Source: Clostridia bacterium (lineage in GTDB: Bacteria; Bacillota; Clostridia; Oscillospirales; UBA644). Taken from it: a DNA stretch of 48,366 bases. The stretch is taken from assembly GCA_017623895.1 (NCBI GenBank), contig JAGAOB010000013.1, positions 1-48,366 on the forward strand, read 5' to 3'. The notes beneath the pieces were generated by a model. That model ran no database searches. It saw only the letters and a list, made by a program, of their open reading frames with translations, and was not told where the DNA came from. How positions within the stretch are numbered: the first letter of the stretch is position 1; each line of letters opens with the position of its first letter. Below, one piece after another: positions 1 to 48,366 of this stretch. The translations under genes and the position numbers were made by a program.

Positions 1-90
1 CCGTAATTTTTACGAGTTTACTTCTCATTTGCTTTTTCCGATTTTCCAAGCCCTGAGGCTTGTTATTTCGGAATCAACAGGGTACAAAAT

Positions 91-182
91 TCACTGTTTA
101 ATTTTCAAGGTTCATCGTGCCTGAAAAACTTACCGTTTTTTAGGCGCTTGATTAGTATACCACAATTTTTCGGGTTTGTCAA
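91..182 (-). promoter_or_regulatory. sigmaA promoter and boxA-type leader of an rRNA operon transcribed leftwards out of the window
   Basis: Minus strand reads TTGACA (177-182), 17 bp, TATACT (154-159) with extended -10 TG, an AT-rich upstream region, then GAACCTTGAAAATTAAACAGTG (within 91-113), typical of clostridial pre-16S leaders. No rRNA sequence itself is in the window. Confidence 0.7.
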
Positions 183-471
183 GCCTTTTTTGAAAAAAAG
201 TTTTTGTAGGCAAAAAACGGCGCAAACCGTTGATATTATCATATTTTTCAAGGATTTTGGTTATTTTTTTCAGTGCTTTTTGTTAAAAATAGTTCTTTTT
301 TTTCTTCATTTTTCGGGTACTCATAGGCAAAAACACCAAAGCTCACGGGGAGGAGACCTCCCCATCACGGCTTTTTCGAAAGTATACTTTTTGGGGAGGA
401 CGAAAAATCGAACCTATTATATTAATACACACGAAGAAAGAGGAAGAACCGTTTTCGTTCTTCCTCTGCTC

Positions 472-2190
472 TTAATCTTCGATTTTGACGGAAGTGCGGA
501 GTCTCCCGTACAGGAATAAGTATTTTTGGGGCGTAGACCTTCCGTCGGGAGCGCAGGGGAAGGATGCAAGGTCCGAATTGCGAAACCATTGCAAGGGGGA
601 CATTTGCCGATAGATCTCCTGCTGATCTTCGGTCAGCAATTTCTCGACTCTACCGCTTTTCAGCAGATCCAAAAGTCCGTCTCGGTCGGGCGTTACCGTC
701 TGCCATTGGGCAACGGTATGGCAACGGTCAAAGGTGAACCAATCGTAGCAAAGCAACGCCTGAAGTGTAGGACGCAGAGATGAATCTGCCGTTTGATCCA
801 GATATTCGGACATCATACCAAACGCTTTTGCGGGCGTGTGAGCAAGATAGAATTCTCCCTTCTGCTCCAAAAATGCAGAAAACTCTCGGAAGAATGAAAA
901 GACCGAGTGGGGGTCCGTTTTTGTTATATAGGAAAGCAAGTGTCTGCACAGGCCGCTGTTCCAATAGCGGTCCAGGACCTTTTCCACCCCCTTCAGAATC
1001 TGCAGATCTTCCGACGTCAACCATTGATTTCTCAAGATTTCGTACGGGGGAGATTGGGAATAGACCGCCCCGTCCTCCCGATGCTCCAGCGCCGTGCCCT
1101 TCAATCGCTTTAAGAATCCCAGCTGTAGGCAGTGGGAACGAAGATGAAACACCGTATTGAAGGATCGCTCAAAGGAATCCAGGTTCTCATAGGGCAACCC
1201 GGCGATCAGATCGGTATGAATGTGGCAGGGTCCCTGTGACAGGCGGGCAACGGTGGCGTATAGCCTTTCCGGATCGGTGCGGCGGGTAATGGCGGCGAGG
1301 GTATCGGGATTTGCGGATTGAATCCCAACCTCCAATAAAATCATATCGGGACGGAAGGATTCCAAAAGCTCCAGCTCTTCCTCGTCCAAAAGCCAAGCGG
1401 CAATCTCAAAATGAAAGGACGTGATCCCGTTATCGTGATCCTTCAAATATTGCAGAATGGCTTTGGTGCGGTTACGGTCAAAGTTAAAGGTGCGATCCAC
1501 GAATTTAACCAATCGAACCTTTGCATCCAGAAACCGTTGCAGGTCTTCAAAAACACGGGACAGCGAATGTACTCGAACCCGTCCCTGCACTGAGGAGAGG
1601 CAATAAATACAAGTATACGGGCATCCGCGGCAGGATTCGTAATACAAAATGCGGTTTCCGAGGGTCTCCAATTCCCCTGACTCGTAGGGAAAAGGAAGCA
1701 CATCCAGATCGCAGACGGGAGAACGGTCGGGCAACGCCTCGTACCGTCCCTCCCGAAGAAGGGAAACGCCGTGAAAGCGTTGGGAATAGAAGGCTTCTCT
1801 GGGGTGGTCGGAAGAAGACAGCGTCTGCGTCAATTCCCGAAAGGTTTCTTCCCCCTCTCCTCGCAAAACTCCGTCCACGGCGGGATTTCCCCGCAAAAAT
1901 GCCTCGCACCCGTAGGAGACCTCGGGGCCTCCGCACAAAATCAGCGCATCGGGACGGACCGCCCGCAAATCGGAAAGGATCTGACGGGTCAGAGCCACGT
2001 TGAAAATATAAACGGAGAACGCATAAATTTCCGTGGGAATCGATAAAATCTGCCGAAGAATTTCGTCCTTGGGCTGATTGACGGTACATTCCAAGAGCAC
2101 CGTATCCTGCGGCGCTACGGAACGCAGACACCGCAACGCCAACGACGTATGGGTAAATTTGCTGTTCAAAGTAATCAGCAACGCTTTCAT
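472..2190 (-). CDS. B12-binding radical SAM protein (DUF4080-type C-terminus)
   Basis: N-terminal cobalamin-binding segment (GGPEVSY, GEGE) and CxxxCxxC motif (RGCPYTCIYC). ATG 2190 follows RBS GAGGTG. Confidence 0.85.
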   Translation of the reverse strand: MKALLITLNSKFTHTSLALRCLRSVAPQDTVLLECTVNQPKDEILRQILSIPTEIYAFSVYIFNVALTRQILSDLRAVRPDALILCGGPEVSYGCEAFLRGNPAVDGVLRGEGEETFRELTQTLSSSDHPREAFYSQRFHGVSLLREGRYEALPDRSPVCDLDVLPFPYESGELETLGNRILYYESCRGCPYTCIYCLSSVQGRVRVHSLSRVFEDLQRFLDAKVRLVKFVDRTFNFDRNRTKAILQYLKDHDNGITSFHFEIAAWLLDEEELELLESFRPDMILLEVGIQSANPDTLAAITRRTDPERLYATVARLSQGPCHIHTDLIAGLPYENLDSFERSFNTVFHLRSHCLQLGFLKRLKGTALEHREDGAVYSQSPPYEILRNQWLTSEDLQILKGVEKVLDRYWNSGLCRHLLSYITKTDPHSVFSFFREFSAFLEQKGEFYLAHTPAKAFGMMSEYLDQTADSSLRPTLQALLCYDWFTFDRCHTVAQWQTVTPDRDGLLDLLKSGRVEKLLTEDQQEIYRQMSPLQWFRNSDLASFPCAPDGRSTPQKYLFLYGRLRTSVKIED

Positions 2191-2365
2191 AACATCCACC
2201 TCTTAAGGCTATATTACAACGGGAATGAGGCGCGGATGTGTCAAAAGGGAAAAAAATTCTCTGCTTTTTCGGGATTTTTACGTTTCATCTTGACTTTTGC
2301 GTTAAAATATGATAACATAGAGGCGTAATGTCACAACAAATGCTATCCCGAAGGGGGACGAACCA

Positions 2366-4015
2366 ATGAAACAATTCAAATTCGCAAAAAGAATCCTCCC
2401 CGTAATCGCATTGACCTTCCTGCTTTTGCTCACCGGATGCAACGGCGAGAAAAAGCTGCAAAAGGCCTTTTCCTTTTCCGAAACCTCCTTCACGGTTATG
2501 GAAGGCGAAACCAAGACCTTGACCTTAAATAAGGCGAAAGATGCGGACGTGGGAGATTACACCGTGACGTGGATGTCCCAGAACGATTCGGTTGCCACGG
2601 TGACCGAGGACGGAGCGGTCACGGGCGTTGCCCAAGGAAGCACCGAAATCCTTGCCGCCGTTCGCACGGAAAAAGCCGAGGTGCTGTTCAAGTGTGCCGT
2701 CACCGTTACACAAAATACAACTCCGCTGTCGGGCTTGACCTTCAGCGCCACTGTTTATTCCGTGGGAGAGGGTCAAACCGTTGATCTGAAAAACGAACTT
2801 ATTCCCACCCCCGCAAACGCCGTGAGCGGGCCCTTGGTTTGGACCTCCTCCAATACCAACATCGCCACCGTTTCCGACGGGGTCGTCTCCCCCGTTTCCC
2901 AAGGGATCTCCGTCATCACTGCGGCGACCCGGGACGGATCGGTCTCCGCCACGTGCACGGTGCGCGTTTCTGCCATTTCCGTTCCTCCTACGGGCATTGC
3001 CTTTGAAGAAGAAGCCTATACGGTATCGGTAGGATCGACGCTGAAGCTTGCCCCCAAGATTACCCCCGAAAACGCAACGGGATATACGGTGCTTTGGACC
3101 GTCTCCGATCCTGCGATTGCAACGGTAGAGGGCGGAACGGTGAAGGGCATTGCCGAGGGCGAGGTCACCGTGACGGCCCGCTTGAGCGTGGGCGACGGAA
3201 CAATGGTTGCGGAATGCACCGTGACCGTAGGACCGAAAACCGAAGTACGCGTTCCCGCCACAAGGGTGGAGCTGTCCCCCAACAATATGACCATCGCCGA
3301 ATCCTCCGGAGAGGGGCCCTTTAAATTCGGGCTGACCATTTCTCCCGCAAATTGCACCGACTCTCCCCATTGGTCCTGCAGTGATGACGACGTATTGTAT
3401 ATTGATCCTAAAAGTGGTGAGATCCTTTTGCTCAACCCGCCCATTGACGGCTACGTTTCCGTGGTCGTCACCTGTGAGGTGGGAGAAATCTCCAACTCTG
3501 CCGTGGTAAAGGTTGCCCCCAGAAAGCCGAAGCTGCAGATTGGACTGAGCGACTCCTCTCCCGAAATTCTATACGACAAGGCTCCGAGCAACACCATTGA
3601 GCTTGTGGCGGGCTATGCGGATTCGGAGCAGTTGGTCAGCGTTACGTGGACCTCCTCCAACCCCACGGTGGCATCGGTAGACTCCACGGGTTGCGTTACG
3701 GGATACAAGGCGGGAACCTGTACCATCACCGCCGTCAGTAAGTCAAATTCTTCCGTCAAAGCCACTTACACCGTCACCGTGGAAAAGGCTCCCTACATTT
3801 CAGCCGTCGTAGGAGAAGCGGTGCCTATCGAATCTTATTTGATTGAAAAGGACGATATCACGTGGCAATGCGATCCTCTCTTCCTGGAGCTTGATGCAAC
3901 GGCAATGACCGTAAAAGGATTGCAGGAAGCCTTGACGGAGCCCACGAAGATCTTCGGAATTTCCGCCTCGGGTGGACTGTTCACCATTGATGTATATATC
4001 TTCCCTGCGGAATAA
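2366..4015 (+). CDS. Lipoprotein with repeated bacterial Ig-like (Big_2) domains
   Basis: Lipobox LLTGC; repeated WTSSNxxVATV...G.VT...G...ITA...C.VTV units. Confidence 0.85.
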   Translation: MKQFKFAKRILPVIALTFLLLLTGCNGEKKLQKAFSFSETSFTVMEGETKTLTLNKAKDADVGDYTVTWMSQNDSVATVTEDGAVTGVAQGSTEILAAVRTEKAEVLFKCAVTVTQNTTPLSGLTFSATVYSVGEGQTVDLKNELIPTPANAVSGPLVWTSSNTNIATVSDGVVSPVSQGISVITAATRDGSVSATCTVRVSAISVPPTGIAFEEEAYTVSVGSTLKLAPKITPENATGYTVLWTVSDPAIATVEGGTVKGIAEGEVTVTARLSVGDGTMVAECTVTVGPKTEVRVPATRVELSPNNMTIAESSGEGPFKFGLTISPANCTDSPHWSCSDDDVLYIDPKSGEILLLNPPIDGYVSVVVTCEVGEISNSAVVKVAPRKPKLQIGLSDSSPEILYDKAPSNTIELVAGYADSEQLVSVTWTSSNPTVASVDSTGCVTGYKAGTCTITAVSKSNSSVKATYTVTVEKAPYISAVVGEAVPIESYLIEKDDITWQCDPLFLELDATAMTVKGLQEALTEPTKIFGISASGGLFTIDVYIFPAE

Positions 4016-4025
4016 CGACTTTCCC

Positions 4026-4064
4026 ATTCCCGACCGTCTGCTGCGGTCGGGAATTTTTCTTTTT
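4026..4064 (+). terminator. Rho-independent terminator
   Basis: ATTCCCGACCG/CGGTCGGGAAT stem followed by a T-tract. Confidence 0.75.
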
Positions 4065-4072
4065 GAAAGCCC

Positions 4073-4101
4073 TTGATTTTCCCGAAAATATATGATATAA
4101 T
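4073..4101 (+). promoter_or_regulatory. sigmaA promoter of argS
   Basis: TTGATT-N17-TATAAT with extended -10 TG; the short leader leaves no room for a T-box. Confidence 0.65.
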
Positions 4102-4140
4102 GATATAATAAGTAAACAGTTATAACAGGAGCATCCGAAT

Positions 4141-5865
4141 ATGCTGATCAACAAATTAAATCTCGATCTGAAAGCTGCCGCCGAGGCCTTGGGGTATCCC
4201 ACGGAAAAAATTACCGTGACCTATTCCGACCGCCCCGACCTGTGCCAATATCAGTGCAACGCCGCCTTTGCCCTGGCAAAGGAGCTGCGGAATGCACCCA
4301 TCAAAATCGCACAGGCCTTGGCAGACGAGTTTGCGCAACGGTATCAATACGCGACGGCGACGGTTGCCGCCCCCGGATTTTTGAATTTTACCGTCACCGA
4401 CGAAGAATTTTCCGCCCTGCTGAGAGAATTGCTCAACGACCCCCGCTGCGGCGTGGAAAAGACGAAAAATCCGAAAAAGATCGTCATCGATTACGGCGGA
4501 CCGAACATTGCAAAACCCCTCCACGTGGGACACCTGCGCAGCGCCGTTATCGGAGAGGCGCTGAAGCGTCTTTCGGTTTTTTTGGGACACGACGTGATCG
4601 GAGATGTTCATTTGGGAGACTGGGGAACCCAGATGGGCCTGGTCATTGCGGGGCTGGAGGAGCGGTTTGATCTTTCGTATTATTTCGGCGGAAGCGGCGC
4701 AAAGCCCCAAATCACCCTTGGGGATCTGAACGAGGTGTATCCTATGGCGTCCGCCCGCTCCAAGGAGGACGAGGTCTTTCGGGCAAAGGCCCAAGACATT
4801 ACCTTTCGCTTGCAAAAGCACGAGGAAGGGTACTACACCCTTTGGCAGGACATTTGTGCCATCTCCATCGCGGATATCAAAAAGGACTACGCCGCGTTGA
4901 ATGTGGAATTTGATCTTTGGAACGGTGAAAGCACCTGCGACCAATACGTAGATCCGATGATCGATTCCTTCGTGCAACGGGGCTTTGCCTACGAAAGCGA
5001 CGGAGCCCTGGTGATGGACGTTGCGGAGGAATCGGACGAAAAGCCTATGCCTCCCATAATTCTAAGGAAATCCAACGGAGCACAGATCTACGCATCCACC
5101 GACCTTGCCACCATCAAGGAGCGGATGGAGACCATTCATCCCGACGAAATCTGGTACGTCGTAGACGCGCGGCAAGGCCTCCACTTTGAGCAGGTCTTTC
5201 GCTGCGCCCGCAAAACGGAGCTGGTGGACCCGAATACCGTTTTGATCCACGTTCCCTTCGGCACCGTCAACGGAACCGACGGAAAGCCCTTCAAGACCCG
5301 CGAAGGGGGAACGATGAAGCTGAAGGACCTGATCGCGCTGATTTCCGACGCCGCGGGCAAGCAGTTGTCCGAGGGTGCTTTGATGCAGGACGGGGATGCT
5401 CCCCGAAAGGTGGGCTGTGCCGCACTGAAGTACGGAGATCTGGTCTGCAACCGCACGAAAAACTATATTTTCGATATTGACAAGTTCGTCCAATTCGACG
5501 GAAAAACGGGATCGTATCTGCTCTATTCCCTGGTACGCATCCGTTCCCTTTTGGCAAAGGCGGGAGCTCCCGATCTTGCAGGAGGATGAAAGATTTCCTC
5601 CAAGGAGGAACGGGACGTTCTGATGAAAATGCAGCTTCTTGCCACCGCCTACGGGCAGGCGTACGAGGATAAGCTTCCCAGCTTCCTCTGCGAAGCGGCC
5701 TACGACCTTGCAAACGCGTTCAACGTATTTTACGGAACCCATAAAATTATGAGCGAGCCCGACCCCGTGAAGAAGGGTACCTGGATCGCCCTTGCCGCAG
5801 CGGTAGGGAATCTGATGGAACAAACGCTGACCGTTTTGGGCATCGAAACCGTTCCCGCGATGTAA
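4141..5865 (+). CDS. argS: Arginyl-tRNA synthetase, interrupted by one in-frame TGA at 5587-5589 (ORFs 4141-5589 and 5623-5865 are in the same frame)
   Basis: PNIAKPLHVGHLRS (HIGH), GDWGTQMG, KPFKTREG; the DALR-like anticodon domain continues in frame after the TGA and ends in M like other ArgRS proteins. Confidence 0.9.
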
Positions 5866-5890
5866 CCTGCATCCTGTAAAGGAGGCTTTT

Positions 5891-7219
5891 ATGAAATTGA
5901 CCCGACGCTTTGCTCTCGTTCTTGCAATCCTTCTGCTCCTCCCCTTATTCGGCTGTGAAAAGCTGGACCTCAGCGGAGGAAAAGACAGCGGAACGCCCGA
6001 CGGAGCATATACGAATCCACTGGACCCCAACACTCTGACCGTCAAAACCACCGTGGAGGGCAGTGAGGCCTTCCGTCCCGAAGGAGGCGCAGACCCCAAG
6101 ACCGACCGCATTTTACAGCAGATCGCGGCGGTGGAGCGGGAAACGGGATACACCGTTGATGTGCAGATCGTCTCGGAGGAATCCCTGTCCACCGTATTTT
6201 TGCAGGCCTGCCGTTCGGGGAAAAAGTACGCCGACGTCATTCAAACCGATGCCGCGTTTCTTTCCCGCTATTACGACGAGGGATATTTCCTCTCTCTTTC
6301 CCAAGTCGGATTGAGCAAATCCGCCACGGGCACGCTGAAGAAATCCGACGGAACCGCCTATGGGATACGGGCAGACGGATGGAACAATCCGCTGCCGACC
6401 GCCTCCTATCTTTTGTTCTACAACGAGCGACTTTTGACCGAGCGCGGATGCGAAACGCCTCTGCAGCTGCAGGAGGAACGGTCTTGGAACTGGGCCAACT
6501 TTGAGCGTCTGTGCAAAAAAGTAACCGACGGAGAGGTTTTTGCCATTGCCTACCCCAAGGAATCGGAGACCGATCTGATCTGGGCAACCCTGCACGCCGC
6601 GGGGATGACCTACTTTACGGACGACGGCGTTTGCACGATGGATTCGGACGAGGGAATCAACGGGTTTACCACCCTGCGCTCCTTGCTGAATCTTGGCGTG
6701 ACCTATTCCTTGAGCTCTTATGAGAACAGTACGGCAGATCCCACGGCAAAGCTGGCGTTTACAAACCGCCGAACGGCCTTTTTGGTCGGCAACGCTTCCC
6801 TGCTTTTTGAAGCGGGTGAGGGGTCGCTCTTCGAGGAATTGGGCGAGGAATTGCGTGTGATCGGATTTCCCGCTATCAAAAAGGGCGTGACGGGGGCAAC
6901 CTTCAGCACGAACGACGTATTCTGCGGAATCACAGCGGCGGCAAATACCGAAATGTGCAAGACCGTCCTTCCCCTGCTCTTTGCAACCCCCGAGGGCACC
7001 GATCCGAAGGAAGAGCTGATTGACACCTATTTCTATCACGCCGAGGACGGAGAAGTTTATTTTGATCTTTTAGCCTCTGCAGACACCGACACTGCCCTGA
7101 CGATGAACGAAAACCGTTCCATCGTCGAGGAATATTTCCTTCAAATTGCCAAGGGAAACTATTCCGCAAAGGAATATCTGAGCAATTTGGAATCGGTTTT
7201 TAACGTAAAAAATTCTTAA
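5891..7219 (+). CDS. Extracellular solute-binding lipoprotein (ABC sugar-binding family-like), orphan
   Basis: Lipobox LFGC; LLFYNERLL, WNWANF and AFTNRRTAF motifs typical of family 1 solute-binding proteins; no permease adjacent. Confidence 0.7.
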   Translation: MKLTRRFALVLAILLLLPLFGCEKLDLSGGKDSGTPDGAYTNPLDPNTLTVKTTVEGSEAFRPEGGADPKTDRILQQIAAVERETGYTVDVQIVSEESLSTVFLQACRSGKKYADVIQTDAAFLSRYYDEGYFLSLSQVGLSKSATGTLKKSDGTAYGIRADGWNNPLPTASYLLFYNERLLTERGCETPLQLQEERSWNWANFERLCKKVTDGEVFAIAYPKESETDLIWATLHAAGMTYFTDDGVCTMDSDEGINGFTTLRSLLNLGVTYSLSSYENSTADPTAKLAFTNRRTAFLVGNASLLFEAGEGSLFEELGEELRVIGFPAIKKGVTGATFSTNDVFCGITAAANTEMCKTVLPLLFATPEGTDPKEELIDTYFYHAEDGEVYFDLLASADTDTALTMNENRSIVEEYFLQIAKGNYSAKEYLSNLESVFNVKNS

Positions 7220-7246
7220 TCATATATCAGCGAAAGGATGACTATT

Positions 7247-7516
7247 ATGAGAGCTATCATCACCGTTACAGGCAAAGATTCCGTGGGCATCATCGCCCAA
7301 GTTTCCGCCGCCTGCTCTGAGGTCAACGCAAACATTGAGGATATCACCCAAAAGGTTCTGGACGATCTGTTCGTTATGGTTATGCTGGTAAACATCGACG
7401 GGCTTTCCGTCAAATTTACTGATTTTGTGGACCGTATGAACGATTTGGGCAAGAACAACGGTCTTGCAATTCACACGATGCACGAAGAAATCTTCAACGC
7501 GATGCACCGCATCTGA
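7247..7516 (+). CDS. ACT domain protein (UPF0237 family)
   Basis: [17 protein letters not shown]...IFNAMHRI; usual partner of DUF711. Confidence 0.85.
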
Positions 7517-7530
7517 AAGGACCGAGCCCG

Positions 7531-8886
7531 ATGATCAACAACAGTGAAATTCTCGAAACTCTACATATGATCGAAAACGAACACTTGGACGTTCGTACCG
7601 TAACGATGGGGATTTCCCTTTTTGACTGCTGCGACCCCGATCCGAAGATCGCCTGCCGCAAGATCGTGGATAAGATCTGCGCAAAGGCACAAAATCTGGT
7701 AAAAACAGGGGAAGAGATCGAGAAGGAATTTGGGATTCCCATCATCAACAAGCGCATTTCCATCACACCGATGGCAATGATCGCCGCTGCCTCCAATACC
7801 GACGACTATACCTGCTTTGCAAAAGCGATGCAGGAAGCGGCAGACCGCTGCGGAGTCAACTTTATCGGCGGCTTTTCCGCTCTGGTCCACAAGGGATTTA
7901 CAGAAAGCGACCGAAAGCTCATCCGTTCTCTGCCTCAGGCACTGACGGAAACCAATAACGTATGCGCCTCCATCAACGTGGCATCCACCAAGGCGGGAAT
8001 CAATATGGACGCCGTGCGTATGATGGGAACCACCATCAAGGATCTTGCCTATCTTACCAAGGACCAGGGCTCCATCGGCTGTGCAAAGCTGGTGGTTTTT
8101 GCCAACGTCCCCGAGGATAACCCGTTTATGGCGGGAGCCTTCCACGGAGTGGGCGAGGGAGAAAGTGTGATCAACGTAGGGGTCTCGGGCCCCGGCGTAG
8201 TCAAGACCGCCTTGGAAAAATGCGACGGAGACCTCTCCGCCGTTGCTGAAACTATAAAAAAGACCGCCTTCAAAATCACCCGTATGGGTCAGCTGGTCGC
8301 TTCGGAGGCTTCCCGCCGTCTGAACGTGCCCTTCGGCATTGTGGACCTGTCCCTGGCGCCGACCCCCGCTATCGGAGATTCGGTTGCCCATATTCTGGAA
8401 GAAATGGGATTGGAGCAATGCGGGTCCCACGGAACCACCGCAGCGTTGGCACTGCTGAACGACGCGGTAAAGAAGGGCGGCGTGATGGCATCCTCCCACG
8501 TGGGCGGACTTTCGGGGGCCTTTATCCCCGTGTCCGAGGACGCAGGAATGATCCGCGCCGCAGAGCAGGGAACACTGACCTTGGATAAGCTGGAAGCAAT
8601 GACCGCCGTTTGCTCCGTGGGATTGGATATGATCGCAGTCCCGGGCGATACCTCTGCCGACGTCATTTCCGCCATCATCGCCGACGAAATCGCCATCGGC
8701 GTGGTCAACACCAAGACCACCGCGGTACGCATCATCCCCGCTTACGGAAAATCCGTGGGAGACCACGTGGAATTTGGCGGCCTTTTGGGAACGGCGCCCG
8801 TTATGCCCGTTCGCAACGTCTCGCCTGCAAAATTCATCGCCCGCGGCGGCAGAATCCCCGCCCCGATGCAAAGCCTGAAGAACTGA
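7531..8886 (+). CDS. DUF711 / PFL-like family protein (UPF0210)
   Basis: [36 protein letters not shown] and conserved C-terminus GGRIPAP.QSLKN. Confidence 0.9.
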
Positions 8887-8928
8887 CAAAAGAAAAACGA
8901 GAGCAGATATCCATCTGCTCCCTTGATG

Positions 8929-8966
8929 AAAAGCCCGTGAATCAGTATGATTCACGGGCTTTTTTT
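8929..8966. terminator. Bidirectional Rho-independent terminator
   Basis: AAAAGCCCGTGAATC/GATTCACGGGCTTTT inverted repeat between convergent genes. Confidence 0.8.
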
Positions 8967-9477
8967 ATACAAACAAATCAATTATTGCGGGAATTCCGTA
9001 CGAGATCAGCGCCATAATCACCGACGCCAAAAGCACGCCGAGAATTGCCGCGACCAGAGACCTCTTTTTATCCAGATCCAACAGCGCCGCAATCAAAGAG
9101 CCTGTCCAGGCGCCCGTACCGGGCAAGGGAATCCCGACGAAAAGAAGCAGTCCCCAAAAGGAGGCCTTGCGAATTTTCTCGCTCTTCTTTCCCGTAGCCT
9201 TCGACTCCAGCTTTTCCACCAGGGGACGGAAGATTTTCCAGCGCTTCATCCAGCTAAAAACGGGAGTGATCAACCACAGAATAAAGGGAATCGGAATCAC
9301 GTTCCCTAAAATACAAATGGCAAATGCCTTGAATAAATTAAATCCGTACAGGCTTGCGATGATCATTCCGCCCCGCAATTCCAGAATCGGAATCATAGAA
9401 ACAAGAAACACGATCAGCTCGGGGGGCAAAAATCCCGCCAACGCCTCGTTCATCCAATTGGCAATGGCCTCGGTCAT
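8965..9477 (-). CDS. COG2426 small multidrug-export-like membrane protein
   Basis: SMIPILELRG and FVGIPLPGTGAWTG motifs; hydrophobic helices. Confidence 0.8.
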   Translation of the reverse strand: MTEAIANWMNEALAGFLPPELIVFLVSMIPILELRGGMIIASLYGFNLFKAFAICILGNVIPIPFILWLITPVFSWMKRWKIFRPLVEKLESKATGKKSEKIRKASFWGLLLFVGIPLPGTGAWTGSLIAALLDLDKKRSLVAAILGVLLASVIMALISYGIPAIIDLFV

Positions 9478-9542
9478 AGCGATCCTCCTGTATAATAGAA
9501 AACCCTGCCTCGGTTTGAAGCAGGGTCCGATAAACGGTTTGA

Positions 9543-9782
9543 TTATTCGGCGGCGAATTCGGCAGCCAAACGGGACTTCTTGCGAGCAGCGCAGTTCGCA
9601 TGGATCAGACCCTTTGCAACAGCTTTGTCAACCAGGGAATACGCCTTCTGAAGATTCTCGGGGGATTTCTCCGCTTCAAGGGCTTTCAGCTGGGTGCGGA
9701 ACGAGGACTTCTGCATTTTGTTCTGCAGGTTCTTCGTCTGATTCACCAAAACACGTTTCTTGGCAGATTTGATATTGGGCAT
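9543..9782 (-). CDS. rpsT: 30S ribosomal protein S20
   Basis: MPNIKSAKKR...KGLIHANCAARKKSRL; RBS GGAGGTGA; promoter TTGCAT-N17-TATAAT at 9846-9874. Confidence 0.95.
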   Translation of the reverse strand: MPNIKSAKKRVLVNQTKNLQNKMQKSSFRTQLKALEAEKSPENLQKAYSLVDKAVAKGLIHANCAARKKSRLAAEFAAE

Positions 9783-9930
9783 CTGCATTCACCTCCGTTA
9801 CTCTTTGCGGGATTTTCCCCGTCAGTTTTATATTCAGCACGATATATTATAACACAAATTGGCACAAGATGCAAGAGGTAATTCCAAATAAAATAGGAAT
9901 TCTTTGTGAACTTTCCGCAAATCGGGGAAG

Positions 9931-10941
9931 TTATTTTGCCTCGTAGATCTTCATATCGCCCTTGCGAACCCATCCGATTTTACGGAACACGGCGTCAAAG
10001 GACAGCGTCAGGCAAGCGGGCAAAATGAAGTGCATTAACACGATTTCCAACAGGAAGACCCACAACTGCGTATTTCCGATCATTGCGTCGTAAGCACCGA
10101 ACTGCCCCACAAGTCCGCTGGTCCCCATTCCCGCGCCCATCGACGTATTGGTCATCTTCAGCACGGCGGCGGAGATGGACCCCAAGACGGCAGACGCCAA
10201 GGTCGGCGCCAACCAAATGGCAGGACGGCGCACGATGTTGGAGAATTGGAGCATCGATGTTCCGAACATCTGGGACAACGTTCCGCCCAGCCCGTTATCT
10301 CTCCAAGAGGCCACGGCAAAACCCACCATCTGACAACAGCATCCCACGCAGGCAGCTCCTGCGGCAATGCCGTCCAGTCCGATCATAATACAAAGTGCCG
10401 CAGAGGAAATGGGCGCCGTCAAGGCCAACCCCACGATCACGGCAATCGCCATTCCCATCCAAATGGGTTGAAGCTCGGTGGCACTGTTGATCAAGCTGCC
10501 CAAGGCGGTCATAAACTGATTCAACCAAGGTCCGATAAAGATTCCGATCAATCCTCCCGTAAGGATAGTGATCATAGGAGTGATTACGATGTCCAGCTTG
10601 GTTCTTCCCGCAAGAAGGTTGCCCAATTCAGCACCCACAACGGCGGCAACAAAGGCACCCACGGGACCACCCATCACGTACCCCACCGCACCCACGGCGG
10701 CACAGGAAAAGGAGACCAAGGGTTTTACCTTCAGCCCCCAAGCCACGGCAACGCCGATCGCGGCACCGACGACGTAGTCGTTTTTCACAACGGCCGCAAT
10801 TTCGTTTAGGATCGAAAGGCCCGGAATCTTTCCGAATTGAGAAATGATCAATCCGATGATCAAGGAAGAAAACAGGCCCAGCGCCATCGCACCCAAGGCG
10901 TCTACAAAATAGCGCTTCAAAATCTTTTTTATGGCATCCAT
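9931..10941 (-). CDS. PTS IIC-like membrane protein (PTS_EIIC_2 type, stand-alone)
   Basis: Multi-TM; GAMALGLFSSLIIG, LTAPISSAA, GMGTSGLVG motifs; promoter TTGTTT-N17-TATAAT at 10974-11002. Confidence 0.8.
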   Translation of the reverse strand: MDAIKKILKRYFVDALGAMALGLFSSLIIGLIISQFGKIPGLSILNEIAAVVKNDYVVGAAIGVAVAWGLKVKPLVSFSCAAVGAVGYVMGGPVGAFVAAVVGAELGNLLAGRTKLDIVITPMITILTGGLIGIFIGPWLNQFMTALGSLINSATELQPIWMGMAIAVIVGLALTAPISSAALCIMIGLDGIAAGAACVGCCCQMVGFAVASWRDNGLGGTLSQMFGTSMLQFSNIVRRPAIWLAPTLASAVLGSISAAVLKMTNTSMGAGMGTSGLVGQFGAYDAMIGNTQLWVFLLEIVLMHFILPACLTLSFDAVFRKIGWVRKGDMKIYEAK

Positions 10942-11095
10942 TCCAAACAGACCTCCAAAAAAATATTTTCCTCATTATACCACAAAATTTTCAAAAAAAC
11001 AAGTCTTTTCCTCAGATTTCTTCGGGTCGCTTAAAAAAAATTTTATAAGAGCGAAATTTTTGGACAGAATAACGGAAAAAGAGGAGGGCTTCAGG

Positions 11096-12031
11096 ATGAA
11101 CCAACGAACGGATCTTGCCGTGGAAGCGGCAGAATTAAAGCAGTTAAGCGAAAAGGACGGCTTTTTGGAAACGGTAACGGCGGGGACGATCCCCGTTTCT
11201 AAGGTTCGAATCGTCAACGAAAATGCCGCTTCCCTGACGGGAAAGCCGATCGGAAATTACGCAACGGTATTTTTCGACGGAGCCCTTTCCGACGACGAGC
11301 TGTTCGGCCACGCCGTAGAACGAACGGCAGATCTGATCCGAGAATTTTTGCACGGCGCAAAATCCGTATTAGCCATCGGATTGGGAAATGCGGAAATGAC
11401 CGCAGACGCCTTGGGCCCAAAGGTGGTGGATCGCCTGATTATTTCCCGCCATCTGAAGGAGCAGCTTCCCGACCTGTATCGGGAATTGGCGCTGGGGGAA
11501 TTGTCTGCCCTGCGTCCGGGCGTTTTGGGACAAACGGGAATCGAAACCGCAGAACTGATCCGTGCCGCAGTGGATACCGTATCTCCCGACGCCGTAGTGG
11601 TCTTCGACGCCTTGGCGTCCCGACGAGTCAAGCGTCTCTGCGCCACGGTGCAGATCAGCGACACGGGCATTACTCCCGGATCGGGGGTGGGAAATCATCG
11701 GGCGCGCATTGATAAGCAATCTCTGGGAATCCCCGTCATCAGCATCGGCGTTCCCACCGTAGTAGACGCAGCAACCTTGACGGCAGACGCCTTGGAAAAG
11801 GTAGGCAAGCAGATGAATCACCCCTCGGCAAAAGCCCTTGCGGGAGAATTGGCAAACGACGAAGGAGAAGCCCTGCGGGAGCTTTTGGGAGGATACGAAA
11901 ATAATTTAGTCGTAACACCGCAGGACATTGACGCCCTCGTCTCCCGCACGGCAAAGCTGCTTTCCGAGGCGGTCAACATCGCCATTCACAACGTGGACCG
12001 AGAACAAATCGATGCCCTGACGGGTGTATAA
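11096..12031 (+). CDS. gpr: Germination protease GPR
   Basis: RTDLAVEA, GLGN..TADALGP, PGVLGQTGIET, DALASR, GVPTVVDA; RBS GAGGAGG before ATG 11096. Confidence 0.92.
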   Translation: MNQRTDLAVEAAELKQLSEKDGFLETVTAGTIPVSKVRIVNENAASLTGKPIGNYATVFFDGALSDDELFGHAVERTADLIREFLHGAKSVLAIGLGNAEMTADALGPKVVDRLIISRHLKEQLPDLYRELALGELSALRPGVLGQTGIETAELIRAAVDTVSPDAVVVFDALASRRVKRLCATVQISDTGITPGSGVGNHRARIDKQSLGIPVISIGVPTVVDAATLTADALEKVGKQMNHPSAKALAGELANDEGEALRELLGGYENNLVVTPQDIDALVSRTAKLLSEAVNIAIHNVDREQIDALTGV

Positions 12032-12081
12032 ATGAAGGCCGATCGGAATAGAATGTTGGTATGACAGTGGGCTCCGAGGCG

Positions 12082-12253
12082 ATCTTCTCGGAGGGAAAAT
12101 ACACCAAAGGAGAAGAAAAGCGATGACAAAGTTGAAATTTGCCATTTTGTGCTCCGCCCTTGGAGCAATCTTCCCGGAGGGAAAATACACCAAAGGAGAA
12201 GAAAAGCGATGACAAAGTTGAAATTTGCCATTTTGTGCTCCACCCTTGGAGCA
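12082..12253 (+). repeat. 86-bp tandem duplication (2 copies, 2 mismatches) spanning the spoIIP RBS and first codons
   Basis: 12082-12167 versus 12168-12253, directly visible in the sequence. Confidence 0.95.
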
Positions 12254-13273
12254 ATCGTCACGGGGGTGGTCCTGTGTTGTTCGGGGATCACCCCCGTCAA
12301 AGCCCTGTCATACGGAGTAAGGCCGCAGACTCGTTCTTTGTCCGTGCGTGCCTTGACCGAAGCCTTGCCGACTCTTCCGTCGGTTCCGCAAAACACGGCG
12401 GGAGCGACGGAGGAGCCCTCGGCAACGGTGAGCGGAGGAGCGTTTTTTACCTCGGCTCAATTTGAAGAGGCGGATTACGCCATTCACGTTCCTGCGGCAC
12501 CCGCCCAGGCGGAAAAGATCGTGATCAAGCAGTACGCATCCTCCCTTTCGGTGAACAATTCCACCGACCTTGATATTGATATGGACCAATTATTGGAGCA
12601 CGTCCCCGATCTTGATTTGTCGGGAGACGGACCGCAAATTCTGATCGTACATACGCATACCTCGGAAAGCTATAACGAAACGGGACAGGATTGGTACGCC
12701 GATCAGGATACCCGCACCACCGACAACAGTCGCAATATGGTGCGTATGGGGGAGGTCCTGTCCGAAGCCCTGACCCGAGCGGGATACGGGGTGATCCATT
12801 GCCAGAAGCGCCACGACGAGGATTTTAACGCATCCTATGCAAATTCCCTGAAAACGGTGGAGGCCTATCTGAAAAAATATCCTTCCATTGCCGTGGTTAT
12901 CGATCTGCATCGGGATTCGCTGATCGGAACGGGGGGAACCAAATACCGCCCCACCGTCACCGTGAACGGAGTGGAGATGGCACAGGTTATGTTTTTGATG
13001 GGCGTTGGGAACGAGGATTACCCCCATCCTCATTGGGAGGAAAACCTATCCCTGGCGGCGTGGATCCAACGGGAGGCTGACCAGACCTACCCGGGATGGA
13101 TGCGCCCGATTCTGGTGCGGGGGCTTTTGTACAATCAGCATTTATCCAAGGGAGCGATGCTGGTGGAGCTGGGGGCTTGCGGAAACACCCCCGCGGAGGC
13201 GGAGACCGCGGCGCGGTGCTTCGGTGAGGTTTGTGCTGCGGCGTTGGATCGCATTCGGGAGGCACGAAAATGA
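12209..13273 (+). CDS. spoIIP: Stage II sporulation protein P (amidase/endopeptidase)
   Basis: ILIVHTHTSESY, IDLHRDS, YNQHL..GAMLVELG..GNT; downstream of gpr. Confidence 0.9.
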   Translation: MTKLKFAILCSTLGAIVTGVVLCCSGITPVKALSYGVRPQTRSLSVRALTEALPTLPSVPQNTAGATEEPSATVSGGAFFTSAQFEEADYAIHVPAAPAQAEKIVIKQYASSLSVNNSTDLDIDMDQLLEHVPDLDLSGDGPQILIVHTHTSESYNETGQDWYADQDTRTTDNSRNMVRMGEVLSEALTRAGYGVIHCQKRHDEDFNASYANSLKTVEAYLKKYPSIAVVIDLHRDSLIGTGGTKYRPTVTVNGVEMAQVMFLMGVGNEDYPHPHWEENLSLAAWIQREADQTYPGWMRPILVRGLLYNQHLSKGAMLVELGACGNTPAEAETAARCFGEVCAAALDRIREARK

Positions 13274-14409
13274 AGCGTTTTTTTTGTTTTCTCATTCTCT
13301 CCGTGCTTCTGATTTCCTCCGCCGTAGTTCCCGCAGCGGCGGAAGATTGCAGCGCAAAGGGAGCCGTGGTCATCGAAAGTCTTTCCGAAACGGTATTGTA
13401 TGAAAAAAACGCCGACGCGCCCTTACCCGAAGCATCCACCACCAAGATTATGACCGCCCTTTTGGTTTTAGAGTCTATTGATCTTCAACGGGAAATTACC
13501 GTTTCCGCCTCCGCGGGGGCGGTAGAGGGATCTCAACTGGGGCTAACGGCGGGCGACCGGCTGACGGTACGGGATCTGTTATATGTGCTGATGCTCAAGT
13601 CCGGAAACGACGCGGCGGAGGCCTTGGCTGAGGGCGTGGCGGGCAGCGTTTCCGAATTCGTTGACCGAATGAACCGACGGGCAACGGAAATCGGCTTAAA
13701 GAATACGCAATTTCAAAATCCTCACGGGCTTCCCGCAGAGGGACATTACACCACCGCACGGGACTTAGCTATGCTCACGGCGGCAGCGTTGGAAAATGAG
13801 GATTTTTGCAAAATCGTATCTGCAAAAAGAGCAAAGCTTACCTATAAAAATATGGTCATTACAAACTCCAACAAATTATTGGACACCTGCGACGGAGTAT
13901 TCGGCGTCAAAACGGGGTTTACCAAAAAAGCAGGGCGATGCCTGGTCACTGCGGCAGAGCGCAAGGGCGTACGGTTGATCTGCGTAACGCTGAACGACGG
14001 AAACGATTGGCAGGATCACGCAAGACTTTACGAGGAGTGCTTTGATCGGGTGGATCGTCAAGAGATCGTCCCTCGGCAAGGATACGGAGGCTTCGTTCCC
14101 GTGCTGGGAGGGGAGAGGGATGCTACAGTGAAAAACAGTCTGCCCCTGACCTGCGTTACCATCGACGGCGAGCCGATTGCTTATCAGCTGATTCCCCGCA
14201 CCGTTCCTCGGATTTTCGCCCCATCGGAGCAAGGGATCACCTTGGGGTACCTGCAGGCCGTCACTCCGACGGGGAGGGTGATCTCCTCCTCTCCCCTGAA
14301 TACGGCCCATACGGTGTTGCAAAAAAAAGAGGAAAGAACCTTTTTCGGCTCTTTCCCCTTACTATTACGAAAGATGTTTCGGACGCTTACTTCAGGAATT
14401 GCTTTTTGA
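13270..14409 (+). CDS. D-alanyl-D-alanine carboxypeptidase (peptidase S11, DacB/DacF-like)
   Basis: Signal peptide; ASTTK (SxxK), SGN, NPHGL, KTG; ATGA overlap with spoIIP. Confidence 0.88.
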   Translation: MKRFFCFLILSVLLISSAVVPAAAEDCSAKGAVVIESLSETVLYEKNADAPLPEASTTKIMTALLVLESIDLQREITVSASAGAVEGSQLGLTAGDRLTVRDLLYVLMLKSGNDAAEALAEGVAGSVSEFVDRMNRRATEIGLKNTQFQNPHGLPAEGHYTTARDLAMLTAAALENEDFCKIVSAKRAKLTYKNMVITNSNKLLDTCDGVFGVKTGFTKKAGRCLVTAAERKGVRLICVTLNDGNDWQDHARLYEECFDRVDRQEIVPRQGYGGFVPVLGGERDATVKNSLPLTCVTIDGEPIAYQLIPRTVPRIFAPSEQGITLGYLQAVTPTGRVISSSPLNTAHTVLQKKEERTFFGSFPLLLRKMFRTLTSGIAF

Positions 14410-15232
14410 AGCGGCGCTCGTGCTCCGATTGGCTTCTTTGACGGCGGTTGCGATAGGCGGCCGCCGTTGCGGATTTTTGTGCGGAAGATTTTTTCACCTT
14501 ACGCACGTAGGGGATTCCCACGCTGTTCAGCAGGGCCTCCTTTTCCTTTTCCGACAAGGGACGGTATTCCCCGGGCTCCAAATGTCCGATGGAGACCGAC
14601 CCCTCGGCGATCCGCTTCAGGAGCATAACCTCCAAGCCCAACACCTCACAGATACGGCGGATCTCCCGATTCTTTCCTTCGGTGATGGTGACGTGAAGCA
14701 CGGTCTTTCCTTCCTGCTCCTTCTGAACCTGAACCCCTGCGGGCTGGGTCTTTTCTCCGTCGTCCAAAACGACACCCTCCCGAAAACGGTTCAGCTGCTC
14801 CAAGGAAACCTCGCCTCGTACGGTAACGCGATAGGTTTTGGGGACCGCGTGGGACGGATGGGTCAGGCGCTGTGCCAGATCTCCGTCGTCGGTGAGGATC
14901 AAAAGCCCCTCCGAATCACGGTCAAGGCGTCCGACGGGGTAAACCCGTCCCTTGATTCCTTGGATCAGATCGGCAACCACGCTTCGGTCATCCTGGGCTT
15001 TCATCGCGGTGATCACACCCCGCGGCTTGTAAAAGATAAAGTAACGCTTTTCCGCGGCTCTGGGGCGGATGCGCTTCCCGTCGCAGTAAACCGAATCGGC
15101 AATGGGATCTACGTCCATTCCGATCTGTGCAGGCTTTCCGTTCACTGTGATTCTGCCCTCGCGGACAAGCTCTTCGGCGGCTCTGCGGGAGCAGACTCCG
15201 CTTTCGGCAACAAATTTTTGGATTCTCATCAT
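14387..15232 (-). CDS. rluB: rRNA pseudouridine synthase (RluB/RsuA family)
   Basis: S4 domain CSRRAAEELV..GRITVNG, PVGRLDRDSEGLL, EGKNREIRR. Confidence 0.8.
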   Translation of the reverse strand: MMRIQKFVAESGVCSRRAAEELVREGRITVNGKPAQIGMDVDPIADSVYCDGKRIRPRAAEKRYFIFYKPRGVITAMKAQDDRSVVADLIQGIKGRVYPVGRLDRDSEGLLILTDDGDLAQRLTHPSHAVPKTYRVTVRGEVSLEQLNRFREGVVLDDGEKTQPAGVQVQKEQEGKTVLHVTITEGKNREIRRICEVLGLEVMLLKRIAEGSVSIGHLEPGEYRPLSEKEKEALLNSVGIPYVRKVKKSSAQKSATAAAYRNRRQRSQSEHERRFKKQFLK

Positions 15233-15278
15233 ATATCCTTTCTTGCAATGACATCACGTCATGGCGATGCTTGGTGGG

Positions 15279-18224
15279 CTATTCCGACGGCGTTCCCCCA
15301 TCCGAGGAGGAAGACACGGGAAGATCCGTGGCCTGGGAGGAATCGGAGGTCGCATTGTCCGAAGTCGCGGAATCCGAGGTCTGCGTGTCGGAGGGATTCC
15401 CCACGTCCTCACTTCCCGAAGAATCCGTTCCCGTATCGGTGGGCGTATCGGTGGGAGTATTACTGTCCGAGGTGGGAGGCGTGGTATCGGTGCCTTCGGT
15501 GGGAGGATCGGTGGTTACCGACTGCGGCGCGTAGACGTGAGGAGTTGCAGAGGGCGTATGCACCGTGCACAGGCAGTTGGCAACGTGTCCGTAACGGGAG
15601 GTTGCGGGGACCTCTCCCTCGGGAACCATATTCGTATATACGGGGAGCGTTTCGTGAGAATAAAGAATATTCTGCGCCGTCAAACGGGGACAGATATATC
15701 CCGCATCCCCGATCTTGATCGAGGCAGGGAAGGAACGGTCGATATCCACGTAGGTCTTCAGCGTTGCGGAGGGACAGCCCTCGTGAGCGATTTTGCCCGA
15801 AGCGTCGCAAACGTAAAGCTGATGGTGGACGTTACAGGTTTCGGTGGGTTGCGTACCCTCCTTGAAATAGAAGGTCTCCACGCACGCCCCCTGCTGATCG
15901 GTGGAGCAGTAGGGCCCCGGGAGCTTTCCGCTCTTCCAGCAAACTGCGCTTGCCACGATGCCCGACGGCTGATTGAAGGTGCTCTTGGTAATGCCCTTCA
16001 TTTCGTGGACTTTCGTCATCACCTGATTCCAGATCTTGAAATGGTGGGTGTTTTGCAGCTCGTGAGGCGTATCGTATCCCCACCAGATTCCTGCCAGATA
16101 GTCGGCGGTATACCCCACGAACCAACGATCCTTATACGACGTGGTCGTTCCCGATTTTCCTGCGGTGGCAATGTTCTTCAGCTTTGCCACTCCTGCAATG
16201 GTATCCACGGCAGATTGAAGCATATCGGTCATTAAAAAGGCAGTCTGCTCCGAGAATACGACCTCCCGCTCGATAGGATTTTCCAGCACCGTCTTTCCGT
16301 CGTATCCCACAACCCGACTGTAGGAACGGTAGGCAGTATACATTCCTTCTCCCGCAAACACCGAGTATGCGGCGACCATCTCTCGCAGAGATACTCCGTC
16401 CGTCAGGGCTCCCACGGACAAGGGGGCAAGAGATGCTCCGTCCTCCTCCGTCAGGGTGGTAAAGTGCAAAGAATTTACCATAAAATCGTAAGAGGTTTTG
16501 ATGCCCACCATCTTCAATCCCCACGCGGCGGGGGTATTCAACGAAAGGGCAAGGGCCCGCTTGACCGAGATCAGCCCGCTGTAGGTCTGATCGTAGTTGC
16601 TGGGCCAAAAGGCTTTTTTATCCTTTTCATAGGTGACGGGGATGTCGTCAATGGCAGAGCCCACGGTCATCAGATCGTTTTCAATGGCATAGCCGTACAC
16701 GCTCAAGGGTTTAATCGACGACCCGGGCTGACGCACGGTGTCCACGGCACGGTTCAGGCTCAAGGATTTGGTCTTCTCTCCCCGACCTCCAATCACGCCG
16801 ATAATGTTACCCGATTCGGGATCCATAACCAGCATAGCAACCTGGGGAACTTCCGTTTCTCCCTTATCGTTGACAAATTTATCCTTGGAGGAGCCCGAAT
16901 AGGCAAAATTGTCCTCGTCGGCAAAATATTCTTCCATCATCGTCTGAACGGCAGAATCCACGCAGGCGTAGATCTGAAGCCCGCCGTGATACAGCAGGTT
17001 GGAGGCCTCCGCCTCGGTATACCCTTTTTCGGTCTGCAGGTCACGAAGCACGTCCCGAATAACCATATCGGAGTAATAATTATACAGGAAAATACCCTCT
17101 TCCTCCGATTCGGTCTCCTCCCGCTTGGCGTCCAGGTCCACCAAATTCAGATCCTGCTTGGAGTATTCGTCGTATTCCTCCCGCGTCAGATACCCCTGCT
17201 CATACATAAACCACATCGTGTCGTTGCGGCGGTCCTTGTTGTTTTCGGGGTGCAGATAGGGGTTATAGGAGTTGGGGGATTTCGTGATACAGATGATCGC
17301 CGCGCCCTCGGTTACGGTCAGCTCGCTGACGTCCTTGCCGAAGTAGATTTCGGCGGCGGCGGAAATCCCGTTGGCGCTCTGTCCGAAATAAACGGTATTC
17401 AAATAATATTCCAGAATCTGGTCCTTGTTGTATCGGCGCTCGATATACAGCGCCTGCAGCATTTCCTTGACCTTACGTCCGACGCCGTAATCGTCGTCCC
17501 CCGTCATATTTTTAATTACCTGTTGGGTCAGGGTCGATCCGCCTGCGGCACGGGATCCGCTGCCCGTGATCTTGCTCATCGCGTACTCGATGACCGCCTT
17601 AACGGTTCGGATGGGATCCACCCCCGCGTGGGTATAGAACCGTTGGTCCTCCAACGCCACGGTGGCATCCTTTACGTGTTGGGGAATTTCCGTATCGGAG
17701 ACCCAGACGCGGGTTCCCGATTTGCTTTGGATCTCTTGGTAAATATAATCCTCGCCCGTCACGGGATCGGTGGCGTAAATAAACGAGGAATAGTCCAGAT
17801 CCATAGACGCGAAACGCTCGTCCAGCTCCGTATCGGAGAAGGAATACACCACGGCGGCGGCGATTCCCAACGTGGCAACCCCGATCACACAGCAGATTAA
17901 AAAGACGTGCAGCGCAACCACGCCAAAATTGTGCCAAAAGAGGTTGGACCCCGTACGGCGCTTGGTATAGTGCTCAGGATCGGAAACCCACAAGGGAACC
18001 TGCCCCTCGGGAAATTCAGAGGGGTCGGGCAATCTTCTTTTGCGGCGGACGGGATCGTTTACCTTTCGCATAAAGGAGAGAAAACGCTCCGTTGCGGTTT
18101 CTCCGCTCCCACCCTTTTTCTGTTTGGAATTATGCTCGTTTTCCCGTTCTGCACGGCGACGAGTACGGGACCCGACGACGTCGTCGTCTCTTCCGTTTTT
18201 GGAAGAATCGTCAAACTGACTCAC
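15279..18224 (-). CDS. Class A penicillin-binding protein (transglycosylase/transpeptidase)
   Basis: EDQRFYTHAGVD, GGSTLTQQ, RKVKE, RQPGSSIKP, SLN, KSGTT; GTG start after AAGGAGG; Cys-rich and S/T/D-rich C-terminus; promoter TTGCAA-N17-TATAAT at 18283-18311. Confidence 0.92.
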   Translation of the reverse strand: MSQFDDSSKNGRDDDVVGSRTRRRAERENEHNSKQKKGGSGETATERFLSFMRKVNDPVRRKRRLPDPSEFPEGQVPLWVSDPEHYTKRRTGSNLFWHNFGVVALHVFLICCVIGVATLGIAAAVVYSFSDTELDERFASMDLDYSSFIYATDPVTGEDYIYQEIQSKSGTRVWVSDTEIPQHVKDATVALEDQRFYTHAGVDPIRTVKAVIEYAMSKITGSGSRAAGGSTLTQQVIKNMTGDDDYGVGRKVKEMLQALYIERRYNKDQILEYYLNTVYFGQSANGISAAAEIYFGKDVSELTVTEGAAIICITKSPNSYNPYLHPENNKDRRNDTMWFMYEQGYLTREEYDEYSKQDLNLVDLDAKREETESEEEGIFLYNYYSDMVIRDVLRDLQTEKGYTEAEASNLLYHGGLQIYACVDSAVQTMMEEYFADEDNFAYSGSSKDKFVNDKGETEVPQVAMLVMDPESGNIIGVIGGRGEKTKSLSLNRAVDTVRQPGSSIKPLSVYGYAIENDLMTVGSAIDDIPVTYEKDKKAFWPSNYDQTYSGLISVKRALALSLNTPAAWGLKMVGIKTSYDFMVNSLHFTTLTEEDGASLAPLSVGALTDGVSLREMVAAYSVFAGEGMYTAYRSYSRVVGYDGKTVLENPIEREVVFSEQTAFLMTDMLQSAVDTIAGVAKLKNIATAGKSGTTTSYKDRWFVGYTADYLAGIWWGYDTPHELQNTHHFKIWNQVMTKVHEMKGITKSTFNQPSGIVASAVCWKSGKLPGPYCSTDQQGACVETFYFKEGTQPTETCNVHHQLYVCDASGKIAHEGCPSATLKTYVDIDRSFPASIKIGDAGYICPRLTAQNILYSHETLPVYTNMVPEGEVPATSRYGHVANCLCTVHTPSATPHVYAPQSVTTDPPTEGTDTTPPTSDSNTPTDTPTDTGTDSSGSEDVGNPSDTQTSDSATSDNATSDSSQATDLPVSSSSDGGTPSE

Positions 18225-18368
18225 AACAAAAACCTCCTTGCAATTTCGGAGAGATAGGATTGCGTATAGATATACATTATATATTATACACTATTTTTTT
18301 CGAAATTGCAAGGGGGTTTTTCGATTTCACACATTTTATCCCAATATTGTTACAAACTTTCGCCCCGC

Positions 18369-18400
18369 AAAAAAAAGAAGCCGCCTAAAAAGGCGGCTGT
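18369..18400 (-). terminator. Rho-independent terminator
   Basis: AGCCGCCT/AGGCGGCT stem with a T-tract on the minus strand. Confidence 0.7.
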
Positions 18401-18431
18401 TTTCCTGTTTTTTTTCTTTCCAACGCGGCTG

Positions 18432-19487
18432 TCAGTTCCCGTTTCGAAGGCATCCGCATCCTTGAATTACTCCCGAAGAAAGAGGACGGGAGGGGGTGGG
18501 CTTGGGAGTAGGCTCGGAGGGGGGATTGCAGCAATCCTGACCCGCATAAAGCTCGAATCCGTCCATCCCGCAAGCACAATCGTTCTTCCCTTCGGAGCCG
18601 TTGACCAGAATCAACGTGTTACGCACCACTTCAGCAAATACCAGCGGAGTAATTCCCAGCGTAGCGATAAGGTTTACCGTAACGCCGTTGCAGGTATCGG
18701 TCTCGTCGGTGACGGTCACGGACATCTGAGGATTGATCACCTGTGCCGTTCCACCGAAGCGGAAGGACAGCACGGGAGCGTTTCCGTACTCGATGCAAGG
18801 GATGTTTGCTTTTGCAATGGCAAAAGAGGTGGTTTGTCCCTCGGGAAGCGCAATGGCTTCGTTGTTGGCGATATATACCTTAAAACGGTACAGCGCACCG
18901 CAAGAGCGGACGACGCCTTCAAAGCCGAAGCGTACGCGGAATTCCAGGGTTCCGATATCCTGCAACAGGATGAACGCTTCCGACGGCAAGCATTGCGCCG
19001 TGCAAACGGGATTGAGAAGCTCCCCGATGATGTTGGAAATGTCCGCGGTATATCTTCCGTTTTCCTGGGTAACGGCAGCGACGGCGGCCCCGTTGACGGT
19101 CACGTTTGCGGGGGTGATCACCGTGGAGGGCGCGCCCGGGGCGGTAGTCTCGTCGACCGAGAAGCAATCCAGCTCAACGTAGGATTTTTGAATCTCGAAT
19201 ACCGCGTCGGCGGAAAGGCCGTTGGCACAGCAACACCCGCATCCCGAGCAGGGGGTCAATTCGTAGTTGCTGACGAAATTGTCCGCTGCTACTGCCGTAT
19301 TCAGAGGATAAAAGATGGAAGATCCCGTGGCTTTATGTGCGGAAAAAATTTTATCCGCGTAAAAGGCAATGGGCTTTTCCTTTCCCCACGCAAGGCGTTC
19401 GGGACAAAAGTCCGCTCCGCAGACGGCAGTATCGGGACAGGACAAAAGAGGGGTCGCCTGGGTGGCATTGCAATTATTGCATTTCAT
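18432..19487 (-). CDS. Cysteine-rich hypothetical protein (possible spore coat/exosporium protein)
   Basis: ATG 19487 after RBS AAAGGA; about 22 Cys in 351 aa; no signal peptide; own terminator. Confidence 0.65.
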   Translation of the reverse strand: MKCNNCNATQATPLLSCPDTAVCGADFCPERLAWGKEKPIAFYADKIFSAHKATGSSIFYPLNTAVAADNFVSNYELTPCSGCGCCCANGLSADAVFEIQKSYVELDCFSVDETTAPGAPSTVITPANVTVNGAAVAAVTQENGRYTADISNIIGELLNPVCTAQCLPSEAFILLQDIGTLEFRVRFGFEGVVRSCGALYRFKVYIANNEAIALPEGQTTSFAIAKANIPCIEYGNAPVLSFRFGGTAQVINPQMSVTVTDETDTCNGVTVNLIATLGITPLVFAEVVRNTLILVNGSEGKNDCACGMDGFELYAGQDCCNPPSEPTPKPTPSRPLSSGVIQGCGCLRNGN

Positions 19488-19611
19488 AAATGAAAACCGT
19501 CCTTTACGAAGAATTACATATCTTGCGATATGTACCGAGGCGGCCCTCACTTTATCTTATGCTCTCCTGTCGAAAAAAGTCAACTCCCTCCGAGAAACGG
19601 AGGGGTATAAT

Positions 19612-20601
19612 TCAGATTTTCAGGCTCATCGCTTCTTTGATTTTTGCAATCGTTTCGTCTCCGATCCTATTGGCACGGTCGCTTCCCACATTGACGATTT
19701 GCTTTACCTCATCCATATGAGTCTCGTAATAGGCGCGGCGCTCGCGGAAGGGGTCGAGAAGTCCGTTGAGCTTTTCCGCCAAGCGCTTCTTGCAGGCAAC
19801 GCAGCCGATCTGCCCTGCCTTACAGCGCTCGCAAATATCCTCGTATTCTTCCTCGTTGAACACCTTGTGATACTTGCTGACGGCACAGACGTCGGGATGT
19901 CCGGGGTCCTTCGCCCGGATACGGGAGGGGTCGGTCACGGCAAGGCGGATCTTTTCGCTGACCGTCTCGGCAGGATCGGAAAGATAGATGGCGTTGCCCA
20001 AGGATTTCCCCATCTTGCTGTTTCCGTCCAGCCCCATCAGGCGGGTACAGGAGGAAAGCATCGCCTTCGGCTCCTTCAGATCCGTACCGTACAAATCATT
20101 CATACGGCGGACCAGCTTTCGTGCGATCTCAATATGGGGCAGCTGATCCTCTCCCACGGGGACCAATTCCGCGTTGCAGAACGTAATATCCGCGGCCTGA
20201 CTGACGGGATACCCGAGAAATCCGTAGGTCATATCGTTATATCCGTAGTTTGCCGCTTCGGTCTTGATGGTGGGGTTGTGTCGCAGCGTATTAACGCTGA
20301 TCAGCATAGAGTAGAACACCGTCAGCTCCGCAATCGCCTTGATCTGGGATTGCTGAACGAAGGTGACCTTATTGGGATCCAAGCCCACGGACAGATTGTC
20401 AATGGCAACGTCGTAAATGCTCCCGTTGATCAGTGAGGGATTCTCAAAGTGGGTAGTCAGAGCCTGAATGTCCGCCATAAGGATAAAGGTCTCGTAATCG
20501 TCCTGCAGACGGACGCGGTTCTGAAGACTTCCCACATAGTGACCGAGGTGCAATTTGCCCGTCGTGCGGTCTCCTGTAAGAATACGCTTCTGCTGTGCCA
20601 T
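19612..20601 (-). CDS. trpS: Tryptophanyl-tRNA synthetase
   Basis: TGDRTTGKLHLGH, VPVGEDQLPH, KMGKS; promoter TTGATT-N17-TATAAT at 20648-20676. Confidence 0.95.
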   Translation of the reverse strand: MAQQKRILTGDRTTGKLHLGHYVGSLQNRVRLQDDYETFILMADIQALTTHFENPSLINGSIYDVAIDNLSVGLDPNKVTFVQQSQIKAIAELTVFYSMLISVNTLRHNPTIKTEAANYGYNDMTYGFLGYPVSQAADITFCNAELVPVGEDQLPHIEIARKLVRRMNDLYGTDLKEPKAMLSSCTRLMGLDGNSKMGKSLGNAIYLSDPAETVSEKIRLAVTDPSRIRAKDPGHPDVCAVSKYHKVFNEEEYEDICERCKAGQIGCVACKKRLAEKLNGLLDPFRERRAYYETHMDEVKQIVNVGSDRANRIGDETIAKIKEAMSLKI

Positions 20602-20805
20602 ATCTATCATCTCTCCCATCGGATGGTTTGCAAATGTTATAGTACACATTATAACACACTTTTTTCAAAAAATCAAGTGCTTTTTCAAAATCCCGTTTCT
20701 CCGTGCTTCATAAGGCCCTTTTTGCTTTCCGAAGAACCCCTCTTTTCAAAATCAAAGCTTGTCATTTCGGATTGTTACTTTTTTGAAAACTATTGCTGTT
20801 TTTAC

Positions 20806-20834
20806 TTGCAATCCTATAGGAAATAGTGTACAAT
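20806..20834 (+). promoter_or_regulatory. sigmaA promoter of the metallophosphoesterase cluster
   Basis: TTGCAA-N17-TACAAT about 120 nt upstream of ATG 20957. Confidence 0.55.
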
Positions 20835-20956
20835 GAAGAAAAAAGATGCCCTGCCGAATCAACCCTCATTTTCGGTTCAAACGACCGCTTCCCCGATTCT
20901 TGTTCGCAGAACGGAATCCATCAAAGCGATTCGGCATTCAGCAAAGGAGCTCCCCT

Positions 20957-21760
20957 ATGAACCACCTGAAAAAGAACACCTACTTTCTGCATTTCGGACT
21001 GAAAAAGCCCGTTCGAATCCTACGGTTGACCGACATTCACATTTCCCTTGCCGACGACGTGGACGGAGACGCGATGAAGGAACACGCCGCCCATCGCAGA
21101 GACGTCTTTTTCAAAGAGGGAGGATGCCCCGAACGGGACCCTGTGGGATATTTGGAAGAGGCGATGGAGTACTCCGAGGAATTTGATTGTACCGTTATTA
21201 CGGGAGATCTTCTGGACTTTGAATCCCACGCAAACCGAGAGACGGCGAAGGAAATTTTGGCAGGAAGGGATTACCTGTTCACTCCCGGAAGCCACGAATT
21301 CTGTCCGAAGATCGGCATTCCTGACACCTTTGCGTACAAAAAAAAGGTCTGGGACGAGGTTCAGGACGTATTCCGAGGCAATATGCTCTTTGAAAGCCGC
21401 ATCGTAGGCGGGGTTAACGTCATCACGATGGATAACAGCTTTTACATCTGGACAAAAGAGCAGTTTGAAATGTTGAAAACCGAAGTTGCACGAGGATATC
21501 CCATCATTCTGTTCTGCCACTGTCCCTTGCACGATTCCGCACTTTCCCACAAAAACCCGGCTAAGAAGCTGATCCCCACGGAGGAAGAAGTCGAGAGCAC
21601 CATTACGGTCAATCGTTATCTTGCAGAGAATCCCCTGATCAAAACCGCTTTTTCGGGACACTATCACGGCAACGGCGGCGAATACCTGTTCGGAGAAAAA
21701 ACGGGGTACTTCTGCGCTCCTCTATTCAAAGGGATCGTCAACGAAATCGTAATCGATTGA
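20957..21760 (+). CDS. Calcineurin-like metallophosphoesterase, copy 1
   Basis: TDIH, TGDLLD, PGSHE, FCHCP, SGHYH; RBS AAAGGAG. Confidence 0.85.
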   Translation: MNHLKKNTYFLHFGLKKPVRILRLTDIHISLADDVDGDAMKEHAAHRRDVFFKEGGCPERDPVGYLEEAMEYSEEFDCTVITGDLLDFESHANRETAKEILAGRDYLFTPGSHEFCPKIGIPDTFAYKKKVWDEVQDVFRGNMLFESRIVGGVNVITMDNSFYIWTKEQFEMLKTEVARGYPIILFCHCPLHDSALSHKNPAKKLIPTEEEVESTITVNRYLAENPLIKTAFSGHYHGNGGEYLFGEKTGYFCAPLFKGIVNEIVID

Positions 21761-21798
21761 TTCTAAATATCCGATAAAATTTCAAAGGAGATCTCTTT

Positions 21799-22596
21799 AT
21801 GAATCATTTGAAAACCGATACCGTAAACCTTCATCTTGGGTTGGAAAAGCCCGTGCGGATCTTGCAGCTGACCGACGTTCATATCTCTCTTGCCGACGAA
21901 CGGGACGTGAAAAAACCGTTGCTGACTACCGTCAAGGAGCCGCTGGAATTCGCCGCAAAGCGCCGAAGCGTCTTTTTCGGTCAAGGGCGGGAGCGGGATC
22001 CGATCGGATATTTTCAAGAGGCAATGGAATATTCCAAGGAATTTGATTGCACCGTCATTACGGGAGACCTGATCGACTTCAACTCTTGGGCAAATTACGA
22101 TTGCGTCAAAGAAATTCTGGCAGGCAAGGATTACCTGTTTACCCCCGGAAGCCACGAATTTTGCCCCAACTACTTCGAGGCAAAGGCAAGACATATGGAC
22201 GCAGTCCAATCCATCTTCCGCGGAAATATCCTCTTTGAAAGCCGCGTAGTGGGCGGAGTCAACGTTGTTGCGATGGACAACAGCTACTATATGTGGACGG
22301 AAGAGCAAATGGAGCTGATGAAGACCGAAATTGCACGGGGACTTCCCATTCTTCTGTTCTGCCACGTTCCCATTCGCGGAGAATATCATCCCCAAGGAGG
22401 CGGGCTGCAATTATCCGAGGATCTTCTGAAGCTGAATATTGAATTCAATCAGCTGCTTCAGGACGAGTCCCTGATCAAGGCCGTGTTCTGCGGGCATATG
22501 CACACCGCTCAGCATTATCTCGGCTCCAGCCCGAAACCCTGCTACATTATGCCCAGCCTGTTTACGGGTGTGGTAGGAGAAATCGTAATCGACTGA
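21799..22596 (+). CDS. Calcineurin-like metallophosphoesterase, copy 2
   Basis: TDVH, TGDLID, PGSHE, FCHVP, CGHMH. Confidence 0.85.
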   Translation: MNHLKTDTVNLHLGLEKPVRILQLTDVHISLADERDVKKPLLTTVKEPLEFAAKRRSVFFGQGRERDPIGYFQEAMEYSKEFDCTVITGDLIDFNSWANYDCVKEILAGKDYLFTPGSHEFCPNYFEAKARHMDAVQSIFRGNILFESRVVGGVNVVAMDNSYYMWTEEQMELMKTEIARGLPILLFCHVPIRGEYHPQGGGLQLSEDLLKLNIEFNQLLQDESLIKAVFCGHMHTAQHYLGSSPKPCYIMPSLFTGVVGEIVID

Positions 22597-22635
22597 TTTT
22601 CAATCAATGTAAAACTTTTCAAAGGAGACATCACT

Positions 22636-23472
22636 ATGAATCATTTGAGAACGGATACCGTAAACCTTCATCTTGGGTTGAAAAAGCCCGTACGAATCCT
22701 GCAGCTGACCGACGTTCACATCTCCCTTGCGGACGAGCGGGACGTGGAAAAGCCGTTGCTGCCCACCGTCAAAGACCCGCTGGAATTTGCCGCAAAGCGC
22801 AGAGAGATCTTCTTTAAGGAAGCCGCCCAGCGCAGACAGGATGCGTACCAAGAAACCACGGGAAATCAACTGGATCCCATCGGATATCTTCAGGAGGCAA
22901 TGGAATATTCTAAAGAATTCGACTGCACCGTCATTACGGGAGACCTGATCGACTTCAACTCTTGGGCAAACTACGACGTCGCCAGAGAGATCCTGGCAGG
23001 CAAGGATTACCTGTTTACCCCCGGAAGCCACGAGTTTTGTCCCAACTCCTTCGAGACAAAGGCAAAACATATGGACGCCGTCCAATCCGTCTTCCGCGGA
23101 AATATCCTCTTTGAAAGCCGCATCGTAGGAGGAGTCAACGTCGTTGCGATGGACAACGGCTACCATATGTGGACGGAAGAGCAAATGAAGCTGATGAAAA
23201 CCGAAATTGCACGGGGCCTTCCCATTCTTCTGTTCTGCCACGCCCCCATTCGCGGAGAATACCATCCCCAAGGAGGCGGGCTGCAATTATCCGAGGATCT
23301 TCTGAAGCTGAATATTGAATTCAATCAGCTGCTTCAGGATGAGCCCCTGATCAAGGCCGTGTTCTGCGGACATATGCATACGGCAAAACACTATCTCGGA
23401 TCCAGCCCGAAGCCCTGCTACATTATGCCCAGCCTATTTACGGGCGTAGTGGGAGAGATCGTAATCGACTGA
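22636..23472 (+). CDS. Calcineurin-like metallophosphoesterase, copy 3
   Basis: Same motifs; near-identical to copy 2 at DNA level with a 13-codon net insertion. Confidence 0.85.
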   Translation: MNHLRTDTVNLHLGLKKPVRILQLTDVHISLADERDVEKPLLPTVKDPLEFAAKRREIFFKEAAQRRQDAYQETTGNQLDPIGYLQEAMEYSKEFDCTVITGDLIDFNSWANYDVAREILAGKDYLFTPGSHEFCPNSFETKAKHMDAVQSVFRGNILFESRIVGGVNVVAMDNGYHMWTEEQMKLMKTEIARGLPILLFCHAPIRGEYHPQGGGLQLSEDLLKLNIEFNQLLQDEPLIKAVFCGHMHTAKHYLGSSPKPCYIMPSLFTGVVGEIVID

Positions 23473-23507
23473 TTTTACGATTCAACAAAAAAGCAAGAGG
23501 TACTTTT

Positions 23508-24674
23508 ATGAGCAAACGCATTTTAGCACTTTTCTTCTGTTTTGTTATGGCTTTTTCCTTTGTCGCTTGCGATGGAGGAACGCCGTCCACGGATTCCGAT
23601 CCGTCCACCGCGATCGGAAGCACAAGTTCTGAAACCGATTCCATCAATTCCACCGATTCGTCGACCTCGGATACCAACGACACGACCGATTCCGAGACCG
23701 GCGACACCACCTCGGAGCAGGTCGCAGTACAAGTCTACGACCCGAACATCGAGCATAAATTCATCGCCTGCGACATCACCAACCACAGCATCGTGGTGTT
23801 TGACCTGAACGCCTGCGACGGGGATTTTGAAAAGCTCAAGGACGATGCCGTTTCCGTTGTTTGGGAATGGGATGCAGAGGAAGATCTGTACCATATGGTC
23901 GGCGGTGTCAACTATGGCATCTCGTCTGCGAAATACCGCTATTCCCCCTATTACGGAGAAGACGTGATCGTCGCCTGCTCCTCCCACGGATGGTGTGGTG
24001 TAATCAGTTATGCAAACAAGAGGGTTCTCTGGGAAACACGGTTACAGGACGGCCCTCACTCCATTGAAATGCTTCCCAACGGTGACGTCGTCGTTGCGGT
24101 TTCTTCCAGCCCGAAGGGGCTCTTCTATATCCCCCTGTCCGCAGGAGCGAAAGAGCCCGTTCACGACATTGACAGCCCGTCCTGCCACGGAGTTTCTTGG
24201 GATCCGATAAACGAATGCCTCTGGGTTCTTGAACGCACCGGCGTTTATTCCGTCACCATTGAAAATATGGGTACGAAAAACGGGAAACTGGTTCGGGGCG
24301 AATCTACGTTTTTCAGAGACGACGGAGACGGACACGCATTCTCTCCCGTTTACGGTGAGCCCGGGAAGTATTGGGCCTCTGCCCACAACGATCTTTGGGT
24401 GTTTGATTCGGAAGCAAAAACGATGACGAAGGCTGACCGCGGAGGCACCGCGAACATCAAGGGCGTCTGTTCCTTCCCCGATGGAACCCTTGTAAGCGTT
24501 GCCTACAAGCAGGGCTATCCTCACGGTTGGGCGTCCAAAGACATTACCATTATTCGCAAAGAGATGTCTACGGGAAAGGTAAAGCGAGTTATGAACAAAA
24601 CCTATACGGTCACGTTTGACGAAACACAGCGCTGCTTCTATAAGGTTCAGCCCTTTACCAAGGATTATCAATAA
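23508..24674 (+). CDS. Lipoprotein with S/T/D linker and beta-propeller (DUF6528-like)
   Basis: Lipobox FVAC; WEW, GPHSIEMLPNGDVVVAVS, CHGVSWDP...LWVL propeller-like motifs. Confidence 0.65.
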   Translation: MSKRILALFFCFVMAFSFVACDGGTPSTDSDPSTAIGSTSSETDSINSTDSSTSDTNDTTDSETGDTTSEQVAVQVYDPNIEHKFIACDITNHSIVVFDLNACDGDFEKLKDDAVSVVWEWDAEEDLYHMVGGVNYGISSAKYRYSPYYGEDVIVACSSHGWCGVISYANKRVLWETRLQDGPHSIEMLPNGDVVVAVSSSPKGLFYIPLSAGAKEPVHDIDSPSCHGVSWDPINECLWVLERTGVYSVTIENMGTKNGKLVRGESTFFRDDGDGHAFSPVYGEPGKYWASAHNDLWVFDSEAKTMTKADRGGTANIKGVCSFPDGTLVSVAYKQGYPHGWASKDITIIRKEMSTGKVKRVMNKTYTVTFDETQRCFYKVQPFTKDYQ

Positions 24675-24680
24675 AACACA

Positions 24681-24747
24681 AGAGGACCCCGTTTCACACG
24701 GGGTCCTCTCTTTTTGGAAAGGCTCCCGACGATCGTCGGGAGCCTTT
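24681..24747. terminator. Two adjacent terminator hairpins between convergent genes
   Basis: AGAGGACCCCGT/ACGGGGTCCTCT plus T-tract, then a perfect 30-bp palindrome at 24718-24747. Confidence 0.8.
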
Positions 24748-24749
24748 GA

Positions 24750-25547
24750 TTATTTCGCGCAGTTTTTACTTTCAAAGTATTCCTTTATTTTTGCATCGCG
24801 ATCTGCTTTGCGACGGAAAATTAAAAGCTTTCCCGTTTTTAAGGAGGGCCAGCAGTCGGAATATTCACATTCCAGAACGTCACACCGCTGTCCCTTCGCC
24901 CCCTCACCGACGTCGTCCAGAACCATACGGATCTTATGTACGCCATAGCGGGAGGGATCGGCCTCGGTGATATCCAAGGTCCGCCCAAATTCCTGCTTAC
25001 AGCAAGGGCAGATATTGGTATGTACCACTTGCCTCGAATCGGTCTGGGCCTTGTAGATTTGGATAACGTCGTGAACCGTTTCCCGACTGGTGGAAAGCTC
25101 CGAGATCACCGTGTTCCAGCGGGTGGGATTGTGTCCGTCACAAACCACGTTTCCTTGGTCATCCACCGAAAATCCAAAGTTCGTTCCCTCAAAGCTGAAG
25201 TCGTACAGATCCCGATGGATTACCGTCTTCCCTGCCCGCAGAATATCGCGGGTGTGATCCACCTCACCCAACGTATAGGGGATGTGGACGTGATACCAAG
25301 TCCCGTTGAAATTGCGGAAGCGGTCATCCCGCTCAATAAGCTTATTGTAAACGAGCTTGACCAAAAAGTAAAGAGATCCGTATAATCCGATGTCCACCAA
25401 CGCCACGACCAAAATCTTTACCCAAGAAATATCGGGCAGCAGCGGGAAGATCCAATAATCCAACAGTGCCTTGATCAGCACGAAAAATGCAAATGCGATG
25501 CCGTGAATCTTCTCGACAAAATCCGCATTGTGATTCGATTTACCCAT
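24750..25547 (-). CDS. Two-TM plus beta-strand-rich membrane protein (Cap15/S-2TMbeta-like architecture)
   Basis: Two N-terminal hydrophobic helices, then NFNGTWY and alternating beta-strands ending LECEY...TGKLLIFRR; CPCC insert. The family is inferred from the pattern only. Confidence 0.55.
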   Translation of the reverse strand: MGKSNHNADFVEKIHGIAFAFFVLIKALLDYWIFPLLPDISWVKILVVALVDIGLYGSLYFLVKLVYNKLIERDDRFRNFNGTWYHVHIPYTLGEVDHTRDILRAGKTVIHRDLYDFSFEGTNFGFSVDDQGNVVCDGHNPTRWNTVISELSTSRETVHDVIQIYKAQTDSRQVVHTNICPCCKQEFGRTLDITEADPSRYGVHKIRMVLDDVGEGAKGQRCDVLECEYSDCWPSLKTGKLLIFRRKADRDAKIKEYFESKNCAK

Positions 25548-25589
25548 TTCGCTTCTTCCTTTTTTGTTGTCTTTTCTCTTTTTTATCCT

Positions 25590-26402
25590 TTATTGCGCAA
25601 CCAGGGCGAGCAGCTCCTCGTAAATAACTTTATTGGAGAAAACGACCTTTCCCTCCCGATCCAGCGGCAACGGATTTCCGTCCCAGTCGGAGAATCGGCC
25701 GCCCGCCTCCTGCAGGATCAGCATTGCGGCGGCGTAATCCCAAGGCTTGAGGATCTTTTCAAAATAGCCGTCCAACCGTGCGGCGGCAATATAGCAAATG
25801 GCAAGAGCAGAGGAGCAGGTGCGCCGTAGGTCAAGGCACCGTTCAAAGACCCGAGCCCCGCGGGCAAAGGTCTCCGCCGCCATATCCTTACGGGACGAGC
25901 TGGCACCGAACTCCACGATTGCCTGCTTCAGCGGTCGGGTGCTGCAAGTCAATCGATGCTTTTCGTAATGCTCCACACCGATCCGCAACAGTTCCCCGAT
26001 TCCCTTTCCCGTGGAGTACCAATACGACCCTTTCCCTTGAATAGAAAAGAATAGTTCTTTGGTAAAGGGATTGAACACCACGCCGAATTTCACTGCACCT
26101 CCCTCGGCGTAGGCAAGGGAGATGGAACTCATCTTGTAATCGTAGATAAGATTGGTGGTCCCGTCGATGGGGTCGAGAATGAAAATTTTATCGGTGATCA
26201 CGTGGGAGGGCTCTTCCTCGGTCATAAAGCCCACGTCGGGAAACCTCTTTGCCAATTCCTCTTTCATAAATTGGCTGATGCTCAAATCCACCGCCGTCAC
26301 GAAATCGTAGGGATTCTTATTCTCTACCTGCGACAGCCTGGACTTGGAAAATACAAACTTTTTCGCTTCATACACCAAGGAAACGATTGCATTGTAATCC
26401 AT
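25590..26402 (-). CDS. Inositol monophosphatase (SuhB/HisN/CysQ superfamily)
   Basis: DFVT.VD, TEE, LDPIDGTTN, KPWDYAA...EAGG motifs. Confidence 0.9.
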   Translation of the reverse strand: MDYNAIVSLVYEAKKFVFSKSRLSQVENKNPYDFVTAVDLSISQFMKEELAKRFPDVGFMTEEEPSHVITDKIFILDPIDGTTNLIYDYKMSSISLAYAEGGAVKFGVVFNPFTKELFFSIQGKGSYWYSTGKGIGELLRIGVEHYEKHRLTCSTRPLKQAIVEFGASSSRKDMAAETFARGARVFERCLDLRRTCSSALAICYIAAARLDGYFEKILKPWDYAAAMLILQEAGGRFSDWDGNPLPLDREGKVVFSNKVIYEELLALVAQ

Positions 26403-26432
26403 ACTTTCTCCTCTTCTTCCGTTGTTGTTTCT

Positions 26433-26461
26433 ATTATAACACGCGAAAAACCACTTGTCAA
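26433..26461 (-). promoter_or_regulatory. Perfect-consensus sigmaA promoter for the IMPase/2TM pair
   Basis: TTGACA-N17-TATAAT with extended -10 TG. Confidence 0.8.
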
Positions 26462-26524
26462 GAACCTTTTGCCCTTCCGCCGCATATACTGAATCGATCT
26501 CAGATACGGACAGGAGGTGTTTTT

Positions 26525-27019
26525 ATGGAACCATCGGTGAGATTATTTAATCTTCCCGCACTACTACAGCGGCCACCCGACGGAATCGCTCTGCTTCGGG
26601 GCAGACAAACCCGACCCTCGATTCTGGGGAGGGTTCGCTTTTGGCAGACGGAGTACGGCGTTTTGGTGATGGCGGAGGTGACGGGTCTGCAGGATGAGAG
26701 AAAACCGTGCAACGCTCCCGTGTTCGGGTTTCACATCCATTCGGGAAGCTCCTGCACGGGATCGGAAAAGGATCCGTTTTCCGACGCGTTGACCCATTAC
26801 GATCCCCACGGATGCCCCCACCCGTACCATTCGGGAGATCTTCCGCCCCTCTTTGCGGCCCACGGACGGGCGGTTTCGGCGGTTTTGACCGACCGATTTA
26901 CGGTGGACGAGGTCATAGGAAAAACGATGATCGTTCACGAGCACCCCGACGATTTTACCACACAGCCGTCGGGAAACGCAGGAGAAAAGATTGCCTGCGG
27001 AGTCATCCGAAAAGCGTAA
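26525..27019 (+). CDS. sodC: Cu/Zn superoxide dismutase family protein
   Basis: GFHIH, HYDP...HPYHSGDLP, VHEHPDD, GNAG.KIACG; RBS AGGAGGT. Confidence 0.85.
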   Translation: MEPSVRLFNLPALLQRPPDGIALLRGRQTRPSILGRVRFWQTEYGVLVMAEVTGLQDERKPCNAPVFGFHIHSGSSCTGSEKDPFSDALTHYDPHGCPHPYHSGDLPPLFAAHGRAVSAVLTDRFTVDEVIGKTMIVHEHPDDFTTQPSGNAGEKIACGVIRKA

Positions 27020-27048
27020 AGGAGAGGTTTTTCAACCTCTCCCCTTTT
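27019..27048. terminator. Bidirectional terminator
   Basis: GGAGAGGTT/AACCTCTCC stem between convergent genes. Confidence 0.65.
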
Positions 27049-27703
27049 ATTTTGCATTCAACTGACGCACCGTTCCAAGGTACGCAAAAACCAAAGCACC
27101 GCTGATAAGAATTGCGGCAAGAACGTCGGTATACCAATGAACTCCCGCAAAAATCCGTCCCACCGCCGTAAGAATAAAAATCACACAGCAGATCCATTGC
27201 AGAACCAGGCGCAACGGCTTGTTTTTGATCCGCGCTCCCAGCTGCAACGCCGTAGTGAGCATAATACAACAAACCAAAACGGTATGGGACGATGGATAGG
27301 ATGCTTCCAGCACTCCCTCTACCAAGACGGGGCGATAATTGATGACGATCACCTCAAACAACGCGTATACCACGGCAACTGCTACGTAAAAACCTGCAAG
27401 AACGAACAGCGATTTATCCACCTTTTTCAAGCTTTTTCGGGAGATCCACTGCCATATGCCAAATCCTGCAAAGCCTGCGACACACAACAACGCAACGATT
27501 CCAAGCCCCTCAGAGACGGTATACCATATCGGATTAGAACCACACAGTTCAAACACCGCACCGTTCAGCGAGGCAAGCCCCACGAAGGAATCCTGGGGTC
27601 CGATGGGCTGTACGTCCACCTTGGTCACCAATAACGTCAGAAGCAAAAAGAGAAAGAAAAATACTCCTGCCAAAAGATACCACTTGCGTGCCGTTTTTTT
27701 CAT
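27047..27703 (-). CDS. PAP2 family membrane phosphatase
   Basis: RP, SYPSSH, GRIFAGVHWYTDV motifs; promoter TTGACA-N17-TATAAT at 27740-27768. Confidence 0.85.
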   Translation of the reverse strand: MKKTARKWYLLAGVFFFLFLLLTLLVTKVDVQPIGPQDSFVGLASLNGAVFELCGSNPIWYTVSEGLGIVALLCVAGFAGFGIWQWISRKSLKKVDKSLFVLAGFYVAVAVVYALFEVIVINYRPVLVEGVLEASYPSSHTVLVCCIMLTTALQLGARIKNKPLRLVLQWICCVIFILTAVGRIFAGVHWYTDVLAAILISGALVFAYLGTVRQLNAK

Positions 27704-27777
27704 AACGTACTCCTCTCAACTCAAGGGATCATTTCCTCAATTATAACATAAAATCGGAGTTTTGTCAACCCATCCCC

Positions 27778-27806
27778 TTGACTTTCCCAAAGGAAAGTGA
27801 TATAAT
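27778..27806 (+). promoter_or_regulatory. sigmaA promoter with an internal palindromic operator ACTTTCC-N4-GGAAAGT
   Basis: TTGACT-N17-TATAAT; palindrome at 27781-27798. Confidence 0.7.
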
Positions 27807-27843
27807 ATTTTTACTATCTTATGCACGAAAAGGAGATTCCATT

Positions 27844-28308
27844 ATGAAAATTGCTGTCACCTATCAGAACGGACAAATTTTTCAACATTTTGGACACACG
27901 GAACAATTCAAAATATATGAAATCAACGACGGACGCGTAACCGCATCTTCCATCGTTGATGCTACGGGTAGCGGCCACGGCGCCTTGGCGGGATTCCTGA
28001 AAGCACTTGGCGTGGATGTGCTGATCTGCGGAGGCATCGGCGGCGGTGCACAGGCGGCACTGCGCGATGCGGGGATCCGCTTGTTCGGCGGCGCTTCGGG
28101 GGATACGGATGCGGCGGTAAACGCCCTTCTTCAGGGCAATCTTAACTTTAACCCCAACGTAACCTGCAACCATCACGGCGAGCACCACCATCACGAGGGT
28201 CATTCCTGCGGGAGCCACGGCGATGCAGGTCATTCCTGCGGGAGCCACGGCGGCGCAGACCACTCTTGCGGAAGTCACGGTTGTGGAAACCATTCCTGCG
28301 AAAAGTAA
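27844..28308 (+). CDS. NifB/NifX-type (FeMo-cofactor-binding domain) protein with a His/Cys-rich tail
   Basis: IFQHFGH, VDVLICGGIGGGA; tail HHGEHHHHEG followed by HSCGSHG repeats. Confidence 0.85.
   Translation: MKIAVTYQNGQIFQHFGHTEQFKIYEINDGRVTASSIVDATGSGHGALAGFLKALGVDVLICGGIGGGAQAALRDAGIRLFGGASGDTDAAVNALLQGNLNFNPNVTCNHHGEHHHHEGHSCGSHGDAGHSCGSHGGADHSCGSHGCGNHSCEK
28198..28299 (+). repeat. 30-bp coding tandem repeat (xHSCGSHGxx, 3 full copies plus 1 partial)
   Basis: GGTCATTCCTGCGGGAGCCACGGC repeated at 28198 and 28228; diverged copies at 28258 and 28288. Confidence 0.9.
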
Positions 28309-28325
28309 GCATCCGAATCTCTTGC

Positions 28326-28360
28326 ATCTCCCGCAAAGGATTTCTTTGCGGGAGATTTTT
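28326..28360 (+). terminator. Rho-independent terminator
   Basis: ATCTCCCGCAAAG/CTTTGCGGGAGAT plus T-tract. Confidence 0.75.
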
Positions 28361-28411
28361 GTGAAAAAGGCGAGAATACCCAAAAATTTTCAAATATGTA
28401 ACAAATACCCC

Positions 28412-28440
28412 TTGACTTTAGCGTGCTAAAGTGGTATAAT
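28412..28440 (+). promoter_or_regulatory. his operon sigmaA promoter with a HisR-type operator
   Basis: TTGACT-N17-TATAAT overlapped by palindrome ACTTTAGC-GT-GCTAAAGT (28415-28432), matching the ACTTTA-N6-TAAAGT motif described for HisR/YerC. Confidence 0.8.
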
Positions 28441-28476
28441 AGGAAAGTATTTTAAGGAAAGGAATGATTCGGCAGG

Positions 28477-28767
28477 ATGAACCATCTTCACACCGAGGCT
28501 ACGGACGCCTTGTTCCGTACCATTCTTGAACTAAAAACCATTGACGAGTGTTACGCCTTTTTTGAGGACGTCTGTACCATTAAAGAAATACAAGATATGA
28601 CCCAACGGCTGGAGGTAGCGGCACTGTTGCACGAGGGTCAGAGCTACGTTCAGATCTCGGCAAAGACGGGAGCATCCACCGCAACCATCGGACGGGTCAA
28701 CAAATGTCTGAATTACGGTGCGGGAGGATACCGCAGGGCGCTGGAAAAAAAGGATAAGGAAGGATAA
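28477..28767 (+). CDS. hisR: TrpR-like YerC/YecD regulator (HisR)
   Basis: FFEDVCTIKE...QRLEVA...TGASTATIGRV.KCL.YG..GY; first gene of the his operon. Confidence 0.85.
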   Translation: MNHLHTEATDALFRTILELKTIDECYAFFEDVCTIKEIQDMTQRLEVAALLHEGQSYVQISAKTGASTATIGRVNKCLNYGAGGYRRALEKKDKEG

Positions 28768-28771
28768 GCTT

Positions 28772-29863
28772 ATGGATCGGTACGACAACGTGCTTAACAG
28801 CGACGAGAAAGCCGCCTTCGGGCTGCGGGATCTGTACCGCAGCTACGGCTACCGTCCTTACAAAATGAGTAAATTTGAAGAATACGATCTTTACGTGCGG
28901 AATAAAGACTTTTTGGTCTCCGACAACGTCATCACCTTTACCGACACAAACGGCCGTCTGATGGCGCTGAAGCCCGACGTGACGCTGTCGATCATCAAAA
29001 ACGGAAAAGACGCGGCGGGAACCGTAGAAAAGGTATATTATAACGAAAACGTCTACCGCATCTCCAAGGGAACCCATTCGTATAAGGAAATTATGCAGGT
29101 GGGCTTGGAATGCATCGGCGACGTGGACGATTATCGGATTTTGGAGGTTTTGACCCTTGCGGCGGAAAGCCTGAAGCAGATCTCCGACGAAAGCGTTCTG
29201 GACCTGTCCCACCTGGGCATCGTCTCGGAGGTCCTGGAGGCATCGGGTCTTTCCGACGGAGGAAAAAAGGAGGTTCTCACATTTTTGGGAGAAAAGAACC
29301 TTCACGGCGCAATGGAGATATGTGAAAAGGAAGGCGTCTGCGGTGAATTCTCCGACGCGATCAAAACGCTGATCACAACCTACGGAGATCCGCGTACCGT
29401 TCTTCCCGTACTCAGGTCTATGGGAATCGGAAAGAAAAGCCTTGCTCAGCTGGAGAGCTTGGTCCTTGCGCTGACGGAAGGCGGAATAGACACGGTACGC
29501 ATCGATTTTTCGGTCATCAACGATATGCGCTATTACAACGGCATCGTCTTCCGCGGATTTGTCAAGGGAATCCCCACGGGAATTTTATCGGGAGGCCAAT
29601 ACGATAAAATGATGAAAAAGCTGGGGCGCAAATCCCGTGCCATCGGATTTGCGGTCTATCTGGACCTGCTGCAGCAGCTGCAGAATTCCGAGGAATACGA
29701 CGTGGATACGGTGCTTCTCTACGACGACACCGACACGCCCTCTCAGATCGCCGCCGCTCTGAAAACACTTCAGAAGACGGGAACGGTCACGGCGCTTCGC
29801 AATCCTCCCTCGCTGAAATACAAATCCCTCATCACGGTAAAGGAGGCTGCAAACCTTGGATAA
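28772..29863 (+). CDS. hisZ: ATP phosphoribosyltransferase regulatory subunit
   Basis: LKPDVTLSI, QVGLE, YYNGIVF, SGGQYD, AIGFA; precedes the short hisG. Confidence 0.9.
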   Translation: MDRYDNVLNSDEKAAFGLRDLYRSYGYRPYKMSKFEEYDLYVRNKDFLVSDNVITFTDTNGRLMALKPDVTLSIIKNGKDAAGTVEKVYYNENVYRISKGTHSYKEIMQVGLECIGDVDDYRILEVLTLAAESLKQISDESVLDLSHLGIVSEVLEASGLSDGGKKEVLTFLGEKNLHGAMEICEKEGVCGEFSDAIKTLITTYGDPRTVLPVLRSMGIGKKSLAQLESLVLALTEGGIDTVRIDFSVINDMRYYNGIVFRGFVKGIPTGILSGGQYDKMMKKLGRKSRAIGFAVYLDLLQQLQNSEEYDVDTVLLYDDTDTPSQIAAALKTLQKTGTVTALRNPPSLKYKSLITVKEAANLG

Positions 29864-30494
29864 GATGCTGAACGTTGCCCTCCCCACGGGAAGATTGGGA
29901 GAAAAGGTCTACGGGATGTTTGAAGCGGCAGGCTTTGAATGTCCCTCCATTAAGGAAAACAACCGAAAGCTGATTTTTGAAAACCCCGAAAAGGGTGTCC
30001 GCTATTTCTGGGTCAAGCCCTCCGACGTTGCTATTTACGTAGAACGGGGTGCGGCAGACGTAGGCGTTGCGGGGAAGGATATTCTTTTGGAATACCGCCC
30101 CGAAATTTACGAGCTTCTGGATCTGAAGATCGGGAAATGCCGTATGGCGGTAGCGGCGAAAAGCGATTTTCGGGATGATCCGAACCGAACCCTGAAGGTG
30201 GCGACGAAATTTTCCAACATCGCCTTGGATTATTACACCTCCCTCGGTCGGGATATCGACGTGATCCATCTGAACGGCTCCATCGAGATTGCGCCTATTT
30301 TAGGACTTTCCGACGTCATCGTGGACATCGTGGAGACGGGAACGACGCTAAAGGAAAACAAGCTGGAGGTCATTGAGACCATCGTTCCCATCAGCGCCCG
30401 CCTGATCGCAAACAAAGCGGGATTCAAATTTAAGAACGCTATGATTCAAGCCGTAATGAACGGCCTTGCAAAACAAACGGAGGAATCGAAATGA
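29856..30494 (+). CDS. hisG: ATP phosphoribosyltransferase (short form)
   Basis: ALPTGRL, KPSDV..YVE.G.AD.GV.GKD, DIVETGTTLKEN; TTG start after AAGGAGG. Confidence 0.95.
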   Translation: MDKMLNVALPTGRLGEKVYGMFEAAGFECPSIKENNRKLIFENPEKGVRYFWVKPSDVAIYVERGAADVGVAGKDILLEYRPEIYELLDLKIGKCRMAVAAKSDFRDDPNRTLKVATKFSNIALDYYTSLGRDIDVIHLNGSIEIAPILGLSDVIVDIVETGTTLKENKLEVIETIVPISARLIANKAGFKFKNAMIQAVMNGLAKQTEESK

Positions 30495-31771
30495 TTCGAA
30501 TTCTGAAATACGGCGAAGTGGCAAATCAAGATATTTTCGCACGGGTCGTCCCCGAGATCGACGTTGAAGCAACGGTGGCGGAGATTATCGCAACCGTCCG
30601 CAGAGACGGGGACAAGGCCCTGTACGCATACTGTGAAAAATTCGACGGAGCCTGCCTCACGTCCCTGCTGGTCTCGGAGGAAGAGATCGACGAAGCGGTG
30701 GCGGCGGTAGAGCCGAAATTCTTGGAAATTCTTACGCAAGCGGCGGAAAACATCCGCAAATTTCACGAAAAGCAGGTTCGCAACAGCTTTATCATTAACG
30801 ATCAGGACGGCATCGTCGTGGGACAGAAGATCATCCCCGTAGACCGTGCGGGCCTGTACGTGCCCGGCGGAACTGCCGCCTATCCCTCCACCGTGCTGAT
30901 GGACTCCATCCCCGCAAAGATTGCAGGATGCAAGGAGGTGGTCATCACCACGCCCCCGAGAAAGGACGGAAAGGTCAATCCCGTCATTCTTGCAGCGGCA
31001 AAAATCGCAGGCGTGGATAAGATCTTCAAGCTGGGCGGCGCCCAAGCCGTTGCCGCCTTGGCATACGGAACCGAAACCGTCCCCAAGGTCGATAAGATCG
31101 TAGGACCGGGCAACGCCTTCGTTGCGGAAGCAAAAAAGCAGGTCTTCGGTCAGGTCTCCATCGATATGATCGCAGGCCCCAGCGAGATCCTTATCGTTGC
31201 CGACGGTGCGTCCGATCCCCGTCACGTGGCGTCGGACCTGCTTTCTCAAGCAGAGCACGATAAGCTCGCCTCGGGGGTGCTGGTCACGGAATCTATGGAA
31301 TTGGCCCTTGCGGTTCAACGGGAATTGGAGGTTCAGATCCCCCAATTGGAACGGGCGGAAATTGCCCGCACATCTATCGACAAAAACGGGAAGATCATCG
31401 TGGCTCCCGACCTTTCAGTTGCCGTAGACATCTCCAACGAGATCGCTCCCGAGCATTTGGAGCTGTGCGTGGACAATCCCTTTGATTGGCTGGACAAGAT
31501 CCGTCACGCAGGATCCATCTTTATGGGGCGCAACTGTCCCGAAGCCTTGGGCGATTACTTCGCGGGTCCCAATCACACCCTGTCCACGGGAGGAACTGCA
31601 AGGTTTTCCAATCCCCTGTCGGTGGACGATTTCGTAAAGAAGACCCAATACACCTATTACACCAAGGACGCCCTGGCAAGGGTTGCCGACAAGGTGGCGT
31701 TTTTCGCAGAAAAAGAGGGCTTGACCGCCCACGCAAGAAGCGCCGTCGTGCGTCTTGAGGAGAAATTATGA
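30491..31771 (+). CDS. hisD: Histidinol dehydrogenase
   Basis: YVPGG, GGAQA, GPGN, IDMIAGPSE, QAEHD, APEHLE, GDY.AGPNH. Confidence 0.95.
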   Translation: MIRILKYGEVANQDIFARVVPEIDVEATVAEIIATVRRDGDKALYAYCEKFDGACLTSLLVSEEEIDEAVAAVEPKFLEILTQAAENIRKFHEKQVRNSFIINDQDGIVVGQKIIPVDRAGLYVPGGTAAYPSTVLMDSIPAKIAGCKEVVITTPPRKDGKVNPVILAAAKIAGVDKIFKLGGAQAVAALAYGTETVPKVDKIVGPGNAFVAEAKKQVFGQVSIDMIAGPSEILIVADGASDPRHVASDLLSQAEHDKLASGVLVTESMELALAVQRELEVQIPQLERAEIARTSIDKNGKIIVAPDLSVAVDISNEIAPEHLELCVDNPFDWLDKIRHAGSIFMGRNCPEALGDYFAGPNHTLSTGGTARFSNPLSVDDFVKKTQYTYYTKDALARVADKVAFFAEKEGLTAHARSAVVRLEEKL

Positions 31772-32832
31772 GTCGCTTTCTGATCGAAAAGCACAAGGCT
31801 CTGGTCCCCTATACTCCGGGGGAACAGCCCAAAATACAAAATCTGATCAAGCTGAACACCAACGAATCGCCCTACCCTCCCACGGCAGAGACCGTAGCGG
31901 CGGCAGAGCAAGAAGCGAAACGGCTTCACCTCTACCCCGACCCGACCTGCAGCGGACTGTGCGAGGCCTTCGCAAAACGGTGCGGCGTTTCGTCGGACCA
32001 GGTCATCGCCGTCAACGGCTCGGATGAAATTCTCAACTTTGCGTTTATGGCCTTCTGCGACGAATCCAGACCTGCGGTGTTCCCCGATATCACCTACGGA
32101 TTTTACCCCGTCTTTGCGGAGTTGAATCAGGTTCCCTACGAAGAGATTCCCCTGGAACGGGATCTATCGGTGGATCCGAGAAAGTATATGGGAATCGGGA
32201 AAAACATCTTTTTGGCAAACCCCAACGCGCCAACAGGTATCGCCCTGTCGGTAAAGGACATTGCGCAAATCGTCGCGTCCAATCCCGACAATCTGGTGGT
32301 CATCGACGAGGCGTACGTAGATTTCGGAGCAGAAAGCTGTATTTCGCTGATCCGAAAATACGACAATCTGCTTGTGACCCAAACCTTTTCCAAATCCCGC
32401 TCTATGGCGGGGGCACGGCTGGGCTTCGGCATCGGCTGTGAGGACTTGATTCGGGATCTGAATACCGTACGGTATTCCACAAATCCCTATAACGTCAACC
32501 GTATGACGATGGCGGCAGGAATCGCAACGCTGAAAAACGATGCCATTACCGTAAAAAATTGCGAAAGCATCATAAAAACGCGAGAAAGTACCATCGAAGA
32601 ATTAAATCGTATCGGCTTTGAAACCACCCCTTCCTCGGCGAACTTCATCTTCGCAAGACATCCTGAGATTGACGGAAAGGATTTGTACCTGAAATTGAAG
32701 GAACGGGGAATTTTGGTACGGCATTTTGACAAAGAACGCATCTCCCAATACAACCGCATCACCGTCGGGACTCCCGAGCAAATGCAATGTCTGACCGACG
32801 CGATCAAACAAATTATGGAGGAATCAAAATGA
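31768..32832 (+). CDS. hisC: Histidinol-phosphate aminotransferase
   Basis: KLNTNESP, NGSDE, NPNAPTG, DEAY, TFSKS...R.G. Confidence 0.95.
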   Translation: MSRFLIEKHKALVPYTPGEQPKIQNLIKLNTNESPYPPTAETVAAAEQEAKRLHLYPDPTCSGLCEAFAKRCGVSSDQVIAVNGSDEILNFAFMAFCDESRPAVFPDITYGFYPVFAELNQVPYEEIPLERDLSVDPRKYMGIGKNIFLANPNAPTGIALSVKDIAQIVASNPDNLVVIDEAYVDFGAESCISLIRKYDNLLVTQTFSKSRSMAGARLGFGIGCEDLIRDLNTVRYSTNPYNVNRMTMAAGIATLKNDAITVKNCESIIKTRESTIEELNRIGFETTPSSANFIFARHPEIDGKDLYLKLKERGILVRHFDKERISQYNRITVGTPEQMQCLTDAIKQIMEESK

Positions 32833-33416
32833 GAAACGCTACCGTTCGCCGCACGACGGCGGAAACCGACATCACCTTGTCCCTTGCCCTTGACGGCACG
32901 GGAATGTCCGACGTAAACACGGGGTGTGGATTTTTGGATCATATGCTCACCCTGTTGGCACGGCACAGCCGTTTTGACCTTTCGGTCACCTGCAAGGGAG
33001 ACCTGGAGGTAGACGATCACCACACCGTAGAGGACGTGGGAATCTGCCTCGGGCAAGCCGTGGCGGAGGCACTAAACGAAAAGCGGGGAATAAACCGCTA
33101 CGGTTCCATCCTTCTTCCTATGGACGAGGCACTGATTGCGGCGGCAATCGACCTTTCGGGACGGTGCTATCTGGGATACGATCTTTCTATTCCGACGGAA
33201 AAGGTAGGAACCTTCGATACCGAGCTGGTCAAAGAATTTTTTATGGCCTTTGCCCGTCAAGCCGCCTGCACTCTGCATCTGAAGCAGATGGCGGGAGAAA
33301 ACGCTCACCACATCATTGAAGGCGCCTTTAAGGCCTTCGGGCGGATTCTTCGCCAAGCCGCGGCCGTAGATCCCGACGCGGCAGACGAGATCCCCTCCAC
33401 GAAGGGAGTTCTTTGA
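32829..33416 (+). CDS. hisB: Imidazoleglycerol-phosphate dehydratase (monofunctional)
   Basis: GFLDHML, DDHHTVED, PMDE, NAHHIIE, PSTKG. Confidence 0.95.
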   Translation: MRNATVRRTTAETDITLSLALDGTGMSDVNTGCGFLDHMLTLLARHSRFDLSVTCKGDLEVDDHHTVEDVGICLGQAVAEALNEKRGINRYGSILLPMDEALIAAAIDLSGRCYLGYDLSIPTEKVGTFDTELVKEFFMAFARQAACTLHLKQMAGENAHHIIEGAFKAFGRILRQAAAVDPDAADEIPSTKGVL

Positions 33417-34027
33417 TGATTGCCATCGTAGATTACGGCGTAGGCAATCTGTTTTCGCTGAAAAGCTCCTTTCTTTCCGTGGGGGCAGACGCCGTAGTCA
33501 CCGACGATGCCGAAATCCTGAAGCGTGCCGACCACATCGTACTTCCGGGCGTAGGTGCCTTCGGAGACGCAGTAAAAAAGCTGCGGGAATCGGGGTTGTA
33601 TCAAGTGGTCATCGACGAAGCCCGCGGAGGAAAGCCTCTTCTGGGGATCTGCCTTGGGATGCAAATGCTTTTGGAAAAAAGCTATGAATACGGCGAGCAC
33701 GAAGGATTAGGGCTGATCCAAGGCTCGATCCGTCCCATCGGAGACGTGATTCCGAGCAATTATAAAGTTCCTCACATCGGATGGAACGCACTGCATTTCC
33801 CCAAGCAAAAGCATCCGCTGTTCAAAAATGTGAAAGACGGGGATTACGTTTATTTCGTCCATTCGTATCACGGAACCGACTGTTCCGAAAATCTGGCGGC
33901 GACCACCGAATACGGAGGAACACTGACGGCGGCCGTGGCACAGGGAAGCATAATGGGCTGCCAATTCCATCCCGAAAAAAGCGGAGATGTCGGCCTGAAA
34001 ATTTTGAAAGCTTTTTGCGAGCTGTGA
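33416..34027 (+). CDS. hisH: Imidazole glycerol phosphate synthase, glutaminase subunit
   Basis: DYGVGN, PGVGAF, GICLGMQ, PHIGWN, FVHSY, QFHPEKS. Confidence 0.95.
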   Translation: MIAIVDYGVGNLFSLKSSFLSVGADAVVTDDAEILKRADHIVLPGVGAFGDAVKKLRESGLYQVVIDEARGGKPLLGICLGMQMLLEKSYEYGEHEGLGLIQGSIRPIGDVIPSNYKVPHIGWNALHFPKQKHPLFKNVKDGDYVYFVHSYHGTDCSENLAATTEYGGTLTAAVAQGSIMGCQFHPEKSGDVGLKILKAFCEL

Positions 34028-34039
34028 AAGGAGCCTTCT

Positions 34040-34237
34040 ATGGCAAAGCCAAAAAAGGATAAGCGTTTTATCATCAAGGAATCCTACGGCGGATTTTCCT
34101 TGGGGACCTACGTTTTAGTGGATAAAAAAACGGGCGTAAACTACCTTTATGCCAACGGCGGATATTCGGGCGGGCTTACCCTGTTGGTGGATGCCCAAGG
34201 AAAGCCCATCGTCACACCCGTGGTAGAAGAAGAATAA
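34040..34237 (+). CDS. Small protein, DUF6440-like
   Basis: RBS AAGGAG; VLVDKKTGVNYL...GYSGGLTLLVDAQGKP pattern. Confidence 0.7.
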   Translation: MAKPKKDKRFIIKESYGGFSLGTYVLVDKKTGVNYLYANGGYSGGLTLLVDAQGKPIVTPVVEEE

Positions 34238-34247
34238 GGAGCTTTTT

Positions 34248-34958
34248 ATGGTTTTATTTCCTGCCATTGACCTTTACCAAGGCAAGGCCGTCCGTTTATT
34301 GCGGGGAGATTATGAAAAAATGACCGTTTACAGCAACGATCCTCCCGAAATTGCAAAAAAATTCAAGGAAGCGGGGGCAACCCATCTTCATTTAGTGGAT
34401 TTGGAGGGAGCAAAAAACGGTGAGACCCCCAACCTGGAGACGATCAAATCCATCCTTGCGCAAACCGATCTGTTCACCGAGGTGGGAGGCGGGATTCGCA
34501 GTATGCAGGTCATTGACCGCTATCTTTCCGCGGGGGTCGACCGCGTCATTCTCGGAACTGCCGCAGTGACGGAGGAAGGCCTTGTGAAAGAAGCCGTTGC
34601 CCGATACGGAGACAAAATCGCGGTGGGCGTGGACATCAAGGACGGCTGTGTTGCCATCAAGGGATGGACCGAAACCTCGGGGATCGACGCCGTTTTCTTT
34701 TGCGAAAAAATGCAACGCCTCGGCGTTTCTACTCTGATCTGCACCGACATTTCCAAGGACGGTATGATGCAGGGAACCAATCGGGAGCTGTACCGCAAGC
34801 TGTCGGAGCAGTTTTCCATCAACCTCATCGCATCGGGCGGCGTTTCCACGCTGGACGACGTGAAGGCTCTGGCAGAAATGAATTTGTACGGTGCCATCAT
34901 CGGGAAGGCCTATTACACGGGAGCCATTGACTTGAAGGAGGCCATCGCCTTACTATGA
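34248..34958 (+). CDS. hisA: ProFAR isomerase
   Basis: PAIDL..GK.VRL..G, VDLEGA, VGGGIR, TDISKDG, ASGG. Confidence 0.95.
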   Translation: MVLFPAIDLYQGKAVRLLRGDYEKMTVYSNDPPEIAKKFKEAGATHLHLVDLEGAKNGETPNLETIKSILAQTDLFTEVGGGIRSMQVIDRYLSAGVDRVILGTAAVTEEGLVKEAVARYGDKIAVGVDIKDGCVAIKGWTETSGIDAVFFCEKMQRLGVSTLICTDISKDGMMQGTNRELYRKLSEQFSINLIASGGVSTLDDVKALAEMNLYGAIIGKAYYTGAIDLKEAIALL

Positions 34959-35713
34959 TTACCAAGCGCATCATCCCCTGTCTGGATGTAAAAGACGGCA
35001 GAGTGGTCAAGGGCGTAAACTTCCTCGGTCTTGCCGACGTCTCCTCTCCTGTATCGCTGGCCAAATACTACAGCGAGTGCGGCGCCGACGAGTTGGTGTT
35101 TTACGACATTACCGCCTCCGCAGAGGGCCGGGGTCTGTTTACCGATATTCTCCGCGAGGTAGCAAGCACAATCTTTATCCCCCTTACCGTGGGAGGCGGA
35201 ATCAACACCCTGGAGGACTTTGACCGCGTGCTGAAATGCGGTGCCGACAAGGTCAGCGTCAATTCGGGCGCCATCCGCAATCCCTCCCTTATCGGAGAAG
35301 CGGCAAAGCGGTACGGAGACCAATGCGTAGTCTTATCCGCAGACGTCAAACGGGTAGACGGCGTTTTTCGCGTCTTTTCCAAGGGCGGACGGGAAAACAC
35401 CGGAATGGAAGCCATTGAATGGATCAAGCGGGGCGTGGACGCCGGCGCGGGCGAAGTAGTGGTCAACTCCATCGACACCGACGGCGTAAAAAACGGATTC
35501 GATCTTGAAATGCTGGAGGCGGTCTGCAACGCCGTCAACGTTCCCGTGATCGCTTCGGGCGGCGCGGGAGGCATCGACCATTTCACCCAACTGTTTCGCG
35601 CCATTCCCACCATTGACGCGGGACTTGCGGCATCCATCTTCCATTTCGGAGAGGTTGCCATCCCCGACCTGAAAGAAGAATTGCATAAACAAGGAATTCC
35701 CGTAAGGAGATAA
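34955..35713 (+). CDS. hisF: Imidazole glycerol phosphate synthase, cyclase subunit
   Basis: RIIPCLDVKDGRVVKG, GADELVFYDITAS, PLTVGGGI, ASGGAG, AASIFH. Confidence 0.95.
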   Translation: MITKRIIPCLDVKDGRVVKGVNFLGLADVSSPVSLAKYYSECGADELVFYDITASAEGRGLFTDILREVASTIFIPLTVGGGINTLEDFDRVLKCGADKVSVNSGAIRNPSLIGEAAKRYGDQCVVLSADVKRVDGVFRVFSKGGRENTGMEAIEWIKRGVDAGAGEVVVNSIDTDGVKNGFDLEMLEAVCNAVNVPVIASGGAGGIDHFTQLFRAIPTIDAGLAASIFHFGEVAIPDLKEELHKQGIPVRR

Positions 35714-35716
35714 ATT

Positions 35717-36367
35717 ATGATCAATATCAACGAATTGAAATTTGACGAAAAGGGCTTGATTCCCGCCATCGTAGTGGACGCAAAAACCAAAGACGTCCTG
35801 ACCCTGGCGTATATGAACAGGGAGAGCCTTGAAATCAGCATTAAAGAAGAAAAAACCTGCTTTTGGTCCCGTTCCCGCAACGAACTGTGGAGAAAGGGAG
35901 AGACCTCGGGCAATTATCAGCATATCGTTTCTATCACCGCCGATTGCGACAAGGACGCGCTGACGGTCGTCGTGGAAAAGGACGGCCCTGCCTGCCATCT
36001 GGGGGCAGAATCCTGCTTCCATAATCCCATCTTTGAAAGCGACGAGAGACAGGCATTTTCTCTGCAATCCTTGATGACCCTCATCGAGGGCAGAAAAACC
36101 GAGAAAAAAGAAGGCTCGTACACCACCTACCTTTTTGAAAAAGGAATCGACAAGATTCTGAAAAAGGTCGGAGAGGAATGCACCGAGGTCATTATCGCAG
36201 GCAAGGCGGACGACAAAAAGGAAACCATCTACGAAATTGCCGATTTGACCTATCACGTGATGGTTCTGATGATCGAAATGGGAATCTCCCTTCAGGACAT
36301 TCACGACGAGCTTGCCTCCCGTCACGTCATCGACAAAAAGGTCAAGCAGGAAAAAATGACGAAATAA
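35717..36367 (+). CDS. hisIE: Bifunctional PR-AMP cyclohydrolase / PR-ATP pyrophosphatase
   Basis: [39 protein letters not shown]. Confidence 0.95.
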
Positions 36368-36372
36368 CGATA

Positions 36373-36449
36373 AAGTCCGACGCAAAGTTCAGCGTCGGAC
36401 TTTTTTCTGAAAATAAACCACTCCGCCCAAGGAATTGGGCGGAGTTTTT
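36373..36449. terminator. Pair of terminator hairpins between the his operon and the convergent operon
   Basis: AAGTCCGACGC/GCGTCGGACTT plus T-tract; ACTCCGCCCAA/TTGGGCGGAGT. Confidence 0.75.
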
Positions 36450-36489
36450 GCGTTTTCTGATAAAAGGAACGATAAAACCTTCGTTATAA

Positions 36490-37329
36490 TTAAACCGTTT
36501 CGGTTTGAAAAATCGAATCAGACAGAGAAAAGAGGCTCTTGGCATTCTTCCAAAAAATCTGCTGACGCTCATCGTCGGTAAGGTTGAGCGCCAAGAAATG
36601 CTCCAGCTCCTCGACGGGAGACCACATCGGGTAATCGGTTCCGTATAAAACCCGATGAACACCGTATTTGTGAATCAGCTCTGCGGCGATCTCGGGGTGC
36701 TTCATAAAGGGGAGGCTGGAGGAACAGTCTACGTAAAGATTGGGATATTTCGCCATTTGTTCCGTGGCATCTTCCCAAATCGACCAGCCTCCGAAATGCG
36801 CACCGATCACCGTTAGATCGGGAAATTGCTCCAGCACGGGAATCAAGCGGTTTGGGTTGGAATAATCGTACCGATAATCCCCCGTGTGCATCAATACGGG
36901 CAGTCCCTCTTTTTCACAGCAGGCGTACATTTTCAAAAACCCCGCGTGATCCAAGGGACGGGCTTGAATATCGGGATGAATCTTAATTCCCTTTAAGCCC
37001 AAGGCCTTCAGGTGGGAAATTTCCCCCTCAATATCCTCACATTCGGGGTGCATCGTTCCTAGCCCCGTCAGCCGTCCTCCCGCCGCAGCCACGGAGGCTG
37101 CGATGAACTCGTTAATAGAACGAACCTGCTTTGGAGTGGTGGCAACCGATTGCACGATAAAGTGATCGGTTCCCGCCCTCACCCCAACCTCCAAAAGCTC
37201 ACCGATGGTCCCTTGAGGACAGCGGGCTGTAGTCCCATAAAAGGCGTCGGTACCCGCCACGGCTCGCGCGGCAATCTTTTCGGGGTATATATGACAATGT
37301 GCGTCAATAACAAAGCTTCCGTTTACCAT
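36490..37329 (-). CDS. Amidohydrolase_2 family TIM-barrel metalloenzyme
   Basis: IDAHCH, GIKIHP, MHTG, AHFGG, YGTDYP. Confidence 0.85.
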   Translation of the reverse strand: MVNGSFVIDAHCHIYPEKIAARAVAGTDAFYGTTARCPQGTIGELLEVGVRAGTDHFIVQSVATTPKQVRSINEFIAASVAAAGGRLTGLGTMHPECEDIEGEISHLKALGLKGIKIHPDIQARPLDHAGFLKMYACCEKEGLPVLMHTGDYRYDYSNPNRLIPVLEQFPDLTVIGAHFGGWSIWEDATEQMAKYPNLYVDCSSSLPFMKHPEIAAELIHKYGVHRVLYGTDYPMWSPVEELEHFLALNLTDDERQQIFWKNAKSLFSLSDSIFQTETV

Positions 37330-37408
37330 CGGTTAATCCTTCTTCTGCGGTATTCTTTCGGAGTTCGCACGGCAGTGCGCGTCGACGGCGACGCCGTTTT
37401 TTCGTCGG

Positions 37409-39916
37409 TCAATCCTTCTTCAGACCCAATTTTTCCACCGCGTCCTCCCGCATTTTGTATTTCAGGATTTTTCCTGCGGCGTTCATCGGAAAACGGTCCA
37501 CAAAGTCCACGTAGCGGGGGACCTTGTGCCGTGCCATATTGGCATTGATGTAGGCCTTCATTTCATCGGAGGTCATCGTTTCTCCCTCCTTGAGGATGAT
37601 GCAGGCCATAATTTCCTCCCCGTACTGCTTATCGGGGACTCCGATGACCTGAACATCCCGAACCTTGGGGTGGGTATAGATAAATTCCTCGATTTCCTTG
37701 GGGTAGATATTCTCTCCTCCGCGGATGATCATATCCTTCAATCTTCCCGTGATGTTGTAATTTCCCTCGGGGGTGCGGCAGGCAAGGTCGCCCGTGTGCA
37801 GCCAACCGTCCTTGTCGATGGCGGCGGCGGTGGCTTTGGGCATTTTATAATACCCTTTCATAATGTTATAGCCGCGGGCAACGAATTCTCCGTTCACACC
37901 GTCGGGACAGTCTTCACCCGTCTCGGGATCGACGATCTTACATTCTACGTTTGCAAAGGCAGATCCCACGGTTTCGGTGCGAACCTCAAGGGAATCGTAA
38001 TAGCTGGACATCGTGCATCCGGGGGATGCCTCGGTCTGACCGTAAACCGAAACGATCTCTCTCATATTCATATTGTCGGGCTGTGCCGCCTGCTTCATCA
38101 GGTCGGCGGGACAGTTCGCCCCTGCCATAATTCCGATGCGCATATAGGAAAAGTCTGTCTTCTTGAAATCCTCGTGCTGCATCATTGCAATGAACATCGT
38201 GGGCACTCCGTTGAACGCCGTAATATGCTCGTTGTGCACACACGCCAAGGCAGGCTTGGGCGAGAAATAGGGCAAGGGGTACATCGTCGCTCCGTGGGTC
38301 ATCGACGCGGTCATCGACAGCACCATTCCGAAGCAGTGGAACATCGGGACTTGAATCATCATACGGTCCGCCGTAGACAAATCCATGTGGTCTCCGATAT
38401 ATTTTCCGTTGTTGACCACGTTGTAGTGGGTCAGCATCACGCCCTTGGGAAATCCCGTGGTTCCCGACGTATATTGCATATTGCAAACGTCGTCCTTATC
38501 CACCAATGCGGCCATACGGGCAACCTCGGCCAAGGGGACCTGGGGGGCGCGGGCAAGGGCTTCTTCCCACGTCATGCACCCCGCTTGACGGAATCCTACG
38601 GTGATCACGTTCCGCAAGAAGGGAAGGCGACGGGCGTGAAGGGCATCCCCCGACTTCATCGTCTCCAATTCGGGGCAGAGCTGAGAAATAATCTGACCGT
38701 AATGATTGTCCTTTCCGCCCTCGGTAAGAATCAGCGTATGGGTATCGGATTGACGAAGCAGGTACTCCACCTCCGCGATCTTATACGCGGTGTTGACGGT
38801 GACCAGCACCGCACCGATCTTTACCGTCGCCCAAAAGGCAATGTACCATTGGGGCACGTTAGAGCACCAAACGGCAACGTGATGTCCGGCCTTGACCCCC
38901 ATAGAAATCAAAGAACGGGCAAAGGTATCCACGTCATCGCGAAATTCGCTGTAGGTACGGGTATAGTCCAAGGTCGTATACTTGAAGGCGTATTGATCGG
39001 GGAATTCCTCCACCATACGGTCGAGGACCTGGGAAAAGGTCAGATCGATCAGAAGATCCTTTTTCCACACGAATTTTCCCGTCCGTGCCCGATTGTAATA
39101 CAGGGTCTTCTCGTTACGGGAGGTGTCGTTGTATTGCTTCATATAATTGACGAATTGGGTGAAGATGATCTCCATATCGTCCAATTCCTCAAGCCACTTC
39201 GGATCCCAGACCAAGGAAATAAAGCCGTCGTAATTAACCGACCGAAGGGCAAGCATCATTTCGGAAACGGGTAATTCACCCTCCCCCGCAAGGCGGTATT
39301 CAATTCCGTCTTCGGTCTTAACCCCGTCGCTGAACTGCACGTGCTTGAGATACGCTCCCAGATTCTGAATGATTTGTTCGGGAGTTTCTCCTCCGTCGAA
39401 GTAGGCAGCGGAAAGATTCCACAAGGCAGCAAGACGGTCGCTGGCAAAGCGGTTGAGCATTTCCCTCAATACGCAGGTTTTCGCGAAAACGCCCGACGTT
39501 TCTAACAACAGAGTCACGCCCCGCTCCTCCGCCTCGGGCAGAACCAAGGCAATGCGGCGGACAATTCCCTCCGGGGAAGAACCGTCGTGGGAAATTGCTT
39601 TCAGACGAACGTTGGGGATATGAAGATTCCCCGCAATGGCAAGACAGCGGCGGATCTCATCCACCGTCTCCTCCTCCTTGGAATCATCGGCAAGGTCGCA
39701 CAGCGTGTCAATGCAGGGAATCTGCAGCTTTTTCTCATACAACCGACGGAGCGTTGCGGCGGCGGCATAATCGTGAAACGCCCCGTCGCGATCGGTAAAC
39801 AGGCGATTGTTGACGTTATGTAATTCGATGCCGCCGAAGGACAGATCCACGGCAACGTCGCAAAATTCTTCAAAGGTGCTCTCGTGCCACCCACGGGTGG
39901 AAAAAGAAAGTTTCAT
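37409..39916 (-). CDS. Fusion of a xylose-isomerase/AP-endonuclease-2-like TIM barrel and an acyl-CoA synthetase (AMP-binding)
   Basis: N-terminal KLSFST.G...GIEL...GEG.LP...YDG; C-terminal YTSGTTGFPKG, YGQTE, WLHTGD, GR.KDMIIRGGENIYP.EIE, GKI.K; ATG 39916 after GAGGAGG. Confidence 0.85.
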   Translation of the reverse strand: MKLSFSTRGWHESTFEEFCDVAVDLSFGGIELHNVNNRLFTDRDGAFHDYAAAATLRRLYEKKLQIPCIDTLCDLADDSKEEETVDEIRRCLAIAGNLHIPNVRLKAISHDGSSPEGIVRRIALVLPEAEERGVTLLLETSGVFAKTCVLREMLNRFASDRLAALWNLSAAYFDGGETPEQIIQNLGAYLKHVQFSDGVKTEDGIEYRLAGEGELPVSEMMLALRSVNYDGFISLVWDPKWLEELDDMEIIFTQFVNYMKQYNDTSRNEKTLYYNRARTGKFVWKKDLLIDLTFSQVLDRMVEEFPDQYAFKYTTLDYTRTYSEFRDDVDTFARSLISMGVKAGHHVAVWCSNVPQWYIAFWATVKIGAVLVTVNTAYKIAEVEYLLRQSDTHTLILTEGGKDNHYGQIISQLCPELETMKSGDALHARRLPFLRNVITVGFRQAGCMTWEEALARAPQVPLAEVARMAALVDKDDVCNMQYTSGTTGFPKGVMLTHYNVVNNGKYIGDHMDLSTADRMMIQVPMFHCFGMVLSMTASMTHGATMYPLPYFSPKPALACVHNEHITAFNGVPTMFIAMMQHEDFKKTDFSYMRIGIMAGANCPADLMKQAAQPDNMNMREIVSVYGQTEASPGCTMSSYYDSLEVRTETVGSAFANVECKIVDPETGEDCPDGVNGEFVARGYNIMKGYYKMPKATAAAIDKDGWLHTGDLACRTPEGNYNITGRLKDMIIRGGENIYPKEIEEFIYTHPKVRDVQVIGVPDKQYGEEIMACIILKEGETMTSDEMKAYINANMARHKVPRYVDFVDRFPMNAAGKILKYKMREDAVEKLGLKKD

Positions 39917-39918
39917 TC

Positions 39919-41298
39919 TCAAGCCTCCTCGTAAACGATCTTATTGACGGCGTTGATATAGGCACGAATCCCCGCACCGACGATGTCGGTGGAAATTCCG
40001 TTGCCCGAATACAGCCTTCCGTTGGAGCGAAGCTTTACGATGGCAGACCCTACCGCTTCCTTTCCTTCCGTAACCGATTGAATCTGAAAATCGTCCAATT
40101 CATAGTGGTGGCCGATGATCTGCTCAATGGCCTTAAATGCGGCGTCCATCGGACCGTCTCCGATGCAGATGCCGGGTAATTCCTTCCCGTCCCGCTCCAG
40201 AGTGATCTGGGCACTGGCAGAAATAATATTGCCGTTGTTGATCACGTAGCTTTTCAGCTTATAAGAAGCGGGAACCTGCAGCGCTACGCTGGCAACGATG
40301 GCCTCCAGCTCCTTAGCACCCACGGTTTTACGGTCCGCCACCCGCTGAAACTCTTCGTAGACCCGTCCGTTGTCTTCCTCGGAAAGATCGTAGCCCAAAT
40401 TCATCACCGCGGCAGTAACGGCGTCTTGGTCGTCACTCTTATCCAGATGGATCGTCTGATCGGGTACCGAAGCGGCGGGGGCTACGGGACGATCGCTTTT
40501 GGAATTTCCCGCAATCCAACGGATCTGTCCGACGGTACGGTGAAGCTCGGTTACGCGGACGGTAGAAGAAAACCCGTAGGTATTTCCGCAATTTTGAATC
40601 ATACCCAAGAAGGTTTCCAGAGAAACGCCGTCTCCCTCCACGCAGGTCTTGACGCAATCCGCCCCTGCCCGAACGGCAAGAATGGCGCAGGCGCAGGCAA
40701 GTCCGTTTTTATCGCTGCAACGAACGCTGACAGGGACCGCACAGATCTCCTTGATCCCTGCGGCAAAGCGGGCAAAATCATCGGGCATCATTTCCGCGGC
40801 GCTGTCGCAGACCGAAACCTGGGTAGCCCCCGCAGAAACGGCGGCGACAACGGCAGATTTCAAGAACTCCGATTCAGCGCGGGTGGCGTCCACGGCACAA
40901 AATTCCACGTCAGCGCAAGCCTGCTTGGCAGCGGCAACGGCGGAGGAAATGAACTCCAGCATCTTGGGAGGTTTTTTGTGACTCAAATACTCCATTCCCA
41001 CGGGAGAAAGCGGAACCTCCACACGAATCCGAGAATGAGAAGCACCCGAAAGGGCCTGCAGGGCGTTATCCAAACTGTCGGGAGCAACCCCGACGGCGAC
41101 GGAAAGGATCGCGTTTTTCACAAAAGACGACAAGGTACGAACAAGTAGAATATCCGTTTTTCCGTTCCGAATTTCGGGAAGCTCGATCACGTCAACGGAA
41201 AGGCGTTCCAGCTGACGGGCAATTTCGATCTTCTCCTTGAACGTGTACGCACTGCCTTCCTTGCAGAGCGTCGTGTCTGAAATAACGATTTTCTTCAT
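39919..41298 (-). CDS. 2-isopropylmalate-synthase-like protein with a degenerate catalytic barrel and an intact LeuA regulatory domain
   Basis: SDTT, EKIEIARQLE, DATRAE, GDGPMDAAF, STDIV...AYINA.NK retained; LRDGEQ, HxH, GERAGN and HESGIH absent. Confidence 0.8.
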   Translation of the reverse strand: MKKIVISDTTLCKEGSAYTFKEKIEIARQLERLSVDVIELPEIRNGKTDILLVRTLSSFVKNAILSVAVGVAPDSLDNALQALSGASHSRIRVEVPLSPVGMEYLSHKKPPKMLEFISSAVAAAKQACADVEFCAVDATRAESEFLKSAVVAAVSAGATQVSVCDSAAEMMPDDFARFAAGIKEICAVPVSVRCSDKNGLACACAILAVRAGADCVKTCVEGDGVSLETFLGMIQNCGNTYGFSSTVRVTELHRTVGQIRWIAGNSKSDRPVAPAASVPDQTIHLDKSDDQDAVTAAVMNLGYDLSEEDNGRVYEEFQRVADRKTVGAKELEAIVASVALQVPASYKLKSYVINNGNIISASAQITLERDGKELPGICIGDGPMDAAFKAIEQIIGHHYELDDFQIQSVTEGKEAVGSAIVKLRSNGRLYSGNGISTDIVGAGIRAYINAVNKIVYEEA

Positions 41299-41426
41299 AA
41301 TGATATTCTCCTTTTGCGTTTTTCTTGTTCGTAACATACTTGCGTTCGGTGAAAAAAGTACAAAGCCCCGGGGTCGGCTTACACCGACTCCGGGACCGCA
41401 GAAGCGATAGGTTATCGCTCTATTTC

Positions 41427-42494
41427 TCAATCAATGGGGCAAGTCCAGCCGAAGGGATCTTCGATCTTTCCCCATTGGATACCGGTCAGGGTGTCATACA
41501 GGTGTTGGGTGACGGCGCCGATTTTTCCGTCGTTGATAATATATTTGGTTCCTTTGTAGCATAGCTCGCCGATGGGGGAAACCACTGCAGCAGTTCCGCA
41601 GCCCCAAGCCTCTTCCAGCGTTCCGTTGGATAGGGCCTCTGCCAATTCGTCCACGCTCAATAGGCGCTCGCTGACCTTGTAGCCCTCCTTACGAAGGACT
41701 TCAAGGCAGGATTTTCGGGTAATTCCGGGTAGGATCGAGCCGGAAAGCATAGGCGTGACGATTTCGCCGGCAATCTTGAACATAACGTTCATTGCGCCGA
41801 CTTCTTCAATATACTTGCGTTCCACACCGTCCAGCCAGAGAACCTGGGAATAGCCCTTCTTCTCTGCCCGTTCTCCGGCACGGTTGCTGGCGGCGTAGTT
41901 TCCGCCGCATTTTGCATAGCCCGTACCGCCACGAACGGCACGGACGTCTTCGTCCTCGATCATAATGCGAACGGGATTGATCCCTTCCTTGTAATAGCTC
42001 CCCACGGGAGAAGCGATAACGACGAAGGTGGCATTATGAACCGCGTGAACCCCCAACGTTTCGTCGTTTCCAAACAAAAAGGGACGGAGATACAGGGACG
42101 TTCCGGGGGCGGAGGGCGTCCAATCCTGCTCCATCTTCACAAACTCGGTCAGGGCTTGATACGCATCCTGCTCGGGAATCTGAGGCAGACAAAGACGCTC
42201 CGCAGAATTATTCAGACGGCGGATATTCTCCATAGGACGGAACAGCTGAACCTTCCCGTCGGCACGGCGGTACGCCTTCAGACCCTCGAAAATTTCAGAG
42301 CCGTAGTGCAAAACCGTAGACGCGGGATGGAGGGAAAGATTGGCAAAGGGCACGATGCGTGCATCGTACCAGCCCTTTTCCCGAGAATAATCCATAATAA
42401 ACATATGATCGGTAAAAAACTTTCCGAATCCAAGGGTGGAAGCCTCGGGCTTTTCCTTGGGCGCGGTGGTTTTCGTAACGGAAATATTCAACAT
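41427..42494 (-). CDS. ilvE: Branched-chain amino acid aminotransferase
   Basis: FTDHMF, LHYG..FEGLKAY, LYLRP, AKCGGNYA, EVGAMN, ILPGITR, GTAAVVSP. Confidence 0.95.
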   Translation of the reverse strand: MLNISVTKTTAPKEKPEASTLGFGKFFTDHMFIMDYSREKGWYDARIVPFANLSLHPASTVLHYGSEIFEGLKAYRRADGKVQLFRPMENIRRLNNSAERLCLPQIPEQDAYQALTEFVKMEQDWTPSAPGTSLYLRPFLFGNDETLGVHAVHNATFVVIASPVGSYYKEGINPVRIMIEDEDVRAVRGGTGYAKCGGNYAASNRAGERAEKKGYSQVLWLDGVERKYIEEVGAMNVMFKIAGEIVTPMLSGSILPGITRKSCLEVLRKEGYKVSERLLSVDELAEALSNGTLEEAWGCGTAAVVSPIGELCYKGTKYIINDGKIGAVTQHLYDTLTGIQWGKIEDPFGWTCPID

Positions 42495-42508
42495 AGCCAA
42501 AGCTCCTT

Positions 42509-43042
42509 TCAATAATCTGCGCCCAGCTTCATCGTGTTGAGATTGATCTCAAGCATATCGGCACGCTTGGCGGAGATGACTTTCCCCAAGGCGGTGCGGA
42601 CGCTGTCCTCGTCAAAATCGTTGAGGACCTTCAGAATCTTCCCTACCAGAATCATATTGGCAAGGGTGGGAGTCCCGTTATCGCTTGCCATCTGAGTGGC
42701 GGGAACGGGATAAACCGTCACGTCGGTACGGTTGACGGAACGGGAAACCAAGGTAGAATCGACGAAAATGATTCCACCGGGGGCCACGGAGGATTCGTAT
42801 TTATCCAGAGAAGGCAGGTTCATTGCAACCAAAACGTCGGGGCGGGAAACGATGGGAGATCCCACGGTTTCGTCTCCCACGATCACACCGCAGGACGCAG
42901 TGCCACCCCGCATTTCGGGGCCGTAGGAGGGAAGCCAGCTGACGTTTTTGCCATCCATCAATCCCTTATACGCAATAAATTTACCCGCAAACAGGATACC
43001 CTGTCCGCCGAAGCCGGAAAAGAGAAATTGTTTCGTGCTCAT
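42509..43042 (-). CDS. 2-oxoacid:ferredoxin oxidoreductase gamma subunit
   Basis: GFGGQG, PSYGPEMRGG, ANMILVG. Confidence 0.9.
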   Translation of the reverse strand: MSTKQFLFSGFGGQGILFAGKFIAYKGLMDGKNVSWLPSYGPEMRGGTASCGVIVGDETVGSPIVSRPDVLVAMNLPSLDKYESSVAPGGIIFVDSTLVSRSVNRTDVTVYPVPATQMASDNGTPTLANMILVGKILKVLNDFDEDSVRTALGKVISAKRADMLEINLNTMKLGADY

Positions 43043-43797
43043 TTCGTTTCCTCCTTTGCGGCAGACCGATCCTTATACACGCCCAAGGGGTAGTAGGGGA
43101 TCATCTTCTCGTCGATCCACTCCAGCGCCTTTTGGGGCGTCATTCCCCAGTTGGTGGGGCAGGACGAAAGGACCTCAACCAGGGAGAATCCCTTGCCGTC
43201 GATCTGATTTTGGAACGCCTTCTTAATAGCGGCCTTTGCAGTTTTGATATTCTTTACGCTGTTGACGGTGACACGGGTCAAATATTCGGGGCCGTCCAGC
43301 TCGGAGAGCAACTCACAAACCTTAATGGGGAATCCGCAATGATTGGTATCGCGGCCGTAGGGGGAGGTCTGGGTCACCTGTCCGGGAAGGGAGGTGGGAG
43401 CCATCTGACCGCCCGTCATTCCATAAATGGCGTTGTTAATAAAAATAACGGTGATGTTTTCGTTGCGGGCGGCGGCGTGAACCGTTTCCGCCATTCCGAT
43501 AGAGGCCAGATCACCATCGCCCTGATAAGTAAAGACCACGTGGTTTTCCGGATCGGCACGCTTTACCCCCGTAGCAACAGCAGGTGCCCGTCCGTGGGCC
43601 GCCTCGATCATATCGCAGGCAAAATAATTATACGCCATAACGGAGCAACCGACGGGAGCGACGCCGATGGTCTTTCCCTCAATCCCCAGCTCGTCGATGA
43701 CTTCGGCGACGAGGCGGTGAACGATCCCGTGAGTGCATCCGGGACAATAATGCATAGGAGCGTCGGTTAACGCGTGGGGCTTATCAAATACAACCAT
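43039..43797 (-). CDS. 2-oxoacid:ferredoxin oxidoreductase beta (TPP-binding) subunit, Vor type
   Basis: YCPGCTHG, VGC, HGRA, YQGDGD...INNAIYGMTGGQ, CPTNW. Confidence 0.92.
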   Translation of the reverse strand: MVVFDKPHALTDAPMHYCPGCTHGIVHRLVAEVIDELGIEGKTIGVAPVGCSVMAYNYFACDMIEAAHGRAPAVATGVKRADPENHVVFTYQGDGDLASIGMAETVHAAARNENITVIFINNAIYGMTGGQMAPTSLPGQVTQTSPYGRDTNHCGFPIKVCELLSELDGPEYLTRVTVNSVKNIKTAKAAIKKAFQNQIDGKGFSLVEVLSSCPTNWGMTPQKALEWIDEKMIPYYPLGVYKDRSAAKEETK

Positions 43798-44870
43798 TAG
43801 TTGGCACCTCCGATCTTGGCAGCGGCAGTACGGATGGATTCCAGAACCTGCTCGGGAGAAGGGATCATTCCGCCCACCCGATTGCACAGGGTGACGGGAA
43901 CCTTACATTCGGTAGCAAGACGAACGTCCTCGATCATCTGTCCCATAGACAGCTCCACGGAGATCATCGCCTTGACTTGATCTGCGGCCTTGCGGAAGGG
44001 TACAACGGGGAAGGGCCACAGGGTGATGGGACGAATCATACCAACCTTGATGCCATCCTTGCGGGCCTCGTCGATGGCGTTCTTGGAAACGCGGGCGGCA
44101 ATTCCGAAGGCGGCAATGGCGATGTCTGCATCGTCCATCAAATATTCCTCGTACATCGTTTCGTTTTCTTCGATGGTCTTGTAACGGTCGAAGCGTTCAA
44201 AATTGGTTTGCTCCAACGCAGCAGGATCCAAGAAAAGGGAGTTGACGATATTGTGCTCCCGTTCCAGCTTCGTGCCCGTCGTTGCCCAAGGCTTTTCTAC
44301 GGGAGCACCCACCTTCAGCTCGTTGAGAGCTACAGGCTCCATCATCTGTCCCATCGTACCGTCGGCCAAAAGCATCGTAGTCATCCGATATTTGTCCGCA
44401 AGGTCAAAGCCCTTGACGGTCAGCTCTGCCATTTCCTGTACCGACGCGGGGGCAAGAACAATCATCTTGAAATCGCCGTGTCCGCCTGCGCGAGTCGCTT
44501 GGAAATAATCCGACTGGCTGGGCTGGATTCCGCCCAAGCCGGGACCACCCCGCTGAACATTGACCACCAACGCGGGAAGGTCGGATCCTGCAAGATAAGA
44601 CAACCCCTCCCCTTTCAGGGAAATTCCCGGGCTGGAGGACGAGGTCATAACCCGTTTGCCCGTAGAGGCAACGCCGTAGACCATATTGATGGCGGCGATT
44701 TCACTCTCCGCCTGCAAAAAGCATCCGCCGATCTTGGGCATCCGCTTTGCCATATAAGCGGCAACCTCCGTTTGGGGAGTAATGGGATAGCCGAAATAAT
44801 GACGGCAGCCCGCAATGATCGCGGCTTCCGCAATGGCTTCGTTGCCCTTCATCAAAACTTTATCAGACAC
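43797..44870 (-). CDS. vorB: 2-oxoisovalerate:ferredoxin oxidoreductase alpha subunit
   Basis: MKGNEA, GYPITPQ, QAESE, TSSSSPG, RGGPGLG.IQP.Q.DY, GGHGD; start GTG 44870 (alternative 44879). Confidence 0.85.
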   Translation of the reverse strand: MSDKVLMKGNEAIAEAAIIAGCRHYFGYPITPQTEVAAYMAKRMPKIGGCFLQAESEIAAINMVYGVASTGKRVMTSSSSPGISLKGEGLSYLAGSDLPALVVNVQRGGPGLGGIQPSQSDYFQATRAGGHGDFKMIVLAPASVQEMAELTVKGFDLADKYRMTTMLLADGTMGQMMEPVALNELKVGAPVEKPWATTGTKLEREHNIVNSLFLDPAALEQTNFERFDRYKTIEENETMYEEYLMDDADIAIAAFGIAARVSKNAIDEARKDGIKVGMIRPITLWPFPVVPFRKAADQVKAMISVELSMGQMIEDVRLATECKVPVTLCNRVGGMIPSPEQVLESIRTAAAKIGGAN

Positions 44871-44879
44871 GGTAATCAC

Positions 44880-45086
44880 TCACCTTTCCACTTTGATAAC
44901 GCAGTCGGGACACATCGTTGCGCAGAACGCACATCCCACGCAGGCGGCCTCGTCGGTCAATACCGCAGGGTGATGTCCCTTTTTGTTGATTTGGTCGGGA
45001 GCCAGCTGCAAAAGCTTTTTCGGGCAGGCATCCACGCACAATCCGCAGCCCTTGCAGGAGTCAGTCTTAAAGGTTAATTTTGCCAT
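44880..45086 (-). CDS. 2x[4Fe-4S] ferredoxin (oxidoreductase delta subunit)
   Basis: CKGCGLCVDACP and CVGCAFCATMCP. Confidence 0.92.
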   Translation of the reverse strand: MAKLTFKTDSCKGCGLCVDACPKKLLQLAPDQINKKGHHPAVLTDEAACVGCAFCATMCPDCVIKVER

Positions 45087-45130
45087 ACTACATCTCCGTT
45101 CGAATAGAATGTCGGGGACAATTCCCCACA

Positions 45131-45793
45131 TTACAATTTTTTCTGAAGTTCCAGAGGGAACAGATTTTCAATTTTTCCTTGCAGTTTCGGGAATATTTCT
45201 TTGGGGACAGAGGTCATAACCACGGGAATCGACATCAGATTTGAAACCGTTTCGGCATAAGAAACCGAATCAAAAATCACGTCGGGATCGGTTTCGCGTC
45301 CCAGGTTGGTGTTGTTTACGATCCCCGTAAAGGGAATCCCGCCCGCCGCCTCGATTTCCCGCAGAACGTCCACGGTATCTTGGGGCGTACGGGTCAAAGG
45401 ACGGGAAGCGTTGATCACCGCGAGCATTTCGTAATCCTTTTCCTCTAAAATCCGAGGAGCGATACGACCCAACGCCAAAGCCCCCCGATCGTCTCCCCCC
45501 ACGTCGATGACCACGCGCAGGTCCTTGTCATCGGTCACGGCGTACATATCCTGGGGCAGGGCAGGGAGATCCACGTTGGTGTTGGCGTATTCGGAACAGA
45601 TCAGGCGAATGCCCAGATCCTCGAATTGCCCCCGACTGTCCTTGGAGCGAAAATAGGGATTGACAATGTCCAGATCCGCCACCGCAACCCGCGGATAGCG
45701 TTCCCGCAGAGCGACGGCAAGGTTCACCGCCACGTTGGTTTTCCCGCTTCCGTAATGCCCGCAAAGCAGGGTAATTCGCTTAAAGTCTCTCAT
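45131..45793 (-). CDS. P-loop NTPase (MinD/ParA-like) associated with vor genes
   Basis: GHYGSGKT, DLDIVNPYFRS, DVGGD; alternative in-frame start at 45850. Confidence 0.75.
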   Translation of the reverse strand: MRDFKRITLLCGHYGSGKTNVAVNLAVALRERYPRVAVADLDIVNPYFRSKDSRGQFEDLGIRLICSEYANTNVDLPALPQDMYAVTDDKDLRVVIDVGGDDRGALALGRIAPRILEEKDYEMLAVINASRPLTRTPQDTVDVLREIEAAGGIPFTGIVNNTNLGRETDPDVIFDSVSYAETVSNLMSIPVVMTSVPKEIFPKLQGKIENLFPLELQKKL

Positions 45794-45855
45794 AGGCTTT
45801 TTCTGCTTGGCGATTCCCGCAGGGCGGGAGAATCGCGTGAAGTCTTTCATAAGTA

Positions 45856-48144
45856 TCACAATTTGTTTCGCTGGATCTTTCCGCTGACCGATTTGGGTAA
45901 CGCGTCGCGGAAGACCACGATGCGGGGGTATTTGTAGGGTGCGGTTTTTTGCTTGACGTAGGTCTGAATTTCTTTTTTCAGATCCTCGGTAGGCTCGGTG
46001 CCGTTGACAAGAACGATGGATGCCTTAACCACCTGCCCCCGAACCTCGTCGGGCTCGGCGGAAACGCCACATTCCAGGACGTAGGGCAATTCCATAATTA
46101 CGCTTTCGATTTCAAAGGGGCCGATACGGTAGCCAGAGGATTTGATCACGTCGTCGGCTCTACCTACGTACCAGAAGAATCCGTCCTCGTCCTTCCACGC
46201 CACGTCGCCCGTGTGGTAATAGCCGTCGTGCCAATTCTCGGCGGTCTTTTCCTCGTCGCCGTAATATCCCACGGCAAGTCCGCAGGGATGTCCGTTCTTG
46301 AGATTGACCACGATCTCCCCCGTTTCTCCCACGGGGACCTGATTGCCGTCGGCATCGTGCAGCTCCACGTCGTAAACGGGAACCTTTCGACCCATAGATC
46401 CGATCTTGTGGGGAGCCCCGACCAGATTGCCGATCATCATCGTGCTTTCGGTCTGACCGAAGCCTTCAATGATCTGCAGGCCCGTCGCCTTTTCGAACTG
46501 ACGGTACACCTCGGGGTTCAGAGCCTCACCTGCCGTGGTCATATGCTTAACCGACGAGAAATCGTATTTGGAAATATCCTGCTTGATCATCATCCGCAGC
46601 ATCGTAGGCGGCGCACAGAAGGTGGTGATCCGATGCTCGGCAAACATAGGCAGAATATCGGCGGCGTCGAAACGGCCAAAGTCGTAGACGAAAATTGCCG
46701 CCTCACAGAGCCATTGTCCATAGAGCTTGCCCCACATTGATTTTGCCCAACCCGTGTCGGAGATGGTGAAGTGCAAGCCGTCGGGGTCCACGTTGTGCCA
46801 ATACTTTGCGGTATGGAAATGTCCCAAGGGATATTTATAGTTATGTGCCGCCAGCTTGGGATATCCCGAAGTGCCCGAGGTAAAGAACATCAGCATCAGA
46901 TCTTCGCCGCAGGGTGCGTCCTCGGGGCGGTTGTAATGGGTGCTGTACAGCGGATACTCCTCATCGAAGCACCGCCAGCCCTCGCGGGTGCCATTGACCA
47001 AGATCTTATGCTTCAGATCGGGGCATTTTTCTGCGGCAATCTCCACCTGACGGGCCGTATCTCCGTCTGCGGTACAAAGGATGGCGGAGACTCCTGCACA
47101 TTGAAAACGGTATTCAAAATCGTGCTCCTGCAGTTGGTTGGTGGCAGGAATGGCGATGGCGCCAAGCTTGTTCAGTCCCATCATCGCGAACCAGAATTGA
47201 TAGTGGCGCTTCAGTACCAGCATCACCCGATCGCCCTTTTTGATTCCAAGGGATTTGAAATAGTTCGCACATTGGGAAGAAGCCTTTTTGATATCCTTGA
47301 AGGTCAGCCGACGGACGGTCTTGTCCTTGGAGATGTGAAGCATCGCCAATTTTTCGGGCTCTCGCTCCGCCAAGGCGTCCACAAGATCAAAGGCAAAGTT
47401 AAAGGTTTCGGTATTTTTGAATTGAATGGAGGTTGGCGTTCCGTTTTCATCCTCGGTAACGTCGATAAATTTGCGGTAAATGCGGTCCTTCGTATCGAAG
47501 GTCTTGACCCGCTTTTCCGAAACGGATTTGACCTCGGTCAGCTCGGGAATAGGTTCTCCCGTAGGATTGAGAACGATAGCGTAAAAGATACAGTCCTGTC
47601 CATTGACGGCGATCATCCCGTGGGGGGTATCGGAATCAAAATAGATACTGTCGCCGGGGCCGAGCACTTCCTTGTGCTCTCCGACCTGAACCATCAGATT
47701 TCCTTCGATGATAAGGTCGCACTCCTGCCCCGCGTGGGTGGTCAGCTCGATCTGCTTGTTCTGTGCCTCGGGGTCGTAGACGCTGCGAACGTACAGAGGC
47801 TCGGCGATGCGGTCCCGAAAGGCATAGGCAAGATTGTAATAGGTCATCCCGTGCGCCTTGGAGACCTCCTGCCCCGCCCCCTTGCGGGTAACGGTGTAGG
47901 ATTGCAGTTTGGGGCTCTGCCCCTCGATAATATCGGTGACGTTGACCTTCAACGCCATAGCGCACCGATAGATAAACGCAAAGTTCAGATCGCTTTTCCC
48001 TGCTTCACATTGCAGGTATTCGGCTTCGGACACGCCCGTTTGTGCCGCCATTTCCGCGGCGGACAAGCCCTCCAGCTGACGCAGCTCGCAAATGCGCCCT
48101 GCCATCTCACGGATCTTGACATCAAGTCCGCTGATTTGTTCCAT
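45856..48144 (-). CDS. Fusion of XRE HTH, cupin and medium-chain acyl-CoA synthetase
   Basis: RI.ELR..EG.S..EMA...GVS...Y...E.G (XRE); H.GQE...G...LGPGDSIYFDS..PHG (cupin); FTSGTSGYPK, GFGQTE, YHTGD, GRADD.IKSSGYRIGPFE, LPKS.SGKI.R; RBS AGGAG. Confidence 0.9.
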   Translation of the reverse strand: MEQISGLDVKIREMAGRICELRQLEGLSAAEMAAQTGVSEAEYLQCEAGKSDLNFAFIYRCAMALKVNVTDIIEGQSPKLQSYTVTRKGAGQEVSKAHGMTYYNLAYAFRDRIAEPLYVRSVYDPEAQNKQIELTTHAGQECDLIIEGNLMVQVGEHKEVLGPGDSIYFDSDTPHGMIAVNGQDCIFYAIVLNPTGEPIPELTEVKSVSEKRVKTFDTKDRIYRKFIDVTEDENGTPTSIQFKNTETFNFAFDLVDALAEREPEKLAMLHISKDKTVRRLTFKDIKKASSQCANYFKSLGIKKGDRVMLVLKRHYQFWFAMMGLNKLGAIAIPATNQLQEHDFEYRFQCAGVSAILCTADGDTARQVEIAAEKCPDLKHKILVNGTREGWRCFDEEYPLYSTHYNRPEDAPCGEDLMLMFFTSGTSGYPKLAAHNYKYPLGHFHTAKYWHNVDPDGLHFTISDTGWAKSMWGKLYGQWLCEAAIFVYDFGRFDAADILPMFAEHRITTFCAPPTMLRMMIKQDISKYDFSSVKHMTTAGEALNPEVYRQFEKATGLQIIEGFGQTESTMMIGNLVGAPHKIGSMGRKVPVYDVELHDADGNQVPVGETGEIVVNLKNGHPCGLAVGYYGDEEKTAENWHDGYYHTGDVAWKDEDGFFWYVGRADDVIKSSGYRIGPFEIESVIMELPYVLECGVSAEPDEVRGQVVKASIVLVNGTEPTEDLKKEIQTYVKQKTAPYKYPRIVVFRDALPKSVSGKIQRNKL

Positions 48145-48169
48145 AAAAGTTTCTCCTATCCGGGACGAA

Positions 48170-48366
48170 AATAAAAACACACCCGTCCCAAAGCTGATAA
48201 AACCTTGAGACGAGTGCCTGTTGCATCCATAACACCCGCGGTACCACTCAAATTGCGGAAAACCCGCCTCTCTTGAGGTCCAACAACCCCTATGCCTTTA
48301 CGCAGCAATCACGGGGAGATTCTACCGACCCTTTGAAGGGTGTTCTTTCTCCCGACTCGGAAGTGA
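48170..48366 (-). promoter_or_regulatory. T-box riboswitch (5'-truncated by the window edge) with terminator
   Basis: Minus strand: stem II with S-turn (GAA...GGTA), AATTTGAGTGGTACCGCG T-box at 48237-48254, terminator CACTCGTCTCAAGG/CTTTGGGACGGGTG followed by a T-rich tract. Confidence 0.9.

Follow-up and report, generated by a model that had tools for sequence, protein, structure and literature searches.

The window, i.e. the whole stretch of DNA analysed here (48,366 nucleotides), corresponds to one entire contig (C26) of a Clostridia bacterium genome with a completeness of 81%. Ten cluster genes lie on its minus strand, and their domain and family matches bear out the gene content and order of the initial annotation. 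In the order of transcription, they encode an acyl-CoA synthetase (ACS1), a P-loop protein, the four subunits of a 2-oxoisovalerate:ferredoxin oxidoreductase (Vor), the aminotransferase IlvE, a LeuA-derived protein (LeuA*), a second synthetase (ACS2) and an amidohydrolase (Table 1). Compared with the closest relative (L010, ~84% nucleotide identity), dN/dS was 0.004-0.096 for all nine genes compared.

Table 1. Features of the cluster and of its leader (positions in the window, unless contig C45 is given).
Feature	Position	Strand	Basis
T-box leader, 5' half with specifier	C45:1-124	-	22.8 bits, E 0.048; cut by contig end
T-box leader, 3' half (Stem II/III region, T-box sequence AGUGGUACCGCG, antiterminator)	48203..48366	-	RF00230, 31.4 bits, E 3.2e-05, model positions 92-219; 5' end cut by contig end
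T-box terminator helix, 17 pairs, then U-run; overlaps antiterminator 3' side	48179..48217	-	Terminator detection and sequence
ACS1: XRE-type HTH (HTH_3, PF01381), Cupin_2 (PF07883), AMP-forming acyl-CoA synthetase (PF00501, PF13193)	45856-48144	-	Pfam domains
P-loop SIMIBI-class NTPase	45131-45793	-	Weak CbiA/ParA match, CbiA 27.9 bits
2x[4Fe-4S] ferredoxin, delta subunit of 2-oxoacid:ferredoxin oxidoreductase	44880-45086	-	Fer4 families; PorD/KorD-type matches under cut-offs
Vor alpha	43797-44879	-	POR_N, PFOR_II; NF005507 (VorB subfamily) 538.2 bits, cut-off 399
Vor beta, TPP-binding	43039-43800	-	TPP_enzyme_C; PorB_KorB-type matches
Vor gamma	42509-43042	-	PF01558 POR, 124.8 bits
IlvE, branched-chain aminotransferase, class IV	41427-42494	-	NF009897 483 bits, cut-off 307; TIGR01123 398.9 bits, cut-off 250
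GC-rich hairpin and U-run, terminator-like, in 129-nt ilvE/LeuA* gap	41352..41397	-	Fold; only partly picked up by terminator detection
LeuA*, 2-isopropylmalate-synthase-derived	39919-41298	-	HMGL-like PF00682 104.9 bits; LeuA_dimer PF08502 104.4 bits
ACS2: xylose-isomerase-like TIM barrel (39107-39916) and AMP-forming acyl-CoA synthetase (37409-39049)	37409-39916	-	PRK12583 650 bits, under 832 cut-off
Amidohydro_2 (PF04909), metal hydrolase/decarboxylase-family	36490-37329	-	139.6 bits, cut-off 26.4
Two terminator-like hairpins ending the transcription unit	36372..36445	-	Terminator detection

A domain test for VOR found the full set of four subunits (alpha, beta, gamma, delta), the TPP and Fe-S domains, and a family model match above the cut-off. 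The operon partners and the T-box suggest that this enzyme acts on branched 2-oxoacids and acyl-CoAs, probably in the reductive direction. The P-loop gene lies inside the Vor module in every locus with a complete module; the predicted model of its product (pLDDT 86.5) gave Foldseek matches to SRP GTPases and ATPase-type HypB, with TMq of 0.5-0.6.

The ligase domain of ACS1 matches MacsMa (PDB 3ETC) with 612.7 bits. The top NCBIfam match is MbcS (NF047394) both for ACS1 (415.8 bits) and for ACS1' (442 bits), a paralogue encoded on contig C45, just upstream of the window; both scores are under the cut-off of 850. ACS1 and ACS1' share an N-terminal HTH and cupin module of ~230 residues. MacsMa favours 2-methylbutyrate as substrate (PMC10455477); MbcS activates 2-methylbutyrate and isobutyrate and acts poorly on isovalerate (PMC10026030).

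The T-box noted in the initial annotation is, by its sequence, a real leader cut by the contig end, but only its 3' half lies in the window. At the Rfam gathering threshold (93 bits for RF00230), a search of the whole window gave no match, and the 3' half surfaced in a search by E-value; both halves score far under this threshold. The element at 48203-48366 has the conserved UGGN-ACC motif of T-boxes within its antiterminator, with which the terminator and its U-run compete. The other half opens contig C45, whose first 36 nt are the last 36 nt of C26. Given this overlap, and since gene order across the junction is collinear in L010, the two contigs are probably adjacent. The C45 half, which carries ...GAGAGA..GGUUGGUG...UUU GUC A CUUC, provides Stem I with the AG bulge, the distal-loop motifs and the specifier plus purine. 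The specifier of the window leader, located outside the window, is thus GUC (Val), a branched-chain amino acid codon as the initial annotation had anticipated. The unbroken orthologous T-box of L010 (76.5 bits) has GUC as well. The specifier register was checked in the same genome, where ACC was read before thrS (gene read by eye) and UGG before a trpB-like gene; genes for tRNA-Val(GAC) and tRNA-Leu(GAG) are present. T-boxes respond to uncharged tRNA and not to lipid status, and we propose that the window leader acts by tRNA-dependent antitermination.

This leader is one of several. On C45, a second T-box precedes ACS1', with the specifier AUC (Ile). Among the relatives, almost all of which are ruminant or other animal-gut MAGs, ACS1' leaders read AUC in 7 of 7 cases and ACS1 leaders specify Val in 20 of 20 (19 GUA, 1 GUC). 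The synthetase tree resolves two clades with 100/100 support, one with 8 Ile and 4 unseen leaders, the other with 20 Val and 2 unseen, so that the Val specifier follows the ACS1 clade. Moreover, a third T-box is found ahead of LeuA* in 48 of 50 relatives. The LeuA* leaders specify Leu in 71 of the 72 examined (69 CUC, 2 CUG), the remaining one being unreadable. Within each leader class the codon changes are synonymous, the amino acid staying the same. A single contig of one relative (L014) carries all three T-boxes, none of them under the Rfam gathering score (96.3, 93.7 and 117.7 bits, the second being the unbroken orthologue of the window leader). A TTGACA-17-extended-10 promoter of its own was present for every one of 29 leaders of ACS1 and ACS1' that were examined. 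Instead of one T-box and two synthetases of different specificity, as first described, there are three synthetases, and the relatives have a T-box with the matching codon for each of Ile, Val and Leu.

The picture of genes tightly packed behind one T-box has to be revised accordingly. Besides the paralogue with its own T-box just upstream, the window has a hairpin with a U-run between ilvE and LeuA*. This hairpin is kept in L010, at the place where 48 of 50 relatives have the Leu T-box; no T-box was found in the gap of the window. ACS2 directly follows LeuA* in 80 of 80 loci. The LeuA*, ACS2 and amidohydrolase genes occur without adjoining Vor and IlvE in 21 of 50 relatives, so the single unit gives way to a locus of at least two modules. 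At its far end, the hairpin at 36420-36445 is bidirectional and faces hisIE.

The description of LeuA* as a degenerate LeuA holds. Its best equivalog match (NF002086) reaches 273.9 bits for a cut-off of 532, and it falls under every equivalog cut-off. In the alignment with 3RMJ, DTTLC----KEG stands in place of DTTLRDGEQ and RCSDKNG in place of HCHNDLG, which removes what we take to be the substrate and metal residues of LeuA (R and D of RDGEQ, both His of HxH). The motifs RDG[EN]Q and HxH(N)D are kept in 0 of 79 family members. The metal/substrate site of LeuA* is dead, as judged from these motifs. Its LeuA_dimer regulatory domain is almost invariant, and dN/dS relative to L010 is 0.065.

The genome check suggested in the initial annotation, here covering ilvB, ilvC, ilvD, leuB and leuC, is in line with a lost de novo pathway. 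The window genome (81% complete) yielded no ilvB, ilvC, ilvD or leuB; its sole leuB-like match (131.7 bits) lies beside an aconitase. leuC was not recognised there either: the single aconitase-family match adjoins an icd-like gene. The two other HMGL-like genes of this genome are OadA-like and aldolase-like. Similarly, none of five same-genus genomes (93-96% complete) yielded ilvC, ilvD or leuB. In a survey of 26 genomes of the family, each with a completeness of 90% or more, only four have ilvC and ilvD. Of the 22 others, 20 have Vor alpha, which occurs in one of these four. LeuA* occurs in 10 and true leuB in 11 of these 26 genomes with an overlap of 0, and all 10 genomes carrying LeuA* have Vor.

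We consider it likely that the organism, its de novo ilv/leu pathways having been lost, uses the locus for salvage, turning isobutyrate into Val, 2-methylbutyrate into Ile and isovalerate into Leu. A branched acid would be converted to its acyl-CoA by an AMP-forming synthetase, the acyl-CoA would be reductively carboxylated to the 2-oxoacid by the four-subunit VorDABG with reduced ferredoxin, and IlvE would transaminate the 2-oxoacid to the amino acid. We retained the core of this reading, already put forward in the initial annotation, because the specifier is that of a branched-chain amino acid, the ilv/leu genes were not found and the ACS1 ligase is close to enzymes for alpha-branched acids. 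This core withstands the refuting test that the annotation had set and is well supported, and the earlier interpretation stands in part, the pathway itself being one that we infer. We found no published description of this gene set and its regulation. If the proposal is correct, this gut Clostridia bacterium, in whose genome the usual branched-chain pathways were not found, takes up the carbon skeletons of Val, Ile and Leu as short branched fatty acids and rebuilds the amino acids from them.

The activation step would be the seat of both specificity and control, with three synthetases, each having its own promoter and a transcription-terminating T-box naming the product. The AUC (Ile) T-box would control ACS1' on C45, the GUC/GUA (Val) T-box would control ACS1, the P-loop protein, VorDABG and IlvE, and the CUC/CUG (Leu) T-box of the relatives would control LeuA*, ACS2 and the amidohydrolase. 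In each case, the uncharged tRNA would stabilise the antiterminator and transcription would continue. Since Vor and IlvE lie solely behind the Val T-box, starvation for Ile or Leu alone would not induce them. In the window lineage, which has the terminator-like hairpin in place of the Leu T-box, the LeuA* module may be reached by read-through or by an unseen promoter.

The substrates of the three synthetases, like the direction of Vor, are deduced from these associations. Homology and the Val and Ile specifiers suggest that ACS1 and ACS1' prefer isobutyrate or 2-methylbutyrate, and we propose that ACS1, under the Val T-box, is an isobutyrate-CoA ligase. ACS2 is proposed as an isovalerate-CoA ligase from the Leu T-box and the complementarity with leuB only; the poor handling of isovalerate by MbcS fits the presence of a different type of ligase behind the Leu T-box.

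The reactions of both IlvE and Vor can run either way, and Vor is known above all for the oxidative one. The same genes could consequently run from branched-chain amino acids through 2-oxoacids and acyl-CoAs to branched acids, as in amino-acid fermentation. We regard such a catabolic role as extremely unlikely, as induction by uncharged tRNA would then break down the scarce amino acid, AMP-forming ligases activate acids and do not conserve ATP, and no other route to branched-chain amino acids was found in the genome. It is also very improbable that the synthetases chiefly make branched acyl-CoA primers for membrane fatty acids, with amino acids secondary: the leaders sense uncharged tRNA and not lipids, their specifiers match the amino acid of each acid, ACS1 is predicted to share one transcription unit with Vor and IlvE, and presence is complementary to ilvCD and leuB. 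What speaks for it is that the top family match of ACS1 and ACS1' is MbcS of S. aureus, whose demonstrated role is to supply such primers for lipid synthesis (PMC10026030).

Several observations count against salvage. Among them are the low scores of the two T-box halves, a contig junction deduced from overlap and gene order, the genome completeness of 81%, and the placement of Vor and IlvE behind the Val T-box alone. In the window genome, LeuA* and ACS2 lack a T-box and lie after a terminator-like hairpin; ACS1, ACS1' and ACS2 all score under the curated thresholds of their nearest families; and the conserved LeuA*, TIM domain, amidohydrolase and P-loop protein are superfluous to a three-step route. 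The LeuA* module might respond to Leu but do more than activate isovalerate, making a precursor of Leu out of some other compound; the TIM domain, the amidohydrolase and possibly a LeuA* barrel put to new use would then be the enzymes. These three conserved parts have no place between acid and amino acid in the salvage scheme. The amidohydrolase follows ACS2 in 56 of the 62 loci with enough sequence; it retains an N-terminal HxH motif (IDAHCHI), its closest solved relative being the uncharacterised BB4693. The closest solved structures to ACS2 are fatty-acyl- and feruloyl-CoA synthetases, at only ~260 bits, and the module often stands apart from Vor and IlvE, as mentioned above. The initial annotation had both synthetases fused to apparently non-catalytic domains; for ACS1 the fused part is a regulator-like HTH-cupin module and no pseudoenzyme, whereas for ACS2 the claim is upheld. 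Compared with MJ1311 (3WQO) and Art22 (8Z1I), the PF01261 domain of ACS2 keeps E139 and H192, but D is replaced by N167 and E by V236, so two of the four ligands (presumably E, D, H and E) are gone in the window and most relatives. Five of 22 aligned relatives (L077, L073, L042, L062 and L063) have all four, which speaks for the other-precursor reading. Overall, we judge this other-precursor role rather unlikely, given these ligand losses, the absence of the canonical motifs from LeuA* in 79 of 79 sequences, the presence of Vor in every LeuA* genome of the family, as carboxylation of isovaleryl-CoA would require, and a search for recurrent extra neighbours of the module that found none, just unrelated Met genes.

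The proposed salvage system can be compared with several known ones. Leu T-box control of branched-chain genes is known in Firmicutes from the B. subtilis ilv-leu operon. Like it, the leaders described here are of the transcription-terminating type, have a branched-chain specifier and would turn supply genes on when the tRNA is uncharged. They differ in that they would control salvage genes (synthetase, Vor and IlvE) and not ilv/leu, the three leaders splitting the route by substrate. Two members of the family retain ilv-leu operons, and no T-box was found in these regions of either.

LeuA* shares the HMGL-like barrel and the C-terminal allosteric LeuA_dimer domain with LeuA and citramalate synthase, and its GDGP.DA stretch aligns weakly (E 0.47) to the regulatory domain of the Leptospira citramalate synthase 3F6G. 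Unlike these enzymes, it has lost the RDGEQ stretch by deletion or replacement and has other residues for both His of HxH, and it occurs only where leuB was not found. ACS1 is homologous to MacsMa of M. acetivorans and to MbcS, both of which are reported to favour alpha-branched C4/C5 acids. In contrast to them, ACS1 and ACS1' have an HTH and cupin module, lie behind T-boxes and fall under the MbcS cut-off, and MbcS feeds lipid synthesis. As in the archaeal/Thermotoga-type four-subunit VOR, the alpha, beta, gamma and delta subunits form one run, with alpha above the NF005507 cut-off; here, however, a Val T-box precedes them, a synthetase, an aminotransferase and a P-loop NTPase accompany them, and the direction is proposed to be reductive.

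A close parallel exists in rumen anaerobes, which carboxylate isobutyrate, 2-methylbutyrate and isovalerate reductively on the way to Val, Ile and Leu, as reportedly established by Allison, Bryant and co-workers in the 1960s. The three substrates and products, the animal-gut habitat and the need for acyl-CoA and a low-potential reductant are common to both. There, it is the chemistry that was defined, whereas here it is a gene set with three tRNA-sensing leaders, proposed from sequence.

The initial annotation had read the end of the window as a T-box-controlled cluster for making branched-chain amino acids (BCAA) from branched acids. Family and domain searches assigned to its ten minus-strand genes domains that agree with the gene list proposed there, including two acyl-CoA synthetases (ACS1 and ACS2), 2-oxoisovalerate:ferredoxin oxidoreductase (Vor), IlvE and a LeuA-like protein. 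The window is one entire contig (C26) of an assembly that comprises 1.50 Mb in 115 contigs, with a completeness of 81% and a contamination of 3.5%. Histidine genes convergent to the cluster have the bidirectional terminator in common with it, and histidine synthesis is retained in an organism where ilv/leu genes were not found.

Features of the cluster, its leaders and related loci (window coordinates unless a contig or locus is named)
Feature	Position	Strand	Description
T-box of ACS1, 3' part	48203-48366	-	31.4 bits, E 3.2e-05, model positions 92-219; 5' end lost to contig end
T-box of ACS1, 5' part	C45, first 124 nt	same as 3' part	22.8 bits, model positions 1-123
Terminator with U-run	48217-48179		17 pairs; overlaps antiterminator 3' side
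Ten open reading frames	48144 down to 36490	-
ACS1		-	HTH_3, Cupin_2 and AMP-binding synthetase
P-loop protein		-	between ACS1 and ferredoxin
Ferredoxin		-	2x[4Fe-4S]
Vor alpha		-	NF005507, 538 bits vs cut-off 399
Vor beta, Vor gamma		-	after Vor alpha
IlvE		-	NF009897, 483 vs 307
LeuA-like protein		-	after IlvE
ACS2		-	xylose-isomerase-like TIM barrel and AMP-binding synthetase
Amidohydro_2 protein		-	last of the ten genes
GC-rich hairpin with U-run	41397-41352		in the ilvE/LeuA-like gap
Two terminator-like hairpins	36372-36445		close the ten-gene run; 36420-36445 bidirectional
hisA, hisF, hisIE	34248-36367	+	convergent to the cluster
384-aa protein gene	C45:3076-4230	+	weak Npun_F2552-family and EFR1-ferredoxin-type matches
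T-box leader (L008)	C7:13962-14252	-
T-box leader (L009)	C100:9750-9920	+
Leader region of relative L021	L021:9670-10000		promoter-like site and different structured leader

At the gathering score, the whole window gave zero RNA family matches in Rfam, and the 3' part of the T-box came from a permissive Rfam search. The first 36 nt of C45, a 5255-nt contig of the same genome, are identical to the last 36 nt of the window. In the closest relative, L010 (~84% nucleotide identity), both contigs map to one contig with alignments overlapping by ~34 nt, and the orthologous leader is uninterrupted (76.5 bits). Given this overlap and synteny, we treated both T-box halves as one leader, across a junction with no read spanning the gap. 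The overlap of the terminator with the antiterminator points to a switch that would work on transcription.

We read as specifier the codon preceding the purine next to the lower helix of Stem I; for the ACS1 leader, the Rfam alignment gives ...UUU GUC A CUUC, in the half carried by C45 and likewise in L010. The T-box of the initial annotation is a real leader, of which the window holds the 3' part only, and its valine specifier provides the relation to BCAA on which the proposed function depended. In the same register, the leader of a putative thrS, identified by eye, reads ACC and that of a putative trpB-like gene reads UGG, and these readings serve as an internal check. At 171 nt, the leader of the trpB-like gene is short, with most of the 3' model region missing in the Rfam alignment. 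The T-boxes found in this genome are these two (L008 and L009) and the leaders of two synthetases.

The second synthetase leader belongs to ACS1', a 761-aa paralogue of ACS1 encoded on C45, which has the same three domains and MbcS as its best NCBIfam match. Its own full T-box (89.1 bits) carries the specifier AUC; the gene for the 384-aa protein diverges from the promoter of this Ile leader. ARAGORN found 42 tRNA genes in the whole assembly and none for tRNA-Ile or tRNA-Trp at 81% completeness; the absent genes are probably unassembled.

A scan with the LeuA-like homologue alignment, using one genome per GTDB species, matched at least 600 stretches, of which at least 589 encode a relative of this protein. 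The best 80 of these loci, our survey set, come nearly all from Acutalibacteraceae, Oscillospiraceae, Ruminococcus or unclassified Clostridia MAGs, mostly of ruminant gut. Specifiers were read at the alignment-anchored position, leaders less than 200 nt from a locus start being excluded. Among these best 80 loci, ACS1' leaders read AUC in 7/7, ACS1 leaders read a Val codon in 20/20 (19 GUA and 1 GUC), and leaders of the LeuA-like gene read a Leu codon in 71/72 (69 CUC and 2 CUG; that of L063 was unreadable). For example, locus L014 has three leaders on a single contig; at 96.3, 93.7 and 117.7 bits, all reach the Rfam gathering score, and their specifiers are AUC, GUA and CUC.

The synthetases follow the same division. 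A maximum-likelihood tree of HTH-cupin-synthetases (n=34) has two clades with 100/100 support and no mixing: one of 12 rows, of which 8 have an Ile leader and 4 a leader that falls outside the locus, and one of 22 rows (20 Val, 2 with the leader unseen). The 29 ACS1/ACS1' leaders examined come each with a separate promoter of ordinary -35 and extended -10 boxes; by eye, these 29 promoter regions showed no palindrome clearly common to them that could be an HTH operator. HTH-cupin is a common regulator architecture. Its fusion to a synthetase is a large family, 4897 candidates giving 4000 clusters with E up to 1e-5, with public names limited to 'AMP-binding protein' or 'cupin domain-containing protein'.

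MbcS is the top NCBIfam family for both ACS1 and ACS1', and the ACS1 ligase domain matches PDB 3ETC (E 4.4e-183, 612.7 bits). This structure is the Methanosarcina acetivorans enzyme MacsMa, which prefers 2-methylbutyrate as substrate (PMC10455477). PMC10026030 reports that MbcS activates 2-methylbutyrate and isobutyrate, isovalerate and butyrate being poor substrates. ACS2 is PRK12583-like (650 bits vs a cut-off of 832), with closest solved relatives at ~260 bits. The MbcS preference fits the observed split of an MbcS-like pair behind Ile/Val leaders and a ligase of another subfamily, ACS2, behind a Leu leader.

Mapping the window proteins onto the best 80 loci revealed two modules. Module A comprises HTH-cupin-ACS1, the P-loop protein, ferredoxin, Vor alpha/beta/gamma and IlvE, often preceded by ACS1'; module B comprises the LeuA-like protein, the TIM barrel-ACS2 fusion and the amidohydrolase. 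Within the best 80, the fusion gene comes after the LeuA-like gene in 80/80 loci, and the amidohydrolase gene is next in 56 of the 62 with enough downstream sequence. The gene content recurs in relatives, but not always as the one unit initially proposed: for 50 of these loci the upstream sequence extends at least 4.5 kb, and modules A and B adjoin, in this order, in 29 of them but not in the other 21. Of the same 50, 48 have a T-box motif ahead of the LeuA-like gene, the exceptions being L010 and L021. The only recurrent neighbours of module B are Met-biosynthesis genes (13-14 loci), which were uninformative. They encode a Cys/Met PLP enzyme together with a homoserine O-acyltransferase and, in L073 and 12-13 other loci, come immediately behind the amidohydrolase gene and on its strand, ~4.7-7.3 kb past the start of the LeuA-like gene.

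The window shares the exception seen in L010. No T-box was found in its 129-nt ilvE/LeuA-like gap, even at E up to 10; the gap contains a hairpin with a U-run that is kept in L010 and was caught in part by a separate hairpin scan. L021 has neither a T-box nor the window's hairpin, and its own structured leader terminates with a different hairpin and a U-run. In the comparison of the window with L010, dN/dS is 0.065 for the LeuA-like gene and 0.049 for ACS2, and 0.004 to 0.096 for module A genes, values by which module B is under purifying selection despite the missing Leu T-box. The idea that the Leu T-box descends from that of a leu operon was unsupported, with no T-box found in the ilv-leu regions of family genomes G003 and G013.

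As to the de novo pathway, whose absence the initial annotation had proposed to check, ilvB, ilvC and ilvD were not found in this genome at 81% completeness, the ilvC search giving an 18-bit match only. The sole leuB-like match (131.7 bits vs a cut-off of 353) is a neighbour of the genome's one aconitase gene and resembles icd. Of the two further HMGL-like genes, one is OadA-like and one weakly aldolase-like. Since the genome is only 81% complete, we also searched 26 family genomes, each at least 90% complete; these are kin, so that the counts serve as description and not as a test. Both ilvC and ilvD occur in 4/26 (G002, G003, G013 and G024). Vor alpha exceeds its cut-off in 21/26: 20 of the 22 without ilvCD and one of the 4 with them. 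A full-length LeuA-like protein (at least 53% identity) is found in 10/26, namely all five of the window's genus, G004, G005, G023, G025 and G026, the G018 copy being split across two contigs. All 10 carriers have Vor. Genomes with leuB above cut-off (11/26) have zero overlap with this set, and 5/26 have neither (G001, G010, G014, G015 and G016). Six genomes (G006-G009, G011 and G017) have leuB above cut-off and Vor, and ilvC and ilvD were not found in them, which suggests that isobutyrate-derived 2-oxoisovalerate feeds a retained leu pathway. Overall, one family would use three strategies: complete synthesis de novo, Vor combined with leuB as a hybrid, and full salvage with Vor and the LeuA-like protein.

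The best explanation for these observations is salvage, in organisms without ilv and, where the LeuA-like protein is present, without leu genes. Acids would be converted to acyl-CoA, then to 2-oxoacids and amino acids, with the entry steps divided among three synthetases switched by three tRNA-specific leaders. The acid-to-amino-acid gene set stands as first described; its two synthetases become three with ACS1'. If the cluster were catabolic, its direction would conflict with the T-box logic, and we consider this unlikely. The synthetases may prime lipid synthesis as a side use. Among the sequencing runs listed, 14 are DNA metagenomes of gut or wildlife, from 8 studies, and none is RNA. Module B, whose chemistry is inferred, is the least secure part of the salvage reading; its tie to Leu, through the specifier and the complementarity with leuB, is strong.

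The LeuA-like protein retains the HMGL-like barrel and the LeuA_dimer domain. In the alignment with Neisseria LeuA (3RMJ), other residues and a deletion of four positions take the place of RDGEQ, and both His of HxH are substituted; either motif is kept in 0/79 family members, while the C-terminal domain is almost invariant in the homologue alignment. By these residues, the protein, whose relatives are publicly named only 'hypothetical protein', is a conserved pseudoenzyme, catalytically dead yet under strong purifying selection. In the TIM domain of ACS2, compared with MJ1311 and Art22, E139 and H192 are kept, with N167 for Asp and V236 for Glu, at what we take to be metal-ligand positions. 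Residues 167 and 236 co-vary: D with E in five deeper-branching relatives (L077, L073, L042, L062 and L063), D with I in L089, and N with V in most others and the window. The closest solved proteins to the TIM domain and the amidohydrolase are uncharacterised or weak matches. The P-loop protein had no PDB sequence match; its model (pLDDT 86.5) is predicted to be a SIMIBI-class NTPase, with only generic SIMIBI/MinD-ParA-type NTPases as structural neighbours (Atlas, Foldseek).

A doubtful, more specific idea is that the LeuA-like protein is a leucine-sensing pseudoenzyme left from the lost leu pathway, shutting off isovalerate activation after translation, and that HTH-cupin ACS1/ACS1' are 'trigger enzymes'. 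The nearly invariant allosteric domain of the LeuA-like protein would bind Leu (or 2-oxoisocaproate) and act by way of the degenerate TIM domain of ACS2, and the HTH-cupin modules would couple ligand sensing to DNA binding or catalysis. If true, the salvage route would combine a tRNA-coded riboswitch layer with a protein layer of recycled enzyme scaffolds.

In open full text (PMC, bioRxiv), we found neither T-box control of a synthetase/Vor/IlvE BCAA set nor a description of codon-matched synthetase paralogues of such sets. The T-box codons act as built-in labels linking synthetase to amino acid, and give three directly testable enzyme assignments, with isobutyrate predicted for ACS1, 2-methylbutyrate for ACS1' and isovalerate for ACS2. 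HTH-cupin-ACS, Vor and the LeuA-like protein, the last with relatives in at least 589 species-level genomes, could be metagenome markers predicting isoacid-dependent taxa. The enzyme families and the T-box logic are already known, and reductive isoacid-to-BCAA chemistry is old knowledge. That fibre-degrading Clostridia of rumen and hindgut require 'isoacids', which are fed to livestock, is long established; within the literature searched, the genes behind this need had not been pinned down so far, and the old question now becomes testable.

Follow-up and report, generated by a model that had tools for sequence, protein, structure and literature searches.

What role is left to a LeuA homologue that has lost its catalytic motifs and kept its regulatory domain? 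The window, that is, the whole 48,366-nucleotide stretch of DNA analysed here, raises this question through one gene, whose product we refer to as dead LeuA (Table 1). The first-pass annotation had described an intact reading frame of 459 residues with a good ribosome-binding site, and had quoted the strings DTTLCKEGS, RCSDK, GDGPMDAAFKAI and STDIVGAGIRAYINAVNK from its translation. The frame and its coordinates hold, the gene lies on the minus strand, and all four strings are present in the protein (DTTLCKEGS at residues 8-16, RCSDK at residues 193-197).

Table 1. Features of the dead-LeuA locus, in window coordinates
Feature	Position	Strand	Basis
Amidohydro_2 gene, last of the block	36490..37329	-	domain search
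Partner gene: xylose-isomerase-like TIM barrel::AMP-forming acyl-CoA ligase	37409..39916	-	domain searches, RBS
Partner TIM barrel, residues 1-285	39062-39916		
Dead-LeuA gene, 459 aa plus stop (ATG at 41298, stop TGA at 39919-39921)	39919..41298	-	ORF, Pfam, NCBIfam, alignments
Residues 328-459, LeuA_dimer regulatory domain; hallmarks GDGPxDA and GxGxSTDI..AY.N..NK	39922..40317	-	Pfam, alignments, dN/dS
Residues 263-327, accessory/linker region, shortened; HESGIH subdomain deleted	40318..40512	-	alignment, AF2
Residues 1-262, HMGL-like TIM barrel lacking RD, HxH and GERAGN	40513..41298	-	Pfam, AF2, Foldseek, motif columns
Shine-Dalgarno AAGGAG of the dead-LeuA gene	41308..41313	-	9 nt 5' of ATG
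Invariant 14-bp hairpin, then U-rich tract	41365..41397	-	128-nt ilvE/dead-LeuA spacer; site of the relatives' Leu T-box
Branched-chain aminotransferase IlvE, type II	41427..42512	-	483 bits vs cut-off 307
2-oxoacid:ferredoxin oxidoreductase subunits delta, alpha, beta, gamma	42509..45131	-	alpha: VorB-type model, 538 bits vs cut-off 399
CbiA/ParA-type P-loop protein	45131..45859	-	domain search
HTH_3-cupin::MbcS-like acyl-CoA ligase	45856..48180	-	domain and model searches
T-box leader, 3' part, cut by contig end	48203..48366	-	specifier NUC

A LeuA homologue stripped of its catalytic site

Pfam searches place an HMGL-like domain at residues 14-230 of dead LeuA (E 4.8e-30, 105 bits) and a LeuA_dimer domain at residues 328-454 (E 4.5e-30, 104.7 bits against a cut-off of 24.9), with no match to HCS_D2. 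The NCBIfam LeuA models score the protein at 274.5 bits (cut-off 532) and 243.1 bits (cut-off 598.7), both below threshold, against 42 bits for the CimA models. On these scores dead LeuA is a LeuA homologue. The AF2 model has pLDDT values mostly above 90 in the barrel and a low-confidence stretch at residues 266-281, and Foldseek superposes it on 3rmj and 3ewb with target-normalised TM scores of 0.82 and 0.91 (barrel rmsd 1.8-1.9), with 6e1j (MAM) as its best match. Public sources name such proteins 'hypothetical protein' or '2-isopropylmalate synthase family protein', and a literature search found no published description of the protein or its locus.

The loss of DRE-TIM catalytic residues, GERAGN and HESGIH claimed in the first-pass annotation is borne out when the protein is aligned residue by residue with N. 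meningitidis IPMS (3rmj), and again in an alignment with canonical LeuAs. Against 3rmj, the RDGEQ stretch falls in a four-residue gap (DTTLRDGEQSPG versus DTTLC----KEGS), HCHNDLG is replaced with RCSDKNG, and the alignment stops at NGLG versus EGDG, just ahead of the GERAGN position. The canonical LeuAs align with a gap at GERAGN and a deletion of the HESGIH stretch in the window protein, which has C in the substrate-Arg column and V in the EDA-motif Glu column, the columns that we take to correspond to R80 and E218 in M. tuberculosis numbering. Among 107 family representatives, D occupies the metal-Asp column in 8, with a gap in 30, E in 15 and Q in 11, and His is not among the six commonest residues of either His column. 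Of these representatives, 105-106 have a gap at GERAGN and 106-107 at HESGIH; R stands at the substrate-Arg column in 34 and E at the catalytic-Glu column in 25. Similarly, PF22617 is absent from the atlas family clusters or found in 21% of their members, as against 100% in a canonical LeuA cluster. Passages of two papers give the metal ligands of M. tuberculosis IPMS as Asp81, His285 and His287 (PMC5498780) and report that R80 and E218 substitutions abolish activity (PMC10464499). Judged from these alignments, metal-dependent isopropylmalate synthase activity is impossible for dead LeuA.

The C-terminal allosteric domain was said to be well preserved, and both the alignments and dN/dS confirm it as the most conserved part of the protein. 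LeuA_dimer is present in all 33 aligned family members, and 107 family members share 21 identical regulatory-domain positions with 15 canonical LeuAs, those of GxGPIxA and G.G.STDI among them. The family also departs consistently from canonical LeuA in this domain (Y404 to F, E441 to G, R433 and E418 lost), and these departures could reflect an altered effector or altered signalling. When the regulatory domain was searched by itself against PDB sequences, the only match, to 3f6g, was marginal (E 0.32). An isolated PF08502 domain is described, in passages of PMC13381585, as working as a specific amino-acid recognition element.

Within the genus, dead LeuA has an overall dN/dS of 0.077, with 0.10 in the barrel, 0.098 in the linker and 0.031 in the regulatory domain, compared with 0.042 for IlvE and 0.059 for the ligase TIM domain. 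Between genera, only 130 pairs fell below a dS of 1.5; saturated distant pairs (dN about 0.5) were set aside, and close pairs gave 0.03-0.21. Purifying selection on the barrel, at 0.10, is not something that a pure sensor demands. The gene is found in nine of ten same-genus genomes; 331 cluster representatives match the protein at E<=1e-30, which puts the observation far beyond chance, and its relatives are encoded in at least 594 species genomes, counted as genome stretches. No fused forms were found among longer proteins, which is weak evidence, and the root of the FastTree tree, placed on a long outgroup branch, is unreliable.

Purifying selection in orthologues had been anticipated, with frameshifts and neutral decay set as the outcome that would speak against a repurposed protein. 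None of the 76 uncut orthologous frames (453-479 aa) is interrupted, and the decay test therefore fails to refute the pseudoenzyme reading. A decaying pseudogene or annotation artefact, as the loss of all catalytic motifs and the public name 'hypothetical protein' might suggest, is itself refuted, with a probability close to nil, by these 76 intact frames, by dN/dS values of 0.03-0.10 and by the spread over at least 594 genome stretches.

A constant ligase partner and a changing leader

Dead LeuA is a separate polypeptide, encoded beside and co-translated with a ligase that carries an extra TIM barrel. The ligase ATG lies 2 nt past the dead-LeuA stop, and its ribosome-binding site, GAGGAGG, lies within the 3' end of the dead-LeuA gene. 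All 76 loci whose sequence runs on for 600 nt or more past dead LeuA have this TIM-barrel::ligase gene directly downstream, and it adjoins dead LeuA in all 23 dead-LeuA genomes of the order sample. A sister clade of this ligase likewise lies behind CUC T-boxes but has no dead LeuA (18 order-sample genomes, 10 fetched), which indicates that the partner is an add-on not required by the ligase. In the window, an MbcS-like ligase, a VorB-type oxidoreductase and IlvE share the operon of dead LeuA, which lies outside any leu operon, and an Amidohydro_2 gene follows the ligase in many loci. Of the two in-trans targets first proposed, a neighbouring synthetase or Vor, the ligase stands as the sole invariant neighbour (76/76) and Vor does not. 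At the loci of relatives both Vor and IlvE change place or are missing altogether, and this contrast with the invariant ligase points to the ligase, not Vor, as the likely target.

Distances for the dead-LeuA barrel and the ligase TIM domain correlate with r 0.76 (partial r 0.60 after allowing for the AMP domain), a level reached in 0 of 999 permutations, while the partial r for the regulatory domain against the ligase TIM domain is 0.24, below the barrel's 0.60. The covariation of barrel and TIM domain may perhaps reflect mere fast evolution of both domains. A complex prediction restricted to dead LeuA and ligase residues 1-290 gave a score of 0.02, which speaks neither for nor against contact between the two. 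In the window, the ligase TIM domain differs at three of the four positions whose family majority is E, D, H and E, and this domain looks degenerate in the window's lineage.

T-boxes upstream of dead LeuA in other genera carry a CUC or CUG (Leu) specifier at all nine loci read, and a T-box core motif is found in 51 of 70 dead-LeuA loci, with 19 lacking it. In the window's genus no Leu T-box precedes dead LeuA, either in the window's 128-nt spacer or at eight same-genus loci, so that the leucine link there is by homology only. Rfam likewise gave no match across the whole window at the gathering threshold, and no partial T-box in the ilvE/dead-LeuA spacer at E<=10. The spacer instead holds the hairpin of Table 1, and a conserved ACGAACAAG box lies just 5' of dead LeuA in this genus. 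The T-box leader at the contig end has an orthologue in a same-genus genome with specifier GUC (Val). We infer leucine, rather than isoleucine or valine, as the effector of dead LeuA from two grounds only, the Leu-specifier T-boxes of its relatives and its descent from LeuA and not CimA.

In the order sample, canonical LeuA is found in none of the 23 genomes with a dead copy and in 45 of the 97 without, a comparison made among related genomes with a single LeuA model. The contrast recurs inside two genera (g33 and g34), and one dead-LeuA genome (G107) has further LeuA-family matches below the cut-off. The window's own genome, 81% complete, shows no second LeuA_dimer gene, no IlvD, and no KARI above cut-off. 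A heterodimer with a resident LeuA was considered and rejected, since no canonical LeuA was found in the own or same-genus genomes. Dead copies sit, in this sample, exactly where canonical LeuA is missing, and if they were read as LeuA, hundreds of gut and rumen species would be wrongly called leucine prototrophs by the classical route. That rumen bacteria form leucine through carboxylation of isovalerate is long established, as a passage of PMC7356843 recounts. Our literature search found no gene assignment for the activation step of the branched short-chain fatty acid route, and the ligases, together with Vor and IlvE, are gene candidates for making Leu, Val and Ile from such acids, a trait of rumen bacteria that the references in PMC7356843 trace to the 1960s.

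Possible roles of dead LeuA

The constant pairing with the ligase and the lack of a normal LeuA in the gut bacteria that carry it suggest that dead LeuA is probably the leucine sensor of an isovalerate-to-leucine route. We give a probability of about one half to a role in which it senses leucine, without catalysing a reaction, as the partner of an isovalerate-type ligase. The TIM barrel would then be retained as a scaffold from which the three metal ligands, substrate Arg and catalytic accessory subdomain have gone, and coupled translation would yield the protein together with the TIM-barrel::acyl-CoA ligase. In relatives, leucine starvation would turn the ligase on; its substrate would most likely be isovalerate, and Vor and IlvE would convert isovaleryl-CoA to 2-ketoisocaproate and on to leucine. 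With leucine bound in its regulatory domain, dead LeuA would act on the ligase as a partner and throttle isovalerate activation, giving fast end-product feedback on a salvage route in bacteria without a LeuA-based pathway. If this sensing role is true, dead LeuA would offer a clear case of a pseudoenzyme descended from an allosteric enzyme, and a leucine-recognition module that stands alone in nature, like those now being engineered into biosensors according to part of PMC13381585.

A more specific version, which we put forward tentatively and hold to be possible rather than probable, is that these gut and rumen Clostridia kept the LeuA shell after loss of the de novo leucine pathway and rewired it as a trans feedback subunit docking on the extra TIM barrel of the isovalerate-activating ligase. 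An allosteric module would in this way have moved from a biosynthetic to an ANL salvage enzyme. No other leucine-specific control would remain in the window's genus, because the Leu T-box there would have shrunk to a hairpin.

The invariant ligase adjacency and tight translational coupling also fit a structural or activating partner that senses nothing, a scaffold on which the ligase clade would have become dependent for folding, oligomerisation or Vor docking, and whose regulatory domain is kept for dimerisation and contacts. Small accessory proteins of other adenylating enzymes would provide an analogy. Such a scaffold would account for the purifying selection on the barrel, for its covariation with the ligase TIM domain beyond that of the regulatory domain (partial r 0.60 versus 0.24), and for the many positions conserved in the family alone, beyond those shared with LeuA. 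The strongest constraint, however, is on the effector-binding domain of LeuA and CimA, where the hallmark loops are identical, and the sister ligase clade does without any such partner; we consider this alternative unlikely, if a serious one. The barrel's dN/dS of 0.10, its confidently predicted fold and its invariant or near-invariant D8, T10, D49, E103, K109, D137, R140 and D165 could instead be taken as signs of a neofunctionalised enzyme, with a new metal-independent activity or acyl-CoA/2-oxo acid binding in the barrel, regulated by its own C-terminal domain. Yet the canonical LeuAs in the alignment share the DxT of DTTL, DA.R and the D of PDT, at positions that are presumably structural, not catalytic. 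All known DRE-TIM catalytic residues have given way to variable ones with no new invariant cluster seen at the old site, the active site has lost the accessory subdomain that closes it, and we regard a new enzymatic role as quite improbable. It is very improbable that dead LeuA is a leucine-responsive regulator of gene expression with an RNA or DNA target, such as the hairpin found in place of the T-box in the window's genus. The invariant hairpin and ACGAACAAG box do take the place of the Leu T-box in the genus, but the Pfam search found no nucleic-acid-binding domain, conservation is equal in genera with a full T-box, and the constant neighbour is the ligase, not a regulatory site.

Comparison with known systems

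The short bacterial form of LeuA (TIGR00973/PRK00915; 3rmj, 3ewb; long form 1sr9/3fig) agrees with dead LeuA in its two Pfam domains and their order, and shares the hallmark loops of the regulatory domain. Dead LeuA differs in lacking the metal ligands, RD pair, GERAGN and HxSGxH subdomain, is about 45 residues shorter, and scores less than half of the family cut-offs. The plant enzyme MAM (6e1j) is likewise a LeuA descendant recruited to another pathway. The two are opposites in what they retained: catalysis without the regulatory domain in MAM, the regulatory domain without catalysis in dead LeuA. CimA, which is inhibited by isoleucine, has a regulatory domain (3f6g/3f6h) of the same family as that of dead LeuA, and its case indicates that PF08502 domains can read another branched amino acid, also in isolation (a passage of PMC13381585). 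Unlike dead LeuA, CimA is an active enzyme, and its models match dead LeuA far more weakly than the LeuA models do.

Under the leucine-sensing reading, dead LeuA would also resemble IlvH/IlvN, described in part of PMC13381585 as the regulatory subunit of acetohydroxyacid synthase. The likeness would be that of a separate subunit, valine-binding in IlvH/IlvN, that conveys branched-chain amino-acid feedback to a catalytic subunit, although IlvH/IlvN has an ACT-type fold, does not derive from a pathway enzyme and targets a ThDP enzyme rather than an ANL ligase. A further parallel concerns HisZ, a histidyl-tRNA synthetase paralogue without catalytic activity that acts as the regulatory subunit of short HisG. 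In both cases, if the sensing reading holds, the dead paralogue of an enzyme handling the end product would have turned into a separate allosteric subunit for the enzyme that opens a pathway, with its gene directly in front. HisZ belongs to another fold and pathway, and its complex and histidine response are experimentally established, whereas a complex and a leucine response of dead LeuA are proposals. A HisZ-like/HisG pair is itself encoded in the same window, at 28718-30494.

Lost active site and retained regulatory domain

The dead-LeuA gene encodes an HMGL-like barrel at residues 14-230 (Pfam, E 4.8e-30) and a LeuA_dimer domain at residues 328-454 (E 4.5e-30). Bacterial LeuA equivalogs are its top NCBIfam models, at 243-274 bits against cut-offs of 532-599, and CimA models stay at about 40 bits. 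Every motif string cited when the first-pass annotation called the protein a catalytically dead LeuA was found in the ORF, the strand, which it had not given, being minus. Aligned with 3rmj, the N. meningitidis 2-isopropylmalate synthase (IPMS) structure, the protein has a four-residue gap for the RDGEQ stretch and RCSDKNG for HCHNDLG, this alignment ending immediately ahead of the GERAGN position. When aligned to canonical LeuAs, it has Val for the EDA Glu, a gap at GERAGN and a deletion of the HESGIH stretch. We take the residue numbers of M. tuberculosis IPMS to correspond to the RD, HxH, EDA and HxSGxH motifs of the family. A passage on that enzyme names Asp81, His285 and His287 as metal ligands and describes two residues of the other chain, His379 and Tyr410, as lying close to the active site (PMC5498780), and a table in a review lists R80 and E218 substitutions as abolishing activity (PMC10464499). 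From the loss of these motifs, dead LeuA is predicted to be without synthase activity.

The AlphaFold2 model (33-row alignment) has a mean pLDDT of 87.5, with values below 50 at residues 266-281 only, the site of the shortened accessory subdomain. In Foldseek comparisons with this model the barrel superposes on 3rmj and 3ewb with an rmsd of 1.8-1.9, and the full-length matches are MAM synthase and M. tuberculosis LeuA, including leucine-bound 3fig. A comparison of 107 family rows with 15 canonical LeuAs (the representative P0265 and 14 sequences of the same order) finds 21 regulatory-domain positions at which one and the same residue is conserved to at least 80% in both sets. The two sets share the conserved loop G380-x-G382-P383-I384-x-A386 and, further on, G432, G434, S436-T437-D438-I439, A446-Y447 and N452-K453. 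Relative to canonical LeuAs the family consistently changes Y404 to F, E441 to G and D330 to E, does not keep R433 and E418, and conserves many additional positions of its own. By this comparison the regulatory domain appears to be retained as a LeuA-type module, and the family-specific changes could affect effector or signalling.

Spread of the family and selection on it

A word-based search gave, among the matches listed, 120 dead-LeuA clusters (65-86% identity, 457-507 aa), called 'hypothetical protein' where the source gives a name; an exhaustive search gave 331 representatives at E<=1e-30. At least 594 genome stretches in the scanned genome collection encode a relative, nearly all, among the matches listed, in MAGs of gut or rumen Clostridia. 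The family alignment took 110 of 150 listed representatives (445-520 aa, the 40 shorter or longer ones being left out) together with the query; separating four LeuA-like rows (502-516 aa) gave the 107 family rows. In the metal-Asp column, 30 of these rows have a gap, 15 have E, 11 Q and 8 D, and His is not among the six commonest residues at either His column. GERAGN is gapped in 105-106 of the 107 rows and HESGIH in 106-107. We further note three LeuA-like representatives, P0252, P0259 and P0266 (503-516 aa), with partly degenerate sites and a full-length accessory region, which may be other LeuA-derived forms. P0259 and P0266 carry C where the RD arginine stands and replace HxH with R-A-Y and H-S-Q, respectively; HESGIH is also missing from P0252 and P0266.

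The dead-LeuA gene is truncated by a contig end in four of 80 fetched loci, and the remaining orthologues all have open frames (76/76, 453-479 aa). Within the genus (nine sequences forming 36 non-independent pairs, dS about 1.1), the whole-gene median dN/dS is 0.077, with 0.10 for the barrel, 0.098 for the linker and 0.031 for the regulatory domain. Comparison values from the same genus are 0.042 for the branched-chain aminotransferase IlvE and 0.059 and 0.035 for the TIM and AMP domains of the partner ligase; close cross-genus pairs of dead LeuA give 0.03-0.21, distant pairs being saturated and excluded. The first-pass annotation had named frameshifts and neutral decay in orthologues as what would speak against its reading. 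The catalytic motifs are lost; since frames are open and dN/dS is low, no decay is seen, and the chance that the gene is decaying is negligible. One same-genus genome, G002, has two dead-LeuA copies (contigs C34 and C107), 85% and 79% identical to that of the window.

The operon, the partner ligase and the T-boxes

Features of the dead-LeuA block and of the neighbouring his operon in the window
Feature	Coordinates	Strand	Remark
T-box leader	48203-48366	minus	first element of block; cut at contig end
HTH-cupin::MbcS-like ligase	45856-48180	minus	second element
P-loop protein		minus	third element
Vor delta, alpha, beta, gamma subunits		minus	fourth element
IlvE		minus	fifth element; followed by 128-nt spacer
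ilvE/dead-LeuA spacer	41299-41426		holds hairpin
Spacer hairpin	41365-41397	minus	14 bp, then U-rich tract
Dead-LeuA ORF	39919-41298	minus	459 aa; ATG 41298, TGA stop 39919-39921; AAGGAG 9 nt before start
TIM-barrel::AMP ligase	37409-39916	minus	follows dead LeuA
TIM domain of this ligase	39062-39916	minus	
Amidohydro_2	36490-37329	minus	3' of ligase; block end
his operon	28718-36367		
tRNA-synt_His protein and HisG	28718-30494	plus	head of his operon

Only 2 nt separate the dead-LeuA stop from the ATG of the ligase, whose RBS lies within the 3' end of dead LeuA. This ligase directly follows dead LeuA in 76/76 loci where 600 nt or more of downstream sequence is available; the placement of IlvE and of the 2-oxoacid:ferredoxin oxidoreductase (Vor) varies (before, after, on the opposite strand or outside the locus). 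Of the 70 loci with sufficient upstream DNA, 51 have a T-box core motif in the 500 nt before dead LeuA. Rfam finds a T-box there in nine of ten small loci, the leader of the tenth (L015) being cut by a contig end, and the specifier is CUC or CUG in all nine T-boxes read (in register with Rfam alignments). An Amidohydro_2 gene also stands 3' of the ligase in at least 27/80 related loci.

The order sample comprised 121 genomes under three profile searches and was taken as one sample from the genome handles. The dead-LeuA profile matches 24 of them, the window's own included, at 528 bits or more, with canonical LeuAs at 378 bits or less; 45 genomes hold a canonical LeuA over the TIGR00973 cut-off. 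Canonical LeuA is found in 0/23 dead-LeuA genomes versus 45/97 others (Fisher p 5.6e-6, related genomes being non-independent), and the genera g33 and g34 each include one genome of either kind. In the window's own genome (81% complete) there is no second LeuA_dimer gene, no IlvD and no KARI over cut-off; one aconitase-family frame adjoins one Iso_dh frame, probably aconitase and isocitrate dehydrogenase. The dead-LeuA genome G107 has other LeuA-family matches, below cut-off.

Fused TIM::ligase frames of at least 800 aa adjoin dead LeuA in 23/23 genomes of this sample and are found in a further 18 genomes that lack it. Ten of these 18 loci were fetched (L124-L133, ligases of 842-844 aa): none has dead LeuA upstream of the ligase, and in eight a T-box core motif immediately precedes the ligase, with CUC in 8/8, so the ligase is leucine-linked regardless of partner. 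Most genomes of this clade have a canonical LeuA, and the ten ligases are set off by one branch from 38 dead-LeuA-linked ones (SH-like support 100, root uncertain). As read from these loci, dead LeuA is an add-on to the ligase, linked to a missing LeuA. The ligase of L127 is found close behind leuA and a LeuA paralogue, on their 3' side.

No T-box precedes dead LeuA in the window and eight same-genus loci, where the spacer is only 119-135 nt. The spacer hairpin, its U-rich tract and a conserved ACGAACAAG box are identical in the nine genus members, with variable flanks; the hairpin occurs once in the genome and has no match in Rfam. A genome of a neighbouring family has a Leu T-box at the corresponding position, and the distal loop of its stem I is identical to the apical 12 nt of the hairpin (GGTGTAAGCCGA); the hairpin therefore looks like a T-box relic, probably retained for a function as terminator, processing or stability site. 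A same-genus genome (locus L122) has two T-box leaders (4194-4439 and 6940-7191): the operon-start leader, orthologous to that of the window, has GUC (Val), and the other, with AUC (Ile), stands before an additional HTH-cupin ligase, which in the window would fall beyond the contig end. The window's cut leader starts UC-A, so its specifier is NUC. Ile and Val leaders are thus present in this genus, and the Leu switch is missing. The HTH-cupin ligase itself has N-terminal HTH_3 and cupin domains and MbcS as best model (416 bits, under the cut-off of 850); relatives have one or two ligases of this architecture at each locus, and in the Val and Ile branches the cupin could play the corresponding effector-sensing part.

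Possible roles of dead LeuA

These features fit a LeuA-derived pseudoenzyme partnering the leucine-branch acyl-CoA ligase of a putative branched-acid salvage route; a passage of PMC7356843 describes leucine made from isovalerate in rumen bacteria. In the relevant passage of PMC13381585 the isolated PF08502 domain of CimA is a specific isoleucine-recognition element; stand-alone sensing by dead LeuA is therefore plausible, and, the ligand there being isoleucine, the effector cannot be read from the domain family alone. We give a probability of about 0.5 to dead LeuA sensing leucine and exerting feedback on the ligase, which narrows the amino-acid sensor of the first-pass annotation. No paper on such a protein or locus was found among the main texts searched.

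The constant pairing with the ligase would also fit a structural or activating partner that does not sense, a rather unlikely role given the strong conservation of the regulatory domain. Pairwise distances of the dead barrel and the ligase TIM domain correlate (r 0.76, 56 loci) more closely than those of the TIM and AMP domains within the ligase (0.70); once the AMP domain is controlled for, the partial r is 0.60, reached by 0/999 label permutations. Because both domains evolve fast, this may reflect a shared dynamic range, and as a sign of contact it is a lead only. Selection also acts on the barrel; that it has acquired a new enzymatic or ligand-binding role is improbable, with its metal and catalytic positions gapped or replaced across the family. 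Action in gene expression has very little to recommend it, Pfam finding no nucleic-acid-binding domain in dead LeuA and the gene adjoining the ligase. The window's ligase TIM domain has E139, N167, Q194 and V236, against E, D, H and E in most of 38 relatives, at what are presumably the metal positions of this barrel's family; if so, the TIM domain may be non-catalytic in the window's lineage too.

Elsewhere in the window, a 381-aa tRNA-synt_His family protein lies directly 5' of a 212-aa short-form HisG. The two look like a classic HisZ/HisG pair, a known example of a dead enzyme paralogue serving as a regulatory subunit.
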